Shown here piece by piece: positions 1 through 53,484 of a stretch of DNA of 53,484 nucleotides. The notes under the pieces were generated by a model. The model worked only from the letters and a program-made list of their open reading frames with translations. It was not told the origin of the DNA and searched no databases. The number at the start of each line of letters is the position of its first letter. Within the stretch, counting starts at the first letter, position 1. The translations under genes and the position numbers were made by a program. Source of the stretch: Candidatus Eiseniibacteriota bacterium (lineage in GTDB: Bacteria; Eisenbacteria; RBG-16-71-46; JAGVPR01). Location of the stretch: positions 1 to 53,484 of the forward strand of contig JAGVPR010000320.1 of the NCBI GenBank assembly GCA_020052115.1, in the 5' to 3' direction.

Positions 1-428
1 AGACCGAACCGATGCGCCGCGGGCGCGGCGACGCCGTCCCTCGCCTTTCGCGCCGCCGCCAGTTGAAGCAGCGCGCGATCCACGGCCGTGAGCAGAGCTT
101 CCTTCGTGATCGGTTTCGCGAGGTACTCCACGGCGCCGGTCTTCACCGCGTCCACGGCCCCCTGGATCGTGGCGTAGCCCGTGATCAAGACGACCTCCGT
201 GTCCGTGAAGCGTTCGCGGACCATGCGGAGCAGCTCCATGCCGCTCACGTCGGGCATCTTGATGTCGGTGATGACGAGATCGAAGCGGGAGCGCTCGAGC
301 TGGGCCATCGCCTGCCTCGCGCCGGGCGCCGTCGTCACCGCGTAGCCGCGCGAACGAAGATGGCGGCCGAGGATGTCCAACGTGTCCGGCACATCGTCTA
401 CCAGCAGGATGCTCGCCTGATCCGGCAT
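1..428 (-). CDS. Response regulator, receiver domain (N-terminal part only; the gene runs off the left edge)
   Basis: Reverse-strand translation from the ATG at 428 reads MPDQASILLVDDVPDTLDILGRHLRSRGYAVTTAPGARQAMAQLERSRFDLVITDIKMPDVSGMELL...VVLITGYATIQGAVDAVKTGAVEYLAKP. This is a canonical CheY-like receiver. It starts 11 nt after the kinase stop. It is absent from the ORF track because there is no stop codon in the window. Confidence 0.85.
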   Translation of the reverse strand, partial: MPDQASILLVDDVPDTLDILGRHLRSRGYAVTTAPGARQAMAQLERSRFDLVITDIKMPDVSGMELLRMVRERFTDTEVVLITGYATIQGAVDAVKTGAVEYLAKPITKEALLTAVDRALLQLAAARKARDGVAAPAAHRFG

Positions 429-439
429 GCGCTCCTCGC

Positions 440-1600
440 TCAAGGTCCCGTGGATTCGGCCGGGAAGGCCGCCGTGATCGTCGTCCCACGGCCTGGGGCG
501 CTCTCCACCTGCACGCTCCCGCCGTGGGCCGTCACGATACCATGGACAACGGAAAGGCCGAGCCCGGTCCCCTGACCGACCGCCTTGGTGGTGAAGAACG
601 GCGTGAAGACATGCCGCTGCACCTCGTCGGACATACCCTCTCCGTTGTCTTCGACCGAGAGGAGTACCTCGCTCTCGCGCTCGAGCAGCGTCACGCGGAG
701 ACTGCCGCCGCGGGGCATCGCCTGCAGGGAGTTCACGCAGAGGTTGATGATCACCTGCTGCAACTGGCCCTCGTCGCCGGAGATCGCAGGGAGGTCCTTC
801 GCGACCCGGAGCACCGGCCTCACCCGCGCCTGCATGAAGCGCGCGCCGAGCATCGTCAGCGCGTCGCGCGCGACCGCGTCGAGCTTCACCGGGCGCTTCT
901 GAATCGGCTGTTCCCGCGCGAAGACGAGCAGATTCCGGACGATGTCGCGCGCGCGAAGCGACGCCAGGATGATCCGTTCAACCTCGGCCGAGCACTGGTC
1001 GGGCAGGCCGAATCCGTCACGGACGATCTCGGCGTAACCGAGGATGGCCGAAAGCGGCTCGTTCAGCTCGTGCGCGACGCCGGCCGCGAGCTGGCCCACG
1101 GTGGCCAGGCGATCGGCGCGGCGCAACTGTTCCTCGAACCGGATCTTTTCGCGCTCGGCTTCCTTCCGTTGAACGAGGAGACCCACCTGGCGAGCCACCT
1201 CCTGGACGAGACTGCGCTCCTCCTTGAGGAACGGCCCTTCGTCCCAATCCGGGCGGGCTTCCAAGTAGAAGACGTCCACCGATCCGCGCCGCTCGCCGAA
1301 GACCTGCACATCCGCCTGTTGCTGGAACGGACCCTCGCGAAAACCCGCCGAGGGGAAGACCTCTCCGTCGAGGACGATCCTGGCCGCGGTCACCTCGGGG
1401 TACTGCCAGGCGGGAGGGAGCAACTCCGCGATCTTCGGGAGGACCTCCTCGAGCGACTGGGAGGGCTGATCCGCAACCTGAGCGATCCCGTAGAGACAGG
1501 TGAGCTCCTTCACCCGCTCCCTCAGCGCCCACTCCGCCCTGCTGGATGCTTCCATGACGACCCTCGTCCGCGACGATGCGACCGGGCGATTCGAATTCAC
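440..1600 (-). CDS. Sensor histidine kinase (cytoplasmic sensory domain + HisKA + HATPase_c)
   Basis: H-box AAGVAHELNEPLSAILGYAE. The C-terminal ATPase has an N-box (LQQVIINLCVNSLQAM) and G-boxes (DNGEGM, GTGLGLS). There is no TM segment. The start could instead be the internal Met of MEASS. Confidence 0.9.
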   Translation of the reverse strand: MNSNRPVASSRTRVVMEASSRAEWALRERVKELTCLYGIAQVADQPSQSLEEVLPKIAELLPPAWQYPEVTAARIVLDGEVFPSAGFREGPFQQQADVQVFGERRGSVDVFYLEARPDWDEGPFLKEERSLVQEVARQVGLLVQRKEAEREKIRFEEQLRRADRLATVGQLAAGVAHELNEPLSAILGYAEIVRDGFGLPDQCSAEVERIILASLRARDIVRNLLVFAREQPIQKRPVKLDAVARDALTMLGARFMQARVRPVLRVAKDLPAISGDEGQLQQVIINLCVNSLQAMPRGGSLRVTLLERESEVLLSVEDNGEGMSDEVQRHVFTPFFTTKAVGQGTGLGLSVVHGIVTAHGGSVQVESAPGRGTTITAAFPAESTGP

Positions 1601-1644
1601 GACACCGGCCCGGTACCGTTAGGGGACCCGGCCGGTGGTCGCGC

Positions 1645-2859
1645 TCAGAAGATCTCGGGACACCACGGAGCGCGGCCGCATGTGAAGAGCGCATCGGCCC
1701 GGGCCAGAGCCCCGGCCCGCAACGCCTCGACCCGCCCCGCCTCCGCGAGCTGGGCGAAACTGAAACCGCCGAGATAGACCGAGCCCAGGGAGGCGGCTTC
1801 GAGCGCGATATCGGCCTCCGCATTCGTTCGCTCCACCAAGCCCCGGCCCACTCGATAGCGACCCTCATTCCACGGGCAGAACACGTCGGTCACATCGAGC
1901 ACGACCGGATCGCCGGCGCCGATCGTGCGCGAGGCGAGCGCGGCGGGCAGATCAACGAGCCGCACCCAGAGCGCATCGGCCAGCCGGAAGCGCATGGCGC
2001 GCGGGCGGGCGAGCAGGAAGAAAAGCGGATGGTCCACAGGAAGCTGGCCGGCCTTCAAGCGACCGATCCAGTCCACATCGAAGAGAAACCGCCAGATCTC
2101 GCGCGTGGCCTCGGGGGTCGTACCGATCGCCTCGAGGACGCTCAGGAAGCCGGTGGAGATCCCAGCCTCCAACGACTGGTGCATGCGATAGAGCGCATAG
2201 CCTTCAGGCTTTCCGTCAATCGTCAGCAGAACACGGTTCAGCAGGCCGCCGCCCTGGCGCCGGTTCTCCGGGTCCGCCAGCCTTCTGTATTTCCACCAGT
2301 TCTCCGTTCGCGCGAACATACCGGGGTACTCGCGACGCACGCGATCGTAGACCTGCGAGAACGGCTCGAACGCTTCCTCATCTTCGACCATCCGGGTCTC
2401 GGCCTCAGGCTCGAAGGGCCGGAGGAAGGCGTTGGATGATCTCGGCAGCTCGATCTCGCCGCTCAATGAGGCCAATCCGTAGCCGAAGCGTCCGTAGATC
2501 GTCTCCTCCGATGCCCAAAGGTAGGCGACCGGCTCGCCCCGTTCGTGCACGTCATCGAGCTGGGCGCGCATCATCGCGCTCAAGATCCCCCTGCGCCGGT
2601 GCGTCGGGAGAACCCCGACGACGGTCACGCCGGCCGCCTTCACGGTCCCGCCCGGAACCGTCAGCTCGAAGGTGAAGGCGCCGGCGCCGCCGACGATCGT
2701 CCCGTTTTCCTTTGCGGCATGCATGCGGCCGACATCAAGGTTGCGCGAAGCGCGCTCGGTGTCCTCTATCGTCGCTCTTCCGCCGAAGTAGTGCCAGATC
2801 GGCCCGAGCGCGACGGCCATTTCCTCGATGGATGAGCATGGAGCCACGGTGATCGGCAT
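1645..2859 (-). CDS. GNAT N-acetyltransferase, Eis-like (GNAT + SCP2-like C-terminal architecture)
   Basis: The ~400 aa length and the motif VGVLPTHRRRGILSAMMRAQL...YLWASEETIYGRFGYG are typical of the Eis family. RBS GAGGAGG lies 8 nt upstream of the ATG. Confidence 0.75.
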   Translation of the reverse strand: MPITVAPCSSIEEMAVALGPIWHYFGGRATIEDTERASRNLDVGRMHAAKENGTIVGGAGAFTFELTVPGGTVKAAGVTVVGVLPTHRRRGILSAMMRAQLDDVHERGEPVAYLWASEETIYGRFGYGLASLSGEIELPRSSNAFLRPFEPEAETRMVEDEEAFEPFSQVYDRVRREYPGMFARTENWWKYRRLADPENRRQGGGLLNRVLLTIDGKPEGYALYRMHQSLEAGISTGFLSVLEAIGTTPEATREIWRFLFDVDWIGRLKAGQLPVDHPLFFLLARPRAMRFRLADALWVRLVDLPAALASRTIGAGDPVVLDVTDVFCPWNEGRYRVGRGLVERTNAEADIALEAASLGSVYLGGFSFAQLAEAGRVEALRAGALARADALFTCGRAPWCPEIF

Positions 2860-2923
2860 TTAGGGATCCTCCTCGCCGCGGAGTTTAGCAGAGGGCGCCC
2901 AGTGGATCGTGCGAGCCGGGCTC

Positions 2924-3838
2924 TTAGCCCCGACCTTCGTGCTTCAGAAACGTCCCCCGCTGGAGTTCCTCGAAGGCCAGCCGGAGTTCCTGCTGCGTGT
3001 TCATCACGATCGGGCCGTACCACGCGACGGGCTCCTCGAGCGGCTTCCCGGAGACGAGCAAGAAACGGATCCCCTGTTCCCCGGCCTCGACCGTGACCTC
3101 GTCGCCGCGGTCGAAGAGCACGAGCGAGCGATTATCCGCGAGCGCGGGAGGCTCCATGTCCCACCACCCCACGCCTTCCGTCGGCACCGCGAGAGGACCC
3201 GACGCGTTGCAGAACTTCCCGGAGCCCGCGAAGACGTACGCGAAGGCGTGGCGCGTCGTCTCGACCGGCAGCGTTCTCCGCTTGCCCGGCGGGACCGAGA
3301 CATCCAAGTAGATCGGATCGGCCGCAACTCCGTCCACCGGGCCGGCCGTCCCCCAGAACTTGCCGCAGACGACGCGAACCGCGGTTCCGTCGTCCTCGGT
3401 GACCTCGGGGATGTCCGGGGATTTCACTTCCTGGTAGCGGGGCGCCGTCATCTTGAGCGACGAGGGGAGGTTCGCCCAGAGCTGGAATCCGTGCATCCGG
3501 CCGTCGCGATCGCCCTTCGGCATCTCCTGATGGATGATCCCGCTCCCGGCCGTCATCCACTGGACGTCGCCCGCGCCGATGGTGCCCTGGTTCCCGATGC
3601 TGTCGCCGTGGTCCACGGTTCCGGCGAGGACATATGTGATCGTTTCGATTCCGCGGTGGGGGTGCCACGGGAATCCGGCGAGATAATCCTCCGGCCGGTC
3701 GTTGCGAAGGTCGTCGAGAAGAAGGAACGGATCGAAGTCGGTCGGGTTGTCGAATCCGAAGGCGCGGCGAAGGCGAACCCCCGCGCCCTCCAGGGCCGGC
3801 TTGGCCTTGATGAGCCGTTTGACGGGACGGATGGACAT
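2924..3838 (-). CDS. Pirin-family cupin protein
   Basis: Taken from the internal Met (MSIRPVKR...). Pirin signature FPWHPHRGIETITYVLAGTVDHGDS...QWMTAGSGIIHQE. The longer 360-aa ORF would overlap the upstream gene. Confidence 0.9.
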   Translation of the reverse strand: MSIRPVKRLIKAKPALEGAGVRLRRAFGFDNPTDFDPFLLLDDLRNDRPEDYLAGFPWHPHRGIETITYVLAGTVDHGDSIGNQGTIGAGDVQWMTAGSGIIHQEMPKGDRDGRMHGFQLWANLPSSLKMTAPRYQEVKSPDIPEVTEDDGTAVRVVCGKFWGTAGPVDGVAADPIYLDVSVPPGKRRTLPVETTRHAFAYVFAGSGKFCNASGPLAVPTEGVGWWDMEPPALADNRSLVLFDRGDEVTVEAGEQGIRFLLVSGKPLEEPVAWYGPIVMNTQQELRLAFEELQRGTFLKHEGRG

Positions 3839-3840
3839 GT

Positions 3841-5268
3841 TTACCTCGGTGCGTCGTGCGGGAGGCTTCCCCGGGGGGATCGCAGATAGACGTACGGCGT
3901 GGAATGAAGGAGGTTCGACACGCGCGACGTGTAGATGTCGGCGTACCGCTCGATCTGATGCGCCAGGTGGCTCTTGTCGTTTCCCGCGCGCATGAGCGGG
4001 CCCCACGTCGGATGGCCGAGCGTGCTCGACGCCTTCGCGAGCGGGCCGATCCTGAGATCGAGAAGCTCCACCTCGCGCCGGAGCTCTGCGGCCCGCTCGG
4101 TCAGCGATTCATCGTCATCTCCGGGCGCCGAACCGTAGCCGTGCCGGAGGCGCTGCAGCTCCAATCGCACCCAACACGCCCGGGCTTCCAGATCCTCTTT
4201 CTGGTCCATGAGTGAGACGAGCTCGCGCTCGGTCTCTCGAAACGCCTCGACGGAGCCGATCTCCTCCTCGAGTTCGCGGAGGATCAGCGCCGTGCGCCAT
4301 CGAAGGACGTTCTTCGTCACGTGAACGTCGCCGAACATGTGATCGCCGACGTAGAGGATTTCGTCCCCGGACAGGCCCAGATGCGTCTCGACCTGCAAGG
4401 CGCTGCCGCCGAGGTAGATCTTCTTCTCCTCGAGCGCGCCGGTCACCGGCATGAGGAGGCCGTCCTCGGAAACGACTTCGAAGATCGGGCTCGACGTGGA
4501 GAAGAACTGCGGCTTCCTGGCGCTGACGATGATGACGTCGAACAGCCCGCGCCACGACATCCCCTGCGGCAAGTACCGGTCGAACGCGTAGCTCATCATC
4601 GCGGCCGTGTACGGCCACTCCGAGTTCGTGATGAGCAGGATCTTCTTCCCGGAGTGGTGCTGATCCAGAAGGGCCAGAGCCACCTCGGGATCGAGGATCA
4701 CGAACCGCTTCGGGTCGGCGACGATCTCGGTCTTGAGCTGTCCCTCCATGTGCGCCGCGTCCAGCACGCGCTTCACTCGAGCGTACAGATCCGCGTATCC
4801 GAGGATCTCGGGGATCGCCTGCTGATCGAGGAGATCCACCAGCTGGGCGTACATGCACCCTTCCGAGAGCGAAAACAGGGTGTTGAGGAAGATCCACCGT
4901 GGCTCCGCGAGATCCACCATCGTGCGCGAGTACATCAAGCGCTGAGCGTCGAACTCCATGAGCTTCGTCCCGTGGGCGGCGCGCTTGACGAACCCGAAAC
5001 GGTTCGCCTTCAGGAGATTGCCCTGCTCGACATCAATGATCAGCCCCCGGCAGACCATCCCCGGATCGAACTTCAGGTGGTCGATCGGCCAGCCCGCCCC
5101 GAGCAGGCTGTTCTTCAGGTGGGCGTAAGCGCGGCGTTCCCACTCCTCGGCCCGATAGTGGATGAGGGTGTAATCCATGTCGTAACCGATCGCTCGGATG
5201 GCCCGGAGGTTCAGGGTCCGGTTGCAGAAGACCCCGCGGGCCTTTGGGATCGCGCTCGAACGAGGCAT
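3841..5268 (-). CDS. HAD-superfamily (subfamily IG) 5'-nucleotidase
   Basis: FCNRTLNLRAIRAIGYDMDYTLIHY (DxDxT nucleophile motif), later LLITNSEW and YVGDHMFGDV. The start is placed at MPRSSAIP (5268); the upstream 26 codons look non-coding. Confidence 0.85.
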   Translation of the reverse strand: MPRSSAIPKARGVFCNRTLNLRAIRAIGYDMDYTLIHYRAEEWERRAYAHLKNSLLGAGWPIDHLKFDPGMVCRGLIIDVEQGNLLKANRFGFVKRAAHGTKLMEFDAQRLMYSRTMVDLAEPRWIFLNTLFSLSEGCMYAQLVDLLDQQAIPEILGYADLYARVKRVLDAAHMEGQLKTEIVADPKRFVILDPEVALALLDQHHSGKKILLITNSEWPYTAAMMSYAFDRYLPQGMSWRGLFDVIIVSARKPQFFSTSSPIFEVVSEDGLLMPVTGALEEKKIYLGGSALQVETHLGLSGDEILYVGDHMFGDVHVTKNVLRWRTALILRELEEEIGSVEAFRETERELVSLMDQKEDLEARACWVRLELQRLRHGYGSAPGDDDESLTERAAELRREVELLDLRIGPLAKASSTLGHPTWGPLMRAGNDKSHLAHQIERYADIYTSRVSNLLHSTPYVYLRSPRGSLPHDAPR

Positions 5269-5275
5269 GGAGGGG

Positions 5276-5281
5276 ATTATA
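5276..5281 (-). promoter_or_regulatory. Candidate -10 box (TATAAT) exactly 7 nt upstream of the 5'-nucleotidase ATG; possible leaderless transcript
   Basis: The reverse strand reads ...ggcgTATAATcccctccATG. It is a perfect hexamer in a ~68% GC context. There is no SD and no convincing -35. Confidence 0.3.
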
Positions 5282-5536
5282 CGCCGAGAAGGGGGCGGCG
5301 GGTCCTCGACGATAACCGCGGCCGGGCGCCGCGGGAGGCGGGGCAAGACGGGATTTCCTGGGGTATTTTCCCCATTCGCTACGTCAACCTCGGCGCGCGT
5401 TGATCACGGCCGAACGGGAATGATACAATTGTGGTGTTTCGGGGTTTCCCGTCCGAATCTTGCGCCGCGCCGAGCGTTGCTCGCCGCGGAGACCGCCGAC
5501 GTGACATCCCTCCACACACAGCCATGGGAGAGCACC

Positions 5537-8500
5537 ATGCGGACTCGCCGTCTTCCCTTCGTCTTCGGCATCGCTGCGATCGGTGTTCTCCTCCCGCTCG
5601 CCGTCGTTCTCTTCCGGCCGGCGCACGACTCCAAGCTCGACCCGTACCGCAGCGAGCTGACCAGGCTCGAGCGATGGAAGGCGCACGCGCGCCCCGGTTC
5701 CGCGCAGGCGTTCAAGCTGCAGCAGAAGATTGATCGGATCGAGGCGTACGCCGAGGGGAAGCCGCAGTTCGACAACCCCGGGGAATTCGCGCGCCTCTTG
5801 GCCGAGATGAAGATACCCAGCGATCGAACCGCGCCCGAGTACGCGTTGGGGTACCAGAAGAGAGAGCTCGACAGCGCGCTCGGCCGGCGGGCCGGGAAGG
5901 CCTCGGAGATCCTCCCGTGGGTGAGCCGCGGCCCGGGCAATGTCGGCGGGCGCGCGCGCGGCATCGTGGTGGACCCCGATGATCCCACCGAGCAGACCTG
6001 GTTCATCGGCAGCGTCGGCGGCGGGGTCTGGAAGACGACGAACGCCGGGGCCGGCTGGACGTGGCTCACGGCGGACTTCCCCGTCCTCTCGACGTCGGCC
6101 ATCGCGATGGCCCCGTCGAACCACGATGTGCTCTACGTCGGCACCGGCGAGAGCTTCTACAACGTTGACACCATCAACGGCAACGGCATCCTGAGGTCCC
6201 TGGATCGCGGGCTCACCTGGACCCATCTCGCTTCGACCGTGGACGATCCCGCCTTCAACAACATCGCCCGGATCCTCGTGGATCCCGCTGATGAGGACGT
6301 CGTGATCGTCGCGGCCACGCGCGGGCGGTACAAGGAGTTCCTGAACCAGCGGTCGAGCATCTTCAAGTCAACGGATGGCGGCGCCAACTGGATCGAGGTC
6401 TTCGCGAGCACGGCGATCGGATCGCTCAGCCGCGTGAAGAAGCTCCAGCAACTCGTCGCCGATCCGACCGACTTCAACATTCTCTACGCGACGGTGGACG
6501 AGGCCGGCATCCTCAAGTCCACGAACCGTGGAGACACCTGGACCTTCATCAATACCGGCATCACGGACTTCACCGGCCGCTTCGAGATGGCGGTCTCGCC
6601 CGTGGACCACAACCGCCTCTACGCCGCAGCCGAGGGCGCGGCCCACTCCGAGCTTTGGATCTCGAGCAACGCCGGAGCGAGCTGGTCGAGAACGACGGCG
6701 AGCGGCTCCGAGCCGAACTGGCTCGGCGCTCAGGGGTGGTACGACAATACGATCGTCTGCCATCCGACGGATCCGAACATCGTGTACGTCGGCGGAATCC
6801 GACTCTGGAGGCTCACCCTGAGCGGCACGTCCCGCAGCGCCACCAACCTGAACGCGCCGGTCCACGTGGATCATCACGGGCTCGCGGTGGTTGATGCGCC
6901 GGGCGGAGGATGGCGGCTGCTCAACACGAGCGACGGCGGCGTGGCCGTATCCACGACCACCGACGCGGGCTTCAGCCAGGTCATAGACGGACTGGTCACG
7001 ACTCAGTTCTACGGCATTGACAAGCGGCCCGGGGGAAGCGCGTACGTCGGGGGGACGCAGGACAACGGAACGTGGCTGTCCCCTCTCGATCCCGATGCTC
7101 TCGCCGGGTGGCAGTCGGTGATCGGCGGCGACGGCTACGAGACATCGTGGCACTTCGACGATCCGCTGAAGATCATCGGCGGCTATCAGTACAACGGCCT
7201 CGAGCGCTCCCTCGACGGCGGGCAGACCTGGACCTCGGCCGTGACGAGCGTCAGCCCCCCGGGGACGATTGACACCGGTTCCGCCAACGCTCCTTTCATC
7301 ACGAAGATCGCGAAGACCCCCGCGAACCCTGAACGCCTCTTCGCCGTCGGAAGGCGCGGCGTGTGGCGATCGAACGACTTCGGCGGCACGTGGTCGCTCT
7401 CTTCCATCGCCTCCGGCGATTGGGGCGCGATCAGCTCGTTCCATTGCGTTCGCATCTCCCGCGCGGACCCGAACGTGATCTACGGGGGCGCGAGGATGGA
7501 TGGGAGCGGGAAGATGCATCGCTCGATTGACGGCGGCGTCACCTTCACGATGATGCCCAACTACACGACCGTCGCGATGGGCGGGATCTCCGGGCTCGCC
7601 ACACACCCGACGGACCCCAACACCGCGTACGTCCTCTTCGGCTTCGCCGAGAGGCCCAAGATCCTCCGGACGGTCAACGGAGGGACCACCTGGCAGGACA
7701 TCACCGGCTTCGAATCGAGCCCGGTCAGCACGAATGGGTTCCCCGACGTGGCCGTGTACGACCTCGTGGTCTTCTCGAACGACACGAACAAATTGTGGGC
7801 CGCGACCGAAATCGGGATCGTGGAATCACTGGATGGCGGAGCCACGTGGGCCATCGCCGACAACGGCCTGCCGCACGTCGCCGTCTGGCTCTTGACAGAG
7901 GTCGAGGACGAGATCGTGGCCGGCACGCACGGTCGCGGGGTCTGGAGCGTGACGATGCCGGATCTCATCGCCGGCAAGACGTTCAAGCCCCTGATTGACC
8001 AGCTCTACCAGGGCCCGGACGGCTTCCTGTCCGTCGAGCTCAATCTCCGCACCGAGTACGACTCGACCCAGGTGTGGGTGGACGGCGTCCATTCCTCGAC
8101 GCTGCCGGCGAACACCGCCCGCCAGCATGAGGTCGTGCAGATCCCGGTGATCGCGGCGGGCACGAAGTCGGTCTTCGCCCGCGCGTATGCCGGCGGCAAC
8201 CCGTACGACTCGGTGACGAGGTCGGTCAGCGTGTACCAGCCCAAGCCGCCGGTCTTCGTCTACGTGAACGACTTCGAGACCCCGAACGACGACTTCGCCG
8301 GATCCCTCCTCGACATCGGCACCGAGTCCGGCTTCACCGGAAGCGCCATCCACTCGCCGCATCCTTACGACGACTCGACCAATCCCATCACCATTCTCAC
8401 GGTGCCGATCCGGGTCGCCCAGAGCAACGCCCTCATCGAGTTCGATGAACTGGCTCTCGTCGAGCCGGGCGATTCCGGGACGGTGTTCGGGGACCCCAAC

Positions 8501-9079
8501 TTCTGGGATTACGTCATCGTCGAGGGCAGCACGGACGGGCTCACTTGGGTGCCCCTCGCGCCCGGCTGGGATTGCCGCGCGTACCCTGAATGGGAGACGG
8601 CCTACAACACGAACAGCCCGAGCCCGACGCTCCTGCGGCGTCGGAGCATCAATCTCCTCGACACGTTCTCCTGGAACGAGACCATCCTGATCCGCTTCCG
8701 CCTCTACGCGGACAGCGCCGTGAACGGCTGGGGCTGGATCGTGGACAACCTCGAGATCCAGGTCGGGAGCACGACCGCGGCTCCGAACGGAGCGCCGCCT
8801 GTGGCCCTGGCGCTGCAGCAAAACGTCCCCAATCCGCTTCGAACCGGAACGGCGATCCGGTTCACGCTCCCGAGCAGCGGAAAGGTGAACTTGAGGATCT
8901 TCGATGCTCGAGGCCGGCTCGTTCGCAGCCTCCTCTCGGAGAATCGGAACGCGGGCGCCCATGAGATCCGGTGGGACGGGAGAGACTCCGGCGGCGCCGA
9001 AGTCGCCGGAGGGATCTACTTCTACCGGCTCGAGGCCGGAGACAAGGTGCTGCGGAGGAAGCTGACCGTCCTGCATTGA
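5537..9079 (+). CDS. Large secreted/anchored BNR (sortilin/VPS10-like) beta-propeller protein with a FlgD-Ig-like C-terminal domain
   Basis: The start is set at MRTRRLPFVFGIAAIGVLLPLAVVLF (signal/anchor). There are many S-x-D-x-G-x-T-W type BNR repeats (STDGGANW, STNRGDTW, SLDGGQTW, SNDFGGTW, SIDGGVTF, TVNGGTTW, SLDGGATW). The C-terminus reads VPNPLRTGTAIRFTLP...GGIYFYRLEAGDKVLRRKLTVLH. Confidence 0.85.
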   Translation: MRTRRLPFVFGIAAIGVLLPLAVVLFRPAHDSKLDPYRSELTRLERWKAHARPGSAQAFKLQQKIDRIEAYAEGKPQFDNPGEFARLLAEMKIPSDRTAPEYALGYQKRELDSALGRRAGKASEILPWVSRGPGNVGGRARGIVVDPDDPTEQTWFIGSVGGGVWKTTNAGAGWTWLTADFPVLSTSAIAMAPSNHDVLYVGTGESFYNVDTINGNGILRSLDRGLTWTHLASTVDDPAFNNIARILVDPADEDVVIVAATRGRYKEFLNQRSSIFKSTDGGANWIEVFASTAIGSLSRVKKLQQLVADPTDFNILYATVDEAGILKSTNRGDTWTFINTGITDFTGRFEMAVSPVDHNRLYAAAEGAAHSELWISSNAGASWSRTTASGSEPNWLGAQGWYDNTIVCHPTDPNIVYVGGIRLWRLTLSGTSRSATNLNAPVHVDHHGLAVVDAPGGGWRLLNTSDGGVAVSTTTDAGFSQVIDGLVTTQFYGIDKRPGGSAYVGGTQDNGTWLSPLDPDALAGWQSVIGGDGYETSWHFDDPLKIIGGYQYNGLERSLDGGQTWTSAVTSVSPPGTIDTGSANAPFITKIAKTPANPERLFAVGRRGVWRSNDFGGTWSLSSIASGDWGAISSFHCVRISRADPNVIYGGARMDGSGKMHRSIDGGVTFTMMPNYTTVAMGGISGLATHPTDPNTAYVLFGFAERPKILRTVNGGTTWQDITGFESSPVSTNGFPDVAVYDLVVFSNDTNKLWAATEIGIVESLDGGATWAIADNGLPHVAVWLLTEVEDEIVAGTHGRGVWSVTMPDLIAGKTFKPLIDQLYQGPDGFLSVELNLRTEYDSTQVWVDGVHSSTLPANTARQHEVVQIPVIAAGTKSVFARAYAGGNPYDSVTRSVSVYQPKPPVFVYVNDFETPNDDFAGSLLDIGTESGFTGSAIHSPHPYDDSTNPITILTVPIRVAQSNALIEFDELALVEPGDSGTVFGDPNFWDYVIVEGSTDGLTWVPLAPGWDCRAYPEWETAYNTNSPSPTLLRRRSINLLDTFSWNETILIRFRLYADSAVNGWGWIVDNLEIQVGSTTAAPNGAPPVALALQQNVPNPLRTGTAIRFTLPSSGKVNLRIFDARGRLVRSLLSENRNAGAHEIRWDGRDSGGAEVAGGIYFYRLEAGDKVLRRKLTVLH

Positions 9080-9100
9080 TGCGGGTCGAGGCGCGCCCCG

Positions 9101-10735
9101 CTACGCCTCCGCCGAACTGACCGCGGCCGCCTGCGGGACGCGGCTCGGCGCCGTCCTGGCATGAAGAACAGCCACCTCGGCGGCGGAGAACGGCGACGTC
9201 CGGCCGGCCGTCTCGGTTTCCCCGTGCGTCCGCAGGACGTACTCGTGGAAGTGCTTGTGGACCGTCATGTACGAGATGGCCACGATGAGCTTCTGCACCG
9301 ACGGGCGGTGCCGCATGACGCGCCACACCGTCTGCAGGAAGAACCGCCTCCTCGCATGATCCCGGGAGAGCAGGAAGTACCGGAAGATGCGCGCCGTCAT
9401 TCGTAGCTGCTTGCTCGAGAGTCTTCCCGCGGACCGGCGCGCGGACTCGGGAGAAGGCGCGAACGGTCGCAGGGAATGAACCAAACGCTCGCCGTAGTGG
9501 TCATACCGATACAGGGCGCGGATCATCCACCGGTAGCCGCGGAGCAGCTCCTCGCCGGTCATCTTCTTCGGCACGAAATTCAGGTCGGCGCTGCCGTGGA
9601 CCTGCGCCAGGCTCTCGTCATACTCCAGCAGACGGCCCTCGCGCTTGAGCCGCGCGTGCAGCGGCGTCTGCTCGATGGCGAAGAGCACCCCGGCCGTCGT
9701 GAAGGGAACCCCGGCCTCCTGCAGGAAGTCGAACATCTCCTGGAAGATCCCGATGTCGTCGTTGTCGAACCCGACGATCATCCCGGCGATGACCATCAGG
9801 TTGTACGACTGGACGAGGCGGATGTTCTCGAGGATCGAGCCGCGGATGTTCTGCGTCTTCTTCGTCTCGATGAGGCTTGCGGTGCTCGGAGACTCGATTC
9901 CGATGAAGACACTCTCGAAGTTGCTGTCGCGCAGGAGCTCGAGGATCTTCGGATGCTGGGCGACGTTGAGCGTGAGCTCGGCCGAGAACCGGATCGGGTA
10001 GCCGTTCCTCTCGCCGAAGTCCCTCAGCTCCGTGAGCAGTTTCTCGGCGTACTTCGGGCTCGCGATGAGGTTGGCGTCGGAGAAGGAGATGTACTGCCCT
10101 CCCAGCCGGCGCACCGTCTCGACTTCCCCCATCACCTGCTCGACCGACTTCGTGCGCGGCACGCGGCCGTCGGTGACGATGATGTCGCAGAATTCGCACT
10201 GGAACGGACAGCCACGGGTCGTCTGGACGTAGTAGTAGAGGTACCTCCCCACCGGGAGGAGGTCGTATCGTGGAATCGGCGAGTCGGTCAACTTCACCTT
10301 GCCGCGCTCCTGCTCGTACAGGGCGGCGGGCGCGTGCCCCGCTAGCAGGTCGCTGCAAAACCGCGGCCAGGTGTATTCAGCTTCTCCCACGAACAAGACA
10401 TCGGCGGCGCCCTCGAACCGATCGGGACAGAGGGTGGGATAGGGACCGCCGATCACCACGAGACGCCCCCGGCGCCGGAACTCGGCCGCGATCTCCAGCG
10501 AGCGGGCCCACTGGACGTTGAAGCACGAGATCGCCACGACGTCGCAGGCTGCGTCAAAATCTATCGGATCTATGTTCTCATCCAGGAGTGAAACTTCGAT
10601 TTCGGGCGGAGTGAGAGCGGCGATCGTCGCCAGACCGATCGGCGATTGCGCCGAGTCCACCCCGACGAGTTCGTGGATGCCATGGAAGTTCCACAGCGAG
10701 TCCGGGAAGCGCGGACAGACGAGAAGGATGTGCAT
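9101..10735 (-). CDS. B12-binding-domain radical SAM protein (class B, DUF4070-like C-terminal extension)
   Basis: Start at MHILLVCPRF, with GGAGG 4 nt upstream. N-terminal Rossmann-like B12 domain (VVAISCFN...VVIGGPYPT). Radical SAM cluster motif TTRGCPFQCEFCDI (CxxxCxxC). Confidence 0.85.
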   Translation of the reverse strand: MHILLVCPRFPDSLWNFHGIHELVGVDSAQSPIGLATIAALTPPEIEVSLLDENIDPIDFDAACDVVAISCFNVQWARSLEIAAEFRRRGRLVVIGGPYPTLCPDRFEGAADVLFVGEAEYTWPRFCSDLLAGHAPAALYEQERGKVKLTDSPIPRYDLLPVGRYLYYYVQTTRGCPFQCEFCDIIVTDGRVPRTKSVEQVMGEVETVRRLGGQYISFSDANLIASPKYAEKLLTELRDFGERNGYPIRFSAELTLNVAQHPKILELLRDSNFESVFIGIESPSTASLIETKKTQNIRGSILENIRLVQSYNLMVIAGMIVGFDNDDIGIFQEMFDFLQEAGVPFTTAGVLFAIEQTPLHARLKREGRLLEYDESLAQVHGSADLNFVPKKMTGEELLRGYRWMIRALYRYDHYGERLVHSLRPFAPSPESARRSAGRLSSKQLRMTARIFRYFLLSRDHARRRFFLQTVWRVMRHRPSVQKLIVAISYMTVHKHFHEYVLRTHGETETAGRTSPFSAAEVAVLHARTAPSRVPQAAAVSSAEA

Positions 10736-11156
10736 CGGACCTCCATGGTGCCGGAAGGAGCCGCCGCCCCACCGACTCTGGGCGCGCTCGGCATCACCTC
10801 GATGAGACGCCGACGCCTTACCCGACACCCGCTCTCAAGAGCGTTCCGGGCCGCTCGCTTCGCTAGATTCTTCCCACGGAGACACGACTGTCCACTATTG
10901 GCCTTTGGTCCAACATGGGTTGGGAGGGCGGCTCCTTCGATTTCGACCGAGAGATTCCTTCCCCTTCGCCAGGTGGAACGCGTATCGTCACTTCGCAAGA
11001 CCGACCGACGGAGAGCCTGCGCTTCAGGACCGCTTCTCATCAGGCCTGCGGAGCTTTGGACCGGATCCTGCCTTTGCGTTTCTGTAGCCCGCAGCTCGTC
11101 ATTCTCGCGCCGACCCGGGCGCCTCTGCGCCCGCGGTGCGATGGACCGGAGGGAGC

Positions 11157-13454
11157 ATGAACCCCCTGACCAACGGTGGAGCGATTCGCCGAATCGCCTT
11201 TCTCGGAAACCACCTGCCGCGTCTGTGCGGGATAGCGACCTTCACGACCCACCTGAGCGATGCGATGGAGTCCGAGTTCCCGGCCCTTGAATGCTCCGTG
11301 CTCGCCATGAACGACGCCGGCAAACGTCATGCGTATCCCGCTCGGGTTCGATTCGAGATCGACGAGGCCGACATCGCCTCCTACCGCCGCGCGGCGGACT
11401 ACCTGAACGTGAACACGGTTGATCTCGTGAGCGTGCAGCACGAGTACGGGATCTTCGGCGGCAAGGCCGGCAGCCACGTCCTCGTTCTGCTGCGCGAGCT
11501 GCGCATGCCGATCGTGACGACGCTCCACACGATCCTGGGCGAGCCCGATCCCCTCCAGCGCCGCACGATGCAGGAGCTGGCCCTGCTCTCGGAACGCCTC
11601 GTCGTCATGAGCGCCAAGGGCGCCGAGCTGCTCCACGAGGTGTACGGCGTTCCGGAGCACAAGATCGACCTGATACCCCACGGAATCCCGGACGTTCCGT
11701 TCGAGAGCGACAGCAAGGAGAGGCTCGGAGTCGAGGGCAAGTGGGTGCTCCTCACGTTCGGCCTCCTGTCGCCGGACAAGGGAATCGAGCACGTCATAGA
11801 CGCCCTGCCGGCGATCCTGGCGATCCACCCCGACACGGTTTACATCGTGCTCGGCGAGACCCATCCGCACGTCAAGGAACGCGACGGCGAAACCTACCGG
11901 ATCATGCTCGAGAATCGCGCCACGAGACTCGGCGTGGATTCCAACATGATCTTCCACGACCGCTTCGTGAGCCAGGCCGAGCTCAACGAGTTCCTCTCCG
12001 CAGCGGACGTCTACATCACGCCCTACCTCCAACCGCAGCAGATCACATCGGGAACGCTGGCTTACGCGCTGGGCGCCGGGAAGGCCGTGATCTCGACGCC
12101 GTATCCGTATGCGCGCGATCTCCTCGCCGACGATCGCGGGATCCTCGTCCCATGGCGGGACTCCGCGGCGATCGCCCGGGAGATCGTCGGGCTTCTCAGC
12201 GATGACTCCCGGCGCCTCACCCTGCAGCGGCGCGGTGCGGCGCACGGCCGGAGCATGCGATGGCCGGCGGTCGCGCACCGCTACGCGGAGAGTTTCGAGC
12301 GCGCGCGTTCGGAGCGCGCCGCACGGCTGCACACGACGTTTCAGGCGAAGACGCTGGCCAAGCGGCCGGCCGACTTGCCCGACATGGACCTCGAGCATCT
12401 CAGCCTCATGACGGACGAGACCGGGGTGCTCCAGCACGCGGTCTTCAGCGTGCCGCGTTACGACGACGGCTACTGCCTCGACGACAACGCTCGGGCGCTG
12501 CTCCTGATGGCGCTCCTGGAGGAGGCCGGAACGGAGGACGCACCGGCGGTGCGCGCTCTCGCGTCGCGCTACTTGGCCTTCGTGAGCCATGCGTTCGACA
12601 AGAGCACGGGGCGATTCAGGAATCTCATGTCGTACTCGCGTCTGTGGATCGAGGAACGCGGCTCGGAGGACAGCCACGGACGCGCTCTCTGGGCGCTGGG
12701 GACGGTCGTCGGGCGCGCCCGCGATCCCGGGAGGCGGAGTCTGGCGGGCGACCTCTTCCACGCCGCCCTCCCGGCGGTGTCGGGGTTCACGAGCCCGCGG
12801 GCCTGGGCGTTCGCGCTCCTGGGAATTGACGAGTACCTGCAGGCATTCAAGGGCGACAGCGGAATGCAGTCGCTGAGCAAGATGCTCACGGAGCGGCTCT
12901 TCGACCTCCTTGAGCGCAGCAGCGACCGGGATTGGCCGTGGTTCGAAGACCGCGTTACCTACTCCAACGCGCGACTGCCGCAGGCGCTTCTTGTTTGCGG
13001 CTCTCGAATGGAGCGCGCCGAGATCGCCGCCGCCGGCATTCGGTCCCTGGAGTGGCTGATCTCGATCCAGTCGTCGGTGGATGGATATTTCGCCCCCATC
13101 GGCTCCAACGGCTTCTACGAGCGCGGAGCGCAGAGGGCATCGTTCGATCAACAACCCGTGGAGGCGTGCGCGATGGTCTCGGCGTGTCTGGAAGCTCACC
13201 GGCTGACCGGGGAAGATCGCTGGTCAAAGCATGCTCGCAGCGCATTCGACTGGTTCTTGGGACAGAACCAGCTGCAGCAATCGCTCTACGACGTCGCGAC
13301 GGGAGGCTGTCGCGACGGGCTCCATTCCGACCGGGTCAACGAGAACCAGGGGGCGGAATCAACCCTCTCGTTCCTCCTCGCGCTCATGGAAATGCGTTCC
13401 GTCAACCACGCGGACGTCATCCGGGGATCTTCGTTCCTGGAAGCCGTACGATGA
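11157..13454 (+). CDS. GT4-family glycosyltransferase fused to a ~370-aa C-terminal helical domain; the (alpha/alpha)6-like description is my guess
   Basis: The N-terminal half has GT4 features (IAFLGNHLPRLCGIATF, ...LLTFGLLSPDKGIE..., ITPYLQPQQITSGTLAYALGAGKAVISTP = the E-x7-E region). The C-terminal half is rich in W/aromatic helical repeats. Start chosen at MNPL with GGAGGG upstream. Confidence 0.8.
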   Translation: MNPLTNGGAIRRIAFLGNHLPRLCGIATFTTHLSDAMESEFPALECSVLAMNDAGKRHAYPARVRFEIDEADIASYRRAADYLNVNTVDLVSVQHEYGIFGGKAGSHVLVLLRELRMPIVTTLHTILGEPDPLQRRTMQELALLSERLVVMSAKGAELLHEVYGVPEHKIDLIPHGIPDVPFESDSKERLGVEGKWVLLTFGLLSPDKGIEHVIDALPAILAIHPDTVYIVLGETHPHVKERDGETYRIMLENRATRLGVDSNMIFHDRFVSQAELNEFLSAADVYITPYLQPQQITSGTLAYALGAGKAVISTPYPYARDLLADDRGILVPWRDSAAIAREIVGLLSDDSRRLTLQRRGAAHGRSMRWPAVAHRYAESFERARSERAARLHTTFQAKTLAKRPADLPDMDLEHLSLMTDETGVLQHAVFSVPRYDDGYCLDDNARALLLMALLEEAGTEDAPAVRALASRYLAFVSHAFDKSTGRFRNLMSYSRLWIEERGSEDSHGRALWALGTVVGRARDPGRRSLAGDLFHAALPAVSGFTSPRAWAFALLGIDEYLQAFKGDSGMQSLSKMLTERLFDLLERSSDRDWPWFEDRVTYSNARLPQALLVCGSRMERAEIAAAGIRSLEWLISIQSSVDGYFAPIGSNGFYERGAQRASFDQQPVEACAMVSACLEAHRLTGEDRWSKHARSAFDWFLGQNQLQQSLYDVATGGCRDGLHSDRVNENQGAESTLSFLLALMEMRSVNHADVIRGSSFLEAVR

Positions 13455-14404
13455 CGCCGGTGAGCGGGTACGAGACGTTCTTTCGCCGGCACGAGGGCAA
13501 CCCGATCCTGACCGCCGCGGATTGGCCCTATCCAGTCCACAGCGTGTTCAACGCGGGCGCGACCCGACTGAGCGACGGGACCACGCTTCTGCTCTGCAGG
13601 GTCGAGGATCGCTCCGGCCTCTCTCACCTGTGCGCGGCGCGATCGGCCAACGGGATTGACGGATGGGTGATCGACCGCGAGCCGACTTTCCGTTCCGACC
13701 CGGAGCGCTATCCGGAGGAACTCTGGGGAATCGAGGACCCGCGGATCACCTTCGTCGAAGAGCTCGGCAAGTACGCCGTCGCCTACACGGCCTTCAGCAA
13801 GGGAGGCCCCGGCGTGGCGCTCGCACTGACCGAGGACTTCCGGCATTTCGAACGCTTCGGCCTGGTCATGCAGCCCGACGACAAGGATGCAGCTCTGCTG
13901 CCGCGACGGATAGACGGGAGCTTCGCGCTCCTGCACCGCCCGATGACGGACACGGGGGCCCACATCTGGATCTCGCTCTCGCCGGATCTCCGCAACTGGG
14001 GCGGCCACAAGCTGGTCTTGCAGGCCCGCAGGGGCGCTTGGTGGGACGCGAACAAAGTGGGATTGTCGCCGCCTCTCATCGAGACGTCGCAAGGATGGCT
14101 GATGCTCTATCACGGCGTCCGGCAGACGGCCGCTGGGTGCCTCTACCGCCTAGGCGCCGCCCTCTTCGACCTCGACAAGCCGGAACGATGTATTTCGCGC
14201 GGGGACTCGTGGATCTTCGGTCCCGAGGCGCCGTACGAGCGCCATGGCGACGTGAGCAACGTCACGTTCCCGTGCGGCTACACTCTCGGCGACGACGGCG
14301 ACACCATCTTCCTGTACTACGGCGCGGCGGACACGAGCGTGGCGCTCGCTTTCGGGAGCATTCGCCAGCTGCTGCGCTGGCTCGGTGAGCACGGGCGCAC
14401 GTAG
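13451..14404 (+). CDS. GH130-family glycoside phosphorylase/hydrolase (beta-mannoside-type)
   Basis: NPILTAADWPYPVHSVFNAGA, GIEDPRITFVEELGKYAVAYTAF, WDANKVGLSPPLIETSQGWLMLYHGV and FLYYGAADT are five-bladed propeller GH130 hallmarks. ATGA start/stop overlap with the upstream GT4. Confidence 0.85.
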   Translation: MTPVSGYETFFRRHEGNPILTAADWPYPVHSVFNAGATRLSDGTTLLLCRVEDRSGLSHLCAARSANGIDGWVIDREPTFRSDPERYPEELWGIEDPRITFVEELGKYAVAYTAFSKGGPGVALALTEDFRHFERFGLVMQPDDKDAALLPRRIDGSFALLHRPMTDTGAHIWISLSPDLRNWGGHKLVLQARRGAWWDANKVGLSPPLIETSQGWLMLYHGVRQTAAGCLYRLGAALFDLDKPERCISRGDSWIFGPEAPYERHGDVSNVTFPCGYTLGDDGDTIFLYYGAADTSVALAFGSIRQLLRWLGEHGRT

Positions 14405-14444
14405 CGGCCCGGCCCGGCCGATGGCCTGACGTAATCACCACCGA

Positions 14445-16112
14445 TCAAGAATCGGCGGGATCACCGTCGCGTGCCGTGCCACTCGCACGTACAGCGCCGT
14501 AGCGCTTGAGCTTCCGGTAGAGCGTCGCCGATCCAATGCCGAGCTGTTCGGCCGTCCGCGTCTGGTTGCCGCCGTTGAGATCGAGCACCGCCAGGATGTA
14601 CTCCTTCTCGATATCCTCGAGGGCCCTCACCGTGCCGGAGAGCGATGGGGCGGGCAACGCCTGCCGGACTTCCTCGGGCAGGTCGTCGAGATCCGTGCGG
14701 CTGACGCGGGCGAGCGCGACCGCGCGCTCCATGGCGTTCTGCAGCTCGCGCACGTTGCCCGGCCAGTTATGCCGCAGGAGCTGATCCGCGGCGCGCGGTG
14801 ACAGCCCGGAGATCGGTCGGTTGAGCCGTAGCGCCGCCTCGCCCAGCAGAACGCGGGCGAGCGGCAAGATGTCCTCTCTCCGATCCCTGAGCGCCGGTAC
14901 GTGCAGCTCGACGACATTCAGCCGGTAATACAGATCATTCCGGAAGCGGCCCGCGGCAATCTCCTCGGTGAGTTCGCGATTGGTCGCGGCGATGACCCGA
15001 ACATTGACGGGGCGGCTCTTGTTTTCGCCGACGCGGCGGATCTCGCGTTCTTGCAGGACCCGCAGGAGCTTCACCTGCATGCCGGGCGAGACCTCGCCGA
15101 CTTCGTCGAGCAGGAGCGTTCCTCTGTTCGCCGCCTCGAACAGGCCGGGACGATCGTTGACCGCTCCCGTGAACGATCCACGCACGTGGCCGAAAAGCTC
15201 GCTCTCGAGGAGGGTCTCGGGGATGGCGCCGCAGTTGACCGCGATGAACGGACCCGCCGCGCGGGGGGATTCATCGTGTATGAACCGCGCGATGCGCTCC
15301 TTGCCCGTCCCGCTTTCCCCCGTGATGAGCACCGTGGAATCCACCTTCGCGATCCGCCGCGCGAGATCGAGGAGGCGACGCATGGCGGGGCTCCGCGCGA
15401 CGATCCCGAGCGGGTCCTCGACATCGGGCGCCACTCGGGAGAGCACGCGCTTCTTCTTCCGAAGATTCTGCTCGGCTCGCTTGAGCGATTCGGTGACCCG
15501 GTGGAGCGAGGGCTCGAGCCAATCCTTGAGGTTTTCCGTGTGGAAGAAGCGGAGTTCGTCGGCGCGATCGTCTCCCCACTCTTCGCGAGTCCGACCGAGG
15601 AGATGGCAGACGGGGTCGCCCCTTCCAATGCACTGCTCCTCGAGGACGTAGATCTCCTTGTTCACGGCGCGACTCAGATAGCCGCTGGTGAGACCGCAGA
15701 TCGTCCAGCACACGGGGGTGTCGCTGCGCCCGAGGTGGGCGATGTGCTGCTCCGCCTCGTAGGAGGCGCCGAGCGTCAAGCCCTCCTTCGTCAGCGATCC
15801 GGCCGTGGCGGGGTCGAGGCGGTACATTCCCTCGAGCATATGGATGCGCCCGCACGCATGGTGCCAGTCGTCGTCATTCTCCCATTGAAACAGGCCCTGC
15901 ATCGCCTCGGCCACACGCCAGCCGTGGACGAAGCCGAACCGCGTGAGCACGGCCCGAGCCGCGGTCAGGCCGAACTGCTCGATCAGCTCCTTTCGCAGGT
16001 TCCCCTTCGCCGTCGCATCAATGATGAGTGCGCGCTCGCCGGCGAAACGGATCATGCCGTCCTCTGAATTGAACTCGACCAGCTCCTTGATGTTCAGGTC
16101 TTGGACACGCAT
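14445..16112 (-). CDS. Sigma-54-dependent transcriptional activator, XylR/DmpR type (XylR_N + V4R sensor, AAA+, Fis-type HTH)
   Basis: The N-terminus GMIRFAGERALIIDA...FGFVHGW...CWTICGLTSGYLS...GDPVCHLLG is V4R-like. Walker A is GESGTGKE, with the GAFTGA variant GSFTGA. C-terminal HTH NQTRTAEQLGIGSATLYRKLKRYG. Confidence 0.9.
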   Translation of the reverse strand: MRVQDLNIKELVEFNSEDGMIRFAGERALIIDATAKGNLRKELIEQFGLTAARAVLTRFGFVHGWRVAEAMQGLFQWENDDDWHHACGRIHMLEGMYRLDPATAGSLTKEGLTLGASYEAEQHIAHLGRSDTPVCWTICGLTSGYLSRAVNKEIYVLEEQCIGRGDPVCHLLGRTREEWGDDRADELRFFHTENLKDWLEPSLHRVTESLKRAEQNLRKKKRVLSRVAPDVEDPLGIVARSPAMRRLLDLARRIAKVDSTVLITGESGTGKERIARFIHDESPRAAGPFIAVNCGAIPETLLESELFGHVRGSFTGAVNDRPGLFEAANRGTLLLDEVGEVSPGMQVKLLRVLQEREIRRVGENKSRPVNVRVIAATNRELTEEIAAGRFRNDLYYRLNVVELHVPALRDRREDILPLARVLLGEAALRLNRPISGLSPRAADQLLRHNWPGNVRELQNAMERAVALARVSRTDLDDLPEEVRQALPAPSLSGTVRALEDIEKEYILAVLDLNGGNQTRTAEQLGIGSATLYRKLKRYGAVRASGTARDGDPADS

Positions 16113-16129
16113 GACACCCTCCTTCGTAC

Positions 16130-16146
16130 TGATCGATACTAGATCA
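16130..16146. promoter_or_regulatory. AT-rich imperfect palindrome TGATCgatactaGATCA, candidate activator binding site / divergent promoter element
   Basis: 5-bp perfect arms in an otherwise GC-rich intergenic region, ~75-90 nt upstream of the -24/-12 element. Confidence 0.2.
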
Positions 16147-16218
16147 TTCTGATGGGATCCTCAAGGGCCCCCGCGGGCGGGCACGTGGCGCTGCAGGCAC
16201 TTACGCGACGGCGCGAAC

Positions 16219-16234
16219 CGGCACACGTATTGCG
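16219..16234 (+). promoter_or_regulatory. Sigma-54 (-24/-12) promoter
   Basis: CGGCACacgtaTTGCg compared with the consensus TGGCAC-N5-TTGC; the GG-N10-GC spacing is exact (GG 16220-21, GC 16232-33). It is intergenic, divergent from the sigma-54 activator, and ~50 nt upstream of the AAGGAG-N6-GTG start at 16283. Confidence 0.7.
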
Positions 16235-16282
16235 GGACACTCCTCCGAGGCGACATGGACACAGCTTCGAAAGGAGACGCTT

Positions 16283-16552
16283 GTGGAAGCGGACGTGGGG
16301 AAAATGGAGGCGCAGATCGAGGTTTGGGGCGCGAAGATAAACGGGCTCGCCGCCGCGGCCGCGAAGGCCGGCGTCGGAGCCAGGATCGACCTCCACTTGC
16401 ACATTGACGATTTGAAGGTGAAGCGCGCGGTTGCACTGGCGAAGTTCGACGAGTTCAAGACGGCGGAAGCCGCGAAGCGGGCGAGCCTCAAGACCGGCCT
16501 CGAGCACGCATGGAGCGAACTCGAGGCGGCATTCAGAGACCCGAGGCGATAG
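16283..16552 (+). CDS. Small cytoplasmic coiled-coil protein (89 aa), function unknown
   Basis: GTG start with AAGGAG 6 nt upstream. Heptad-like MEAQIEVWGAKINGLAAAAAKAG...IDDLKVKRAVALAKFDEFK...LEHAWSELEAAF. No signal peptide. Confidence 0.6.
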   Translation: MEADVGKMEAQIEVWGAKINGLAAAAAKAGVGARIDLHLHIDDLKVKRAVALAKFDEFKTAEAAKRASLKTGLEHAWSELEAAFRDPRR

Positions 16553-16664
16553 CCGCGAGAGCGAGGCGGATCGCCGAGTCCGTCAATTACCGAGGCGACG
16601 AGGATCATGACCCGACTTGAACCATGACTCGCTTGCCCCGATTCAAGGGAAGAGGAGATCCAAC

Positions 16665-17318
16665 ATGAAACGAGTTGCAGGCAGCATCAGCATCCTACTT
16701 CTGAGCGCCGTGGCCGTCCTGCCGGGCTGCATGAAAGACCGCGGAGACGGATCGGTTGCGCAGTCCCAACAAGATCGGAAGCCACGCTCGGAGACGATGG
16801 TCATCCCGGATGGGACGAACGTCGTCGCGTCGCTTGAGACGCGGCTCACCACGGACACGAACCGAAGCGGCGACCGGTTCGTCGCCAGAACGACGGAGCC
16901 CATTCTCGTCGGTGGCAAGACGGTCGTCCCGGCCGGAACGCAGATCCAGGGCGTGCTGCGCGACGTTCAGGCGTCCGGCCGCACGTCCGGGCGTGCCCGC
17001 ATGACGCTCGCGTACGAGAACATCGTGGACTCGGCCGGCAAGACCCACCCGATCTCCGCGGTACCACTCACGCTTCAGGCAGCCTCCGGCACGCGCGGCG
17101 ATGTTGAGAAGATCGCGGCGGGTGGAATCCTCGGCGGGATCATCGGCGCGGTCGCCGGTGGGACGAAGGGCGCCGCGATCGGGGCAGGCGCTGGAGCAGG
17201 CGCCGGGACGATCATCATGCTCGCGACCAAGGGAGACGAGGTCGAACTCGACCCCGGCCAGAGACTGAACGTCAGGATGACGTCGCCTACGAGCATTGAG
17301 GTCTTCGCTCAGAGATGA
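16665..17318 (+). CDS. Lipoprotein with a C-terminal glycine-zipper segment
   Basis: MKRVAGSISILLLSAVAVLPGC lipobox. Glycine zipper GGILGGIIGAVAGGTKGAAIGAGAGAGAGTII near the C-terminus. GAGGAG RBS. Confidence 0.75.
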   Translation: MKRVAGSISILLLSAVAVLPGCMKDRGDGSVAQSQQDRKPRSETMVIPDGTNVVASLETRLTTDTNRSGDRFVARTTEPILVGGKTVVPAGTQIQGVLRDVQASGRTSGRARMTLAYENIVDSAGKTHPISAVPLTLQAASGTRGDVEKIAAGGILGGIIGAVAGGTKGAAIGAGAGAGAGTIIMLATKGDEVELDPGQRLNVRMTSPTSIEVFAQR

Positions 17319-17395
17319 TCGATGACTCTTCGCGGGGCGGCAATGCGAGATCCGCTTGTCGCTACCGCGGTCACAATCTCAAGGAGGGTAGTCAA

Positions 17396-17893
17396 ATGCG
17401 AAACACTCGAGGGGTTCTTCTAGCAGCGGCGCTGACCATGGCGCTCGTTCCCGTGCTGGCCCTGGCGGGCCCTGCCGACATCGGGTATCGCGGATGGGGA
17501 CCGCGGCTCGGATTCTCGTCCGGACCGGATCAGTTCATCTTCGGCGCCCAGCTCGACTTCGGGAACTTCGGCCAGCATGTCCGCTTCCAGCCCAATATCG
17601 AGATGGGCCTGGGGGACCACCGGACGACCGGAGCGATCAACCTGGACACCACCTATCGCTTCAGCTCGAACTGGGACGTCTGGTCGCCCTATCTGGGCGG
17701 CGGGCTGGGTCTGAGCATGTCCGGGTCGGACAACGGCCTGGCGCACGACAGCGACACGGGAATCGGTGCGAGCGCGATCGGTGGGATCGAGAAGGGGCTC
17801 TCCAACGGCGACCGATTCTTCACCGAGGTGAAGCTCGGTGCCGGCGACGCGCCGGACCTGAAGCTCATGATTGGTTGGACCTTCTATCACTAG
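17396..17893 (+). CDS. Small outer-membrane beta-barrel protein
   Basis: Signal peptide MRNTRGVLLAAALTMALVPVLALA. Alternating amphipathic strands. C-terminal strand DLKLMIGWTFYH. AAGGAGGG RBS. Confidence 0.7.
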   Translation: MRNTRGVLLAAALTMALVPVLALAGPADIGYRGWGPRLGFSSGPDQFIFGAQLDFGNFGQHVRFQPNIEMGLGDHRTTGAINLDTTYRFSSNWDVWSPYLGGGLGLSMSGSDNGLAHDSDTGIGASAIGGIEKGLSNGDRFFTEVKLGAGDAPDLKLMIGWTFYH

Positions 17894-17916
17894 GAGGTCG
17901 CGAAAGGACGGATGAA

Positions 17917-18144
17917 ATGAAGCTCGTCGGAATGGTGCTCGTGGTGCTTGGGATCGTCGCGTTGATCTACGGCGGGATCGACTACAACCGAGACAAGACG
18001 GTCCTCCAGATGGGCTCGATGAGCGCTACGGTCACGGAACACAAGACAGTTGCGATTCCGGCCATCCTCGGGGTGGCCTCGCTGGTCGGCGGCCTTGCGC
18101 TCATCTTCGTGCCCAGGCGCCGCCTCCTGCTCCAGAAGGGGTAG
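17917..18144 (+). CDS. Small two-TM membrane protein (75 aa)
   Basis: MKLVGMVLVVLGIVALIYGG ... AIPAILGVASLVGGLALIFVPRRR, i.e. two hydrophobic helices. Lies 23 nt after the preceding gene. Confidence 0.55.
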   Translation: MKLVGMVLVVLGIVALIYGGIDYNRDKTVLQMGSMSATVTEHKTVAIPAILGVASLVGGLALIFVPRRRLLLQKG

Positions 18145-18198
18145 AGATTCCCCTGGACCTCACGTATCCGACCACACGCTCATTCAGGAGGATTCGGT

Positions 18199-18819
18199 AT
18201 GCGAAAGACCTTCAGCGTTCTCTCTGCGGCTCTCTGTCTGTGCCTGGCACTGCCTGCGGCGGCCCAGAACATCGGCATCTTGCAGTCCGCCGAAACGAAC
18301 AACCAGGGCACTGTGAAGCTCATGGTGGCTCCTCTGATGTCGTTCGGTAGCAACGATGCGGACGACGAATTCGGGATCATGGCCCGCGTGGGATACGGAT
18401 TCACCGGCCGCTTCGACGCCGAAGCCAAGGTCGGCCTGTCCGAGAACGGCTCCTTCTTTGGTGCGGACGGAGAACTGTGGCTTCTGAAAGACGCCGGCCT
18501 GGACATCTCGTTGACGGGGGGCCTCCACTGGCTGTTCGGGGACGGTGAGAGCCTCGACACCATGGGATTCGAGATCACGCCGCTCGTGAGCGGGCACGTG
18601 ACCGAGAGTCTGGAGTTGTTCGGCGCCCTGGATGTCGCATTCGAGTCCGTACAGGATGCGCCGGCGGGCGTGGACGACTCGTACACGAGAGTCCACCTTG
18701 TCCCCGGAATCGAGTACCGGCTGTCCGACGCTGCCGATCTCGTCGCCGAGTTCGGTGTCGGGCTCAATGACAACTCGTCCGAGTACGTGAGCGCCGGCAT
18801 CGCCTTCTACTTCCGGTGA
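18199..18819 (+). CDS. Outer-membrane beta-barrel protein
   Basis: Signal peptide MRKTFSVLSAALCLCLALPAAAQ. Beta-strand periodicity. Terminal SAGIAFYFR. AGGAGG RBS. Confidence 0.7.
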   Translation: MRKTFSVLSAALCLCLALPAAAQNIGILQSAETNNQGTVKLMVAPLMSFGSNDADDEFGIMARVGYGFTGRFDAEAKVGLSENGSFFGADGELWLLKDAGLDISLTGGLHWLFGDGESLDTMGFEITPLVSGHVTESLELFGALDVAFESVQDAPAGVDDSYTRVHLVPGIEYRLSDAADLVAEFGVGLNDNSSEYVSAGIAFYFR

Positions 18820-18889
18820 CCCGGACTGATATCCGAGTGCTCGTCTTGGTCGGCAGTCGCTCACATACGCAGTCTAGGAGGACCACCTC

Positions 18890-19579
18890 GTGATAGGAAA
18901 CGGTAATGCCCATCCCAGGCAGAGAATCTTGAGCACCACTCGCGCCTTGCTCGTGTTGCTCCTGACCGCCGTCGCCGGCCTCACGGTTGCCTCGGCGGCA
19001 TGCGGGTCGGAGAGACCCGGCAGCTACCTGGCGATCAAGGGCGGCATTTATTCGCCCAGCGCGTCATTCAGCCTCGAGAACATCGACGTCGAGACCACCT
19101 TCGACGGTGATACCAGGACCGGAGTCGACGGAGAGCTCGCGATCGGACACTACTTCCTTCCCACGCTCGCTCTTGAACTCGGAGTCGGGTACTTCAAAGG
19201 CACGGGGTCCCTTGCGGAAACCCCCGTGCGCGAAGTGGATTTCGATGTCATCCCGATCATCGTGTCCGCGAAGGCTCTCATCCCGGCCGGGTCGGTTGAT
19301 CCGTACGGCGAGCTGGGGATCGGCGCTTACTTCTCGGAGTTCAACGTAGACGGCAATGCCAACAGCTTCGATGGCTCCACGACCTTCGGGCTTCATGCCG
19401 GAGCGGGGTTGAACGTCAACTTCGCCCAGAGGTTTTTCCTCGGGTTGGAGGGGAGATACGTCTGGGCCAACCCGTCGTTCGGCGACCAGACGATCAAGCT
19501 GAACGACACCGAGTACGCCCTGAACGGGTTCAATCTCAACGGATTCACCACGACGCTCGCCCTGGGCCTCGGATTCTGA
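18890..19579 (+). CDS. Outer-membrane beta-barrel protein (OmpW/OmpA-barrel-like)
   Basis: GTG start with AGGAGG upstream. N-terminal hydrophobic signal. IKGGIYSP...ELGVGYF...GLHAGAGLNVNF...FTTTLALGLGF, with a terminal Phe. Confidence 0.7.
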   Translation: MIGNGNAHPRQRILSTTRALLVLLLTAVAGLTVASAACGSERPGSYLAIKGGIYSPSASFSLENIDVETTFDGDTRTGVDGELAIGHYFLPTLALELGVGYFKGTGSLAETPVREVDFDVIPIIVSAKALIPAGSVDPYGELGIGAYFSEFNVDGNANSFDGSTTFGLHAGAGLNVNFAQRFFLGLEGRYVWANPSFGDQTIKLNDTEYALNGFNLNGFTTTLALGLGF

Positions 19580-19609
19580 CGCCCAGATCGAGACAAGGAG
19601 GGTTCGAAC

Positions 19610-20176
19610 ATGAAGTCCATGGTTTCTGTCGCTCTTGCCACCGTATTCTTCACGTTTCCTCTCGCTGCTGAGGCGGGAGCCGTCGTTCAGGGAACACAGG
19701 AATCGGTGACGCTGGTGGGATCATCTGCGCCCGGGACGACCTTCGAGTGGCTCTTCGATACGACCCCGCTCCCTACCGTCCGGGGCAAACCCCTAGAGCG
19801 CCTGACGGGAGTCGGCTTCGCTTCGGAGTCCATAGTGACTTCTCGCGAGACGAAGGGCGCAATGATCATGATGATGGAGAAGCTCCGTCCCATGGGCGAT
19901 CTCAAGGAGATCCGCCTTCTCGCGCTCGGTTTCACGAGTTCGTACGCCGAGGGAACGGGCGCACAGCAGCTGGGGCTGCAGCGGGCAGAGGTTGTCCGTG
20001 ATTTTCTCGTGACTCTTGGTTTGAGCGGGGACAACATCCAGGTCGCGAGCTTCGGCGACGACTACGCAACCGCTCGACCCTGGGAGTTGTACAAGCAGAC
20101 CTACGAGCAGGGCGTGGCCATCTGGTTGTTGGGGACGAGTCAGTCTCCAATGACCGCGGTGCTGCTCAACGATTAG
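19610..20176 (+). CDS. Secreted protein with a degenerate OmpA C-terminal-like domain
   Basis: Signal peptide MKSMVSVALATVFFTFPLAAEA. LALGFTSS...LGLQRAEVVRDFLVTLGLSGDNIQVASFGDDYA resembles GHTD...LSxxRA...G-x-G-x of OmpA_C, but the TD motif is missing. Confidence 0.5.
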   Translation: MKSMVSVALATVFFTFPLAAEAGAVVQGTQESVTLVGSSAPGTTFEWLFDTTPLPTVRGKPLERLTGVGFASESIVTSRETKGAMIMMMEKLRPMGDLKEIRLLALGFTSSYAEGTGAQQLGLQRAEVVRDFLVTLGLSGDNIQVASFGDDYATARPWELYKQTYEQGVAIWLLGTSQSPMTAVLLND

Positions 20177-20263
20177 GCTGTGACCCGCGCGGCCTCACAC
20201 CTTCGGGTCGTCCAGGGCGAGAGCTCTGGGCGATCCCGAGGTCCCTTCGCAGGAACTCCCTCC

Positions 20264-20680
20264 TTACCGCGCACCACTCCTCTTGTGGACGGCCCGGCCG
20301 ATAGCTTCCAGCAGCGCCTGGTCGCCGAACGGCTTGCGGAGGATCTCCGTCACGACGCCGGCCGAGCCGCTCTCTTCCTCGGAGTGCGCCGTGATGAACA
20401 CGACCGGGATGTGCCGCCCCATCGCGGTAAGGCGGTCGCGCAGGTCGGGCCCCGACATGCCCGGCATGCGGATGTCCAGAACGAGGCAGTCCGGCTCTCG
20501 TTTCAGCGAAGCCATGAGAAAGCTCTCGCCGGACGCATAGGTATCCACGTCCATTCGAGCAGACCGGAGCAGGCGCCGCAGCGCCTTGCAGACGGAAGGG
20601 TCGTCGTCAATCACGGCAATGAAGGTCACGACCTGACTATTGACCCGGACCGCGGCCTCCGATATGGGACCTTGGTCCAA
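20264..20680 (-). CDS. Single-domain response regulator (receiver only)
   Basis: IAVIDDDPSVCKALRRLL...DCLVLDIRMPGMSGPDL...VVFITAH...LRKPF. Confidence 0.85.
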   Translation of the reverse strand: MDQGPISEAAVRVNSQVVTFIAVIDDDPSVCKALRRLLRSARMDVDTYASGESFLMASLKREPDCLVLDIRMPGMSGPDLRDRLTAMGRHIPVVFITAHSEEESGSAGVVTEILRKPFGDQALLEAIGRAVHKRSGAR

Positions 20681-20711
20681 AGCGCGGCGGGCGGTGTGCG
20701 GGATCGGCGCT

Positions 20712-21332
20712 TCAAGTCAACCGGATGCCGGCCTTTTCGCACAGCCGAACCAGATCGGCGACGGACTGGACCCGCATCTTGTGCATGACCCGGCCGCGGT
20801 GCACCTTGACGGTCTTCTCGGATGTGCCGAGCGTCGCGGCGATCTGCTTGTTGAGCTCCCCTGCCAGCACGTGAAGAAGGACTTCGTGTTCGCGCGGCGT
20901 CAGCGTGGAAAGACGCCGCTTGGCCTCGCGGGCCGCGGCGCGTCCGCACGACTCCTCCCCCGCCCTCTTCAGCGCCCGGGAGATGGCCTCGAGCAGGTCC
21001 TTTTCGTGGAAGGGCTTGGACAGGAAGTCCGTCGCTCCCGCTTTCATGGCGCGCACGCTCGTCGGGATATCGCCGTGGCCGGTGATGAAGACGATCGGCA
21101 ATGGACTGTCCGCTTCCGAGAGCGCCTGCTGCAACTCGAGGCCGTTCAGATCGGGCATCTGAACGTCGAGCACCAGGCATCCGACCTCGTCTTGCAGCCC
21201 GCGCTGCAGAAACTCCCGTGCCGAAGCGAAGACCTCGACCCGGTATCCCGCCGCCTTCAGAAGCCGGCCGAGGCTCTTGCGTACAGACAGCTCGTCATCA
21301 ACGACGAATACAGTCCCCTCTGTGCCGCTCAT
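20712..21332 (-). CDS. FixJ/LuxR-type response regulator (receiver + LuxR HTH)
   Basis: VFVVDDELSVRKSL...GCLVLDVQMPDLNGLEL...IVFITGHGDIPTSVRAMKAGATDFLSKPF, then LTPREHEVLLHVLAGELNKQIAATLGTSEKTVKVHRGRVMHKM. Confidence 0.92.
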   Translation of the reverse strand: MSGTEGTVFVVDDELSVRKSLGRLLKAAGYRVEVFASAREFLQRGLQDEVGCLVLDVQMPDLNGLELQQALSEADSPLPIVFITGHGDIPTSVRAMKAGATDFLSKPFHEKDLLEAISRALKRAGEESCGRAAAREAKRRLSTLTPREHEVLLHVLAGELNKQIAATLGTSEKTVKVHRGRVMHKMRVQSVADLVRLCEKAGIRLT

Positions 21333-23278
21333 GGCTTCGCCTTCTCCAGCGCCGGAAGCGTGAACCAGAAGGTGGCGCCCCGGTCGGCATTGTTCGTGAG
21401 TCCGATACGACCGCCGTGCGCCTGGATGATGGAGCGGCAGATGGCGAGCCCGAGACCGATTCCATGAGGCTTCGTCGTGACGAACGGCTCGAAGACCTGT
21501 TCGAGCTTGTCCACCGGGACGCCGACTCCGCCGTCCTGGACCGAGACCCTGACGAAACGCGCGTCCGCGGCTGCTGTGCGAACCACGACCCTACGATTCC
21601 CGCCGGACATGTCTTTCATCGCGTCCAGAGCGTTCACGATGAGGTTGAGGAGGACCTGCTGAAGCTGGACCCGGTCACCATGCACCAGGGGCGGATTGGA
21701 GACGAGGTCCAGAGCGAGCGAGGCGTCTTGCAGGATCATTTCTCCGCGGACGAGTCCCGCGACCTCATCCACCAGCTCGTTGACGTCCACGTCCACGGGA
21801 TTGGATTCGCCCTTCCGGAGCAGGGAGCGCATGCGGCGGATGACCTCGCCGGCGCGCTGGTCGTCGGCCACGATGTCGGCGAGGATCTCACGGAATTCCT
21901 CCAGACCGGCGCCGCCGGCGGCGAGCAGGCGCTGAGCCGCCTGCGCATTGCTCAGGATCGCGGCCAGCGGTTGGTTTATCTCGTGCGCGAGCGACGCCGT
22001 CAGCTCGCCCATGGTGGCCACGCGCGTCATGTGCGCCAGTTCCTCCCGCCGCAGGCGGGCCTCGAGTTCGGCGCGCCGCCGGCGCCGGCTCTGCAAGACC
22101 AGGGCGAGGATGAGGCCGGATTGCAGCAGGAAGAGGGTTCCCGTGGTGATCACCAGAAGGAGATGCTGCCGCCAGAACGACCGTGGCCGAAAGCGAATGA
22201 GGCTCCCGGACGGCAACTGGCTCGCACGCACGCCCCAGCGCCGCATCTGGCGCCAGTCGAGAAGGGGCGCCGGCGCGAGCTTCTGAACAGGCGGCAGCGC
22301 ACCGGCGTTCTCCCGGGAGAGAACGCGCATCGCCAGCGCCGCCGTGGCGCGGCCGATCGCATCCATGGGGGTGGCGACGGTCCCGAGCAGCCCGTGCCCG
22401 ACGAGAGGATCGGGGCCGCCATAGATGGGTGCGGAGGACGATGCGGACATGCGCTGCATCGTCTCGTGCGGCGAGGCGGCGCCGCCGTCCAGCCCGGAGA
22501 GGTCGAACGCCAGACTGTTCGCCGGGAGGCGCGACAGCTCTTGCAGAAGCTCCAGCAGAGGCTCCTTCGCGAGCCGGTGAAACGTCACCTGGGATTCCGG
22601 AGGCCCCGGGGGCTCCCACCCCGCGCCGCCGAGCCCCGCCGAGTCCGAGATCACGAAGACCTGCCGGGTCTTGGGGTGCAGCCGCAGCGCCAGGCGCAGC
22701 GTCGCGGCCCCATCGAAGCCCGACCGCACACCGGTGACGAGCCGTGCCGATTCGCCCTGCGAAGACGTATCGGTGCCGCAGTCGGCGAAGACGACCGGGA
22801 CTTCCGGGAAGAGTTGCGGGCGATGGCGGAGGCAGAAACCGAGGCTCGCGGGGCCGATCGCGACGATGACGTCGGGCTGCCGGCTGCCGTACTTCTCACC
22901 CAGGAAACCGAGCATGCGCTCGTCGTGACGGACGGGGAATCGGATCTCGTCCAAGAACTCGCTGCAGTATTCGACCGGCCCGCCGGGACCGGAGGCGATG
23001 GCTTCGCGGAAGCTCTCATCGAAGAGGACATTGGTGGGAAGCAGCGAATTGCCGGAGCAGAGCACGAGCACGCGGGGAGGTGCATGCGAAGCGAGAAGCG
23101 GCGCGGAAGCCGCCGGGTCTGGTCGGGGACCTCCGCTGCAGACCCCGGTGAAGGCCCCCGAGACCGCCACCAGCAGGAGGTTGAGCGCCCCCCCACGAGC
23201 GCCGGACCCGACTCGAGCCCCCATCCGCAAGAAGGAGCGGCTGGATCCAGTTCGCAACACTGCCGCCATCATGTTCAC
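21329..23278 (-). CDS. Membrane sensor histidine kinase with a periplasmic substrate-binding-protein-like sensor domain
   Basis: The N-terminal ~300 aa periplasmic region (VLVLCSGNSLLPTNV...) is followed by the TM helix LLLVITTGTLFLLQSGLILALVL. H-box TASLAHEINQPLAAI. HATPase GIGLGLAICRSI. ATGA overlap with the FixJ-type gene. Confidence 0.88.
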   Translation of the reverse strand: MNMMAAVLRTGSSRSFLRMGARVGSGARGGALNLLLVAVSGAFTGVCSGGPRPDPAASAPLLASHAPPRVLVLCSGNSLLPTNVLFDESFREAIASGPGGPVEYCSEFLDEIRFPVRHDERMLGFLGEKYGSRQPDVIVAIGPASLGFCLRHRPQLFPEVPVVFADCGTDTSSQGESARLVTGVRSGFDGAATLRLALRLHPKTRQVFVISDSAGLGGAGWEPPGPPESQVTFHRLAKEPLLELLQELSRLPANSLAFDLSGLDGGAASPHETMQRMSASSSAPIYGGPDPLVGHGLLGTVATPMDAIGRATAALAMRVLSRENAGALPPVQKLAPAPLLDWRQMRRWGVRASQLPSGSLIRFRPRSFWRQHLLLVITTGTLFLLQSGLILALVLQSRRRRRAELEARLRREELAHMTRVATMGELTASLAHEINQPLAAILSNAQAAQRLLAAGGAGLEEFREILADIVADDQRAGEVIRRMRSLLRKGESNPVDVDVNELVDEVAGLVRGEMILQDASLALDLVSNPPLVHGDRVQLQQVLLNLIVNALDAMKDMSGGNRRVVVRTAAADARFVRVSVQDGGVGVPVDKLEQVFEPFVTTKPHGIGLGLAICRSIIQAHGGRIGLTNNADRGATFWFTLPALEKAKP

Positions 23279-23491
23279 TCGGCCCGCGGAGGATTGTATG
23301 GTTCGTGTCCATCAATTCGCAAACTGCGCGCCCATCCTATCAGAGAATGCCGCCGGGGTCATGCCGTCGGTCGCGGCCCCGCAAACAGCGGAGCCCCGGC
23401 CGCCCGCGCGACCGAGGCTCATTCTGCACTCGAGCCGGATGGCGACCGACCGCCATCCGACGCGTAGATCCCCGCGACCGGCTGCGCGCCT

Positions 23492-23797
23492 CTAGGACTC
23501 GCGCGTTCCCGGGTCTCCGTCGCCCTGCGGCTCCGGCCTGGACTTCTCCGCCTGCGACTTCGCCACCCGGACGATCAACCGCTTCCCGTCCAACTCGGTG
23601 GAATTGAGCCGCGAGATCGCGTCTTCCGCCTCGGAGATGGTGCTCATCCGGACGAAGCCGAAACCGCGGGACAGCCCCGTGAGCTTGTCAATCGAGATGC
23701 GCGCCGACTCCACCGTCCCGCAAGGCGCGAACATCGTGTTCAGATCCTGCTCGTTCTTCGCATGAGACAGCCTGCCGACGAAGAGTCTCGTGCCCAT
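23492..23797 (-). CDS. RRM-type RNA-binding protein (RNP-1/RNP-2)
   Basis: Start at MGTRLFVGRLS (RNP-2), RNP-1 RGFGFVRM. AAGGAGGA RBS. About 100 aa. The longer track ORF adds 8 unsupported codons. Confidence 0.9.
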   Translation of the reverse strand: MGTRLFVGRLSHAKNEQDLNTMFAPCGTVESARISIDKLTGLSRGFGFVRMSTISEAEDAISRLNSTELDGKRLIVRVAKSQAEKSRPEPQGDGDPGTRES

Positions 23798-23980
23798 TGA
23801 GATCCTCCTTGAGATGGACATTGTCTTGATCTCGAGAAGAGGAGAGGGAAGATGGGCCGAAGACGCGATAAGGAAGCGACTCTGCTCAGGTTCCGACCCC
23901 GGATTCCCAGGGGCAAAACAACATCATTGTGGAGCCGCGCAGCAGACAGCATCACCGGGCCCCAACGGCGACGCACTGCC
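23798..23980 (-). promoter_or_regulatory. Conserved ~175-nt 5' leader of RRM gene A (paralogous to 24475-24657)
   Basis: Aligns with the leader of the second RRM gene. A 38-nt core (23851-23888) is 34/38 identical. Further shared blocks are CACCGGGCCCCAA, GCAAAACAAC and the SD region. A pyrimidine tract (reverse strand CCCUCUCCUCUUCUC) is complementary to the SD AAGGAGG. Confidence 0.6.
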
Positions 23981-24025
23981 ACCGTACCACGAGCTGATTT
24001 GGGATACAATCGAAAGATTTGTATC
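23981..24025 (-). promoter_or_regulatory. Candidate promoter of RRM gene A (TTGTAT-N17-TACGGT, extended TG) overlapped by a 7-bp inverted repeat
   Basis: The reverse strand reads TTGTATcccaaatcagctcgTGgTACGGT. GATACAA-N9-TTGTATC (24003-24025) overlaps the -35. It sits in an AT-rich island within GC-rich DNA. Confidence 0.35.
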
Positions 24026-24117
24026 TGTTGAGGAGTACCTCAGCCACGCCGCGGACAGGGGCGGATCACCCGGCGCGCGCGGATGAGACTCTCGCCGGAA
24101 AGAACGCCTCGGAGACA

Positions 24118-24148
24118 CAAATGGGAGCCCCAACGGGGCTCCCATTTG
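24118..24148 (-). terminator. Perfect 14-bp hairpin downstream of RRM gene B (intrinsic-terminator-like)
   Basis: CAAATGGGAGCCCC-aac-GGGGCTCCCATTTG, 32 nt after the stop at 24181. On the transcript the stem ends in UUUG followed by U-poor sequence. Confidence 0.5.
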
Positions 24149-24180
24149 CAAGACTCGCTACTCAGCGCGAACCGGCGATC

Positions 24181-24474
24181 CTAGTACTCGCGCCGGCCGC
24201 GGTCGCCGTACGACGTCGTGCGCGAAACCTGCGGCTTCGCCAGATCAACGATCAGCGTGCGGCCTTCCATCTCGGTCGAATTCAGCGCCGTGATCGCGCT
24301 CTGAGCCTCCGACGCCGAGTTCATCTCGACGAAGCCGAACCCGCGCGACTGACCCGTCGTCTTGTCGGTGATGATCTTGGCCGACTCGACCGCGCCGTAA
24401 GGAACGAACATCGCGCTCAACTCGGCATCGGTGGTGGAATACGGCAGGCCGCCTACGTACATCTTCGAACCCAT
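24181..24474 (-). CDS. RRM-type RNA-binding protein (RNP-1/RNP-2)
   Basis: MGSKMYVGGLPYS (RNP-2), RGFGFVEM (RNP-1), and an R/G/Y-rich tail SYGDRGRREY. AAGGAGGAG RBS. Confidence 0.92.
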   Translation of the reverse strand: MGSKMYVGGLPYSTTDAELSAMFVPYGAVESAKIITDKTTGQSRGFGFVEMNSASEAQSAITALNSTEMEGRTLIVDLAKPQVSRTTSYGDRGRREY

Positions 24475-24666
24475 GAGACTCCTCCTTGAAAGGACGTCGT
24501 CTTGGTCACGAGAGAAGGAGAAGGGAGATGGGCCGAAGACGCGGTAAGACAGCGGCTCTGCTCACTGTCCGATCAGAACTCCTCGGAGCAAAACAACGTC
24601 GGCTCAGGGGCCGCTTTTGTGATTCCTTCACCGGGCCCCAAGCGACGAAGTGATTACACCATAGCA
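24475..24666 (-). promoter_or_regulatory. Conserved 5' leader plus extended -10-like element (TGcTATGGT) of RRM gene B
   Basis: Paralogous to 23798-23989. The -10-like hexamer lies exactly 184 nt from the ATG in both copies (24658 vs 24474; 23981 vs 23797). The anti-SD pyrimidine tract is CUCCCUUCUCCUUCUCUC. Confidence 0.55.
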
Positions 24667-24985
24667 TCAATCACCTCACCCCTGCAAGTCAAAGATCTCC
24701 CGGTCTTTTGTATCCGGGCGGAGCGGACATTTCGCTCTCGTTTCCTTGCAAACATCGAGTTCCGGCACGCGATGAGCGGCTGGATGCGTTGCGGGGAGGC
24801 CCGCTCCGTCTGTACAGTCGTGAGCACGAGACGCGTGAATCCCCGGACGCCATTTCTGGTGCGGGCAGAGGGTTGCGCGACGGGATGGGCCGCGGCAACC
24901 GCAAGTGCGATCCGAGCCGTCCAGCCGGCACGGAGTCGAGACGCCCGCGGATGAACGACTTCGAAAGATCAGGGAGGAGAGGCGT

Positions 24986-26164
24986 ATGAGTTCGGTACGT
25001 GTTCTGGTGGGCACACGCAAGGGCGCGTTCGTCCTGACATCGGACGGAAAGCGCAAGCAGTGGGAAGTCAGCGGCCCCCACTTCGCAGGCTGGGAGATCT
25101 ACCACTTGAAGGGCTCCCTAGTCGATCCGAACCGCGTGTATGCGTCACAGTCCAGTGGGTGGTTCGGCCAGGTGATCCAGCGTTCGGACGATGGCGGCAA
25201 GACATGGGAGGCACCCGGCGGCGGCGTGACAATGACGCCGGGCGGCATGCCTTCGGGGGAGAGCAACAGATTCGTCTACGACGCGTCTCCGGAGACCGGC
25301 AAGCCCCTGACGACGCATCAGTGGTACGACGGCACGCAGCGCCCCTGGGAATTCAAGCGAGTCTGGCATCTCGAGCCCTCGCTGACCGAGCCGGAGACCG
25401 TTTACGCCGGGGTCGAGGACGCCGCGCTGTTCCGTTCGACGGATGGCGCGAAGACCTGGCACGAGCTCGCCGGACTCCGCGGGCACGGAACCGGCCCGAA
25501 ATGGCAGCCGGGAGCCGGGGGGATGTGCCTGCACACGATCCTCATCGATCCGAAAGACCCGAAGCGGATCTTCATCGCCATCTCCGCCGCGGGCGCGTTC
25601 CGAACGGACGACGGCGGGAAGTCGTGGAAACCCATCAATCGCGGGCTGAAGTCGCAGTACATCCCGGATCCGGACGCCGAGGTCGGCCACTGTGTGCACC
25701 GCATAGCGCTGCATCCCTCGCGCCCGAACGTGCTCTTCATGCAGAAGCACTGGGATGTCCTGCGCAGCGACGACGCAGGCGACTCGTGGCACGAGGTCAG
25801 CGGGAACCTCCCGACCGACTTCGGATTCGCAATCGACGTCCACGCGCACGAGCCGGAGACCGTCTACGTCGTCCCGATCAAGAGTGATTCGGAACACTAT
25901 CCGCCTGACGGGAAGCTGCGCGTCTACCGCAGCCGCACCGGGGGGAACGAATGGGAGGCGCTGACGAACGGCCTCCCGCAAAGCGACTGCTACGTCAACG
26001 TGCTGCGCGACGCGATGGCCGTTGACTCGCTCGAGTCGTGCGGCGTCTATTTCGGCACCACCGGCGGGCAGGTGTATTTCTCGGGAGATGCGGGGAACAA
26101 CTGGTCCCCGATCGTTCGAGATCTTCCGGCCGTGATGTCCGTCGAGGTTCAGACGCTGCGATGA
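24986..26164 (+). CDS. Cytoplasmic BNR/Ycf48-like beta-propeller protein (often annotated exo-alpha-sialidase-like)
   Basis: No signal peptide. Repeats [39 protein letters not shown] and [20 protein letters not shown]. Confidence 0.85.
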
Positions 26165-26457
26165 TCCGCGTCGTGCTTCCGCAGCATCTGCGAACGCTGG
26201 CGAAAGACGATGGCGAGGTCCGTCTCGACGTCGAGGGCCGGGCCACGCTCGGCTCGGTCCTCGATGCGCTCGAGACCCGCTATCCGATGCTGCGCGGGAC
26301 GATCCGCGACCACATCACCCAGGCGCGCCGGCCGTTCCTGAGATTCTTCGCCTGCGAGGAGGATCTGTCCCACGAACGTCTTGATGCGCCGCTCCCCGAG
26401 GCGGTCGTCTCAGGAGCGGAGCCGCTCTACATCGTGGGCGCGATCGCGGGTGGATAG
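26161..26457 (+). CDS. MoaD/ThiS-like ubiquitin-fold protein ending in Gly-Gly
   Basis: 98 aa. [14 protein letters not shown]...[14 protein letters not shown]...[10 protein letters not shown] followed directly by the stop. ATGA overlap with the BNR gene. Confidence 0.75.
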
Positions 26458-26504
26458 CCCGGCCGTACCGGCCGGAATGACTTGAACGAGAAAGGAGATC
26501 CGCC

Positions 26505-27740
26505 ATGTCCGTTTCTCACGACGCTTACATGCGTGCACCTAGGAGGATACCCGTCTCACTCCTTCGACTCTCACGCCGCCTCGGCGTGACAATCGCTCTA
26601 GGATGGGTGGCAGGAGCCGTCGCTCCGGCCGAGCCTGCCTTCGCCGTCGTTCCTCCGTACGCCGAGGAATGGAGCGTTCCCGCAAGCCCCCAGGACGTCG
26701 AAGTAGACCCCTTCGGCCGTGTCTGGGTGTCCTGCTCCGACGACTCGATTCGCGTCTACACGGCATCCGGCGGGCAACTTCTCTTCGCCTTCGGAGGTAC
26801 CGGATCCGGCGACGGCGAGTTCTCAACGCCCTACGGCATCGCGTTCGACACGAGCGGAGACGCCTACATCTGCGACTACGCGGGCGCCCGTGTCGAGAAG
26901 TTCACGAGCGCCGGCACGTTCCTCTTCGCCTGGGCCATTCCGAGCGACAGAGCCGACCACGTCGCGATAGACGTCGCCGGCGACGTGTACGTGACGGGGT
27001 ACACCGACCTCTCCGTGCACAAGTACACACCGGCAGGCGCTCCGATCACCGACTGGCCGAGCGACGCCGGGAGCAGAACATCGGGGATCGTCGAAGCGGC
27101 CGGCGACATTCACGTGGTTCAGTGGGATGCTCCCAACGTGCAGCAGTTCACGACCGGTGGCACGTTCCTCGGCTCGTTCGAGGCGGCGACGATCGGAGGC
27201 AACGACATCGAGGTGGACGCGAGCGACCAGCTTTGGATCGCCGATTACGCCAACCACAGAGTCCGCATCTTCACGACGAGCGGGGTCCTCGTGGACGACT
27301 TGGGCTCCTTCGGCTCGGGGCCCGGCGAGTTCAACTTCGCGATCGCCGTCGCGGTGGGACTGGACGGCTCGATCTACGTAGGCGACGAGCTCAACAGCCG
27401 GATCCAACGCTTCGGTGATCCGGTCGTCGCCGTATCGCCCGAATCTGCGGATCCCCTCGCCGGCGCACCGGCGATCCGCTCGATCGCGCCCAACCCGTGC
27501 CGGACGGACGCCCTGGTCACGTATACCGTCCCGCAGGCAGGAGACGTGCGTCTCTTCATCACGGATGCGCGCGGGCGGCTCGTCGCAATGCTCGAAGACG
27601 GAAGGGCGTCGGCCGGCACGCACCAGATCGGCTGGGCGGCGCGAGACATCCACGGCAGAAGGCTCGCGGCCGGCGTGTATTCGGTCCACCTCGCGCATGC
27701 CGGGAGGGAAGAGTCGAGACGGCTGACCATCGTAAAGTGA
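26505..27740 (+). CDS. Secreted NHL-repeat beta-propeller protein with a FlgD-Ig-like C-terminal domain
   Basis: NHL-type repeats (GSGDGEFSTPYGIAFDTSGDAYICDYAGARVEKF; GSGPGEFNFAIAVAVGLDGSIYVGDELNSRIQRF). The C-terminus APNPCRTDALVTYTVP...DARGRLVAML...AAGVYSVHL...RRLTIVK is similar to the C-terminus of the 5537-9079 product. Confidence 0.85.
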   Translation: MSVSHDAYMRAPRRIPVSLLRLSRRLGVTIALGWVAGAVAPAEPAFAVVPPYAEEWSVPASPQDVEVDPFGRVWVSCSDDSIRVYTASGGQLLFAFGGTGSGDGEFSTPYGIAFDTSGDAYICDYAGARVEKFTSAGTFLFAWAIPSDRADHVAIDVAGDVYVTGYTDLSVHKYTPAGAPITDWPSDAGSRTSGIVEAAGDIHVVQWDAPNVQQFTTGGTFLGSFEAATIGGNDIEVDASDQLWIADYANHRVRIFTTSGVLVDDLGSFGSGPGEFNFAIAVAVGLDGSIYVGDELNSRIQRFGDPVVAVSPESADPLAGAPAIRSIAPNPCRTDALVTYTVPQAGDVRLFITDARGRLVAMLEDGRASAGTHQIGWAARDIHGRRLAAGVYSVHLAHAGREESRRLTIVK

Positions 27741-27744
27741 AGCG

Positions 27745-27770
27745 GGGCCGGAGTGACCTGAGGCCGGCCC
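27745..27770 (+). terminator. GC-rich hairpin after the NHL gene (weak terminator candidate)
   Basis: GGGCCGG-N12-CCGGCCC, 5 nt after the stop. There is no U-tract. Confidence 0.3.
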
Positions 27771-27904
27771 AGCGGGATGCCGTACCGCGGAGCGTCGGCG
27801 TTCCCGATGCCGGGGGCGACCTTCGAGCGCCTCGGGGACCGCCCCGCTCGAAACGCGGCGCAACATTCTGGCCAGCCGCCCGGCGTGCCGCTATCCTTGC
27901 GTCC

Positions 27905-28252
27905 ATGGACGTTCAGATCTTTGGAACCAAGAAGAGTCCCGACACTCGCAAAGCTCTTCGCTTCTTTTCCGAGCGCGGCTGGACCATTCACTTCGTTGAT
28001 CTAACGGAACGCCCCCTCTCGAGCGGCGAGCTTCGCCGCTTCATCGAGAGATTCGGGGTCGAGAGTCTGATAGATCGCGCGGCGCGTCGTTTCAAGGATC
28101 TCGGGCTCGCTGTGGCCCCGCAGGATGATGAGCGTTGGACCGCGCGGCTGCTGGCTGAACCTCTGATCTTGCGACAGCCGCTGGTCAGGGCGCAGAACAG
28201 CGTCACGATCGGGCCGGCCGAGAGTGAGTGGAAGGACTGGGTGAACCGATGA
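27905..28252 (+). CDS. ArsC/Spx-family thioredoxin-fold protein lacking the N-terminal catalytic Cys
   Basis: MDVQIFGTKKSPDTRKALRFFSERG..., with family-typical length and layout. The usual G-x-x-x-C-x-x-C/R position reads KKSPDT. Confidence 0.7.
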   Translation: MDVQIFGTKKSPDTRKALRFFSERGWTIHFVDLTERPLSSGELRRFIERFGVESLIDRAARRFKDLGLAVAPQDDERWTARLLAEPLILRQPLVRAQNSVTIGPAESEWKDWVNR

Positions 28253-30207
28253 GCCCCGGAATGGGACCGGCTCACTTTCCTCGCGCCGAGCGAACCCGTG
28301 GCTCGGGCCGGCGTGCCGTGTCCAACGCCACCGCGGACGATCGCCCGCGCTCGGAGCGGATCTGCGCGCTCCTGCCGGACATCTGGGCTCTGGTCCGTCC
28401 GCGGCGGTGGATCCTCCTTCTCGGTCTTCTCCTGATGGTCGTCAACCGGGTGAGCGGGCTTGCGCTCCCCGCCTCGACCAAGTTCCTGGTTGACGACATC
28501 ATCGGGAAGCGGCAGGTGGATCTCTTGCTCCCCCTCGTTCTCGCGGTTCTGGCCGCCACACTGGTGCAAGGGGCCACCTCCTTCGCCCTCACCCAGCTCC
28601 TCTCGAAGGCGGCGCAGCGGCTGATCGCAGAGCTCAGGGTCAGGGTCCAGCAGCACGTCGGCCGGCTGCCGGTCGCCTTCTTCGACGCCAACAAGACGGG
28701 CAATCTGGTCTCGCGGATCATGAGTGATGTCGAAGGGATCCGGAACCTGATTGGCACCGGGTTGATCGAGTTGATCGGCGGGATCATGACCGCGGCGATC
28801 GCCTTCGTGGTGCTCCTCAAGATCAGCCCGCTCATGACGGTAGTCGCCTTCGGAACACTTCTGATCTTCACGGTCGGGCTCAACAGAGCGTTCACCACGA
28901 TTCGTCCGATCTTCCGCGAGCGCGGGAAGATCAACGCCGAGGTCACCGGGCGGTTGACCGAGTCGCTCGGAGCGGTGCGGACGGTCAAGGGCTACCACGC
29001 CGAAGCCCGCGAGGCGGGCGTCTTCGCTCGCGGCGTGCAACGCCTGCTCGACAACGTTGTCAAGTCGCTGACAGCGATCTCACTTCTTGGACTTTCCTCG
29101 ACGCTGCTCCTCGGGATCGTCGGAGCGTCCATCATGTTCGTCGGCGCGCACCAAGTGCTCTCCGGGACCATGACCATGGGGGGATTCTTCACTTACACCG
29201 CGTTCCTCGCCTTCCTGGTGGCGCCCGTCTTCCAGATCGTCGCCATCGGCACGCAGCTCACCGAGGCCCTGGCCGGACTCGAGCGCACGCGCGAGCTCCT
29301 GCGCGAGCGGCCGGAGGACGAGGACCCGGCGCGCACGCGCGAGATCGGCCCGATCGAAGGGCGTGTCGCGTTCGAGAACGTGAGCTTCGCCTACGAAGGC
29401 GGCGCGGAGGTGCTCCACGACGTGAGCTTCGTCGCGCGGCCGGGGACGGTGACGGCTCTCGTCGGATCCTCCGGGTCGGGGAAGTCAACCATGATCGGCC
29501 TCCTGGCCGCCTTCCATGTCCCGCAGAGAGGGGTCGTGCGGATTGATGGGACGGACCTTGCAACCGTGCGCCTCGATCGGTTCCGGCCCCAGATCGGCGT
29601 GGTGCTCCAGGAGACGTTTCTCTTCGACGGTTCGATCCACGAGAATGTCGCCTTCTCCCGCCCCGAGGCGAGCGAGGATGAGATCCTCCACGCCTGCCGC
29701 ACCGCGCGTGTGGACGAGTTCGCCGAGCGCTTCCCCGAGAAGTTCGACACCGTCGTGGGCGAACGCGGGGTCAAGCTCTCGGGCGGCCAGCGGCAGCGGG
29801 TCTCGATCGCGCGCGCGATCCTCGCCGATCCTCGCATCCTGATTCTGGATGAGGCGACATCACACCTCGACTCGGAATCCGAGGCGCTGATCCAGGAGGG
29901 ACTCGCGCAGCTGATGAAGGGGCGCACGACCTTCGTCATCGCGCACCGGCTCTCGACCATCCTCCGCGCCGATCAGATTCTGGTGGTCGAGGAAGGCAGG
30001 ATCGTCGAACGCGGCACACATGCGGAGCTGTACGGGCTGGGCGGTCGCTACCACGACCTCTACACGCGCCAGAGCGGCCTGGAATCGAACCTCTTCCTGG
30101 CGCCCGGCGAGGGGGATGTCGTGGAGGAGGCAAAGCCGGAGCCCGCGGGGAAGCCCGCCAGAGAGCCGGAGAACCCACTCGGGCTTCTGCGGCAGCCTCG
30201 AGGGTAG
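28249..30207 (+). CDS. ABC exporter, fused permease + ATPase (MsbA/multidrug type)
   Basis: Six-TM N-terminal half. Walker A GSSGSGKST, signature LSGGQRQRVSIARA, Walker B ILILDEATS. ATGA overlap with the ArsC-like gene. Confidence 0.92.
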   Translation: MSPGMGPAHFPRAERTRGSGRRAVSNATADDRPRSERICALLPDIWALVRPRRWILLLGLLLMVVNRVSGLALPASTKFLVDDIIGKRQVDLLLPLVLAVLAATLVQGATSFALTQLLSKAAQRLIAELRVRVQQHVGRLPVAFFDANKTGNLVSRIMSDVEGIRNLIGTGLIELIGGIMTAAIAFVVLLKISPLMTVVAFGTLLIFTVGLNRAFTTIRPIFRERGKINAEVTGRLTESLGAVRTVKGYHAEAREAGVFARGVQRLLDNVVKSLTAISLLGLSSTLLLGIVGASIMFVGAHQVLSGTMTMGGFFTYTAFLAFLVAPVFQIVAIGTQLTEALAGLERTRELLRERPEDEDPARTREIGPIEGRVAFENVSFAYEGGAEVLHDVSFVARPGTVTALVGSSGSGKSTMIGLLAAFHVPQRGVVRIDGTDLATVRLDRFRPQIGVVLQETFLFDGSIHENVAFSRPEASEDEILHACRTARVDEFAERFPEKFDTVVGERGVKLSGGQRQRVSIARAILADPRILILDEATSHLDSESEALIQEGLAQLMKGRTTFVIAHRLSTILRADQILVVEEGRIVERGTHAELYGLGGRYHDLYTRQSGLESNLFLAPGEGDVVEEAKPEPAGKPAREPENPLGLLRQPRG

Positions 30208-30326
30208 CCTTCGATACTCCCCATCCGGCTCAGGCGGCTCGATACGAACGAACCAGCGTCGGGCGGGCCCCGTCACGCCACGGCGCTCCGGGGTTTTCGG
30301 ATCATTGATCATGCGCGCGACACATC

Positions 30327-33300
30327 CTACGACCTCTCTGCGCCCACGGGCCCTTCCTCCGCTCCCCGTTGCATCCTCCCTCGGATGCTGTAGAGCACTG
30401 GAAGGACGAGAAGCGTCAGGATCGTCGATGAGACCAATCCGCCGATGACGACTGTGGCAAGGGGCTTCTGCACCTCGGCGCCTATTCCGGTGTTCAGGGC
30501 CATGGGGACGAACCCCAGGCTCGCCACGAGAGCCGTCATCAGCACCGGCCGAAGCCGCCTCTCCGCGGCTTGCTCGATCGCCTCCCCCATGGACTTGTTC
30601 CGGGCCAGCGAGTCGCGGATGGTAGACACCAGCACGAGTCCGTTCAAGACAGCCACACCGAAGAGCGCGACGAAACCAACAGCCGCCGAAATGCTGAATG
30701 GCATTCCCCTCAACCAAAGGGCCAGAACGCCTCCCACCGCAGCGAACGGAACCCCCGTGAAAACGGTGGCGGCGTCCATCACGTTTCGGAACGACAGGTA
30801 GAGGAGCGCCAGGATCAAGGCGAGCGCCAGCGGCACGACGATCATGAGTCGTGCGCGAGCACGCTCCAGGTGCTCGAACTGTCCGCCGAAGCGAACGTAG
30901 TAACCCGGAGGAAGAGGGACCTGGTCGTCCAGCGCTTTCCTCAGCTCAGAGACAAAGCTCCCGACGTCGCGCCCTCGCACATTCGCCTGAATGACCGCCC
31001 GCCGCTTGCCCCACTCCCGGTTGATTGTGGACGGCCCCTCTGTCATGCGGATTGTGGTCAGCCGTTCCAGCGGGACGCGGTCACCGTTTGTCGCCGTGAC
31101 CAGAATCCGGCCCACAGCGCCGGCGTCAATCCGGTATCGGCTGTCGAGGGTTATGGCGATGGGAAAACGCCGTTCGCCCTCCTGCAGGACTCCAACGTCA
31201 CGAGTCCCGAGCGCGGCGATTGCATCAAGCACCTCGCCGGCCGGAATCCCGTGCCGCGCGATGGCGTCGCGATCAACCTCGATCTCCAGCACGGGTTGCC
31301 CGGTGAGCTGCTCCACGAACACGTCCGCCGCACCGGGGGTCCGCTTCATCACCGCCTCGATTTCGCGAGCCCTGGCCTTGAGCACCTCGAAATCATCCCC
31401 GAACAGCTTTACGCCGACGTCCGCGCGAACGCCGGCGATCATCTCGTTCACGCGCATCTCGATCGGTTGGGTGAAGACCATCCGCATACCGGGAAGGCCG
31501 GAGAGCTTCTCCTGCATCGCGCTCACGAGATCGTCCTGGGTCTTTGCCCGTCTCCAGCGGCTCCTGTCTTTCAGCGTGATGAAGATGTCCGAGAGTTCCA
31601 GGCCCATCGGATCGGTGGCCACTTCCGCCGTCCCCGTGCGGGTCCAGACGCGCTCGATTTCGTCCGGAAACGCCTTCTCCAGCGTCCGTTCGATCTGAAG
31701 CCCGTATCGCACGGACTCGTCAATGGAAACGCCGGCAAGTCGGATCGTGTTGATCACGAGCGCGCCTTCCCTGAGCCGAGGAACGAACTCGGATCCTAGG
31801 CGTGTCGCAAGGTATCCGGCTCCGACCACCAGCAAAGCGGCTGCCATGACGATCAGTTTGGGCCGTGACATGGCCCTTCGAAGGGCCGGTTGGTAGAGGC
31901 GCTTGGCGCTCGCGACAACGAAGTTCTCCTTCTCCGACATGCGTCGCGGGAGGAGCACGGCGCTCAAGGCAGGCATGAGGGTGAGCGACAGGATGAGAGA
32001 CCCGAACAGGGCGAAGATGACCGTCAGGGCCATCGGATGGAACAGCTTTCCCTCCACGCCCTCGAGAGCCAGGATCGGCAGATAGACGATCATGATGATC
32101 AGTTCGCCGAACATCGTCGGCCGTCGGACCTCGATGGCGGCTTCCCTGACGATCTCTGCTTGAGACCGGGTCGTTCGATCTTCGGAGAGACGCCGGGCCG
32201 AGTTCTCGACCATGATGACCGAGCTGTCCACGATCAGTCCGAAGTCGATCGCGCCGAGGCTCATCAGGGTGCCGGCGATTCCGGCACGGACCATGAGGTC
32301 AAATGCGAACAGCATGGAAAGCGGGATCGCGGAAGCCACGATGAGTCCTGCCCGCAGATTCCCCATGAAGATGAAGAGCACGGCAATGACAAGCACCGCT
32401 CCCTCAAAGAGATTCGTCTTTACCGTGTGCAGCACATGGTCAACCAGCTCCGTGCGGTTGTACACGGTGGCGACGTCAACTCCCTGAGGGAGGCTTCTCT
32501 TGATCTCTTCGAGGCGGAGCTGGAGCCCACGGGCGACGTCATGGCTGTTCTCGCCCATCAGCATGAAGCCCAGACCCAGGACCACCTCCCCCGTTCCGTC
32601 GGCGGTCACGGCCCCGCGCCGAATCTCCCGCCCGTCCACCACCGTCGCGACGTCGCGGACGCGGGTCGGGACGCCGTCCCGAGAAGAGACAATGATGTCC
32701 TCCACGTCGGAGAGCGAGGTGACGATGCCGATCCCCTGGATCAGGGCAGACTGGCCGGCCTGATCGAGCGACCCGCCGCCGACGTTGGCGTTGTTCTGTT
32801 CGAGCGCCGCGGCGAGATCAGAGAGTGTCAACCCATGCTTGGCGAGGTTCACGGGATCAACGACGACGTGGATCTGTCGTTCGTCTCCTCCCCATGTGTT
32901 GACTTCCGCTACTCCCGGAACGGACCGGAGTTGAGGTTTGATGATCCAGTCTTGCACCGTTCGGAGTTCGCTCAGGCTCTTTCCCTTCCCTGTCACGAGG
33001 TAGTGGAAAACCTCACCCAATCCTGTGGCGACGGGTCCGAGCTGAGGGCGGTCGATCCCCTGGGGCAGTTCCACTGATTGGAGACGCTCCATGACCACCT
33101 GTCGCCCAAGATAGATGCCGGTCCCCTCCTCGAAGATGACCGTCACCTGAGATAGGCCGAACTTCGACAGAGAGCGAACCTCGTGGAGCTTCGGAAGGCC
33201 CGAGATCGCCTGCTCGATGGGAAAGGTGATCTGCCGCTCGATCTCGAGCGGAGAGAGGGCCGGAGCCACGGTGTTGATCTGCACCTGAATCGGCGTGGTA

Positions 33301-33422
33301 TCGGGGAAGGCATCAATGGGAAGGTGGAATAGCGCCGCACTTCCGACCGCGGCCAAGATGATCCCCCCGGCGATGACGGCGTACCGCCGGCGGATCGACC
33401 AGCTTATGATCCAGTTCAGCAT
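30327..33422 (-). CDS. czcA: Heavy-metal-efflux RND pump, CzcA-like (divalent-cation type TM4 motif)
   Basis: 1031 aa with 12-TM RND architecture. TM4 reads AIDFGLIVDSSVIMVEN, which matches the DFG-D-x-x-VEN pattern of HME-RND proteins. Confidence 0.88.
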   Translation of the reverse strand: MLNWIISWSIRRRYAVIAGGIILAAVGSAALFHLPIDAFPDTTPIQVQINTVAPALSPLEIERQITFPIEQAISGLPKLHEVRSLSKFGLSQVTVIFEEGTGIYLGRQVVMERLQSVELPQGIDRPQLGPVATGLGEVFHYLVTGKGKSLSELRTVQDWIIKPQLRSVPGVAEVNTWGGDERQIHVVVDPVNLAKHGLTLSDLAAALEQNNANVGGGSLDQAGQSALIQGIGIVTSLSDVEDIIVSSRDGVPTRVRDVATVVDGREIRRGAVTADGTGEVVLGLGFMLMGENSHDVARGLQLRLEEIKRSLPQGVDVATVYNRTELVDHVLHTVKTNLFEGAVLVIAVLFIFMGNLRAGLIVASAIPLSMLFAFDLMVRAGIAGTLMSLGAIDFGLIVDSSVIMVENSARRLSEDRTTRSQAEIVREAAIEVRRPTMFGELIIMIVYLPILALEGVEGKLFHPMALTVIFALFGSLILSLTLMPALSAVLLPRRMSEKENFVVASAKRLYQPALRRAMSRPKLIVMAAALLVVGAGYLATRLGSEFVPRLREGALVINTIRLAGVSIDESVRYGLQIERTLEKAFPDEIERVWTRTGTAEVATDPMGLELSDIFITLKDRSRWRRAKTQDDLVSAMQEKLSGLPGMRMVFTQPIEMRVNEMIAGVRADVGVKLFGDDFEVLKARAREIEAVMKRTPGAADVFVEQLTGQPVLEIEVDRDAIARHGIPAGEVLDAIAALGTRDVGVLQEGERRFPIAITLDSRYRIDAGAVGRILVTATNGDRVPLERLTTIRMTEGPSTINREWGKRRAVIQANVRGRDVGSFVSELRKALDDQVPLPPGYYVRFGGQFEHLERARARLMIVVPLALALILALLYLSFRNVMDAATVFTGVPFAAVGGVLALWLRGMPFSISAAVGFVALFGVAVLNGLVLVSTIRDSLARNKSMGEAIEQAAERRLRPVLMTALVASLGFVPMALNTGIGAEVQKPLATVVIGGLVSSTILTLLVLPVLYSIRGRMQRGAEEGPVGAERS

Positions 33423-33434
33423 TGGATGGCTCCG

Positions 33435-34817
33435 CTACTTGGCTTCGACGGCATCGCAGCACCCTGCCCCGATGCTTTCCTTGAGCGTCTCGGTCTTCAG
33501 GAGAAAGCTCCCATCGGTGACGATGAATTCTCCCGGTTGAAGACCTTCCGTGACGGCGACAAGCTCTCCATCCGAAGGGCTGGTCCGCACGCGTCTCGTT
33601 TCGAACTCATCGTCGGAAACGGGCACGAAAACGAGCTGGACTCCCTTGGCCTCCTGGATCGCCGCGCGCGGCACAAGCACGGCGGATGTACCGGCGGTCG
33701 CGAAGATATGGGCGCGGGCGAACATGTTGGCCCGAAGCACGCCGCCTCGATTCGGGAGGGCTGCACGAGCCCGGATCGTCCTTGTTTGGGGGTCAACGAT
33801 CGGCGCGACGTATCGAATGCTCCCCTCAAACTCCTGATCGCCGAGGACGTCCACCTTGAGAACGACCCGCTGCCCAGGCGAGACTCGACCGGCCTGCGAT
33901 TCGGGGATGTCAATGTCGGCCCACAAAGACGAGATATCAATGATCTCGAAGACGGCCTCCCCCTCGCCGACCAGCGTGCCGACCGTGAAGTTGCGTTTCG
34001 TGACGACTCCGCCGATAGGGGCTCGAAGCTCATAGGCTCCTGACTCCCCATCGTCCGCGCCCACCATTTCGAGCGCGGCGAGGGCGGCGCTGACCTCGGC
34101 GCGTGCTTCCTGGAGCGCTTGTTCCGCGGCCTGGACTTCCTTCAGGGCCGATATCCCTCGGTCGTACAGATTCCTTTCACGCGAGTGGCTCGCCTCGGCG
34201 ACCCCGGCACGGGCTCTTGCCGCCCTGAGCCGGGCGCGCGATTCGGCCACGGAAGCGCTTTCGACGATCGCCAAAGGCGCGTCTTTCGCTACCACCGAGC
34301 CGAGATCGACAGTGAAGGCTCGGATCACGCACGGTGTTCGAGCGTTGACCAGAGCGCTCTTGGCATTGTCCGCAACGATCGTCGCCGTTGCGATGATGGT
34401 GCCGGCCTCTCCCCCAGGGATGGCCTGTTCGGTCCGGATGCCTGCTTCCGCCACCACGTCGCTGGATTGAAGCTTGACGCGCATCCCGTTGGGTGGCGCC
34501 TCGTCCGTGGCGACATCCAAAGAAGGCCTCCCGCCTCTCTCGGGATGGCAGAACGGACAGAAGGACTCGGGGAACTCATGCTCCGCGCACCAGTCGCCCT
34601 TGGCCTTGAAGATCGGAACGAGCTTCGGATTGCACCTGGTGCAGACCGCTTCCAGCAGGCCGTGCTCGGCGCACATGCCTTCCGTGTTCGAGGCCGCTGC
34701 GGGCAGGGCCTTGGCGACGGCACCTCCGGGCTCGGCCTGTGAAGTGCCGCCGGTCCGCTGACAGGAAATACCCAAGATGGCCAGCGCCAGGGCCGGGACG
34801 AGCATGATTGCGCGCAT
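33435..34817 (-). CDS. czcB: RND periplasmic adaptor (MFP) lipoprotein with an N-terminal tandem Cys/His motif domain
   Basis: ILGISC lipobox. Two copies of C-x-E-H-x3-E-x2-C-x2-C (MCAEHGLLEAVCTRCNP; WCAEHEFPESFCPFCHP). These are followed by typical MFP barrel-sandwich, hairpin and beta-barrel regions. Confidence 0.85.
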   Translation of the reverse strand: MRAIMLVPALALAILGISCQRTGGTSQAEPGGAVAKALPAAASNTEGMCAEHGLLEAVCTRCNPKLVPIFKAKGDWCAEHEFPESFCPFCHPERGGRPSLDVATDEAPPNGMRVKLQSSDVVAEAGIRTEQAIPGGEAGTIIATATIVADNAKSALVNARTPCVIRAFTVDLGSVVAKDAPLAIVESASVAESRARLRAARARAGVAEASHSRERNLYDRGISALKEVQAAEQALQEARAEVSAALAALEMVGADDGESGAYELRAPIGGVVTKRNFTVGTLVGEGEAVFEIIDISSLWADIDIPESQAGRVSPGQRVVLKVDVLGDQEFEGSIRYVAPIVDPQTRTIRARAALPNRGGVLRANMFARAHIFATAGTSAVLVPRAAIQEAKGVQLVFVPVSDDEFETRRVRTSPSDGELVAVTEGLQPGEFIVTDGSFLLKTETLKESIGAGCCDAVEAK

Positions 34818-34818
34818 C

Positions 34819-35145
34819 TTACTTTCCCTCCGGCTTCGGCGGCCGGACGATCTTCAAGTCCGGGTTGCAGTCCAGGCACTGGGACTCAGGTAGCCCGTGT
34901 TCTTCGCACCAGTCTTTCGTGGCCTTGAACGCCGGAATGAGCGCGGGGTCACAGCGCGTGCACGCGCTCTCCGGGACATGGTGCTCTTCGCACCAATCCT
35001 CATAGGACCCCGGCACGACGTTGGACGAGGCATGGATTGCGGAACCCGCGGGCGTGCCCTCCGATTGGCCGGTCTGCTTCGTCCCTTCACCACACCCCGC
35101 GATGACGATGCTCAGAGCCAAAGGAGCAAGAAGAAATCTGCTCAT
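34819..35145 (-). CDS. Small periplasmic lipoprotein made of two C-x-E-H-x-x-P-E-S-x-C-x-x-C-x-P repeats (putative metal-binding accessory protein)
   Basis: IVIAGC lipobox. WCEEHHVPESACTRCDPALIPAFKATKDWCEEHGLPESQCLDCNP is clearly paralogous to the N-terminus of the adjacent MFP. There is a 1-nt gap to the MFP start. Confidence 0.7.
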   Translation of the reverse strand: MSRFLLAPLALSIVIAGCGEGTKQTGQSEGTPAGSAIHASSNVVPGSYEDWCEEHHVPESACTRCDPALIPAFKATKDWCEEHGLPESQCLDCNPDLKIVRPPKPEGK

Positions 35146-35163
35146 GAGTAGATCCTCCGATTC

Positions 35164-36390
35164 TCAGTGTGTTGGCAATGCCCCCGTTGATACCGTCAGA
35201 TCTGCGCCGGCCAGTGCCGCGTCGAGCAGCCGGTCGGCATGCTCGCGCCGCGTATCGAGGGCGTTGGCGCGCACCACGAGGAGCGCAGGAAGATCGAGCT
35301 TCCCCGCCTCGTAACTTTCCCGCGCGAGTGATTCCGTCTCGATGGCGCGTGGAAGTCCGCGCTCTTCGATTTCGCGTGCGGATGTGACCGCGCTTCGGTA
35401 ACCGTTTCGAGCTCCTTCGGCCTCGGCCATCGCGGCGGTTCGCCGCGCCGCGAGCTCGACTTGTGCGCGCGCGTGCCGTGCCTCGGCTTCACCTCGGGCC
35501 CCCTGGCCATAGTTGAAAATGGGCAATGAGACGGCCAAGCCGGGGCGGACGATGTCCTCAACCCGCGAGCGCTGGTAGTTCAATTGGAAGGCGAACCCCG
35601 GGAGTCGGGCCGATCGCGCGACGGACACGGCGGCTCGAGCGGCCTTCACCTCGCTCTCGGCGGCCAGGACGCCGGGCCGCCGTCCCGGGTCCGCGGAGGA
35701 GTCCAGGGCGTCGAAGAGAGATCGGTCAGCCAGATCACCAGACACCTCGAGTGCGGCGCCGGACGCCAGGCCAAGCATGGCCGCGAGTTCTACGCGCGAC
35801 TGCGTGACGCTCCGTTCCTCCGCCAGAACCTCGCTCTCCGCCCGCGAGAGCTCCCCCTCCGCCACAAGAAGCTCCAGGCGGGGTGCATCGCCCGTGCGGA
35901 CCTTCTCGGAGGCGACGCGGCGAAGCTCCTCTGCGAGATATCGACGGTCCTCAGCGATCGCCTTCCGCTCCTCGGCATGGAGAACTCTGTAGAAAGCCGC
36001 CAAGGCCAGCCCGACTGCGCGCCGCTGAACATCAACGACCAGATGCGCTTCGAGTTCCATGCCCGCTCTCGCCTCCGCGACTCGTCGGGCCCGCTGGAGA
36101 CCAAAACCGAGAGGAATCTGAAGTCCGATCTCGGTGGCACGATCAAGGCTCTCGCCGGAGCCCCGGAGGGCTTCGATTACGGGATTGTCCACCCCGAGCG
36201 CTCGGGCTCCCGCGAGGTGGCCCTTCGCTTCGAGCAACCGTGTTTCGGCGATCAGAACCTCGGGAGCGCCGGCCGCGGCCAGCCTCACAACACTCTCCGC
36301 GGTGAGGGGCTCGGCAAGCGCGTCCGGCGGAAGGGCGCTCGGGATCGCGCTTGCCAAGAACGCGCAAATGGCAAAGAACAAACGTGTCAT
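35164..36390 (-). CDS. czcC: TolC-family outer-membrane efflux factor
   Basis: Signal peptide, ~400 aa, Ala/Arg/Glu-rich two-repeat coiled structure typical of the OEP family. First large gene of an OMF-MFP-RND operon. Confidence 0.8.
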   Translation of the reverse strand: MTRLFFAICAFLASAIPSALPPDALAEPLTAESVVRLAAAGAPEVLIAETRLLEAKGHLAGARALGVDNPVIEALRGSGESLDRATEIGLQIPLGFGLQRARRVAEARAGMELEAHLVVDVQRRAVGLALAAFYRVLHAEERKAIAEDRRYLAEELRRVASEKVRTGDAPRLELLVAEGELSRAESEVLAEERSVTQSRVELAAMLGLASGAALEVSGDLADRSLFDALDSSADPGRRPGVLAAESEVKAARAAVSVARSARLPGFAFQLNYQRSRVEDIVRPGLAVSLPIFNYGQGARGEAEARHARAQVELAARRTAAMAEAEGARNGYRSAVTSAREIEERGLPRAIETESLARESYEAGKLDLPALLVVRANALDTRREHADRLLDAALAGADLTVSTGALPTH

Positions 36391-36569
36391 CGGACCATTG
36401 CTCCTCTTGATGGAGAACGCCGCAGTCGGCTAGGGACGACCCGCCTCAGATCTCATCCGGGCGCGATTCGGACGATACTGTCGCGCGCCGCAGGGATTTC
36501 CACGGGAAGTGCTCAGATCCGTCGGCGCGGTACGAGCACTCCCGGATGGCGGCAAGCCGGTGGAGCTGT

Positions 36570-36866
36570 CTAGGCCAACGAGGGTTTTGGAACGTGGAGG
36601 ATTTCGGCTGGCTCTGGAAGCGGCGGCGTGTTCGTGGGCGGCGTCAAGATGACTGTAGGCGCAAGACTCGGAGATGGAGTGTCGAACTGCGTCGCGGCGA
36701 CCTGGTTCCGCTCCAGGCAGCAAACACAGAGCGGGCAAGAAGTAGCGCACGCATCCCGAGGGGCTGCCTCATCGGACTCGCAGCAGCTATCAGCAGGACA
36801 CAGCGCCAGGGCGGCATGCTGCCCGACCGAAAGGAGCACGAGGAAGCTTAACATTAAGTAACGCAT
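36570..36866 (-). CDS. Small secreted Cys-rich protein (98 aa, 8 Cys), unknown function
   Basis: Signal peptide MRYLMLSFLVLLSVGQHAALA, then LCPADSCCESDEAAPRDACATSCPLCVCC and a Pro-rich tail ending ILHVPKPSLA. Same strand as the OMF gene, 180 nt upstream of it. Confidence 0.5.
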   Translation of the reverse strand: MRYLMLSFLVLLSVGQHAALALCPADSCCESDEAAPRDACATSCPLCVCCLERNQVAATQFDTPSPSLAPTVILTPPTNTPPLPEPAEILHVPKPSLA

Positions 36867-37047
36867 TACAGTGAATGATACCGACTTCTGAGCGGCGATG
36901 CAACTTCATTCGCGGCGACCGGCCTCGTTCCTGTTGCCGCCTCGACGAGATGGCCGGTGGCATCCACGGCGACGGGCAGCGGCCAGGCCCGCCACGGCGG
37001 CAACGAACGCGACGCGGCCGCTGCTTCCAGCCGAGCGGCGGCTCGTC

Positions 37048-37449
37048 TCAGGCGCTTCCGCCATCCGGGGGAACCCCGCCAACATCTCCGTCATCAGATA
37101 CGTCCGACCAGATCGCAGCGTCGCCGCGTTCCCCTGTCCGAACCCGAACCGCTTCCTCCACCGGAAGAACGAAGACCTTGCCGTCACCGCGGTTGCCGGT
37201 GTGAGCGGAACCACACAACGCCTGGACGGCAGCAGCGACCATCTCATCCCGCACGAAGATCTCCAGCCGGAGCTTGTGAGTGAACTCCTCCAGTTCTTCC
37301 TGCAGGCTGTGCGTCCTGGACATCTTCATCCCCCGACCGAATCCTCGGACCTCGGAGACCGACATGCCCGGAAACTCCGGCAACTGCAGGAGGGCCGCGG
37401 TGATCTTGTCAAGAAGGAACGGCTGTACGAATGCTCGAATCTCCTTCAC
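37048..37449 (-). CDS. P-II (GlnB)-superfamily protein with a divergent T-loop, at the end of an RND operon
   Basis: MKEIRAFVQPFLLDKITAAL...MSVSEVRGFGRG...GDGKVFVLPVEEAVRVRTGERGDAA. The T-loop lacks the usual Tyr-containing RGAEY. Lies 25 nt after the RND stop. Confidence 0.8.
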   Translation of the reverse strand: MKEIRAFVQPFLLDKITAALLQLPEFPGMSVSEVRGFGRGMKMSRTHSLQEELEEFTHKLRLEIFVRDEMVAAAVQALCGSAHTGNRGDGKVFVLPVEEAVRVRTGERGDAAIWSDVSDDGDVGGVPPDGGSA

Positions 37450-37474
37450 GAGTGACTCCTTTCGACTACGGCTC

Positions 37475-40400
37475 TTAGAATTCCGCCCGCTCCCGCTCGA
37501 ACCACTTGTAGAGGGTCGGCAACACCACCAAGGTCAACAGCGTCGAGGTAAAGAGGCCGCCCACCACGACCGTAGCAAGCGGTCGTTGCACCTCAGAACC
37601 GATGCCGTGCGAAAGCAGGAGCGGGATGAGGCCCAAGCTCGCCGCGGTGGCGGTCATGAGAACCGGCCGCAGCCGTCGCTCGCATCCCGTGCGGATGGCA
37701 TCATCAAGAGCGAGACCTTCGCGGCGTAGCTGATTGATGTACGACACGAGGACCACGCCGTTCAGAACCGCCACGCCAAACAGCGCAATGAATCCAACAG
37801 AGGAGGGAACGCTCAAATACTGTCCGGAGAGGTAAAGCGCCCAGATTCCGCCGATCATGGCGAATGGGACGTTGAGCAGGATCAGCAGCGCGTTCCGAAC
37901 CGATCCGAAGGACAGATAGAGAAGGACGAAGATCAGAAGAATGGCAAGCGGGATCACCACGGCCAAGGTCTTCTGCGCCCGCTGTTGATTCTCGAACTGC
38001 CCCCCCCACACCACATAGTACCCCTCAGGCAACCGGACCTTCCGGTCCATCGCCTGCATCCCCTCCTTTACGAAGCCCCCGAGATCCCGGTCCCGGACGT
38101 TGCACTGGATCACGACCCGGCGTTGAGCAGCTTCCCGGCTCACGATGGGAGGACCTTCCTGCACCTCGACGCTCGCAACCCTGGAGAGGGGCACGCGGGC
38201 GCCGGAGGGGGTCGACACGAGCAAGTTGCGGATAGCGTCAATGTCCTTTCGATTCGCCTCTGCCAACCGAAGGTACACGGCGAATCGCTTCTGGCCGTCA
38301 AGGATTTCGGTCACCTCTTGGCCGCCGATCGCGTTGGAGACGAGGTTCATTACGTCATCAACGTTTACCCCGAAGCGGGCGATCTCGTCCCGATCCACGG
38401 CGACGACGATCTGCGCCTCGCCGCTCACGGCTTCAAGCGCAACGTCTCTTGCGCCCGGAATCGAGCGGATCACGCTTTCAATCTCCCGGCCTTTCCTCTC
38501 CAGCACGCCCAGATCCTCGCCGAAGAGTTTGACCGCAATCTGGGCCTTCACGCCGGCAAGGAGTTCGTCCACGCGGGTCGCAATGGGCTGGCTGAAGTTG
38601 AGCAGGATGCCGGGGTGCTGAGAGAGATCCGTCTCAAGTCTCGCCACGAGTTCGCCCCTTGACCGGACCGTCTTCCACTCGCTGATCGGCTTCAGTCCGA
38701 CGAAGATCTCATTATTCGAGATCCCCTCGGGATCGCCTCCAAGCTCCGCTCTCCCAATCTGTGAGAAGGTGTAGGTGACCTCCGGGTAGCGCATGATGAG
38801 CTTCTCCATGCGCGTCGAAATCCGCTTTGCCTCCTCCAGCGACACACTCGGATTCATCGTGACGCGGATCGTCAGCGTGCCCTCCTCGAGTTCGGGGACG
38901 AACTCGCTCCCCAGGCGCGGCAGCACCGCCAGTGCGCCGACCAGGAGCGCGACCCCGATTCCCAGGACCATGAAGCGCCGTCGGAGAGCCACCCCCAGCA
39001 CCGGAGAATAGACCCGGTGAAGGAAGCGCATGAGAAAGCTCTCCTTCTCGGACAGCCTCCCCTGAAGGATGTAGGTCGCCAGCACCGGCACGACGGTCAG
39101 GGCGACAAGAATCGACCCGAGCATGGCGAAGCTGATCGTGAAGGCCAGAGGCTTGAAGAGCTTCCCTTCAACGCCCTGCAGCGTGAACAGTGGAAGAAAA
39201 ACGACCACGATGATCAACACCGCGAAGAACACGGGAGAAGCGACCTCTCGCGCCGCGTGGAGGATCGATCCCCCCCGCCCCTCTCCCGTCGCCGCAGCCT
39301 CCGCGCGGTGACGGAAGATGTTCTCCACCATCACGACGGAGCCGTCCACCATCATCCCGATCCCGATCGCGAGCCCGCCGAGCGACATGAGGTTGGCGGA
39401 AACGCCGAACCGATTCATCATCACGACCGCGATGAGGATCGATAGCGGTATCGAGAGAACCACCAGAAGCGCGGACCGCACGTTCCAAAGAAAGAGAAAG
39501 AGGATGACGACAATCAGCACGACCGAGAGCAGTAGCGCATCCGTGACCGTCCGAACGGCATGGGCGACCAAGTCCGCCTGGTCGTAGACGGACACGATCC
39601 GCACATCCTGCGGGAGCGTCTTCTGAATCGAAGCGATCTTCTCCTCGACGCGCTCGATCACATCCTTCGTATTGGCTCCCTTGAGCATCAGGACGATTCC
39701 GGCCACCACTTCGCCGCGGCCGTTCATCGTCACGGCCCCCTGCCGGATCTCGCCGCCGTACCCGACCTCGGCGATGTCCCGCACGTAGACCGGCGTGCCG
39801 TCGATCGACTTGACGACGACGTTCCCGATGTCAACGAGACCCGGCTCCCCCCCTCGAATCAGACCCGTCCCCCGGATCACGAACTGCTCGGATCCCTGGT
39901 CCAGATACCAGCCGCCGGCATTCCGGTTGTTCCTGCCGAGCGTCTCCGCGATCTCGTTCAACGTCAGGTCATACTTCAGGCACTTGGTCGGATCGACACG
40001 CACTTGGTACTGGCGAACCTCGCCCCCGAAACTCAGGACGTCCGTGACGCCAGGCACCGTTCGCAGCTGGAACTTCACTGTCCAATCATTCAGTGTCCGA
40101 AGGTCCATGGCGGAGCGCGCATCGCTTTCCAGCACATACTTGTAGATCTGCCCCAATCCGGTCGTAATCGGGCCGAGTTCGGGATCCCCCAGTCCGTCCG
40201 GAATCTCTTCCCTTGCGACCTGAAGCCGCTCAAGAACGAGCTGGCGGGCGAAGTAGACATCGACGTCGTCACGGAACACGATTGTGACGACGGACAGGCC
40301 CGTCTTCGACATCGAGCGGACGTCTGTAATCCCGGGCAGACCGCTCATCGCCGCCTCGATCGGAAAGGTCACGAACTGCTCCACCTCGACTGCAGCAAGG

Positions 40401-40564
40401 CCAGGGGATTCCGTGTTGACCTGTACTTGCACATTCGTGACATCCGGGAACGCATCCACGGGGAGGTGGAGCACGGCATAGACGCCGTAGGCCACCAGGA
40501 GTACTGCTAGGACCAGAACCAGGAAGCGCTGCTTGAGCGCCGATTCAATGGCGCGCTGGAGCAT
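37475..40564 (-). CDS. Heavy-metal-efflux RND pump, second paralog (TM4 motif AIG-DGS-VEN)
   Basis: 1029 aa, by-eye roughly 40-50% identical to the first pump over the N-terminus. TM4 reads LAIGIGMMVDGSVVMVEN; the first Asp of the DFG motif is absent. Confidence 0.88.
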   Translation of the reverse strand: MLQRAIESALKQRFLVLVLAVLLVAYGVYAVLHLPVDAFPDVTNVQVQVNTESPGLAAVEVEQFVTFPIEAAMSGLPGITDVRSMSKTGLSVVTIVFRDDVDVYFARQLVLERLQVAREEIPDGLGDPELGPITTGLGQIYKYVLESDARSAMDLRTLNDWTVKFQLRTVPGVTDVLSFGGEVRQYQVRVDPTKCLKYDLTLNEIAETLGRNNRNAGGWYLDQGSEQFVIRGTGLIRGGEPGLVDIGNVVVKSIDGTPVYVRDIAEVGYGGEIRQGAVTMNGRGEVVAGIVLMLKGANTKDVIERVEEKIASIQKTLPQDVRIVSVYDQADLVAHAVRTVTDALLLSVVLIVVILFLFLWNVRSALLVVLSIPLSILIAVVMMNRFGVSANLMSLGGLAIGIGMMVDGSVVMVENIFRHRAEAAATGEGRGGSILHAAREVASPVFFAVLIIVVVFLPLFTLQGVEGKLFKPLAFTISFAMLGSILVALTVVPVLATYILQGRLSEKESFLMRFLHRVYSPVLGVALRRRFMVLGIGVALLVGALAVLPRLGSEFVPELEEGTLTIRVTMNPSVSLEEAKRISTRMEKLIMRYPEVTYTFSQIGRAELGGDPEGISNNEIFVGLKPISEWKTVRSRGELVARLETDLSQHPGILLNFSQPIATRVDELLAGVKAQIAVKLFGEDLGVLERKGREIESVIRSIPGARDVALEAVSGEAQIVVAVDRDEIARFGVNVDDVMNLVSNAIGGQEVTEILDGQKRFAVYLRLAEANRKDIDAIRNLLVSTPSGARVPLSRVASVEVQEGPPIVSREAAQRRVVIQCNVRDRDLGGFVKEGMQAMDRKVRLPEGYYVVWGGQFENQQRAQKTLAVVIPLAILLIFVLLYLSFGSVRNALLILLNVPFAMIGGIWALYLSGQYLSVPSSVGFIALFGVAVLNGVVLVSYINQLRREGLALDDAIRTGCERRLRPVLMTATAASLGLIPLLLSHGIGSEVQRPLATVVVGGLFTSTLLTLVVLPTLYKWFERERAEF

Positions 40565-40594
40565 GAAGGACCTCCCCTTGAGGAATCAGTTGCC

Positions 40595-41731
40595 CTATTC
40601 CCCGAACCCGCTCTTGAGCATCTCCGACTTGAGGGTGAACGCCCCATCGGTGACGACGGAGTCTCCCTCTTGCAGTCCGCGGGTGATCTCGACATCGGCT
40701 CCAGACGTGACACCCGGATCGACATCCTGACGGAAGAATCGGCCGTCCCTGGCGACGAACACGAAGCGCGTCATTCCCTCTTGTTGCAATGCCCCGGCAG
40801 GGATAGCAAGCGCTTGCCGCGCTGGGCCGCGATCGATGTCGCCGTCGACGAACATCCCGGGCTTCAATCGGCCGTCCTGATTGGCGACCTCGACGCGGAC
40901 CTTCACTGTCCGCGTTGCTTCGTCCATCACGTTGTTCACGAGAGCGACCTTGCCGGTGAACACGTCATCCGAATAAGCGCCTACCTTGATCAAGACGCCG
41001 GCCCCGACCTTCACCGAAGCGAGGTCCTTCTCGAACACATCCAGTAGGGCCCAGACGGTGCGGAGGTCCGAGATAAGGCACACTTCGGTTCCCGCCTCGA
41101 CGCGATGGCCCGGGACCATGGTGTTTTCCAGAATGGTCCCGTCAAAGGGCGAATGGAGATGGAGGGTCGGGCTGACCTCGCCTGCTTGCAGCAGGGCATC
41201 GAGCTCTTCCTCGCTCTCCCCGAAGAGGAGGAGCCGTTTTCTGGCAGAAGCGTAGATGGCGCGCGTCGTTTCGATCTCCGCTGCATCACCTTTCGCCTCA
41301 GCCTTCTCGAGACGACTCCGGGCACCGAACAATTCCCCTTCGGCCGTCTGGTATTCGGGGCTGTAGATCGTTAGAACGATGTCCCCGCGTCGAACATGGT
41401 CCCCTTGGATCCGCCGGACTTCCTCCACCCAGCCCGGAAGGCGGCTTACGATTCGGGTCACACGGCGACCGTTGACCTGGATCTCTCCTGTCGCGTGCGT
41501 GCGGTCCCATACTTCCCCATAGCGGACCGGCTCGGTCCTCACCTCTGCCAGTGCGCGCGATGCGGCGGAAAGTGCGATCCCCGCGACGGCGGCGTCCCCT
41601 GACGGCACCGCGCTGGACGTGTCCTCGGCCACGCTTCCATCCGTGGACCTTCTGTCCCCGCACCCGGGGAGAAGGGCGGCGAAGCTTGCCGCCAGGAGGA
41701 GTGAGAGTGCGCTTCGGGTCCTGTGGTGCAC
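40595..41731 (-). CDS. RND periplasmic adaptor (MFP) lipoprotein
   Basis: LLPGC lipobox. MFP-typical lipoyl/hairpin/beta-barrel layout. No Cys/His N-terminal repeats. Confidence 0.85.
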   Translation of the reverse strand: MHHRTRSALSLLLAASFAALLPGCGDRRSTDGSVAEDTSSAVPSGDAAVAGIALSAASRALAEVRTEPVRYGEVWDRTHATGEIQVNGRRVTRIVSRLPGWVEEVRRIQGDHVRRGDIVLTIYSPEYQTAEGELFGARSRLEKAEAKGDAAEIETTRAIYASARKRLLLFGESEEELDALLQAGEVSPTLHLHSPFDGTILENTMVPGHRVEAGTEVCLISDLRTVWALLDVFEKDLASVKVGAGVLIKVGAYSDDVFTGKVALVNNVMDEATRTVKVRVEVANQDGRLKPGMFVDGDIDRGPARQALAIPAGALQQEGMTRFVFVARDGRFFRQDVDPGVTSGADVEITRGLQEGDSVVTDGAFTLKSEMLKSGFGE

Positions 41732-41743
41732 GGTTCCTCCAAT

Positions 41744-43018
41744 CTATGGCTCGATGTCGCCTGCAGCGTCCAGCCGAGCCCGTGCGGAAAGATACTGATA
41801 GAGTGAGCGGCTGTACTCGGTCCGGGAGTCAATGTAAGTCCGGTAGATGTCTATCAGGTTCAGAGCGTCAACCTGATCCGTGCGGTAGGCATCGATTCCC
41901 GCGCGCAGCTCGCTCTCGATATCGTCCAGGATCGAGGATTCGAACAGATTCACCTGTGCGCGTGTGGTGATGACAGTTTCAAAGGCCTGTTCAGCAGCCG
42001 TGCGCACCGCTCGTTGCGCCGCGGTAAGATTCACTTCTTCTCGACCGACGTTTGCACCCGCCTCCCGGACCATCCCTGTTGGCGCCGTCCACCACCAGAG
42101 CGGCAGCGCCAAGCCGAGTCCCGTCCCCCACCTTGCGGTCGTCTCGCCTCCATCTCGGAGCTTCGTCCCCGAGAGCTGGATCTCTATGTCGGGCAGCCGT
42201 TCCTTCCCCGCCAGCTTTCGCGCGGCTCGCGCCGCCTCCAGCCTCACCCTCGCCGCCTCAAGGAGAGCACTCTCTTCCACCACTCGGGAGATTGCCGCCT
42301 CTCGGTCGAGCGTTTCCTGCGGCGCGACAAGGGGTGTCACGAGTTCGATCCGTCCAGATCCTGGCCTCCCCATGAGCAGGTTCAGGTCCGCTCTCGCGCG
42401 CTCCGCCTCGCGTCGAGCCTCGAGGAGATCGTTGCGCAGGCGACTCAGCTCGACTTTCGCTCGGACAACGTCGAGGTAGCCCCCACGGCCGACCTCAAAA
42501 CGACTCCGAGTAGTCTGAAGGAACTCGGTCAGGAGGGCTTCCGACGTCTCCAAGCTCTGAACTCTCTCCTCTTGAAACCGTGCGAAGTAGTAGGTCTCTT
42601 TCACGCCAGCCCCCAGCCGTCTCTGGATCCGGCGCTCGTCCGCTTGAAGCGATCGAACCTCGAGACCGGCTACTTCCCCCCGGAGTCCGCGCTTGCCGGG
42701 AAACGGGATCCCCTGCGTCACTCCGAGTGTGGTCGTTGCCGCCCGATCGAGGCGTGCACCTGCGATCTCATCGACGCCCACGGTGAGTTGGGGCGGTTCG
42801 AGGCTCGTGGCGACGATTACCCTCCCGCGAGCGGCCTCGATTTCCCGAGCAATCGTCTGGATCTCGGGATTGTGGGACAGAGCGGCCTCGATCGCCTGAT
42901 CCAGAGTGAGAGAAGCTAACTCCTCGGTGGTGGCGGGCGAGCCCTGCGCCCGGGCCCTGGATGGCGCGAGGGAAATCACTGTCAGAGCGAGAAACAGGAT
43001 GCCTCCGCACAGCCGCAT
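41744..43018 (-). CDS. TolC-family outer-membrane efflux factor
   Basis: Signal peptide MRLCGGILFLALTVISLAPSRARA. OEP-like two-repeat composition. Operon position. Confidence 0.8.
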   Translation of the reverse strand: MRLCGGILFLALTVISLAPSRARAQGSPATTEELASLTLDQAIEAALSHNPEIQTIAREIEAARGRVIVATSLEPPQLTVGVDEIAGARLDRAATTTLGVTQGIPFPGKRGLRGEVAGLEVRSLQADERRIQRRLGAGVKETYYFARFQEERVQSLETSEALLTEFLQTTRSRFEVGRGGYLDVVRAKVELSRLRNDLLEARREAERARADLNLLMGRPGSGRIELVTPLVAPQETLDREAAISRVVEESALLEAARVRLEAARAARKLAGKERLPDIEIQLSGTKLRDGGETTARWGTGLGLALPLWWWTAPTGMVREAGANVGREEVNLTAAQRAVRTAAEQAFETVITTRAQVNLFESSILDDIESELRAGIDAYRTDQVDALNLIDIYRTYIDSRTEYSRSLYQYLSARARLDAAGDIEP

Positions 43019-43121
43019 TAGTACCTCCGGATAATCGCTGTAGTCGGCACTAAGGGACGAATAGCCCGAGCAGACGGATGTCGCTCAGAGCGATTCGATG
43101 GTCAACGCGGGAAAAAGCGAA

Positions 43122-43568
43122 TCAGCAGCGAAGGACGAGAGGCGAAACGGAGAACGAACGGATTCCCGAAGAGACCGGGGCGTTCGCCGTAGCAGAATCG
43201 TGAGGGACCATCGCATCCGACCCAAGGAGCACGGGGAGGATGCAATCGGGATTGGGCAGCACCTGATGGGCAGCACGAGCTAATGTAGGATGGCGGACGC
43301 CGTCCATCGGAACGTCTCTGCAGCTTGCGCAACTTTCTGGGTTCTCACCCGACCCTGAGACACCGCGGGTGAGCGAGCCCATCTGGGGAGCGAGGCTGGG
43401 ACAGCATCGAGCAGGCGACGTCTCCACATGCGTGGCGCCGTCAGCGTGCATACAGAGCGAACCTAGATTCCACCCGCCCCAAACGACGAGGTAGGCCGCT
43501 AGGCCGATCCGGGATATCGACCTGGAGAATCGAAGGTACTTGATACGCAGAGCCTTCTGGGCAGTCAT
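43122..43568 (-). CDS. Hypothetical membrane-anchored Cys/His-containing protein upstream of the second efflux operon
   Basis: N-terminal helix IGLAAYLVVWGGW, then LCMHADGATHVETSPARCCPS...ESCASCRDVP. Frame-specific GC3 (~70%) is above the local GC. No clear SD, so this is tentative. Confidence 0.4.
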   Translation of the reverse strand: MTAQKALRIKYLRFSRSISRIGLAAYLVVWGGWNLGSLCMHADGATHVETSPARCCPSLAPQMGSLTRGVSGSGENPESCASCRDVPMDGVRHPTLARAAHQVLPNPDCILPVLLGSDAMVPHDSATANAPVSSGIRSFSVSPLVLRC

Positions 43569-43665
43569 TACTTGCTAGCCTAAACCGGAACCGGACCGAA
43601 TGTCCATCAGAATACTCCTTCCTGTCTTCGGGGGCGCTTGATGGCACCCTGCATGTCCTCGTGCG

Positions 43666-44016
43666 TCAAAAGACCAGCACGCGGTCGGCCTCCAAGGTCC
43701 AAGCGATCAGCTCCTCCATCGAGCCGCGTTTCGCTCCCTCGAGAAGAGCTTCAGGCTTGATCCCCCGGGCATCCATGCAGGTCCCGCAAAGGCCGATCTT
43801 CACCGCCTTGCGCGCAAGCCCCTTCAACATCCGCTCGAGGTTGTAATAGCCGTTCGGCGTCGTCTGTCCGGACACCCCGCTGCTTACCGCATCGCCCATG
43901 AGAAAGACCGACACCTCCGCTCCCTCGGTTCCGGCAAGCGAGTTCGCGAGGCGAATGCCGTTATAGGTCCGCTCGCCTCCGTAGGGCGCATCGTTGAGGA
44001 TGAGGAGGTACTTCAT
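43666..44016 (-). CDS. DsrE/DsrF-family sulfur-relay-like protein
   Basis: 116 aa. MKYLLILNDAPYGGERTYNGIRLA...VSVFLMGDAV...IGLCGTCMDARG is the DsrE/YchN-like fold signature. Confidence 0.75.
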   Translation of the reverse strand: MKYLLILNDAPYGGERTYNGIRLANSLAGTEGAEVSVFLMGDAVSSGVSGQTTPNGYYNLERMLKGLARKAVKIGLCGTCMDARGIKPEALLEGAKRGSMEELIAWTLEADRVLVF

Positions 44017-44037
44017 GCCTGTTCCTTTCTCCGCGAT

Positions 44038-45261
44038 TCACCACCCGAATTCCAGTGGTGGCCAGTCGTTCCGTATGCGGGCCAGGTAGTAGATCTCGAA
44101 GCCAGCTTTCAGGTAATGCGCCCACTTCCCGCGCTTGTGTTGGACCCGATTGCGAGGAGGCAGGAATGGATCGGCGCGCAGCCAGAACGCCGTGTCGCCG
44201 GCGTCGGCGATGCACGAGGCGGCCAGCGTCAGCCCGTCCACTCTTGAGCCTCCGGCGATGTCCGCTGCGATGTTGTGCGCCGCAGCGAGCGCCATCAGGT
44301 CGGTCATCCCTCCGGTCTTTGGCACGGCGACCGGTACGGGAGTCGGAGCGGGAGGAGCGATCGCGATCGCCACGCCCACCGCGTAGATGTTCTCGAACTT
44401 CGTGCTTCGAAGCTCGGGGGTCACCGTGACGAATCCCCGGGGATTCGTGAGTCCCGCTGCTCCCCGGACGAACGGGCTTCCGAGGAAGGCGGGGATCACG
44501 AGGCCGAAGTCGAAGGCGTGTTCGGTCCCGCTCGCCAGGACAAGCCGGTCGGGACGAGCCTCGACGATCCCGGCATTCACGACTCCGGAAATGTGGCGCT
44601 CCGCGAACTCGTCTTCGAACATGCGCCCCGACTTGCCGATGCCGCCGACCCCGAAGTGCCCGACGAAGGGTTCGGGGGTCACGAACTCGATATGGAAGCG
44701 GTGGCGCCGCCGGATCCGCCGGAGGGCGGTGTCAATCTGCATCGCGATCTCGTAGCCGGGACCGATGCAGCTCGCACCCGGAGCGGCACCGATCACGATG
44801 CGTCCGCGATCGAGCCGCAGGGCGCGTGCAAGGGCGTCACGCGCCGCGGCCGCTTCTGCAGTCGTGAAGGTAGATTGCGTGTGCGCATCCGGGCCGATCC
44901 CCGGGACCGCCGCGTAGTCCAGCTCGGCACCGGAGGCGATCACGAGGTAGTCGTAAGGGAAACCCTCGCCGCCCGTGCGCACTTCCGCGCGGTCCGGGTC
45001 GAGTCCCAACACATCCCCGTGAACGAAGCGGATGCCACGTTTCGCCAACGGACCCGCAAGAGACACTTGGAGGCGGGCCGGATCCCGCCAGCCGAGGACC
45101 ACCCACGGCAGCGACGGCATGAACGTGAACTCCGCCTCGCGAGAGATGACCGTGATATTGACTCGGTCGCGCAGCTTGCGGCGGAGAGCGTAGGCCGTGT
45201 TGATCCCGCCGAAGGACCCGCCGACGATGACGATGCGCTTCTTCGAGGGCGTCGCAGCCAT
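44038..45261 (-). CDS. sqr: Sulfide:quinone oxidoreductase-like flavoprotein
   Basis: FAD motif RIVIVGGSFGG. Conserved Cys contexts GASCIGPGYE and LAASCIADAG. C-terminal amphipathic tail. Confidence 0.75.
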   Translation of the reverse strand: MAATPSKKRIVIVGGSFGGINTAYALRRKLRDRVNITVISREAEFTFMPSLPWVVLGWRDPARLQVSLAGPLAKRGIRFVHGDVLGLDPDRAEVRTGGEGFPYDYLVIASGAELDYAAVPGIGPDAHTQSTFTTAEAAAARDALARALRLDRGRIVIGAAPGASCIGPGYEIAMQIDTALRRIRRRHRFHIEFVTPEPFVGHFGVGGIGKSGRMFEDEFAERHISGVVNAGIVEARPDRLVLASGTEHAFDFGLVIPAFLGSPFVRGAAGLTNPRGFVTVTPELRSTKFENIYAVGVAIAIAPPAPTPVPVAVPKTGGMTDLMALAAAHNIAADIAGGSRVDGLTLAASCIADAGDTAFWLRADPFLPPRNRVQHKRGKWAHYLKAGFEIYYLARIRNDWPPLEFGW

Positions 45262-45264
45262 CTC

Positions 45265-45837
45265 CTACTTCCTTCCCGTTGCGGTTGGGGACCGGAGCTT
45301 CGCTAACACGCCCGTGATCTCGTCCTCCGGCGCCCCTGGGTAATGTGTCGCATAGACGATCACGCCGTCCTTGTTGATGATGTAGAGATTCGTCAAGGGA
45401 CACGACCCCGGCACGTAGCGCCCGCTGTATCGGGTCGTCACCTCGCCCTCCGGGTCGTACAGAAACCGCAGAGTGAGGTGGTTCGCACGGACGGCATCCT
45501 CGACGGTCTTCCGGTCCTTCTCGAGCTGGCTCAGCGCGACGACTTCGATCCCCTTCCCGCTGTACTCGCTCTTGATCTTCTCCATTCCTCCGAACTTGGA
45601 CTGGCAGCCCTCGCAAAGATTCGTGAACCACAGGAGGGCCCCTTCGCGGCCTTTCAGATCGGAGAGGGTGAACCGCTTGCCTCGAAAGTCCTTCAGAGTA
45701 AAGTCGGGCGCCTTGTCATTCACGGACGGGGTCTTCTTCGTCCGGGCTCCGGCCTGTTCGGCATGGCTGGGAAGCGGGAATGCAAACACTGCTCCGACGA
45801 GCATGATGCTGCTGAGGGATCGAACCCAGGTCATCAT
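45265..45837 (-). CDS. Periplasmic TlpA/redoxin-family thiol-disulfide oxidoreductase
   Basis: Signal peptide MMTWVRSLSSIMLVGAVFAFPLPSHA. APDFTLKDFRGKRFTLSDLKG...LLWFTNLCEGCQ (CxxC). GGGAG RBS. Confidence 0.8.
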   Translation of the reverse strand: MMTWVRSLSSIMLVGAVFAFPLPSHAEQAGARTKKTPSVNDKAPDFTLKDFRGKRFTLSDLKGREGALLWFTNLCEGCQSKFGGMEKIKSEYSGKGIEVVALSQLEKDRKTVEDAVRANHLTLRFLYDPEGEVTTRYSGRYVPGSCPLTNLYIINKDGVIVYATHYPGAPEDEITGVLAKLRSPTATGRK

Positions 45838-45872
45838 GTTGCTCCCTCTTCGTGGTTCGAAGTTCACCTAGA

Positions 45873-47177
45873 TTAGAACTCGTAGCGGATGGCGGCATAG
45901 GCGTTGTCGTTTCGGTCGAACTGTCCGAAGAAAGTGGTTTCGCCGGACCCTCCGAAGATGTTGCCCCCCACGGCGGCCCAGACGCCGTCGGCCAGGCTGT
46001 GCCATACCTCCGGGATCAGATAGAAGTCTTCATCCGTCGGGCTCCAGTATCCGAAGAACGAGAGCTTCCAGGTTTGGTAGTCGGAGAGCCATGTGGCCCT
46101 GCTCGTGACCAGACTCCGGTGACGGTCCTGCTCTGGAGCGCCAGATGGAAGGGTCGATCGGTACTGGTCGTACTGCCGTATGCGCTCGCCGTAGTACTGG
46201 AGGCCAAGCATGACGCTCGGTCCCATCTGCCTCTTGTAGCCGGCGAGGTAGAGAACCTGCGAGTTCGGCACGAACGGGTCGTTCCCTTCCGGGTCATTCC
46301 TCGAATCGTAGTAGCCGCCCTCGAGGTTGATGACTCCACCCAGTCCCGCTCGTTGCACGGAAGCGCCGTAAACACCGCGTCGCGGAAAGCGCACGACAAC
46401 CCGCATGGAACCGCCCGTCGTGTCCGGCTCCGGCGCCGGGCTTCGGTAGAATCCGCGATCCGCGTAGAGGGCGCATTCCCAGCCGATCACCGCGCGAGAG
46501 ACCTTGATCGCGAGCTCAGCGTTGTCGAGGTTCGGTCTTGGCTCCCGCGTGGTCCGATTCGTCGCGCCGGAGAATGGGTCCTGAACGAAGAACCTGTCTC
46601 CGTCAGGCAATCGGTCGGCTTCGAAGGTGGGGCTTGCGATGGCCTCGAACCCGAAGTCCGCCAGATACCAATCGAGCTTGAGGGCGTCGGTCCCAACCTT
46701 CAGGTACTCCAGCGGCCGCCCGGTAAAGAGCGCAGCCCAGTCCTTCGGGAAGACGTCGTTCACGAAGAGGAGATCGCCGGTACCCCAGGTGACGATCTGA
46801 CGGCCCACGCGGGCCTCGAGAGGGCCGGCGGTGAAATCTATGTAAGCCTCCCGGACCTCCATGTCCGACCGATCCAGGATGCTGTCGTGGATGAAGTCCG
46901 TCTTGGCCGAGAAGCCGCTGCGACCGCCAGCCACGGCGCCGGTCAGGGTGAGTTGCAGACGCTCCTCGCCCAGGATGAAGTCCGAACCGCCGGGCGGCCG
47001 TAGACCGGTCACCCTGGAGGCGTAGTCCCCTTGGACGAAGCCGTGCAGATCCACATCGCCGGCATACGCGCCCGGGGCCAGAGAGAGAAGCGTCAGACCG
47101 ACGAGCAGCGTCCGCGCGCTACTTGATCCACTGCGCGGGCGGCTTCTGCAGGTAGCGCTCGGAAAAAAGCCCCTCAT
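45873..47177 (-). CDS. Outer-membrane beta-barrel protein (alginate-export/DUF1302-like)
   Basis: Signal-like ARTLLVGLTLLSLAPGAYA. REAYIDFTAGPLEARVGRQIVTWGTG. C-terminal YAAIRYEF. The start is uncertain: the only ATG (47177) overlaps the upstream gene by 59 nt. Confidence 0.7.
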   Translation of the reverse strand: MRGFFPSATCRSRPRSGSSSARTLLVGLTLLSLAPGAYAGDVDLHGFVQGDYASRVTGLRPPGGSDFILGEERLQLTLTGAVAGGRSGFSAKTDFIHDSILDRSDMEVREAYIDFTAGPLEARVGRQIVTWGTGDLLFVNDVFPKDWAALFTGRPLEYLKVGTDALKLDWYLADFGFEAIASPTFEADRLPDGDRFFVQDPFSGATNRTTREPRPNLDNAELAIKVSRAVIGWECALYADRGFYRSPAPEPDTTGGSMRVVVRFPRRGVYGASVQRAGLGGVINLEGGYYDSRNDPEGNDPFVPNSQVLYLAGYKRQMGPSVMLGLQYYGERIRQYDQYRSTLPSGAPEQDRHRSLVTSRATWLSDYQTWKLSFFGYWSPTDEDFYLIPEVWHSLADGVWAAVGGNIFGGSGETTFFGQFDRNDNAYAAIRYEF

Positions 47178-47931
47178 CCAGTCCGCTATCGTAGCCGACG
47201 TTTTCAAACACGACCTCCGTGTGGTGCTCCCTCTTGACGTCCCGCATCGTCCGACGGACGACCGTGGGATGGCCCCCCACATCCTTCACTTCGTCTGCCG
47301 TGAAGACTCTTGCGAGCTGGTTCTGCACGTCGTAGAACTCTTCCCGGACCGGCAAGAAGGTCTTCTTATCGATCCAGGAAACCTTGCGCGTAAAGGCCGA
47401 GCTGCTTTTCGGAACGGCCTCGACGACGTAGCAGTCCTTCCCTTCGCGCGCTTCCTCGTTCAACAGCTTGTAGCTGTCCGCGCCCAAGTCCCTGCCGGAG
47501 ATGTCTTCGTACGAGAAGTCCGAACCGACGAAGCTCGACTGGGCGTCCTTCGCGGCAACGCGCGTGACGAGCTTGATGGCGGGGATGAAGAGCCAGCGAC
47601 TGTCGTCCTTGTCTTGGTACTTCCACACCAGGAAGGCGGTGCCGCGCACGTCGGCCGGCTCATGGAAGTAGATGTAGTACTTCTGACTCGAGCCCTCGCC
47701 TGTATCGAGCCTGAGCATCGTCAGCTTTCGCCGGCGCTCCTGCCCTTCCTTGTCGACGAGCCGCATGCTCACGTCGGCGCGGAAGTCCCGGGCAGCATAC
47801 AGAAAGGCCTGCTGCTCCCGGCTCACGATGTCCTCCCCCGTGACTTGCGCCGCGGCCGGCGCGACCGTCCCCGCACCCAACGCCAGCAGGGTCAAAGTTC
47901 CCAGTGAAAGAACACCTCGCACGCTCTGCAT
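47119..47931 (-). CDS. LolA-like outer-membrane lipoprotein-sorting-family periplasmic protein
   Basis: Start at MQSVRGVLSLGTLTLLALGAGTVAPAAA with GGGAGG 8 nt upstream. YYIYFHEPADVRGTAFLVW...WLFIPAIKLVTRVAA...FVGSDFSYEDI is typical of the LolA-like family that accompanies MMPL/RND exporters. Confidence 0.75.
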   Translation of the reverse strand: MQSVRGVLSLGTLTLLALGAGTVAPAAAQVTGEDIVSREQQAFLYAARDFRADVSMRLVDKEGQERRRKLTMLRLDTGEGSSQKYYIYFHEPADVRGTAFLVWKYQDKDDSRWLFIPAIKLVTRVAAKDAQSSFVGSDFSYEDISGRDLGADSYKLLNEEAREGKDCYVVEAVPKSSSAFTRKVSWIDKKTFLPVREEFYDVQNQLARVFTADEVKDVGGHPTVVRRTMRDVKREHHTEVVFENVGYDSGLDEGLFSERYLQKPPAQWIK

Positions 47932-47932
47932 C

Positions 47933-50263
47933 CTACGCACCTCCCTTGAAAAGCCAACCCCGCAGAAGGACGATCAGGGCCGGCAGATAGATGATCGTCA
48001 TGACAGCCGACAGGATCATCATGCTCACGATGAACGCGCCGACCGTGACGTACGGGGTCAACGGAGCGAACAACATGACCGAGAAGGCCGAAGCAAACAG
48101 GACGGCATTCCGGAACACACCCTTGCCGGGCCTCTCCGCGGTCCACAGCAGCGCATCGGTCACCGTGGATTCGTCGGGCACGGTGCCATCGGGGCGGATC
48201 TCCGACAGCCGTCTCCGAAAGCGACTGATGAAGTGGATGGCGAAATCCACGGCCATCCCGAGCGAGAGAGTGCTCAGGACCGAGATCGGCATGTCGAAGT
48301 CCTTGCCGGAGAGGCCGATCAGGCCGTAGATCACGAGGATCGTGAAGACGAGCGGGGCGTACCCTACGATCGCCCACTTGAGGGAGCGGAAGTTCACGGC
48401 CAAGATCACAAAGACGACGACCAAGGCGATCACGAATCCCCGGATCATGTCCCAGAGCACCTCATCGTTCCAGACGAGGTTGAAGTAGGCGGTTCCGGCG
48501 GGCTTGAACGTGAGCCGGGCGCCCGTCCGCGCCTTGAACTCATCAACTTCATGCTTCACCGTTCGCATCGCGTCGGCGTCCCACGTCTTGAGCTGGACGA
48601 AGATGTTGGCCCGGCGGAACGGATAGTCCACGACGTTGTTCAGGTCGGAGGGTTTGGCCGACATCCCGAAGAGGAACAGATACTGCCCCACGGTCTCTTC
48701 GGACTCGGGAATGACGTCGTAGGCGGGATTCTCATCATGAAGGACGTAGTTGATTCTCTTCACATAGTCCACGACCGAGGTGGTCTTCCCGACGACAGGA
48801 AGGGCTTCCAGGCGCCGTTGCAGCCCCTCGATGGTTCGCAGCGCTTCCGGGGTCTTGATCTGATCATCTTGATCCGCGATCGCCACCACGTACCCGAGAG
48901 ACGTGCCGCCGAGCGCTGCGTTCAGGACCCGATCCGAGGTTCGCACCTCGCTCTTCCCTTTGAACCACTCCACGGTGTTGTTGTTCACGTGGATCCTGGT
49001 CATCCCGACGACTGCCAGGGCCAGAAGGGCGAGGCCCACGAAGACACTTCGCCGCGGCCGCCGGGCGCCCAGGAGCGCCGCGCGCGTCAGAAGCCGCGCG
49101 GTCCGGCTCGACCTGACGTCCTCCCGCTGGGAAGTCCGCTGGATCGTCTCGTCCTTGACGAACGTGAACATCGCGGGGATGAAGCTGAAGCTCAGAATCC
49201 TCAAGGCAAGCGTGCCGAAGGCCACAAGTCCGCCGAACACCCTGACCGGTTCGATGTGCATGAACAGGAGAACGGCAAAGCCGGCCATGGTGGCGAGGGC
49301 CGTGTAGCGAACGGGCCGTCCGACCGCCTTCATCGTCTCCAGGATCGCGGCTCTCTTATCGCCAGTCTCGCGGAACCGGAAGTAGAACTCGTTGAAGATG
49401 TGGATGCTGTCCGTGGCGATCGCCATCAGGAACACGGGAGCCATCGAGCTCATGATGTGGATCGGAAAGCCGAAACCGATCAAGAGCCCCATGCTCCAGA
49501 TGATGGCGACCATGGCGTCCATCATGAGCGCGATGGACAAGAACAGGTCCCTGAACATGAGGTAGCGGGCGAGGAACATGAGAAGCCCGGCGATCGGGGC
49601 GAAGATCGCCATGAGCTTGAACATCTCCGAGCCGAAGGTATCTCGGGCGACCGGATCGCCGGCGACGTAGAAGCGCTCTGGACCATTCTCGGTTCGCACG
49701 ATCCCGCGGATACGGTCCGCGACGGCCTTTCCGTTCACCCCGCGCTCCAGCGGCACGTAGATGGCGGTCGTGTTGCCGTCCTCGGAGATGACGCGATTCA
49801 GGAAGAGGGGATTCCCGAAGAGCGCCCTCCGGAGGTCGCTGAGCTCCCGGTCGGTCGCCGGCACCTCCGGCATGAGCGGACCGACCTTGAGCGTGCCGCC
49901 CTCCATGGTCACGTTGTCGATCGTCGTTAAGCTCGAAACATCCCTGGCAGCGACCCCTTCGATCCTGAGGATCTCGCCGGTGATCCGGTGGATCCGCTCG
50001 AGCGTCTCGCGATTCAGCACTCCGCCGTCGTTGGCAACCCCGAGAACGATCATGTCCTCGTAGAGATCGAAGGTCTTCTCCACCTCGCTGTTCCAGACCC
50101 GCACATCCGAGGTCTCGGGGAGCATGTGCTTGGGGTTCGTATCCGTCTTCGCCTTCGGGAACTGGGTCAGCGCCGCCGCACTCAGCAGCACGGTCAGCAG
50201 GACGACCCACCTCGGATGATTCACGGAAAACTCGACCATCGAGAATCTTGGAGCCTTGCTCAT
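47933..50263 (-). CDS. MMPL/HpnN-like RND-superfamily exporter (2 x 6 TM)
   Basis: Start at MSKAPRFSMVEFSVNHPRWVVLL. Two hydrophobic bundles are separated by large periplasmic loops. No MFP gene is adjacent. Confidence 0.85.
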   Translation of the reverse strand: MSKAPRFSMVEFSVNHPRWVVLLTVLLSAAALTQFPKAKTDTNPKHMLPETSDVRVWNSEVEKTFDLYEDMIVLGVANDGGVLNRETLERIHRITGEILRIEGVAARDVSSLTTIDNVTMEGGTLKVGPLMPEVPATDRELSDLRRALFGNPLFLNRVISEDGNTTAIYVPLERGVNGKAVADRIRGIVRTENGPERFYVAGDPVARDTFGSEMFKLMAIFAPIAGLLMFLARYLMFRDLFLSIALMMDAMVAIIWSMGLLIGFGFPIHIMSSMAPVFLMAIATDSIHIFNEFYFRFRETGDKRAAILETMKAVGRPVRYTALATMAGFAVLLFMHIEPVRVFGGLVAFGTLALRILSFSFIPAMFTFVKDETIQRTSQREDVRSSRTARLLTRAALLGARRPRRSVFVGLALLALAVVGMTRIHVNNNTVEWFKGKSEVRTSDRVLNAALGGTSLGYVVAIADQDDQIKTPEALRTIEGLQRRLEALPVVGKTTSVVDYVKRINYVLHDENPAYDVIPESEETVGQYLFLFGMSAKPSDLNNVVDYPFRRANIFVQLKTWDADAMRTVKHEVDEFKARTGARLTFKPAGTAYFNLVWNDEVLWDMIRGFVIALVVVFVILAVNFRSLKWAIVGYAPLVFTILVIYGLIGLSGKDFDMPISVLSTLSLGMAVDFAIHFISRFRRRLSEIRPDGTVPDESTVTDALLWTAERPGKGVFRNAVLFASAFSVMLFAPLTPYVTVGAFIVSMMILSAVMTIIYLPALIVLLRGWLFKGGA

Positions 50264-50298
50264 GACCACCTGCCTTTCCCGGGGCTCGGCATCACGGC

Positions 50299-50457
50299 CT
50301 AGTGGTCGACGACCAGGAGGGAGTGCGTCCGGACGAAGTAGTTGGCCCGAAGCCACTCATCGGGCTTGCCCTCGTCCTTCCAGGGACCATCGCCCGCATG
50401 ACCGGTCGTGCAGGAGCGGCTCTTCTCGACGATGCGGACGGCGGGCGGGCATCTCAT
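50299..50457 (-). CDS. Small ORF (52 aa) not in the ORF track: MRCPPAVRIVEKSRSCTTGHAGDGPWKDEGKPDEWLRANYFVRTHSLLVVDH
   Basis: Found by hand translation. Very high GC3. GAGGAGG lies ~12 nt upstream. It fills the gap between the ArsR-rhodanese and RND genes. Confidence 0.4.
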   Translation of the reverse strand: MRCPPAVRIVEKSRSCTTGHAGDGPWKDEGKPDEWLRANYFVRTHSLLVVDH

Positions 50458-50486
50458 GGCTCAGGCAATCCTCCTCATTCCATGCT

Positions 50487-51200
50487 TCACTGGGCTTTAG
50501 AGGCACCTCTTCCCTTCCGGGAGCCCTCTGCGCTACTCACCTCGACGGCGAGGCCTCGCGCCCGCCAGTCCGGCACGCCCTCCTCGAGACGGACGGCCTT
50601 GAAGCCCGCGCGTCGAAGGAGCTCAACAGCCTCCACTGCCAGCACGCAGTACGGTCCACGGCAGTAGGCCACGATCTCGCGCTTGCGCGGCAATTCCCGG
50701 ATTCTCCGCTTGAGTTCTACGAGAGGCACCGAAAGGGCCCCGGGAATGTGCCCCGCCTGGTATTCCTCGGCAGGCCGCACGTCGAGAACGGTCACCTCGC
50801 CTCGGCGAACCCGGGAGATCAGTGCCTCCCGATCCACAGGTTCGAGCGCGCCCCGTTCTTCGAGAAACTGCCGTGTGACCGCATGAATCTCCAAGAGTCG
50901 GGATTCCGCGAGTCGCCGGAGCGATCGGTAGAACGTGCAGACCTCCTCGTCAGCGAGACGATAGAGCACGTGCGTACCGTCCTTCTCTCCCTCGACAAGC
51001 CGTGCGCGACGGAGCGCCTGAAGGTGATGGGAGGTGTTCGCGACTGACTGCCCAACTTCCGCAGCGATCAACTCCACCGTTCGGGGTCCCTGGCAGAGAA
51101 GGTCGAGGATCTCCAGTCGCGGGCCGCTCGAAAGCGACTTGCCGATCCGGGCGAGCTGCTCGTAGACGCCACTCTTCCACGCTCGAGCTGGGGTTTTCAT
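50487..51200 (-). CDS. ArsR/SmtB-family HTH regulator fused to a C-terminal rhodanese domain
   Basis: Start at MKTPARAW. LEILDLLCQGPRTVELIAAEVGQSVANTSHHLQALRRARLV is the ArsR HTH. The rhodanese part is VLDVRPAEEYQAGHIPGALSVP...IVAYCRGPYCVLA, which contains the active-site Cys loop. Confidence 0.85.
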   Translation of the reverse strand: MKTPARAWKSGVYEQLARIGKSLSSGPRLEILDLLCQGPRTVELIAAEVGQSVANTSHHLQALRRARLVEGEKDGTHVLYRLADEEVCTFYRSLRRLAESRLLEIHAVTRQFLEERGALEPVDREALISRVRRGEVTVLDVRPAEEYQAGHIPGALSVPLVELKRRIRELPRKREIVAYCRGPYCVLAVEAVELLRRAGFKAVRLEEGVPDWRARGLAVEVSSAEGSRKGRGASKAQ

Positions 51201-51277
51201 ATATTCAAGTCCTCGTTTGAGGATTTTAGAACTCGCCGCGCGCGGACGCAAGCCCTTTCTATGGCCAGGTGCAAATG

Positions 51278-51489
51278 GAGATCCTCTCCCTCCGGCACCA
51301 GCACGCGGTCTACCACCGAACTTGTCGCCGCCCCCAACTCCGGCGGAGCGACCGCATCAGTCGCCGGCCGTGGACTGCCGCGAACCACGCCACGTCCACG
51401 TCGCCGATCGCGGCTGCGTGGCCGAAATCGAGGAACTCGGCGGGCTCCACCATCATTGCGAACGAGTCGCGGCCTGCCGCGGCAGGTAA
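51278..51489 (+). pseudogene. Collapsed relic of an rve/DDE-integrase-type IS transposase (N- and C-terminal ends only, frame-shifted)
   Basis: One frame reads EILSLRHQHAVYHRTCRRPQLRRSDRI, which resembles the ENLALRQQLAVL-R-x-x-x-RP-x-L-x-x-x-DR N-terminus of a widespread IS transposase family. The +1 frame ends ...VAEIEELGGLHHHCERVAA*, which resembles the ...GGLHH-x-Y-x-R-x-A C-terminus. About 300 codons in between are missing. Recognition is from memory, not from a search. Confidence 0.45.
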
Positions 51490-51622
51490 ACACCCCGTAG
51501 CGCCCGTGTGGCGTCTGCCATTACTGTGCTATCGTGAAATGCAACCACCAACCGCAAGCACGGGCGCAGATGCGGGAGTGGTCGAATGTCGCCAACGCTG
51601 GAAGAACGCGAAGGGCGCTGCC

Positions 51623-53182
51623 ATGAATACGTTTCTTGTTCACGTCGGCGACGACAACTTCTGCCGGCTGCTTCCGGAGGAAGTCGATCGGTCCCGCTCT
51701 AGCAACGGGCGGGTCAAGGTGATGGCGTTTCCGCCGCTGGGGATTCAGACGTTGGCGCCGGTGCTGCGCGAACGGGGACACCAGGTGCGGATGTTTGACA
51801 CATGCCACCCGCAGATGAGGGCGGAGCATGTTGCGCAAGCTGTTGCCGAGGAAAAGCCGGACGTGATTGCGCTGTCGTTTCTCTCGACCACCACCTACCC
51901 GGCAGTCAAGAGCATGGCCCGGCGACTGAAGGCCGAGGTGGCGAAGATACCGATCATCGTTGGCGGAGCCTTCGCCACCTTGAATGCGGACCGCATTCTG
52001 GGGGACTGCCCGGACATTGACTGCGTGGGGGTGGGTGAAGGGGAAGAGCTGCTGTCGGACTACTTGGACCACCTCGATGCTCCGGGCTCCGTGGCGGGTC
52101 TGGTCTGGCGTCGCGGCGGGACCATCGTCGAGAATGCCCCGAGGCCACTCCTCTCGGACCTGGATCAGTTTCCGTATCCCGACCGGACCAGCCTGCCGAT
52201 CGACTACATCGAATCCCTGCCCCTGGATGTTCCGGCGGTGCTCTCGTTGGACAAGTTCTGCACCGTGCAAACATCGCGCGGCTGCCCGTACTCCTGCATC
52301 TACTGCGATATCCCATCCCTGGGCCAGCGCCGGTGGCGCAGCCGTTCGCCGGAACATGTCCTGCGAGAACTGCAGGAACTTAACGATCTGGGCTATCGCT
52401 CGATCCTCCTGACCGATGATCATTTCCTGATCAACCGGAAGCGGATTGACGCGATTTGCCGCGGCATCATTGAACGCAAGCTGGAGTTTCACTGGGGCTG
52501 CGAAGGCCGGGTTGATTCGGTTGGAATCGAGCAACTGCCGATCATGCGCCAGGCCGGGTGCAGTTTCCTGGCATTTGGCGTGGAGGCGGGGACGCAAAAC
52601 GTGCTGAACCGGCTCAACAAGAAGCAGACCCCCGCGCAGGTGCAGCACGCGGTCAGTGAAGCAAAGCGGCAGGGCATCGCCAGGGTCCACGGATTCTTCG
52701 TCGTCGGCTCGCCCGATGAGACGGAAGAGGACATCATGGCGAGCTTCCGCTTCGCCGCGCGTCTGGAGTTGGATACGTTTGGCTTCAATCGGTTGTGCGC
52801 TTATCGCGGGACGCCGTTGTGGCAGGAGTATGTGGCGCGCGGGATCATTGATGACGAGCGGGACTGGCACAAGTGGTTCAAGTGCTCGGACATTGACCCC
52901 ACCACTCTGCCCAGTGCCGTGGTGAATCGCCTGCGGGCGAAAGGCTACGGCTTGCTGTTCCTCTACCGGATTCTCAGGCGTCCGATCCGAACCTGGAAAC
53001 TCCTGCGTGCCTTCGGCCGCCACATGAAGACGTCCGACATCCTTGCATTGCTTTGCAGTCCGTTTCGCCGGCGGACTCTGACCCGGAAGGCCGAGCTCCC
53101 GGCCCGGATGATGGATGCAGGACTTGAGGAGCCGGACCGTCGGACAGCTGCCGCCGCCGGCTCGCCGCCATGCCCGGTCTGA
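51623..53182 (+). CDS. B12-binding-domain radical SAM protein (class B)
   Basis: Start at MNTFLVH. B12 domain DVIALSFLSTTTY...IIVGGAFAT. Cluster motif TSRGCPYSCIYCDI. The upstream part of the 637-aa track ORF is the transposase relic and intergenic DNA. Confidence 0.85.
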   Translation: MNTFLVHVGDDNFCRLLPEEVDRSRSSNGRVKVMAFPPLGIQTLAPVLRERGHQVRMFDTCHPQMRAEHVAQAVAEEKPDVIALSFLSTTTYPAVKSMARRLKAEVAKIPIIVGGAFATLNADRILGDCPDIDCVGVGEGEELLSDYLDHLDAPGSVAGLVWRRGGTIVENAPRPLLSDLDQFPYPDRTSLPIDYIESLPLDVPAVLSLDKFCTVQTSRGCPYSCIYCDIPSLGQRRWRSRSPEHVLRELQELNDLGYRSILLTDDHFLINRKRIDAICRGIIERKLEFHWGCEGRVDSVGIEQLPIMRQAGCSFLAFGVEAGTQNVLNRLNKKQTPAQVQHAVSEAKRQGIARVHGFFVVGSPDETEEDIMASFRFAARLELDTFGFNRLCAYRGTPLWQEYVARGIIDDERDWHKWFKCSDIDPTTLPSAVVNRLRAKGYGLLFLYRILRRPIRTWKLLRAFGRHMKTSDILALLCSPFRRRTLTRKAELPARMMDAGLEEPDRRTAAAAGSPPCPV

Positions 53183-53412
53183 AACGAAGCGAGGAATTCG
53201 CGAAACGCTTCGCCTTCCGAGGAGCAGTACACGCGACCTCGAAGGAAGCGCAGCAGTTGGCCCGGCATTCCCTGCCGACGATGACGGCGAATGCCTACAT
53301 GCGCGGCCGCCGGGACCGGCTCGCGTTCGTGGCTGAGCAGGTCGGAGAAGCGATTCGACCGAAGCCGCGTGCCACCAGTGTGCTACGCGAGGTCGCTGGC
53401 GCTGAAGACGAA

Positions 53413-53447
53413 ACCGGCAACCCCGAAGACGAACCGGGGTTACCGGC
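53413..53447 (-). terminator. 13-bp hairpin (two G-U pairs) immediately downstream of the tRNA 3' end
   Basis: On the reverse strand: GCCGGUAACCCCG-guucgucuu-CGGGGUUGCCGGU followed by UUCGUCUUC. Confidence 0.4.
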
Positions 53448-53456
53448 GAATGAAGT

Positions 53457-53484
53457 TGGTGGAGGCGGCGGGAATCGAACCCGC
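53457..53484 (-). tRNA. tRNA gene, 3' end only (T-arm, acceptor 3' strand, encoded CCA); identity not determinable
   Basis: The reverse complement of the window end is GCGGGTTCGATTCCCGCCGCCTCCACCA: T-stem GCGGG/CCCGC with a TTCGATT loop, a 7-nt acceptor strand, discriminator A and CCA. The anticodon lies outside the window. Confidence 0.8.

Follow-up and report, generated by a model that had tools for sequence, protein, structure and literature searches.

An XylR_N/V4R-type sigma-54 activator facing seven genes for small envelope and stress proteins: a probable stress circuit in an uncultured Eisenbacteria/Krumholzibacteriota-type bacterium

Sensor-activators of the XylR/DmpR type usually target genes for pollutant-degrading enzymes. 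What might such a regulator control when no enzyme gene follows its promoter? This question is raised by a locus within a stretch of 53,484 nucleotides (hereafter the window; Table 1), where an activator of this type lies divergent from seven genes for small proteins. The locus probably serves as a stress circuit that depends on sigma-54 and a one-component regulator, in an uncultured bacterium of the Eisenbacteria/Krumholzibacteriota type. Comparison of sequences among relatives supports a single conserved module made up of the activator, the sigma-54 promoter and small envelope and stress proteins with no enzyme among them.

Table 1. Features of the activator locus, with positions in the window.
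Feature	Position	Strand	Length	Basis or remark
Sigma-54 activator (bEBP)	14445-16112	-	555 aa	Pfam domains and motifs
Putative activator-binding block (UAS) GTACTGATCGATACTAGATCATTCTGATGGGATCCTCAAG	16127-16165			Conservation across 36 loci
Conserved block CAGGCACTTACGCG	16194-16207	+		Between UAS and -24 element
Sigma-54 (-24/-12) promoter CGGCACACGTATTGCG	16219-16234	+		GG 16220-16221, GC 16232-16233
g1, sll1863-family general stress protein	16283-16552	+	89 aa	NCBIfam NF052504
Conserved block GAGGCGGATCGCCGAGTCCGTC	16563-16584	+		Just 3' of g1 stop
g2, lipoprotein	16665-17318	+	217 aa	Lipobox Cys22
g3 (OMP-A), small outer-membrane beta-barrel	17396-17893	+	165 aa	Signal peptide; C-terminus GWTFYH
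g4, DUF3185-like two-TM protein	17917-18144	+	75 aa	Weak DUF3185 match
g5 (OMP-B), outer-membrane beta-barrel	18199-18819	+	206 aa	C-terminus IAFYFR
g6 (OMP-C), outer-membrane beta-barrel	18890-19579	+	229 aa	C-terminus LALGLGF
g7, secreted OmpA-C-like protein	19610-20176	+	188 aa	Pfam OmpA

The initial annotation had recognised both an XylR_N/V4R activator and a near-consensus -24/-12 promoter divergent from it, and both identifications hold. The activator is a full XylR_N/V4R enhancer-binding protein in which every domain and motif is present: Pfam matches cover XylR_N (E 3e-27), V4R (3e-9) and Sigma54_activat (6e-72), plus AAA_lid_14 and HTH_8, and the Walker A (GESGTGK) and Walker B (LLLDE) motifs and the GSFTGA loop were found. 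An XylR_N/V4R zinc sensor (approximately residues 1-185) is followed by a linker, the AAA+ Sigma54_activat domain and HTH_8, a domain order common to XylR, DmpR, MopR and PoxR. The sensor is homologous to those of these regulators, aligning with PoxR, MopR and DmpR (CapR) at E values of 1e-24 to 1e-20, and retains their Cys, Glu, Cys, Cys zinc ligands (C135, E158, C161, C169) and the pocket His (His91). Unlike in these proteins, the phenol-contacting Trp is replaced by Leu114 and an extra Cys139 is gained, in nearly every member of the clade with few exceptions, and three more pocket positions differ from the aromatic-responsive activators (F to H84, Y to L141, Y to V156); residue roles are taken from PMC7264223. 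Over 120 protein clusters share 72-93% identity with the activator. The Trp is retained in orthologues at 46-61% identity, and these stand at the head of YceI, pirin, MFS or P450 genes; this fits an ancestral sensing of hydrophobic or toxic compounds. As the signal of the present circuit, the likeliest candidates are a small molecule that is hydrophobic or acts on membranes and a redox or electrophile insult at the zinc/Cys site, and phenol is not among them; redox sensing by the activator is a speculative proposal. Another one-component bEBP is PexR of Myxococcus xanthus, in which a metal centre in the N-terminal GAF domain senses a stress, H2O2, and not a nutrient, and which drives the sigma-54 promoters of ahpC and katB (PMC12754779). 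Both regulators act on sigma-54 promoters of protective genes, whereas a V4R domain with a Cys3Glu zinc site and an output of envelope proteins are found here.

The promoter CGGCACACGTATTGCG faces the seven genes, 107 nt from the activator start codon, and fits TGGCAC-N5-TTGCW at 9 of the 11 specified positions. The exact GGCAC-N5-TTGC motif has a single occurrence in the whole 53-kb window, inside the divergent spacer, against 0.35 expected by chance per 53 kb (shuffles) and thus about 0.001 per 170-nt divergent spacer. Among relatives, an equivalent -24/-12 element stands 94-141 nt from the activator ATG in 30 of 42 loci, versus a 4% background (P ~3e-32). Transcription is predicted to start near 16244-16246. 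rpoN is absent from the 53-kb window.

Beside the activator gene, the putative UAS GTACTGATCGATACTAGATCATTCTGATGGGATCCTCAAG comprises two TTTTGAT(C/G)G-like half sites spaced by about 21 bp, namely the palindrome TGATC-N7-GATCA (16130-16146) and TGA-N8-TCA (16150-16163); its consensus over 36 loci is TTTTGATcGA..cTaC.TCatT.TG.AtGGg......CaAg. Half sites reach 5.8 per kb in this block versus 0.22 per kb elsewhere in the loci (26-fold), and they resemble the TTGA-rich binding sites of XylR. Since the block abuts the activator's own Shine-Dalgarno sequence, autoregulation is likely. The UAS centre lies just 60-90 bp or so upstream of the -24 element, nearer the promoter than in the classical XylR or DmpR systems. 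The intervening block CAGGCACTTACGCG may be an IHF-type bending site: (A)AGCA(C/G)TTACG recurs in the loci of relatives at constant spacing to the -24 GG, WATCAANNNNTTR is matched at no fewer than 8 of 9 positions in 8 of 32 loci (versus 1% of shuffles), and in one relative (L050) this block also stands ahead of another sigma-54 promoter. In the window, the 5' half of the block is degenerate, and its distance to the -24 element exceeds that in most relatives by 11 nt. The divergent layout, the -24/-12 promoter, TGA-rich sites and the bending-site-like element are all points of likeness to the XylR/DmpR/MopR/PoxR systems.

The seven ORFs occupy one strand, each with a GGAG/AGGAGG-type Shine-Dalgarno sequence 6-10 nt upstream as had been claimed, and no terminator was found within the run; together with the shared strand and the spacing, this suggests that g1 to g7 are co-transcribed. 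Domain searches of all seven proteins detected no enzyme domain, so that, unlike in the XylR/DmpR/MopR/PoxR systems, no catabolic enzyme is encoded in the operon. The first product had been called a coiled-coil envelope protein. It is indeed small and helical, with an AF2 model of three helices (pLDDT 84) that predicts a three-helix bundle and has generic bundle matches only in the PDB, but it lacks a signal peptide and falls in the general-stress family of sll1863 (NF052504, E 9e-19, 67 bits, cut-off 35). Homologues starting MEADVGK confirm its GTG start. In Synechocystis, sll1863 is the most salt-induced general stress protein and its knock-out has no salt phenotype (PMC8670252), so the name "stress protein" tells little of function. 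The GAGGCGGATCGCCGAGTCCGTC block, kept in an alignment of 18 spacers, could fold into a candidate mRNA hairpin. Almost every relative has a long spacer (about 100-130 nt) 3' of g1; RNAalifold finds no consensus structure in this spacer, and the z-scores of its single-sequence folding are unremarkable.

For the remaining products the initial annotation was accurate in naming a glycine-zipper lipoprotein, three outer-membrane beta-barrels, a two-TM protein and a degenerate OmpA-C-like protein. In g2, with its lipobox, a VirB10/TrbI C-terminal-domain-like beta-barrel (approximately residues 40-142 and 182-217) is split by a glycine-zipper segment (143-181; weak Gly-zipper_YMGG match). The AF2 pLDDT of the beta domain is about 90, and its best Foldseek PDB matches are the C-terminal domains of TrwE/VirB10, ComB10 and CagY (E 4e-5 to 1e-3); part of its 1798 homologues carry precomputed PF03743. 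The family profile of g3 matches the NspA 8-stranded barrel (E 1e-5), and OMP_b-brl matches occur in 10 of 11 g3 family members, in g5 (E 5e-7, with all 7 tested family members matching) and in g6 (E 1e-13). A Phenol_MetA_deg match of g5 is below threshold and confined to this family member. The DUF3185 match of g4 is weak (E 4e-4), and orthologues in L001 are annotated DUF3185. For g7, the Pfam OmpA match reaches 29.2 bits (cut-off 27.2); the key peptidoglycan-binding Asp of the TD motif is replaced (FTSS, versus YTDS in the alignment to the MotY C-terminal domain) and the Arg of RAEVV is retained.

Conservation was counted in 37 species (Eisenbacteria/Krumholzibacteriota MAGs) whose activator shares at least 65% identity with that of the window. 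At least two of g1-g3 lie divergently upstream of the activator in 27 of them, and linkage to the activator is found for sll1863 in 25, the glycine-zipper lipoprotein in 25 and OMP-A in 26 of the 37; g4 is present in 16/37. The activator, promoter and first genes are thus conserved together, whereas the full seven-gene set is lineage-specific as judged from these neighbourhoods, g7 being seldom linked to the activator in relatives. The divergent operon is absent in 10/37 species with a similar activator, so the link between the two is not obligatory. In relatives, OMP-C, which outside L082 stands apart from the operon, and a pair encoding TM133 and a C39-peptidase-like protein are each under their own sigma-54 promoter (a -24/-12 element precedes OMP-C in 8 loci), and UAS half sites are 6-fold enriched at these promoters. 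The claim of an enzyme-free regulon consequently stands for the seven window products and not strictly for the neighbourhoods of relatives, which include the C39-like peptidase, with M48 and DnaJ nearby.

The small stress-type proteins of this set resemble the content of RpoS and SigB regulons, which include OsmB, YtxH and sll1863-type small proteins, although control here lies with sigma-54 and a dedicated activator, not an alternative sigma-70-family factor. A possible but unlikely alternative is a regulon for general stress or dormancy (osmotic, desiccation, stationary phase) that stands in for RpoS/SigB in these phyla; the activator would then respond to a metabolite inside the cell or to a partner protein, not to an external hydrophobic ligand, and the envelope proteins would be part of a broad protection. 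It draws on the sll1863 family of g1, induced by many stresses in Synechocystis (PMC8670252), on the genes for YtxH, DUF948-like, DnaJ and 118-aa proteins in or beside the operons of relatives (YtxH, DUF948, small glycine-zipper lipoproteins and sll1863-family proteins being the likeness to RpoS/SigB regulons), and on the 82% mean column identity of the sensor over many species, which would be expected more of a universal internal signal than of a variable xenobiotic. However, every characterised XylR_N/V4R activator binds small external molecules, and the YceI/pirin/MFS/P450 targets of the nearest out-group suggest foreign hydrophobic compounds. It is improbable that the envelope operon is secondary and that the activator, like its XylR and DmpR relatives, chiefly serves catabolism or detoxification through an operon in another part of the genome. 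In favour of this reading, the view of the genome is limited to 53 kb, 10 of the 37 species have the activator without the divergent operon, and P450, pirin or MFS genes are headed by related activators; against it, the UAS adjoins the activator gene, promoter position is kept in the majority of species, the other sigma-54 promoters near the activator in relatives likewise head envelope proteins, and the ligand-contact Trp of catabolic sensors is lost in the clade.

PspF is not known to have a sensor domain of its own. A Psp-like system, in which a PspA-like g1 would inhibit the activator until membrane damage titrates g1 away, is very improbable, since the shared pspF-pspABCDE-like layout (a divergent sigma-54 activator, a small helical cytoplasmic first product, then small membrane proteins, with an enzyme-free envelope-stress output) is offset by a g1 that is a generic bundle without a PspA/IM30 match in Pfam (E up to 0.1) and stands outside the divergent operon in Krumholzibacteria-type loci, by the lack of PspB or PspC homology, by a complete ligand-type sensor on the activator and by products mainly of the outer, not the inner, membrane.

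In the proposed stress circuit, the activator would be expressed from its own divergent gene and its dimers would occupy the UAS. By analogy with DmpR, MopR and XylR, the zinc-containing N-terminal V4R domain would keep the AAA+ domain off until the signal arrives; the activator would then oligomerise, the DNA would bend at the CAGGCACTTACGCG block, and the oligomer would reach sigma-54 RNA polymerase at the promoter, spending ATP to open it. A single mRNA from near 16245 would carry g1 to g7, whose products would have no metabolic role and would alter or protect the envelope, from predicted sites in the cytoplasm (g1), outer membrane (g3, g5, g6, and the lipoprotein g2, whose VirB10-like barrel carries a glycine-zipper hairpin), inner membrane (g4) and periplasm (g7). 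The physiological role that we infer is a response to envelope stress. The sll1863 family of g1 and the presence of YtxH, DUF948-like, DUF5670 and DnaJ genes in the operons of relatives agree with a role in stress.

Sigma-54 has been named a "controller of the bacterial exterior", its regulons being enriched in envelope-related functions (Francke et al., 2011; PMC3162934), and the present circuit agrees with this enrichment. The novelty that had been claimed therefore concerns the kind of sensor and the genes that it faces and not sigma-54 control of the exterior as such; a literature search found no paper joining a V4R-type one-component activator to a small outer-membrane protein, lipoprotein and sll1863 gene set. 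This looks like an undescribed envelope-stress circuit of an uncultured soil or sediment bacterium, with its wiring kept in about 27 related species. The recurrent core consists of g1, g2, g3 and DUF5670, followed in most relatives by g5 and then g4. The window has lost the DUF5670 gene and shares the g1-g6 order with its closest relative; the g4-then-g5 order occurs in the window and L082, where g6 is also fused to the operon.

The activator divergent from the seven genes g1 to g7 has the full domain set and intact motifs of an XylR_N/V4R-type enhancer-binding protein (bEBP), as the initial annotation had read it. Its AAA+ domain matches PF00158 (Sigma54_activat, E 6e-72), and Walker A (GESGTGK), Walker B (LLLDE) and the sigma-54-contact loop (GSFTGA) are all intact; among 120 orthologues the loop reads GSFTGA in 27 and GAFTGA in 90. 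A Fis-type helix-turn-helix (HTH_8, E 1e-15) lies at the C-terminus, XylR_N (PF06505) and V4R (PF02830) both score over their cut-offs, and the gene is accompanied by a positionally conserved -24/-12 promoter and a conserved block of upstream sites (UAS). Judged from its sequence, the protein is a bEBP by every testable criterion. The window contains no rpoN gene. Its relatives fall into more than 120 protein clusters that are 72-93% identical.

Features of the window, with coordinates and strand
Feature	Position	Strand	Description
Pirin gene	2924-3838	(-)	11 kb from activator
B12-binding radical SAM protein	9101-10735	(-)	
Activator	14445-16112	(-)	555 aa; XylR_N, V4R, Sigma54_activat, AAA_lid_14, HTH_8
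UAS, putative activator-binding block	16127-16165		dyads TGATC-N7-GATCA and TGA-N8-TCA
Candidate bending-type block	16194-16207		
Sigma-54 promoter	16219-16234	(+)	CGGCACACGTATTGCG; 107 nt from activator start codon
g1	16283-16552	(+)	sll1863 family stress response protein, NCBIfam NF052504, E 9e-19
g1-g2 spacer	16553-16664		
Conserved block in g1-g2 spacer	16563-16584		
g2	16665-17318	(+)	lipoprotein, Cys22 invariant
g3-g4 gap	17893-17917		23 nt
Two-component set	20264-23278	(-)	convergent with operon
RNA-binding protein	23492-23797	(-)	~100 aa
RNA-binding protein	24181-24474	(-)	~100 aa; RRM_1
AcrB-type RND pump	30327-33422	(-)	
AcrB-type RND pump	37475-40564	(-)	
B12-binding radical SAM protein	51623-53182	(+)	

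The near-consensus promoter facing away from the activator, also claimed at the outset, is the single copy of exact GGCAC-N5-TTGC in the 53-kb window (expected 0.35), and its position is kept in relatives. A -24/-12 element, counted when at least 8 of 11 consensus positions matched, lies 94-141 nt from the activator ATG in 30 of 42 loci, against 4% of random 75-nt windows (binomial P ~3e-32). Adjoining the activator Shine-Dalgarno is a 40-bp block with the consensus TTTTGATcGA..cTaC.TCatT.TG.AtGGg......CaAg, the putative UAS, within which the half-site pattern occurs at 5.8 per kb compared with 0.22 per kb elsewhere in the loci. Because the UAS overlaps the activator's own leader, the sequence makes autoregulation through it likely. 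Between the UAS and the -24 element sits a conserved (A)AGCA(C/G)TTACG block, a possible DNA-bending site; 8 of 32 loci carry a version with 8 or more of the 9 positions of the IHF consensus WATCAANNNNTTR, compared with 1% of shuffles, and the window copy is degenerate and shifted by 11 nt, about one helical turn. No second pair of UAS and -24/-12 element was found within the window. Likewise, no convincing terminator or sigma-70 promoter was found between g1 and g7, where intrinsic-terminator and internal-promoter counts were at shuffle level.

The description of seven same-strand genes behind this promoter, each with its own Shine-Dalgarno (of the GGAG/AGGAGG type), was accurate, and domain searches of all seven products found no enzyme domain, catabolic or biosynthetic, as had been stated. 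Three of the products, g3, g5 and g6, are indeed small outer-membrane beta-barrels, with the signal peptide, OMP_b-brl similarity and aromatic-rich C-terminal strand of the 8-stranded class, the C-termini being taken directly from the translations. The g3 family (OMP-A) matches NspA (E 1e-5) and carries OMP_b-brl in 10 of 11 members, while g5 (OMP-B) and g6 (OMP-C) exceed the Pfam cut-off for that domain. A 'Phenol_MetA_deg' channel assignment for g5, which would tie the operon to aromatics, was rejected as sub-threshold and restricted to one of seven family members. The g4 product is a DUF3185-like protein with two transmembrane segments. OmpA-C domains bind the peptidoglycan stem peptide through an Asp and an Arg; the OmpA-C-like g7, with a Pfam score just over the cut-off, retains the Arg of RAEVV and has Ser for the Asp of the TD motif (FTSS versus YTDS of MotY).

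The VirB10/TrbI-like barrel of the g2 lipoprotein is broken by a glycine zipper (residues 143-181), in a way comparable to the helical antenna inserted in the barrel of VirB10. The beta domain of g2 is confidently modelled and resembles the C-terminal domains of VirB10, TrwE, ComB10 and CagY (Foldseek E 4e-5 to 1e-3); the match to Gly-zipper_YMGG is weak (21 bits, below the cut-off of 28.9). Some JGI records of g2 homologues bear the label 'SlyB'. The searches do not support this identity: a PDB profile search gave no significant match and the fold search returned VirB10/TrbI domains, not SlyB. The g2 family is widespread, with 1798 matches at E 1e-5 or better, and has no type IV secretion genes nearby.

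The g1 product matches NF052504 with 67.4 bits (cut-off 35), its residues 4-86 covering profile positions 5-87 of 93, and it lacks a signal peptide and is modelled as a three-helix bundle (pLDDT 84). In Synechocystis, sll1863 is the top salt-induced protein and responds to multiple stresses; it is a protein of unknown function whose loss by knock-out produces no phenotype (PMC8670252). A PspA-like nature of g1 was considered and dropped; there was no PspA match, and the PDB yielded generic helical bundles only. The spacer between g1 and g2 measures ~100-130 nt in nearly all relatives and contains a conserved block, GAGGCGGATCGCCGA(A/G)TCCG(C/T)C, with hairpin potential, followed by a variable GC hairpin that precedes the g2 Shine-Dalgarno; this spacer could set the g1:g2 expression ratio. 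A structured RNA was rejected, the block being conserved in sequence with no supported consensus fold or significant folding energy.

Linkage was surveyed by scanning one genome per species for the activator, which gave 78 loci, in all of which genes were called with a codon-usage model and the products clustered. The close loci belong to metagenome-assembled genomes of Candidatus Eisenbacteria, Krumholzibacteriota and Latescibacterota, or to ones named simply 'bacterium', most of them of soil, groundwater or sludge origin, and the distant ones (activator 46-62% identical) to Myxococcota, Planctomycetota and Acidobacteriota. Counts were made over 37 species, those whose activator is at least 65% identical and whose locus extends far enough upstream. 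In these, the divergent strand holds sll1863 in 25, the glycine-zipper lipoprotein in 25 and OMP-A in 26, and at least two of the three in 27, so that the activator and the envelope genes are co-conserved, a check set when the module was first proposed. The usual order is sll1863, lipoprotein, OMP-A, DUF5670 (49 aa), OMP-B and DUF3185, after which come a secreted 195-aa protein or a DUF948-like protein with YtxH.

In the closest relative, L082 (activator 93% identical), which shares the GH130 and glycosyltransferase flank, the order is g1, g2, g3, DUF5670, g4, g5, g6. By this order, OMP-C has been appended in the window's lineage. The DUF5670 gene follows OMP-A in most relatives (in L082 at 1329-1478, between OMP-A and DUF3185), and since so short a gap separates g3 from g4 in the window, it was lost there recently. 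In relatives, the opposite flank of the activator holds OMP-C and a 133-aa membrane protein (TM133) with a ~650-aa C39-peptidase-like protein, and often also a DUF4398 and OmpA-family pair. Separate -24/-12 elements precede OMP-C and the TM133 operon there, with the UAS half site 6-fold enriched upstream. TM133, the C39-peptidase-like protein, YtxH, DUF4398 and DUF5670 are all absent from the window. The TM133/C39-like pair is found at L001 9681-12170 and L003 9672-12021, and also in L008, L009, L012, L014 and others; in the larger protein, a C39-like peptidase domain at the N-terminus is joined to a long C-terminal region. Some Myxococcota-labelled loci (L038 6289-7941 and 8212-9479; L050 6299-6664) carry a second, paralogous V4R activator and have DUF4398 and OmpA-family pairs behind their own sigma-54 promoters, that of L050 being preceded by a GGCACTTACGCG block, as in the window. 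In a locus of Krumholzibacteriia (L021 5230-8304), the divergent operon is replaced and mobile-element replication/primase-like genes adjoin the activator.

The sensor, the N-terminal 190 residues, aligns to the solved sensory domains of PoxR, MopR and DmpR(CapR) (E 1e-24 to 1e-20). Its zinc ligands C135, E158, C161 and C169 correspond to C155, E178, C181 and C189 of MopR and are invariant among relatives. The effector-contact residues are H100/W128 in DmpR and H106/W134 in MopR, the Trp being 'strictly conserved' and positioning phenol together with the His (PMC7264223). In the activator the pocket His is kept as H91, Leu114 takes the place of the Trp (as in nearly all members of the clade), three further pocket positions are changed (H84, L141, V156), and an extra Cys139 is a single helical turn away from C135, a zinc ligand. 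These changes are common to nearly all activators at least 66% identical, that is, to the clade linked to the envelope operon. Orthologues at 46-61% identity keep the Trp and adjoin sigma-54 promoters behind which YceI, pirin, MFS transporters or P450 are encoded. Sensor input and operon output thus shifted jointly along the branch to this clade; the outgroup's targets suggest a hydrophobic or toxic compound as the ancestral signal.

The system is most likely a one-component sigma-54 switch. By analogy with DmpR and XylR, the sensor domain would hold the AAA+ domain repressed until a signal arrives, and the UAS-bound activator, aided by DNA bending, would then reach the closed complex at the promoter. 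A transcript starting near 16245 would probably carry all seven genes, and the output may protect or remodel the envelope. Domains, motifs, promoter, UAS and gene linkage are supported by sequence and comparison. Of the programme first proposed, a ligand-inducible outer-membrane remodelling or envelope-stress response, the module is real and conserved, as is its output of envelope and stress proteins without enzymes; its physiological role and the nature of its signal stay conjectural.

At the switch level the system resembles XylR/DmpR, and at the output level Psp or RpoS/SigB responses. A general-stress programme, in which the activator reads an internal signal, is the best placed of the alternatives and yet rather unlikely. 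It is distinctly less probable that the Leu114/Cys139 clade is not a ligand receptor but a zinc-thiolate switch (Cys135-x3-Cys139 beside the Cys3Glu zinc site) responsive to oxidants, electrophiles or lipids derived from membranes; such a switch would be the master regulator of envelope stress in Eisenbacteria and Krumholzibacteriota, with a role like that of RpoE, Cpx or RpoS in Proteobacteria, and the VirB10-like glycine-zipper lipoprotein would form a protective outer-membrane structure with the dedicated small barrels. That the envelope operon is only a side target of the activator seems very improbable. Psp-like feedback through g1 is fainter still as a prospect, as g1 has no PspA/IM30 match and the activator has a full sensor, whereas the Psp activator has none. 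Chance adjacency of the activator and the envelope genes is excluded by conservation.

The XylR/DmpR/MopR subfamily controls a catabolic operon for the sensed compound; no catabolic target lies among the genes downstream of the promoter here or in relatives. Since this target and the effector-contact Trp both help to define the aromatic-catabolic subfamily and both are missing, the activator would be a variant rather than a member of it, as judged by comparison. That sigma-54 governs the cell exterior has already been published as a generalisation (PMC3162934), and PexR, a recently reported bEBP that senses stress through a metal centre, differs in having a GAF domain and other targets (PMC12754779). 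The literature searched for it held no earlier account of this gene set under the control of a V4R activator. XylR/DmpR-type activators are standard examples of pollutant sensors and serve widely as parts of biosensors; here a large, tightly conserved sensor clade has a changed pocket and has exchanged catabolic targets for envelope and stress proteins, showing how a one-component sigma-54 switch alters both input and output. The circuit is well-defined, testable and phylum-wide in uncultured bacteria, offers a first entry point to how stress is regulated in two candidate phyla that metagenomes alone have revealed, and does not overturn current sigma-54 ideas. It also ties several widespread families of unknown function (sll1863, DUF5670, DUF3185, YtxH and the VirB10-like glycine-zipper lipoprotein) into one co-regulated set, testable jointly in a heterologous host.

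Among the neighbours in the window, the two-component set, made up of a 649-aa histidine kinase, a LuxR-type response regulator and a single-domain receiver, is not conserved beside the activator in relatives. Pirin is the first sigma-54-driven gene beside distant activator orthologues in Myxococcota and Acidobacteriota; upstream of the window's pirin gene, no -24/-12 element is visible. The two B12-binding radical SAM proteins and the two AcrB-type pumps bear no relation to the activator module. The two RNA-binding proteins are adjacent; the RRM_1 domain of the second is confirmed, and the first is probably of the same kind, from sequence similarity and family clustering.

Follow-up and report, generated by a model that had tools for sequence, protein, structure and literature searches.

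The window analysed here is a stretch of 53,484 nt from Candidatus Eiseniibacteriota bacterium (assembly GCA_020052115.1, contig JAGVPR010000320.1, positions 1-53,484), in which all of the open reading frames described lie on the minus strand (Table 1). Read 5' to 3' on that strand, the gene order is outer-membrane factor, small lipoprotein, module-bearing adaptor and heavy-metal RND pump. The stop codon of the outer-membrane factor is found 18 nt ahead of the ATG of the lipoprotein, which has a GGAGG 6 nt upstream; the adaptor has its own GGAGG, 9 nt ahead of its ATG and within the lipoprotein gene. The TAA of the lipoprotein and the ATG of the adaptor are separated by 1 nt, as a previous reading of the sequence alone (the sequence-only reading) had reported. 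The adaptor passes the RND periplasmic adaptor model TIGR01730 (168.9 bits; cut-off 94.9) and fails the narrower CzcB/NccB model TIGR00999 (173 bits; cut-off 319), and the pump scores 1247.9 bits against the CusA/CzcA heavy-metal RND model TIGR00914 (cut-off 701).

Table 1. Coordinates, in the window, of the RND operon genes and of the Cys3-His repeats and tails of their products.
Feature	Position	Strand	Basis
98-aa secreted Cys-rich ORF at operon head, possible further accessory	36570..36866	-	upstream conservation
Outer-membrane factor, CzcC/TolC-like, first large gene of the operon	35164..36390	-	Pfam OEP, E 2e-28
Stand-alone 108-aa lipoprotein, two Cys3-His repeats	34819..35145	-	ORF; homologous clusters; dN/dS
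Lipoprotein signal peptide and lipobox, residues 1-18 (...VIAG/C18)	35092..35145	-	Cys18 conservation
Lipoprotein repeat 1, W51-C52-E-E-H55-x6-C62-x2-C65	34951..34995	-	motif scan; ligand conservation
Lipoprotein repeat 2, W79-C80-E-E-H83-x6-C90-x2-C93	34867..34911	-	motif scan; ligand conservation
Lipoprotein tail L-K-I-V-R-P-P-K, stand-alone form only	34834..34857	-	profile match; R101/P102 conservation
CzcB-like periplasmic adaptor, 460 aa, fused module	33435..34817	-	HlyD_D23, E 7.6e-41
Adaptor repeat 1, CAEHGLLEAVCTRC	34632..34673	-	motif scan; alignment to lipoprotein
Adaptor repeat 2, CAEHEFPESFCPFC	34548..34589	-	motif scan; alignment to lipoprotein
Adaptor C-terminal Cys453-Cys454 (…SIGAGCCDAVEAK)	33456..33461	-	tail comparison
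Heavy-metal RND pump, CzcA-like, TM4 motif DFGLIVDSSVIMVEN	30327..33422	-	TIGR00914

Both of the repeats that had been recognized in the lipoprotein are present, with C52-H55-C62-C65 and C80-H83-C90-C93 as their Cys and His residues. Its lipobox Cys18 is invariant in 27 aligned homologues, and a lipobox of the pattern [LVI][ASTVI][GAS]C, as expected of bacterial lipoproteins, is found in at least 70 of 80 loci. The adaptor had been said to begin with the same repeats; they are indeed N-terminal, but they are preceded by the adaptor's own signal peptide and lipobox, and in both proteins a linker of 20-35 residues follows the lipobox. The two proteins can be aligned over 97 residues with 40% identity (BLASTP, E 4e-19), and a six-frame scan of the whole 3.26-Mb assembly with C.EH.{5,8}C..C returned four sites only, two in the lipoprotein and two at the adaptor N-terminus. 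The N-terminal module of the adaptor has a stand-alone paralogue in the small protein; the proposed arrangement of a stand-alone copy beside an adaptor-fused one, in a heavy-metal RND operon, is thus borne out.

The lipoprotein has 1,117 homologous clusters at 90% identity, none of which carries a descriptive name, and the module family extends to 340 species genomes from at least eight phyla, including Eisenbacteria, Myxococcota, Planctomycetota, Acidobacteriota and Gemmatimonadota. There is no Pfam or NCBIfam model and no solved structure for it, and a literature search by motif strings and Cys-rich adaptor N-termini retrieved no description of the module. Among the 80 loci collected, 78 include downstream DNA and could be tested for gene order; in 77 of them the lipoprotein is followed by a module-bearing adaptor and then by a heavy-metal RND pump, which answers in the affirmative the question, raised by the sequence-only reading, of whether the stand-alone gene regularly neighbours an adaptor with the fused form. 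In the phylogeny the stand-alone form is set apart by one split with 100/100 support, and its members are about 70-89% identical to the query vs. 35-54% for the fused copies, as for one old and highly conserved branch. Only these stand-alone proteins match profile positions 60-71, i.e., the C-terminal tail, whose R101 and P102 are 100% conserved. As the genes are paralogous and only 1 nt apart, the small ORF could be suspected of being non-coding, or of being a 5' part of the adaptor gene detached by a split or frameshift; this explanation is already refuted by the separate clade, by the recurrence of the two-gene layout in 77 loci, by the fact that each gene has a Shine-Dalgarno sequence, a signal peptide with lipobox and a stop codon for itself, and by a dN/dS of 0.09-0.19 against five orthologues, indicating purifying selection on the small ORF.

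In related genomes the fused form is the commoner of the two and also occurs alone: the stand-alone gene is found in only three of 14 related genomes carrying the module, and therefore the pump works without the lipoprotein. The number of fused repeats varies widely among adaptors, from two to five double-module matches, with a dozen or so single repeat units in one of them. Furthermore, the partner adaptors end in GAGCC, the GCC tail being present in 66 of 71 complete module-bearing adaptors, and five neighbouring adaptors without the module have His-rich tails of the GHDHAH type instead. We propose that there is a Cys-type subfamily of CzcCBA-like pumps for which the lipoprotein serves as an optional accessory.

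The conservation of the repeats points to their chemistry. In 146 modules the His is invariant and the Cys are conserved at 88-100%; in the stand-alone rows H55 and H83 reach 100% and the Cys positions of repeat 1 94-100%. The ligand sets of 1,023 distinct repeats are CHCC in 961 (94%), CHCH in 13, CHDC in 12, DHCC in 10 and DHCH in 9, with His as the most invariant residue (1,014 repeats); where a Cys is missing, Asp or His stands in its place with few exceptions, and Cys are not lost in pairs. This pattern of substitution argues for metal ligands rather than disulfides, and for a divalent metal; the Cys and His behave as the metal ligands that they had been taken for, and the binding of metal ions by the module appears well supported by ligand conservation and substitutions. 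A metal-free, disulfide-knotted repeat, in which the Cys merely stabilise a small secreted fold, would suit the periplasmic location, the even number of six Cys and some weak, sub-threshold matches to Cys-knot families. We consider it very improbable, given the near-invariant His, the replacement of single Cys by Asp or His while the would-be partner is kept, the three Cys per repeat in proteins where odd repeat numbers occur, and the finding of the module with metal pumps only. Ligand variants also co-occur in lipoprotein and adaptor (five variant/variant vs. 62 standard/standard loci); this co-variation was dropped and is not counted as independent evidence because the variant loci come from one lineage.

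With regard to the metal, the TM4 motif of the window pump includes both Asp and the Glu of DFG-x3-D-x6-EN, which is found in 71 of 73 full-length RND frames of the loci set. DFG-DGA-VEN is the divalent signature of HME1/HME2 pumps, and in the window pump DSS replaces DGA of the published consensus (PMC3637150). On plasmid pK2D_1 a two-module lipoprotein is encoded within an island with czcCBA, cadA, czcD and fieF. A second RND operon (37475-43018) adjoins the one described here, and the TM4 of its pump has AIG where that of the first has DFG. An alternative regarding the ion is a Cu(I)/Ag(I) chaperone, i.e., a true functional analogue of CusF for a monovalent-cation pump: Cu(I) is bound tightly by Cys-rich sites, the HMBD of CusB-like adaptors and copper ATPases has a similar ligand order, and the AIG-type operon is next door. 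However, the adaptor of that AIG-type pump does not carry the Cys3-His module, the partner pumps have the divalent motif, sets such as DHCH suit Zn or Co and not Cu(I), and the plasmid neighbours are cadA, czcD and fieF. We consider a Cu(I)/Ag(I) role improbable, and a divalent metal (Zn, Cd or Co) likely.

An AlphaFold model built from a deep alignment of 146 domain rows (pLDDT 92.5; an earlier alignment of 27 full-length homologues had given an unusable pLDDT of 51) predicts two knuckle-plus-helix units, one per repeat, and in repeat 1 a hairpin knuckle is followed by the start of a helix. A search for structural matches to this model found none. A possible remote similarity in sequence profiles is to HMBD (PF19335; YxCPMHP...CPxCGM), known from CusB-like adaptors and P1B ATPases. 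The two share the order C-x2-H...C-x2-C, an aromatic residue before it, a Leu after it and the same N-terminal site on HME adaptors; however, the spacer is of 10 residues in HMBD vs. 6 in the module, and HMBD lacks the E-H/P-E-S signature of the latter. In a profile-profile comparison the four ligands fall in register with an hhalign probability of only 59% (P 9e-5), and the score of 18.6 compares with 8.7 +/- 2.5 for column shuffles, 0 of 200 of which reach it; short Cys motifs are, however, prone to convergence. None of the 146 modules matches HMBD at E up to 0.1 (Pfam gathering cut-off 23.6 bits), and in a whole-genome search HMBD was found on contig C122 only, away from the module locus. 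The motif had been called unrelated, which is not entirely so in view of the shared ligand order and the borderline profile similarity.

The sequence-only reading had compared the locus with CusF/CusB. In Cus, metal passes from CusF to CusB and then to CusA (PMC8277102). E. coli CusCFBA, with CusF and the N-terminal region of CusB, and SilF/SilB resemble the present operon in that a small periplasmic protein is encoded within an HME-RND operon, and in Cus, as in the layout described here, a membrane-proximal adaptor N-terminus that binds metal (here putatively) is encoded beside the gene of the small protein. CusF, however, is a soluble beta-barrel binding Cu(I)/Ag(I) by a Met2-His(Trp) site, with a fold unrelated to the Met site of CusB, whereas here the putative donor and acceptor are paralogous, both lipid-anchored and Cys3His-liganded, and belong to a divalent-type pump. 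The lipoprotein shows no likeness to CusF in sequence (a Pfam/NCBIfam search with a limit of E 1 gave no hit, to CusF or otherwise) or in fold, the predicted hairpin and short helices differing from the OB-type beta-barrel; its mature form has no Met, and thus no Met2-His (plus Trp) Cu(I) site. A better analogy is offered by CopZ/CopA, where donor and acceptor have one fold, than by CusF/CusB, where the folds are unrelated. In CopZ/Atx1 and the N-terminal domains of CopA-type P1B ATPases, one small Cys fold exists both stand-alone and fused and exchanges metal between the two forms; here, too, there are stand-alone and transporter-fused copies, the latter in variable number. CopZ/CopA is instead cytoplasmic, with a ferredoxin-like HMA fold, a two-Cys site and an ATPase as partner, vs. 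predicted periplasmic four-ligand knuckle-plus-helix mini-fingers and an RND adaptor, and the profile search gave no HMA match. His-rich termini are known on CzcB-type adaptors. In ZneB of Cupriavidus metallidurans the beta-barrel domain takes part in ligand binding (PMC8277102). These systems resemble the present one in that the adaptor itself binds, here putatively, the divalent substrate; their sites, however, rely on His and Glu residues of the core, as between the domains of ZneB (Zn), or of the tails, as in CzcB, whereas here there are discrete Cys3His domains and a Cys-Cys tail, with an extra stand-alone copy.

Taken together, paralogy, synteny, ligand conservation and substitution, pump type and the confident fold model lead us to favour, at somewhat better than an even chance, a lipid-anchored module with two Cys3-His sites for divalent metal, acting as an accessory of a Cys-type Czc pump by hand-over or as a switch; metal binding itself, the identity of the metal and the hand-over to adaptor or pump are what we infer from these data. 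The folded part of the lipoprotein would consist of two tandem 28-residue mini-fingers, anchored by lipid in the periplasm, each holding one divalent ion between a Cys-x2-His pair on a hairpin and a Cys-x2-Cys pair where a short helix begins, the ligand placement expected of a zinc-finger-like site of the treble-clef type. The adaptor, itself lipid-anchored, would display this double module too, its Cys-Cys tail replacing the His-rich one, and periplasmic thiophilic divalent cations (Zn2+, Cd2+, Co2+) may be captured by the tethered modules. Ligand exchange could then carry the ions from one like site to the next: out of the lipoprotein into the N-terminal module of the adaptor, on to its C-terminal Cys-Cys and finally to the pump entry; alternatively, the metal-loaded adaptor module would switch the pump on.

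The more specific version, a periplasmic thiolate relay built on a single domain, in which the Cys3His lipoprotein would load the paralogous adaptor finger and, through Cys-Cys, the pump with Zn, Cd or Co, is tentative, and we give it a real but clearly minor chance. Several points weigh against the favoured reading as a whole, among them the lack of the stand-alone gene in most of the related genomes. Closed Cys3His sites with four ligands typically hold structural zinc tightly and are not typical of transfer, and the Dsb system normally keeps thiols of the periplasm oxidised. Furthermore, a search of the partner RND pumps for a conserved Cys as acceptor of the thiolate-bound ion found none; only a few subfamily-specific Met/His positions are seen in them. 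The structural character of such sites in established zinc-finger chemistry would suit a metal-dependent folding switch or assembly factor, in which a permanent structural zinc, or the substrate ion itself, would fold the fingers into a contact module and thereby activate or assemble the pump without any hand-over, the LKIVRPPK tail docking the lipoprotein on the adaptor ring. The presence of the invariant tail in the stand-alone form only, the higher identity of that form, as expected of a partner-contact surface, and the functioning of the fused module without the lipoprotein in most related genomes would agree with this. On the other hand, the variable number of fused copies is more easily understood if they serve capacity or act as an antenna than if they form a fixed surface for docking, and the parallel change of the adaptor tail from His-rich to Cys-Cys points to substrate chemistry; we regard the folding switch as rather unlikely.

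We know of no description of a CusF-like partner in the periplasm for RND pumps of the Czc type (Zn/Cd/Co). The Zn chaperone PmcY, which serves another class of transporter, was published as late as 2026 (PMC13231896). If true, the thiolate relay would be the first like-to-like hand-over in the style of CopZ/CopA to be described with an RND system and with divalent cations, and would establish both a Cys-type branch of Czc pumps and a new metal-binding fold. The module is a compact family, undescribed in Pfam/NCBIfam and in the literature searched, that occurs in hundreds of species with one pump subfamily, and it offers a testable handle on the route of divalent metal to the pump, the survival of thiol sites in the periplasm and the sensing of substrate by adaptors. 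It merits a domain-family entry, which would give a name to thousands of "hypothetical lipoproteins."

Two further observations concern the surroundings of the operon. The second operon of the window contains a P-II gene, a trait shared with a Co-induced czc operon of Geobacter that includes a lipoprotein (PMC7726332); the latter was considered as a relative and set aside, no connection to the Cys3-His module having been established. At the head of the first operon, the 98-aa Cys-rich ORF, which belongs to no Pfam family, is kept upstream of the cluster in 11 of 80 loci at E < 1e-3, mostly in closer relatives, and in 14 of 80 at the looser limit of E 0.01.

The lipoprotein gene belongs to a tightly packed operon of five genes on the minus strand, in which it is separated by 18 nt from the gene for the outer-membrane factor and by 1 nt (TAA-G-ATG) from that for the adaptor, while 12 nt lie between adaptor and pump; GGAGG boxes precede both the lipoprotein and the adaptor genes. 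The encoded protein starts with a signal peptide, a lipobox (VIAG/C18) and a low-complexity linker, followed by the repeats W51-C-E-E-H-x6-C-x2-C65 and W79-C-E-E-H-x6-C-x2-C93, joined by the short linker PALIPAFKATKD, and by the tail PDLKIVRPPKPEGK. The adaptor precursor carries its own signal peptide and lipobox, then a linker, CAEHGLLEAVCTRC and CAEHEFPESFCPFC. The sequence-only reading had proposed that the two neighbours share these repeats, and this is borne out far beyond chance: in a six-frame scan of the 3.26-Mb, 411-contig assembly the pattern C.EH.{5,8}C..C occurs at four sites only, all in these two proteins, which align by BLASTP with 40% identity over 97 residues (E 4e-19). The dN/dS of the lipoprotein gene is 0.09-0.19. 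We conclude that the small ORF encodes a genuine, conserved lipoprotein, paralogous to the N-terminal module of the adaptor.

Coordinates of the operon genes and other features discussed
Feature	Sequence	Position	Strand	Basis
Cys-rich secreted protein, 98 aa, operon head	window	36570-36866	-	ORF
Outer-membrane factor	window	35164-36390	-	Pfam OEP
Lipoprotein, 108 aa	window	34819-35145	-	ORF
Adaptor, 460 aa	window	33435-34817	-	TIGR01730 (above threshold), Pfam HlyD_D23
RND pump, 1031 aa	window	30327-33422	-	TIGR00914 (CusA/CzcA), 1247.9 bits, cut-off 701
P-II family protein	window	37048-37449	-	Pfam P-II, E 2e-20
HMBD site in 592-aa open frame	contig C122, same genome	17714-17797		PF19335
HMBD site in 222-aa open frame	contig C122, same genome	12117-12188		PF19335
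Module-less HME adaptor	locus L007	587-1738		
Module-less HME adaptor	locus L010	569-2077		
Module-less HME adaptor	locus L013	1989-3275		
Module-less HME adaptor	locus L054	1237-2607		
Module-less HME adaptor	locus L056	1-1431		
Stand-alone variant, two tandem double modules	locus L030	5986-6513		
Stand-alone variant, His-rich linker GHGHAHTAGDGHDHG before module	locus L067	1936-2295		
Thioredoxin	plasmid pK2D_1 (L093)	10364-10810		signal peptide, lipobox, WCQPC

Both histidines are invariant in 146 double modules, in which conservation of the cysteines is 88-100%; also strongly conserved are the P-E-S turn and the Glu at position +2 from the first Cys. Among 1,023 distinct single repeats the ligand set is CHCC in 961, CHCH in 13, CHDC in 12, DHCC in 10 and DHCH in 9, the others being mostly truncated. 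A lost cysteine is replaced almost exclusively by Asp or His and the other cysteines of the repeat are retained, which is the pattern of a coordination sphere and not of disulfide pairs. Comparative evidence thus strongly supports metal binding by the module, and the lipoprotein probably has two Cys3His metal sites. In one lineage (loci L008, L021, L024, L065 and L045) repeat 2 is DHCH or CHCH in the lipoprotein and CHCH in the adaptor, often with Met in place of the Glu of the P-E-S turn; in this single clade, lipoprotein and adaptor may have changed their metal preference together.

Searches of Pfam and NCBIfam give nothing above noise for the double repeat, sequence and profile searches find no matching solved structure, and no description of it was found in the literature searched. 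An AlphaFold model from 27 sequences (pLDDT 51) was replaced by one from the 146-row domain alignment (pLDDT 92.5, pTM 0.75), in which each repeat is predicted to form a hairpin with a two-residue bridge around C-x2-H, then a helical turn at C-x2-C, with a helix (residues 67-75) connecting the repeats and an extended, confidently placed tail. Homologues of the lipoprotein form 1,117 clusters at 90% identity, none descriptively named, and 777 clusters at 50% identity were found when 1.84 billion representatives were searched with a profile. They comprise stand-alone proteins (about 100-130 aa), longer proteins made of repeats only, HlyD_D23 adaptors whose N-terminus gives two to five matches to the double module (one such adaptor has, counted by eye, a dozen or so single units) and one adaptor into which the repeats are inserted internally; every larger protein checked is an adaptor of the CusB/HlyD type. 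Counting one genome per species, stand-alone relatives occur in 340 species, nearest in Eisenbacteria-like MAGs, and also in Planctomycetota, Acidobacteriota, Gemmatimonadota, Zixibacteria, Rokubacteria, Krumholzibacteria and Myxococcota, including cultured Sorangium, Polyangium and Chondromyces. Two variants are listed in the table.

In a maximum-likelihood tree of the 146 double modules, a single split (support 100/100) on a long branch (1.59) holds all 68 that are stand-alone; their neighbours in the tree are the second double modules of adaptors with several. The lipoprotein thus goes back to one old lineage and not to repeated local duplication. Stand-alone modules are 65-89% identical to the copy in the window, whereas fused modules are 35-54% identical, and the tail region of the profile (LKIVRPPK) matches stand-alone proteins only, the fused copies ending in C-P-x-C-H-P-E-R-G-G-R-P.

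It had been asked whether the stand-alone form always adjoins an adaptor bearing the fused form. This holds in 77 of 80 fetched loci, where the small gene directly precedes a module-bearing adaptor and then a heavy-metal RND (HME-RND) pump; two exceptions run into a contig edge, but in the third, the planctomycete locus L067, the small gene trails a CzcA gene. No stand-alone lipoprotein away from such a pump was seen in the loci examined. The trailing layout recurs on the mobilizable plasmid pK2D_1 (CP036351.1) of a cultured planctomycete, in an island of czcCBA, small lipoprotein, HMA protein, cadA, lipoprotein thioredoxin, czcD and fieF. The thioredoxin, between cadA and czcD, could in this single case maintain metal-binding thiols of the periplasm in the reduced state. 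Of 31 same-class genomes, 14 have the module and only three have both forms, most of the other module carriers having clear fused copies in adaptor-sized proteins; thus, the fused form is the core feature and the lipoprotein an optional addition. The secreted protein at the operon head has eight cysteines and no Pfam family. In 11 of the 80 loci at E <1e-3 (14 at the 0.01 limit), mostly those of nearer relatives, the cluster has a homologue of it upstream, and the protein may serve this pump subfamily as another Cys-based accessory.

The end S-I-G-A-G-C-C-(D/E) is found in 66 of 71 complete module-bearing adaptors (C453 and C454 in the window), whereas five HME adaptors without the module, encoded beside module-bearing operons, have His-rich tails at the same place (GHDHAH, GHEH, HHDH); the whole subfamily has thus exchanged histidine for thiolate chemistry. 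Known structures of AcrA/CusB-type adaptors show a membrane-proximal domain to which both the N-terminal and the C-terminal segment contribute; the Cys-Cys tail would therefore be expected to lie close to the fused module, near the periplasmic entrance of the pump.

The likeness to CusF/CusB drawn earlier stands as an analogy of logic (PMC8277102) but not as membership, the module having no profile match, no barrel and no Met site. In principle CopZ/CopA comes closer, because there one fold is common to the free and the fused copy, as it would be here, although compartment, fold and transporter class differ. Nearest by sequence pattern is HMBD (PF19335), with the same C-x2-H...C-x2-C order and adaptor position; however, its model scored none of the 146 modules, and the profile-profile comparison gives a borderline result, with a probability of 59% and a score of 18.6, column shuffles scoring 8.7 +/- 2.5. 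In the same genome this model matches elsewhere and not at the lipoprotein or adaptor module; contig C122 has two genuine HMBD sites, and the organism thus carries both kinds of C-x2-H...C-x2-C module.

As for the metal, TM4 of the pump is DFGLIVDSSVIMVEN and retains both Asp and the Glu of DFG-DGA-VEN, the published HME1/HME2 signature (Zn/Co/Cd, Ni/Co; PMC3637150); DFG-x3-D-x6-EN is present in 71 of 73 full-length RND frames of the loci. AIG takes the place of DFG in the second pump of the window, whose adaptor is without the module. The plasmid neighbours cadA, czcD and fieF point to a divalent-type metal as well, and ligand sets of Asp-His-Cys-His type suit Zn/Co/Ni and not Cu(I). Which metal is bound, whether and in what direction it would be handed over, and in which membrane the lipoprotein would be anchored are points that we infer; the main rival to a role in handing over metal is a structural or switch role. 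The P-II family gene in the window closes its second RND operon; in Geobacter sulfurreducens a Co(II)-induced czcCBA operon includes a P-II gene and a lipoprotein gene (GSU2133-2137, PMC7726332).

Follow-up and report, generated by a model that had tools for sequence, protein, structure and literature searches.

Why should genes for sulfide oxidation be packed together with those of a three-component envelope pump? The question is raised by eight open reading frames on a 53,484-nucleotide stretch of DNA from a Candidatus Eiseniibacteriota bacterium (the window). Read from the sequence, all eight lie on the minus strand and are co-directional (43666-51200), and a preliminary description had taken them for an operon in which an ArsR-rhodanese regulator governs a sulfide:quinone reductase (SQR), a DsrE protein and a redoxin together with an RND transporter, a LolA-like protein and an outer-membrane barrel. 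Domain searches bore out every domain call of that description, and those of the eight reading frames found no membrane-fusion protein encoded within the cluster, as it had held. In the literature searched, we found neither a description of this combination of a sulfide-oxidation core with the pump trio nor any described machinery for expelling elemental sulfur. Here, we describe a computational analysis of the cluster and of related loci. We propose, with a probability of roughly 40%, that the cluster serves the detoxification of sulfane sulfur and the export of hydrophobic zero-valent sulfur, the cargo being read from the gene neighbourhood.

Results

The cluster is compact

At every junction the genes overlap or are separated by at most 35 nt, in line with the tight packing first reported. 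The regulator gene is followed after 29 nt by a 52-aa reading frame, which ends 35 nt before the start codon of the RND gene (ATG 50263). The RND and LolA-like genes overlap by 8 nt and the LolA-like and barrel genes by 59 nt, and gaps of 5, 3 and 21 nt separate barrel from redoxin, redoxin from SQR and SQR from DsrE. The 59-nt overlap holds with a barrel start at ATG 47177; no other start gives a signal peptide, and the 393-aa protein called by the source has none. Internal promoters or terminators that might split the cluster had been a concern, and promoter-like and terminator-like sites within it showed no excess over the shuffled expectation. Two Czc/Cus-like RND systems lie directly downstream of the cluster in the window.

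An SQR homologue is paired with DsrE

The SQR homologue (44038..45261, minus strand; 407 aa; Pyr_redox_2, PF07992) is type I-like. It aligns over residues 8-399 with the Aquifex enzyme (3HYV; E=3e-86) and also matches that of A. ferrooxidans (3T2Y; E=1e-71). The N-terminal FAD-binding GxGxxG is present as VGGSFGG, and the redox pair Cys165 and Cys350, aligned to Aquifex Cys156 and Cys347, is invariant in 22 homologues. The protein is homologous over its full length to the type I enzymes of Aquifex aeolicus (3HYV) and Acidithiobacillus ferrooxidans (3T2Z) and shares their FAD-binding fold and redox-active cysteine pair, but it differs from them in a C-terminus about 23 residues shorter, in its pairing with DsrE in most genomes and in the absence of the third, FAD-linking cysteine (Aquifex Cys124), whose aligned position holds Thr. 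A Cys124-type residue is dispensable in some SQR types. Assignment to the type III selenoprotein subtype was rejected (NF049943, 98 bits against a cut-off of 525). On these features we take the flavoprotein to be a true SQR homologue.

Its partner (43666..44016, minus strand; 116 aa) is a DsrE-family sulfur-carrier protein with a CGTC motif and no signal peptide, covered by PF02635 across positions 1-116 of 116 (89 bits). DsrE stands alone, with neither DsrF nor DsrH in the window; among the loci compared, DsrEFH-like triples were confined to those of Nitrospirota type.

The trio resembles a reduced HAE3-type exporter

The RND protein (47933..50263, minus strand; 776 aa from ATG 50263) is an MMPL/HAE3-type inner-membrane transporter of the length seen in its homologues (770-780 aa). 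PF03176 matches it in two stretches (E=8e-23), in both halves of a 12-TM RND architecture, alongside matches to Patched and sterol-sensing domains, and its best NCBIfam match is TIGR00921 HAE3 (159 bits, E=1e-46), under the 352-bit cut-off. The membrane motifs ATDSIH and AVDFAIH keep Asp in 41 of 42 and 42 of 42 homologues and His in 42 of 42 for both; these Asp/His motifs (Asp-x-x-His), present in both halves, would supply the charged membrane residues for proton coupling. The LolA-like periplasmic protein (47119..47940, minus strand) is of the PF17131 or TP_0789-like type (204.6 bits; DUF1329, 41.8 bits) and possesses a Sec signal peptide but no lipobox cysteine; the nearest solved structures are LolA3 of P. 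gingivalis (9TP6, E=1.9e-41), then 4Z48 and 3BK5. The outer-membrane beta-barrel (45873..47177, minus strand; 434-aa precursor) is a distant DUF1302 relative (PF06980, 31.4 bits against a cut-off of 23.2) with the C-terminus RYEF, whose terminal Phe is invariant among homologues. Structural modelling confirmed the barrel fold: the AlphaFold2 model (pLDDT 76.9) has about 20 strands, and Foldseek matches it best to porins of 16-18 strands and to AlgE (E=1e-11 to 1e-9).

The closest tested system is AmeABCD of Castellaniella defragrans, which exports hydrophobic monoterpenes and comprises the HAE3 RND AmeD, the DUF1302 outer-membrane protein AmeA, the DUF1329/LolA-superfamily protein AmeB and the COG4447 protein AmeC. 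Both systems join an HAE3-type RND, without membrane-fusion protein or TolC, to LolA-superfamily and DUF1302-related proteins. They differ in that the LolA-like protein here is of the short PF17131 type (273 aa against 451 aa), that the barrel is smaller (about 430 aa against 605 aa for AmeA) and just passes the DUF1302 threshold, and that the setting is sulfur trafficking with an ArsR regulator rather than hydrocarbon catabolism. The cluster encodes no COG4447 or BNR (Ycf48-like) partner, and the annotated genes that recur around 92 trio loci include none; except for BNR, the trio has the same component types as the DUF1302/DUF1329/BNR/RND cofitness group. The trio appears to be related, in reduced form, to the AmeABCD-type HAE3 hydrophobe exporters.

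The substrates known for HAE3 pumps are all lipids or hydrocarbons, and inorganic sulfur is not among them. The trio might instead export a lipid or another envelope component, co-induced with SQR-DsrE to toughen the envelope against sulfide or polysulfide stress, sulfur not being the cargo. Such envelope remodelling would suit the lipids or hydrocarbons carried by characterised HAE3/MMPL pumps (hopanoids in the case of HpnN), the weak matches to the HpnN and MmpL3 models, the proposal from cofitness that DUF1302/DUF1329/RND sets export cell-wall components, and the OlsE-like/FA_hydroxylase membrane protein that adjoins the regulator in three loci (L093, L143 and L170). That hydroxylase-like gene, however, is confined to about 5 of the 92 loci, and the trio lacks conserved lipid-biosynthesis neighbours, the recurrent ones being sulfur-trafficking genes and ArsR regulators; moreover, two unrelated SQR types beside the trio are more readily explained by a chemical connection than by a general response to stress. 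We regard envelope remodelling as rather unlikely.

The regulator and its putative operator

The regulator (50487..51200, minus strand; 237 aa) fuses an ArsR/SmtB HTH to a C-terminal rhodanese (PF01022, PF12840, PF00581), and its start at 51200 agrees with a recorded 237-aa protein from the same contig (P0246). The HTH is an ArsR-type winged helix by PF01022 and PF12840 and by NF033788 (69 bits against a cut-off of 55). The first reading had credited this protein with a persulfide-type sensor architecture, which the cysteines do not support in the form known from SqrR and BigR. Those of the rhodanese CRGPYC loop are kept in 45/45 and 43/45 homologues, whereas those of the ArsR domain, 52 residues apart, are about 50% conserved (Cys36 in 23/45, Cys88 in 20/45). 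A conserved sensing pair of cysteines of the SqrR/BigR/YgaV style in the ArsR domain was ruled out, the invariant cysteines being those of the rhodanese, and the BigR model scored far under its cut-off. We predict that the ArsR-rhodanese protein is an autoregulated repressor and a sensor.

An operator-like palindrome, ATTCAAGTCCTCGTTTGAGG (51203..51222; consensus ATTCAA-N8-TTGAAT), ends 3 nt upstream of the regulator ATG. As the sole match with at most 2 mismatches in the 53-kb window, it places the window's only good putative operator within 51201-51270, the region that had been proposed for regulator binding. Related loci totalling 1.96 Mb hold 31 sites of this motif with at most 1 mismatch, of which 22 fall at the regulator start. 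SQR-only loci (L027-L037) share the motif with loci that have the pump (L129, L137, L143 and L163); a single putative operator motif thus seems to mark both the SQR and the pump modules. It was not found at the Czc promoters of the window. SqrR, BigR and YgaV-YgaP offer a parallel in which an autoregulated ArsR-family repressor, as predicted here, adjoins SQR or rhodanese functions and a palindromic operator with ATTC...GAAT half-sites overlaps the promoter. YgaV shares a transcript with the rhodanese YgaP; the present repressor carries its rhodanese as a fused domain. The operator form of SqrR, BigR and YgaV, ATTC-N8-GAAT, was rejected for this site, where the half-sites are the same but ATTCAA-N8-TTGAAT amounts to ATTC-N12-GAAT.

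In another reading, the ArsR-type regulators would sense metals or metalloids. Sulfide or persulfide that the cassette makes or consumes could react with these, and the pump would expel the resulting hydrophobic or colloidal metal-sulfur or methylated species in a detoxification of thiophilic elements (Cu, Cd, As, Se, Te). ArsR/SmtB regulators are found throughout; Czc/Cus-like RND systems sit just downstream in the window and similar ones near SQR-DsrE in L001, L002 and L168; genes for Met-rich periplasmic proteins precede the pump in L093 and L169; and SAM methyltransferases with weak ArsM similarity recur. A further argument comes from the Dsui_3440-3443 operon of Azospira suillum, an SQR gene co-operonic with an RND efflux pump, which has been read as metal-sulfide export; it is H2S-induced and fitness-relevant under H2S, and its deletion gave no sulfide-oxidation phenotype. 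The Azospira pump differs from the trio, however, in being of the AcrB/Czc type with a membrane-fusion protein, and the LolA-like protein, DUF1302 barrel, DsrE and ArsR-rhodanese are not reported there. Against a metal or metalloid role stand the pump itself, an HAE3/MMPL protein with a LolA-like hydrophobic carrier and not an HME transporter with fusion protein and TolC; the Czc promoters of the window, which are without the operator; the regulator, in which inspection of the sequence shows neither the alpha3 CxC nor the alpha5 DxH...H site canonical for metal binding and whose invariant cysteines lie in the rhodanese; and the methyltransferases, whose best match is the DVU_1556-type family, with ArsM scores far under cut-off. 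Metal detoxification is, in our judgement, an unlikely purpose of the cluster.

Two reading frames are not regular members

Not all eight reading frames belong to the conserved set. The 52-aa reading frame (50299..50457, minus strand), which matched no Pfam or NCBIfam family, had been counted as a gene of the operon, but tblastn and ORF comparison recast it as the decayed deletion remnant of a gene for a secreted CxxCH protein of about 210 aa. The frame carries an in-frame deletion in its interior, lacks a signal peptide and reads CxxGH in place of CxxCH; full-length counterparts are L008:3731-4375 (214 aa) and L009:3667-4290 (207 aa), and a third is truncated (L168:554-925, 123 aa). The redoxin (45265..45867, minus strand; PF00578, PF08534, AhpC/TSA-redoxin) is a TlpA/ResA-like secreted thiol:disulfide oxidoreductase with a CEGC motif and weak matches to the ResA and TlpA models. 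Regular membership in the operon is contradicted by its absence between barrel and SQR in the two closest relatives, L008 and L168; elsewhere redoxin-like genes are only sporadic (L008, about 6 kb away, and L112).

Linkage of the sulfide-oxidation genes to the trio recurs

Linkage was followed from three independent seeds, namely SQR, barrel and regulator. Among 83 unique loci from the SQR seed, DsrE is adjacent in 65 and the trio in 11, and the ArsR-rhodanese gene is present in 35; of the 33 loci whose flanks both reach at least 5 kb, 8 have the trio. These trio loci include Acidobacteriota, Bryobacterales and Nitrospirota and show two different gene orders. From the barrel seed (15 loci with both flanks of at least 2.5 kb), 13 have an SQR-type, DsrE, NifS-like or ArsR-rhodanese gene no more than 5 kb away and the remaining 2 a small ArsR gene. 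Both contexts examined from the regulator seed hold DsrE and NifS-like genes, and one of them (L171) also an SQR/FCSD-type gene. A second SQR/FCSD-type flavoprotein, 26-31% identical, likewise adjoins the trio (L094, L100 and L143), which suggests that SQR-type flavoproteins were recruited independently beside it. The functional link that had been postulated between sulfide oxidation and the trio thus gains from a linkage that recurs across phyla. The identical gene order is seen again in independent lineages, a recurrence that argues for more than chance.

The exporter is not an obligatory member. L001, whose SQR at 86% identity is the nearest relative examined, has no pump, and the trio is therefore accessory; as it is missing from most SQR-DsrE loci, L001 included, export must be unnecessary for the core function. 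We interpret ArsR-rhodanese, DsrE and SQR as the core, widespread in uncultured bacteria, and the pump as an accessory module. A more sceptical view is that the two modules are independent and lie side by side with no functional coupling, having by chance a regulator type or a genomic island in common. Most SQR loci are without the trio, and the window's RND shares about 70% identity with its Nitrospirota counterparts and its SQR about 70% with those of Acidobacteriota, which indicates modular assembly. Mere adjacency nevertheless fits poorly with linkage found from three independent seeds, in several phyla, two gene orders and two SQR types, with junctions that overlap or span at most 35 nt, and with the single shared putative operator at the 5' end, and we consider it very improbable.

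NifS-like genes and SAM methyltransferases recur beside the trio. Three trio loci (L089, L101 and L119) have no sulfur gene in the sequenced flank, although in L089 the sequence starts with part of a rhodanese gene immediately before the RND, and some others have Met-rich periplasmic proteins or a lipid-hydroxylase-like gene instead of sulfur genes. Persulfide dioxygenase, Sox, rDsr and sHdr were found neither among the annotated top recurrent neighbour ORF clusters nor in the annotated ORFs of the window; sulfane sulfur is therefore without an encoded onward route of oxidation in the neighbourhood. The partners encountered most often, in 29 of 92 loci, are carriers of the DsrE or DsrEFH-like kind. 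Their prevalence, and the origin of many trio loci in Nitrospirota and Desulfobacterota-type MAGs, would also suit import, in which barrel, LolA-like protein and RND bring extracellular elemental sulfur to DsrE or other sulfur-transfer proteins for use or disproportionation; we know of no route by which insoluble sulfur crosses the outer membrane, which may be counted in its favour. As far as is known, however, characterised RND pumps move their substrates outward, driven by the proton gradient; SQR produces rather than consumes zero-valent sulfur, and the neighbourhood shows no conserved sulfur reductase and no conserved module for sulfur oxidation. Import seems improbable to us.

Discussion

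The analysis shows which proteins are encoded, that their linkage is conserved, and which operator motif is present and where; from these observations a model of sulfur export can be drawn. H2S would diffuse into the cell, where a membrane-bound SQR, if active as its homology predicts, would oxidize it to zero-valent (sulfane) sulfur and pass the electrons to quinone. DsrE would take part of this sulfur as a protein persulfide; should SQR face the periplasm, and not the cytoplasm as the preliminary description had it, it would be unable to load the cytoplasmic DsrE. Hydrophobic products, S8 or long polysulfanes, would partition into the inner membrane, from which the proton-driven MMPL/HAE3 RND pump would pull them, and the hydrophobic groove of the LolA-like protein would receive this cargo and deliver it outward via the barrel of about 20 strands. 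Which way the substrate moves is part of what we infer, and the identity of the cargo most of all. The regulator would sit on the ATTCAA-N8-TTGAAT palindrome over its own promoter until persulfidation of the invariant rhodanese cysteine in the CRGPYC loop, the presumed sensing chemistry, freed it and switched on the whole, putatively co-transcribed, cluster. This simple export model leaves the NifS-like and methyltransferase partners unexplained.

YedE1E2, a proposed mover of zero-valent sulfur, is likewise associated with genes for ArsR regulators, SQR, persulfide dioxygenase and rhodanese, but it differs from the trio in belonging to an unrelated inner-membrane family, in its uptake direction and in having no periplasmic or outer-membrane components. 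The pairing of the trio with sulfide oxidation recurs in many uncultured bacteria, so that the pump may expel elemental sulfur.

Organization of the cluster

The interval 43666-51200 is filled by eight co-directional ORFs, all on the minus strand, and Pfam and NCBIfam searches confirmed the domain assigned to each of them in the preliminary description. In order, these ORFs encode a 237-aa regulator that joins an ArsR helix-turn-helix to a rhodanese domain (50487-51200), a 52-aa product without any Pfam or NCBIfam family, an MMPL/HAE3 RND protein, a LolA-like periplasmic protein (LolA_like, PF17131), an outer-membrane barrel with a weak DUF1302 match, an AhpC/TSA-redoxin carrying a CEGC motif, a Pyr_redox_2 flavoprotein (44038-45261), and DsrE. 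The packing is as tight as had been proposed: read from the sequence, five junctions are gaps (29, 35, 5, 3, and 21 nt) and two are overlaps (8 nt and 59 nt). The longer overlap follows from placing the barrel start at ATG 47177, the sole start that yields a signal peptide, and the identical overlapping start is present in the related locus L008. The cluster encodes no membrane-fusion protein, in agreement with the pump first described. Internal promoters or terminators that might split the cluster were sought in scans of both kinds, and such sites did not exceed the shuffled expectation; Rfam gave no match anywhere in the window. Outside the cluster, near the window end, a strong hairpin resembling a terminator (14-bp stem, 9 G-C pairs) is located at 53413-53447 (-).

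Two of the eight ORFs did not hold up as constituents. The 52-aa ORF (50299-50457, -), originally counted as an operon gene, is rejected as a genuine small gene and is a remnant of a secreted CxxCH protein gene: at the same position L008 (3731-4375) and L009 (3667-4290) encode secreted proteins of 207-214 aa with a CxxCH motif, which belong to no Pfam or NCBIfam family, and a copy in L168 (554-925) is shortened to 123 aa. The window ORF retains only N-proximal and C-terminal pieces, lacks a signal peptide, and reads CxxGH. With lengths of 214, 123, and 52 aa in turn, the protein seems to be undergoing decay in this lineage. Genes of this secreted single-CxxCH family (about 210 aa) occupy one of two places, either separating the regulator from the pump or immediately preceding SQR. 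The redoxin, although present in the window, is missing from L008 and L168, occurs only sporadically in other loci, and was rejected as a core part.

Identities of the predicted proteins

Residues 8-399 of the flavoprotein align with the sulfide:quinone reductases (SQRs) of Aquifex (E=3e-86) and Acidithiobacillus (E=1e-71), and its redox cysteines, Cys165 and Cys350, are invariant in 22 homologues; the FAD-proximal third cysteine of the Aquifex enzyme is replaced by Thr. By full-length alignment and redox cysteines, the window flavoprotein is a genuine SQR homologue.

The RND protein has one Asp-x-x-His motif in each half, kept in 41-42 of 42 homologues. An AlphaFold2 model of the barrel, run on an alignment of database homologues, has approximately 20 strands (mean pLDDT 76.9) and matched solely outer-membrane porins and AlgE in Foldseek; the C-terminal Phe is invariant in the family. 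Among solved structures, neither the barrel nor the RND protein had a sequence match. The closest match of the LolA-like protein is Porphyromonas gingivalis LolA3 (9TP6, E=1.9e-41), a protein of unassigned function that features a hydrophobic groove and does not form a pair with LolB. The RND/LolA-like/barrel trio is related, in reduced form, to AmeABCD, the HAE3 exporter set of Castellaniella defragrans, whose COG4447 partner is missing here. The predicted architecture is one for the outward transport of hydrophobic molecules. A trio of this kind might serve lipid or envelope remodelling, a role that we regard as possible but rather unlikely.

Linkage of sulfur genes and the pump

Neighborhoods were collected with three seeds, each sampled to its best 80 loci. 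Of the 83 unique SQR-seeded loci, 65 have an adjacent DsrE, 35 an adjacent ArsR-rhodanese gene, and 11 an adjacent trio; when at least 5 kb is available on both flanks, the trio is found in 8 of 33. Two gene orders recur. Acidobacteriota-type MAGs, like the two closest relatives (L008 and L168), have RND-LolA-barrel-SQR-DsrE, and Nitrospirota-type MAGs have DsrE...SQR-RND-LolA-barrel. Starting from the barrel, 13 of 15 metagenome loci flanked by at least 2.5 kb on both sides carry an SQR-type, DsrE, NifS-like, or ArsR-rhodanese gene within 5 kb, and the other two carry a small ArsR gene. In both contexts read from the regulator seed, DsrE and a NifS-like cysteine desulfurase are present, with an SQR/FCSD-type gene in one. 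The linkage of SQR/DsrE to the exporter, initially proposed from a single locus, was thus recovered from all three seeds, and the cluster is distributed among Acidobacteriota, Nitrospirota, Desulfobacterota-type, Zixibacteria, and Methylomirabilota MAGs. That the sulfur genes and the trio are merely adjacent is very improbable. Some barrel-seeded loci hold another flavoprotein of SQR/FCSD type with no more than 26-31% identity, and the partnership with the trio has therefore, judging by these comparisons, arisen more than once. In L001, where SQR identity is 86%, the place of the pump is taken by a globin and a methyltransferase; the pump is, on gene content, an accessory module.

The tight pairing of SQR with DsrE suggests that the cytoplasmic side is where both would act. 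Frequent among the neighbors is a NifS/IscS-like cysteine desulfurase (441 bits against the NifS model, under the cut-off), which is found in 22 SQR-seeded loci and occurs in L002, L003, L100, L104, L112, L137, L143, L163, L170, and L171, among others; clustering of ORFs revealed SAM methyltransferases and DsrEFH-like triples as further recurrent neighbors. The methyltransferase was considered as an arsenite methyltransferase and rejected, its scores being far under the cut-off. No persulfide dioxygenase, Sox, rDsr, or sHdr gene occurs among the annotated recurrent neighbors or the annotated window ORFs.

SQR, DsrE, the NifS-like desulfurase, and rhodanese are all predicted makers or carriers of sulfane sulfur, and S8 and long polysulfanes are, to our knowledge, its sole hydrophobic form. 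Because these partners handle sulfane sulfur and the trio is predicted to move hydrophobic molecules, we favor for the cluster a role in sulfide detoxification through which zero-valent sulfur would be exported, at a probability of roughly 0.4.

Genomic surroundings

Just downstream of DsrE, the window contains two tandem Czc/Cus-like OEP/membrane-fusion/AcrB-type RND systems (30327-43018, -), and pumps of a similar heavy-metal type are found in L001, L002, and L168 in the vicinity of SQR-DsrE. Methionine-rich secreted proteins, one with a CSQCH motif as well, are encoded directly upstream of the RND gene in two trio loci without SQR (L093:6154-6630 and L169:359-892), which hints at soft-metal binding. 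The Czc-like systems, the methionine-rich periplasmic proteins, and an Azospira operon in which SQR lies inside an RND operon would fit a cluster serving thiophilic metal(loid)-sulfur detoxification, a reading that we consider unlikely.

The 647 nt that separate DsrE from the first Czc gene (43019-43665) gave neither a convincing ORF family nor an Rfam match nor a terminator, and relatives have unrelated small genes there (107 aa in L001, 120 aa in L002, FG-GAP-like in L168). B12-binding radical SAM genes are located at 9101-10828 (-) and 51269-53182 (+) of the window, the latter divergent from the regulator across a common intergenic region. Small RRM_1 RNA-binding proteins are encoded at 23492-23821 (-) and 24181-24474 (-); L001, a close relative, has another close to its SQR cassette (6784-7059), which suggests shared synteny.

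The regulator and its predicted operator

Examination of the upstream regions of 48 regulator genes revealed the palindrome ATTCAA-N8-TTGAAT. Across 1.96 Mb of loci, 31 sites with at most one mismatch were found, against a rough random-sequence expectation of about 4; 22 of them lie within approximately 100 nt of a regulator start and four more upstream of a first-gene SQR or DsrE, and the palindrome is common to SQR-only and pump loci. In the window, the sole site with at most two mismatches is at 51203-51222, three bases ahead of the regulator ATG. The region 51201-51270, earlier put forward as the binding region, therefore does contain a predicted operator, as a sequence motif. The cluster interior and the sequence ahead of the Czc genes contained no such site, and control of the neighboring Czc operons by a common operator was rejected.

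Within the regulator, the rhodanese CRGPYC cysteines are conserved in 45 and 43 of 45 homologues and the ArsR-domain cysteines in about 50%, which points to the rhodanese domain as the predicted sensor. The regulator is predicted to work like the sulfide-responsive repressors SqrR, BigR, and YgaV, but without their defining cysteine pair and operator spacing; the SqrR/YgaV operator, ATTC-N8-GAAT, has similar half-sites but different spacing. In L093 (4975-5847), L143 (3259-4122), and L170 (9089-9895), a fatty-acid-hydroxylase/OlsE-like membrane protein is encoded beside the ArsR-rhodanese gene.

Implications

Literature searches on SQR with MMPL/LolA-like/RND proteins, ArsR-rhodanese fusions, and sulfur export yielded no description of this cluster, whose components are of known kinds and whose combination was not described there. 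For zero-valent sulfur transport, they yielded an importer only; that the trio itself imports sulfur is quite improbable. A more specific form of the export proposal, in which the trio would be a dedicated envelope-spanning exporter of S8 or long polysulfanes, induced through an ArsR-fused rhodanese persulfide sensor, is offered tentatively. We know of no settled route for insoluble elemental sulfur from the inner membrane across the periplasm and outer membrane, and the cluster represents a concrete, widely distributed candidate machine for its exit. If the sulfur-export reading is true, this would be the first molecular route moving SQR-made elemental sulfur out of diderm cells. ArsR-rhodanese proteins number at least 8000 and form a large family of unstudied regulators, for which a predicted operator is now available, and a rhodanese persulfide sensor fused to ArsR would be a new class of sulfane-sulfur sensor. 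Finally, were the cargo a lipid or a metal-sulfur species, the cluster would still connect an uncharacterised HAE3 pump branch with sulfide stress.
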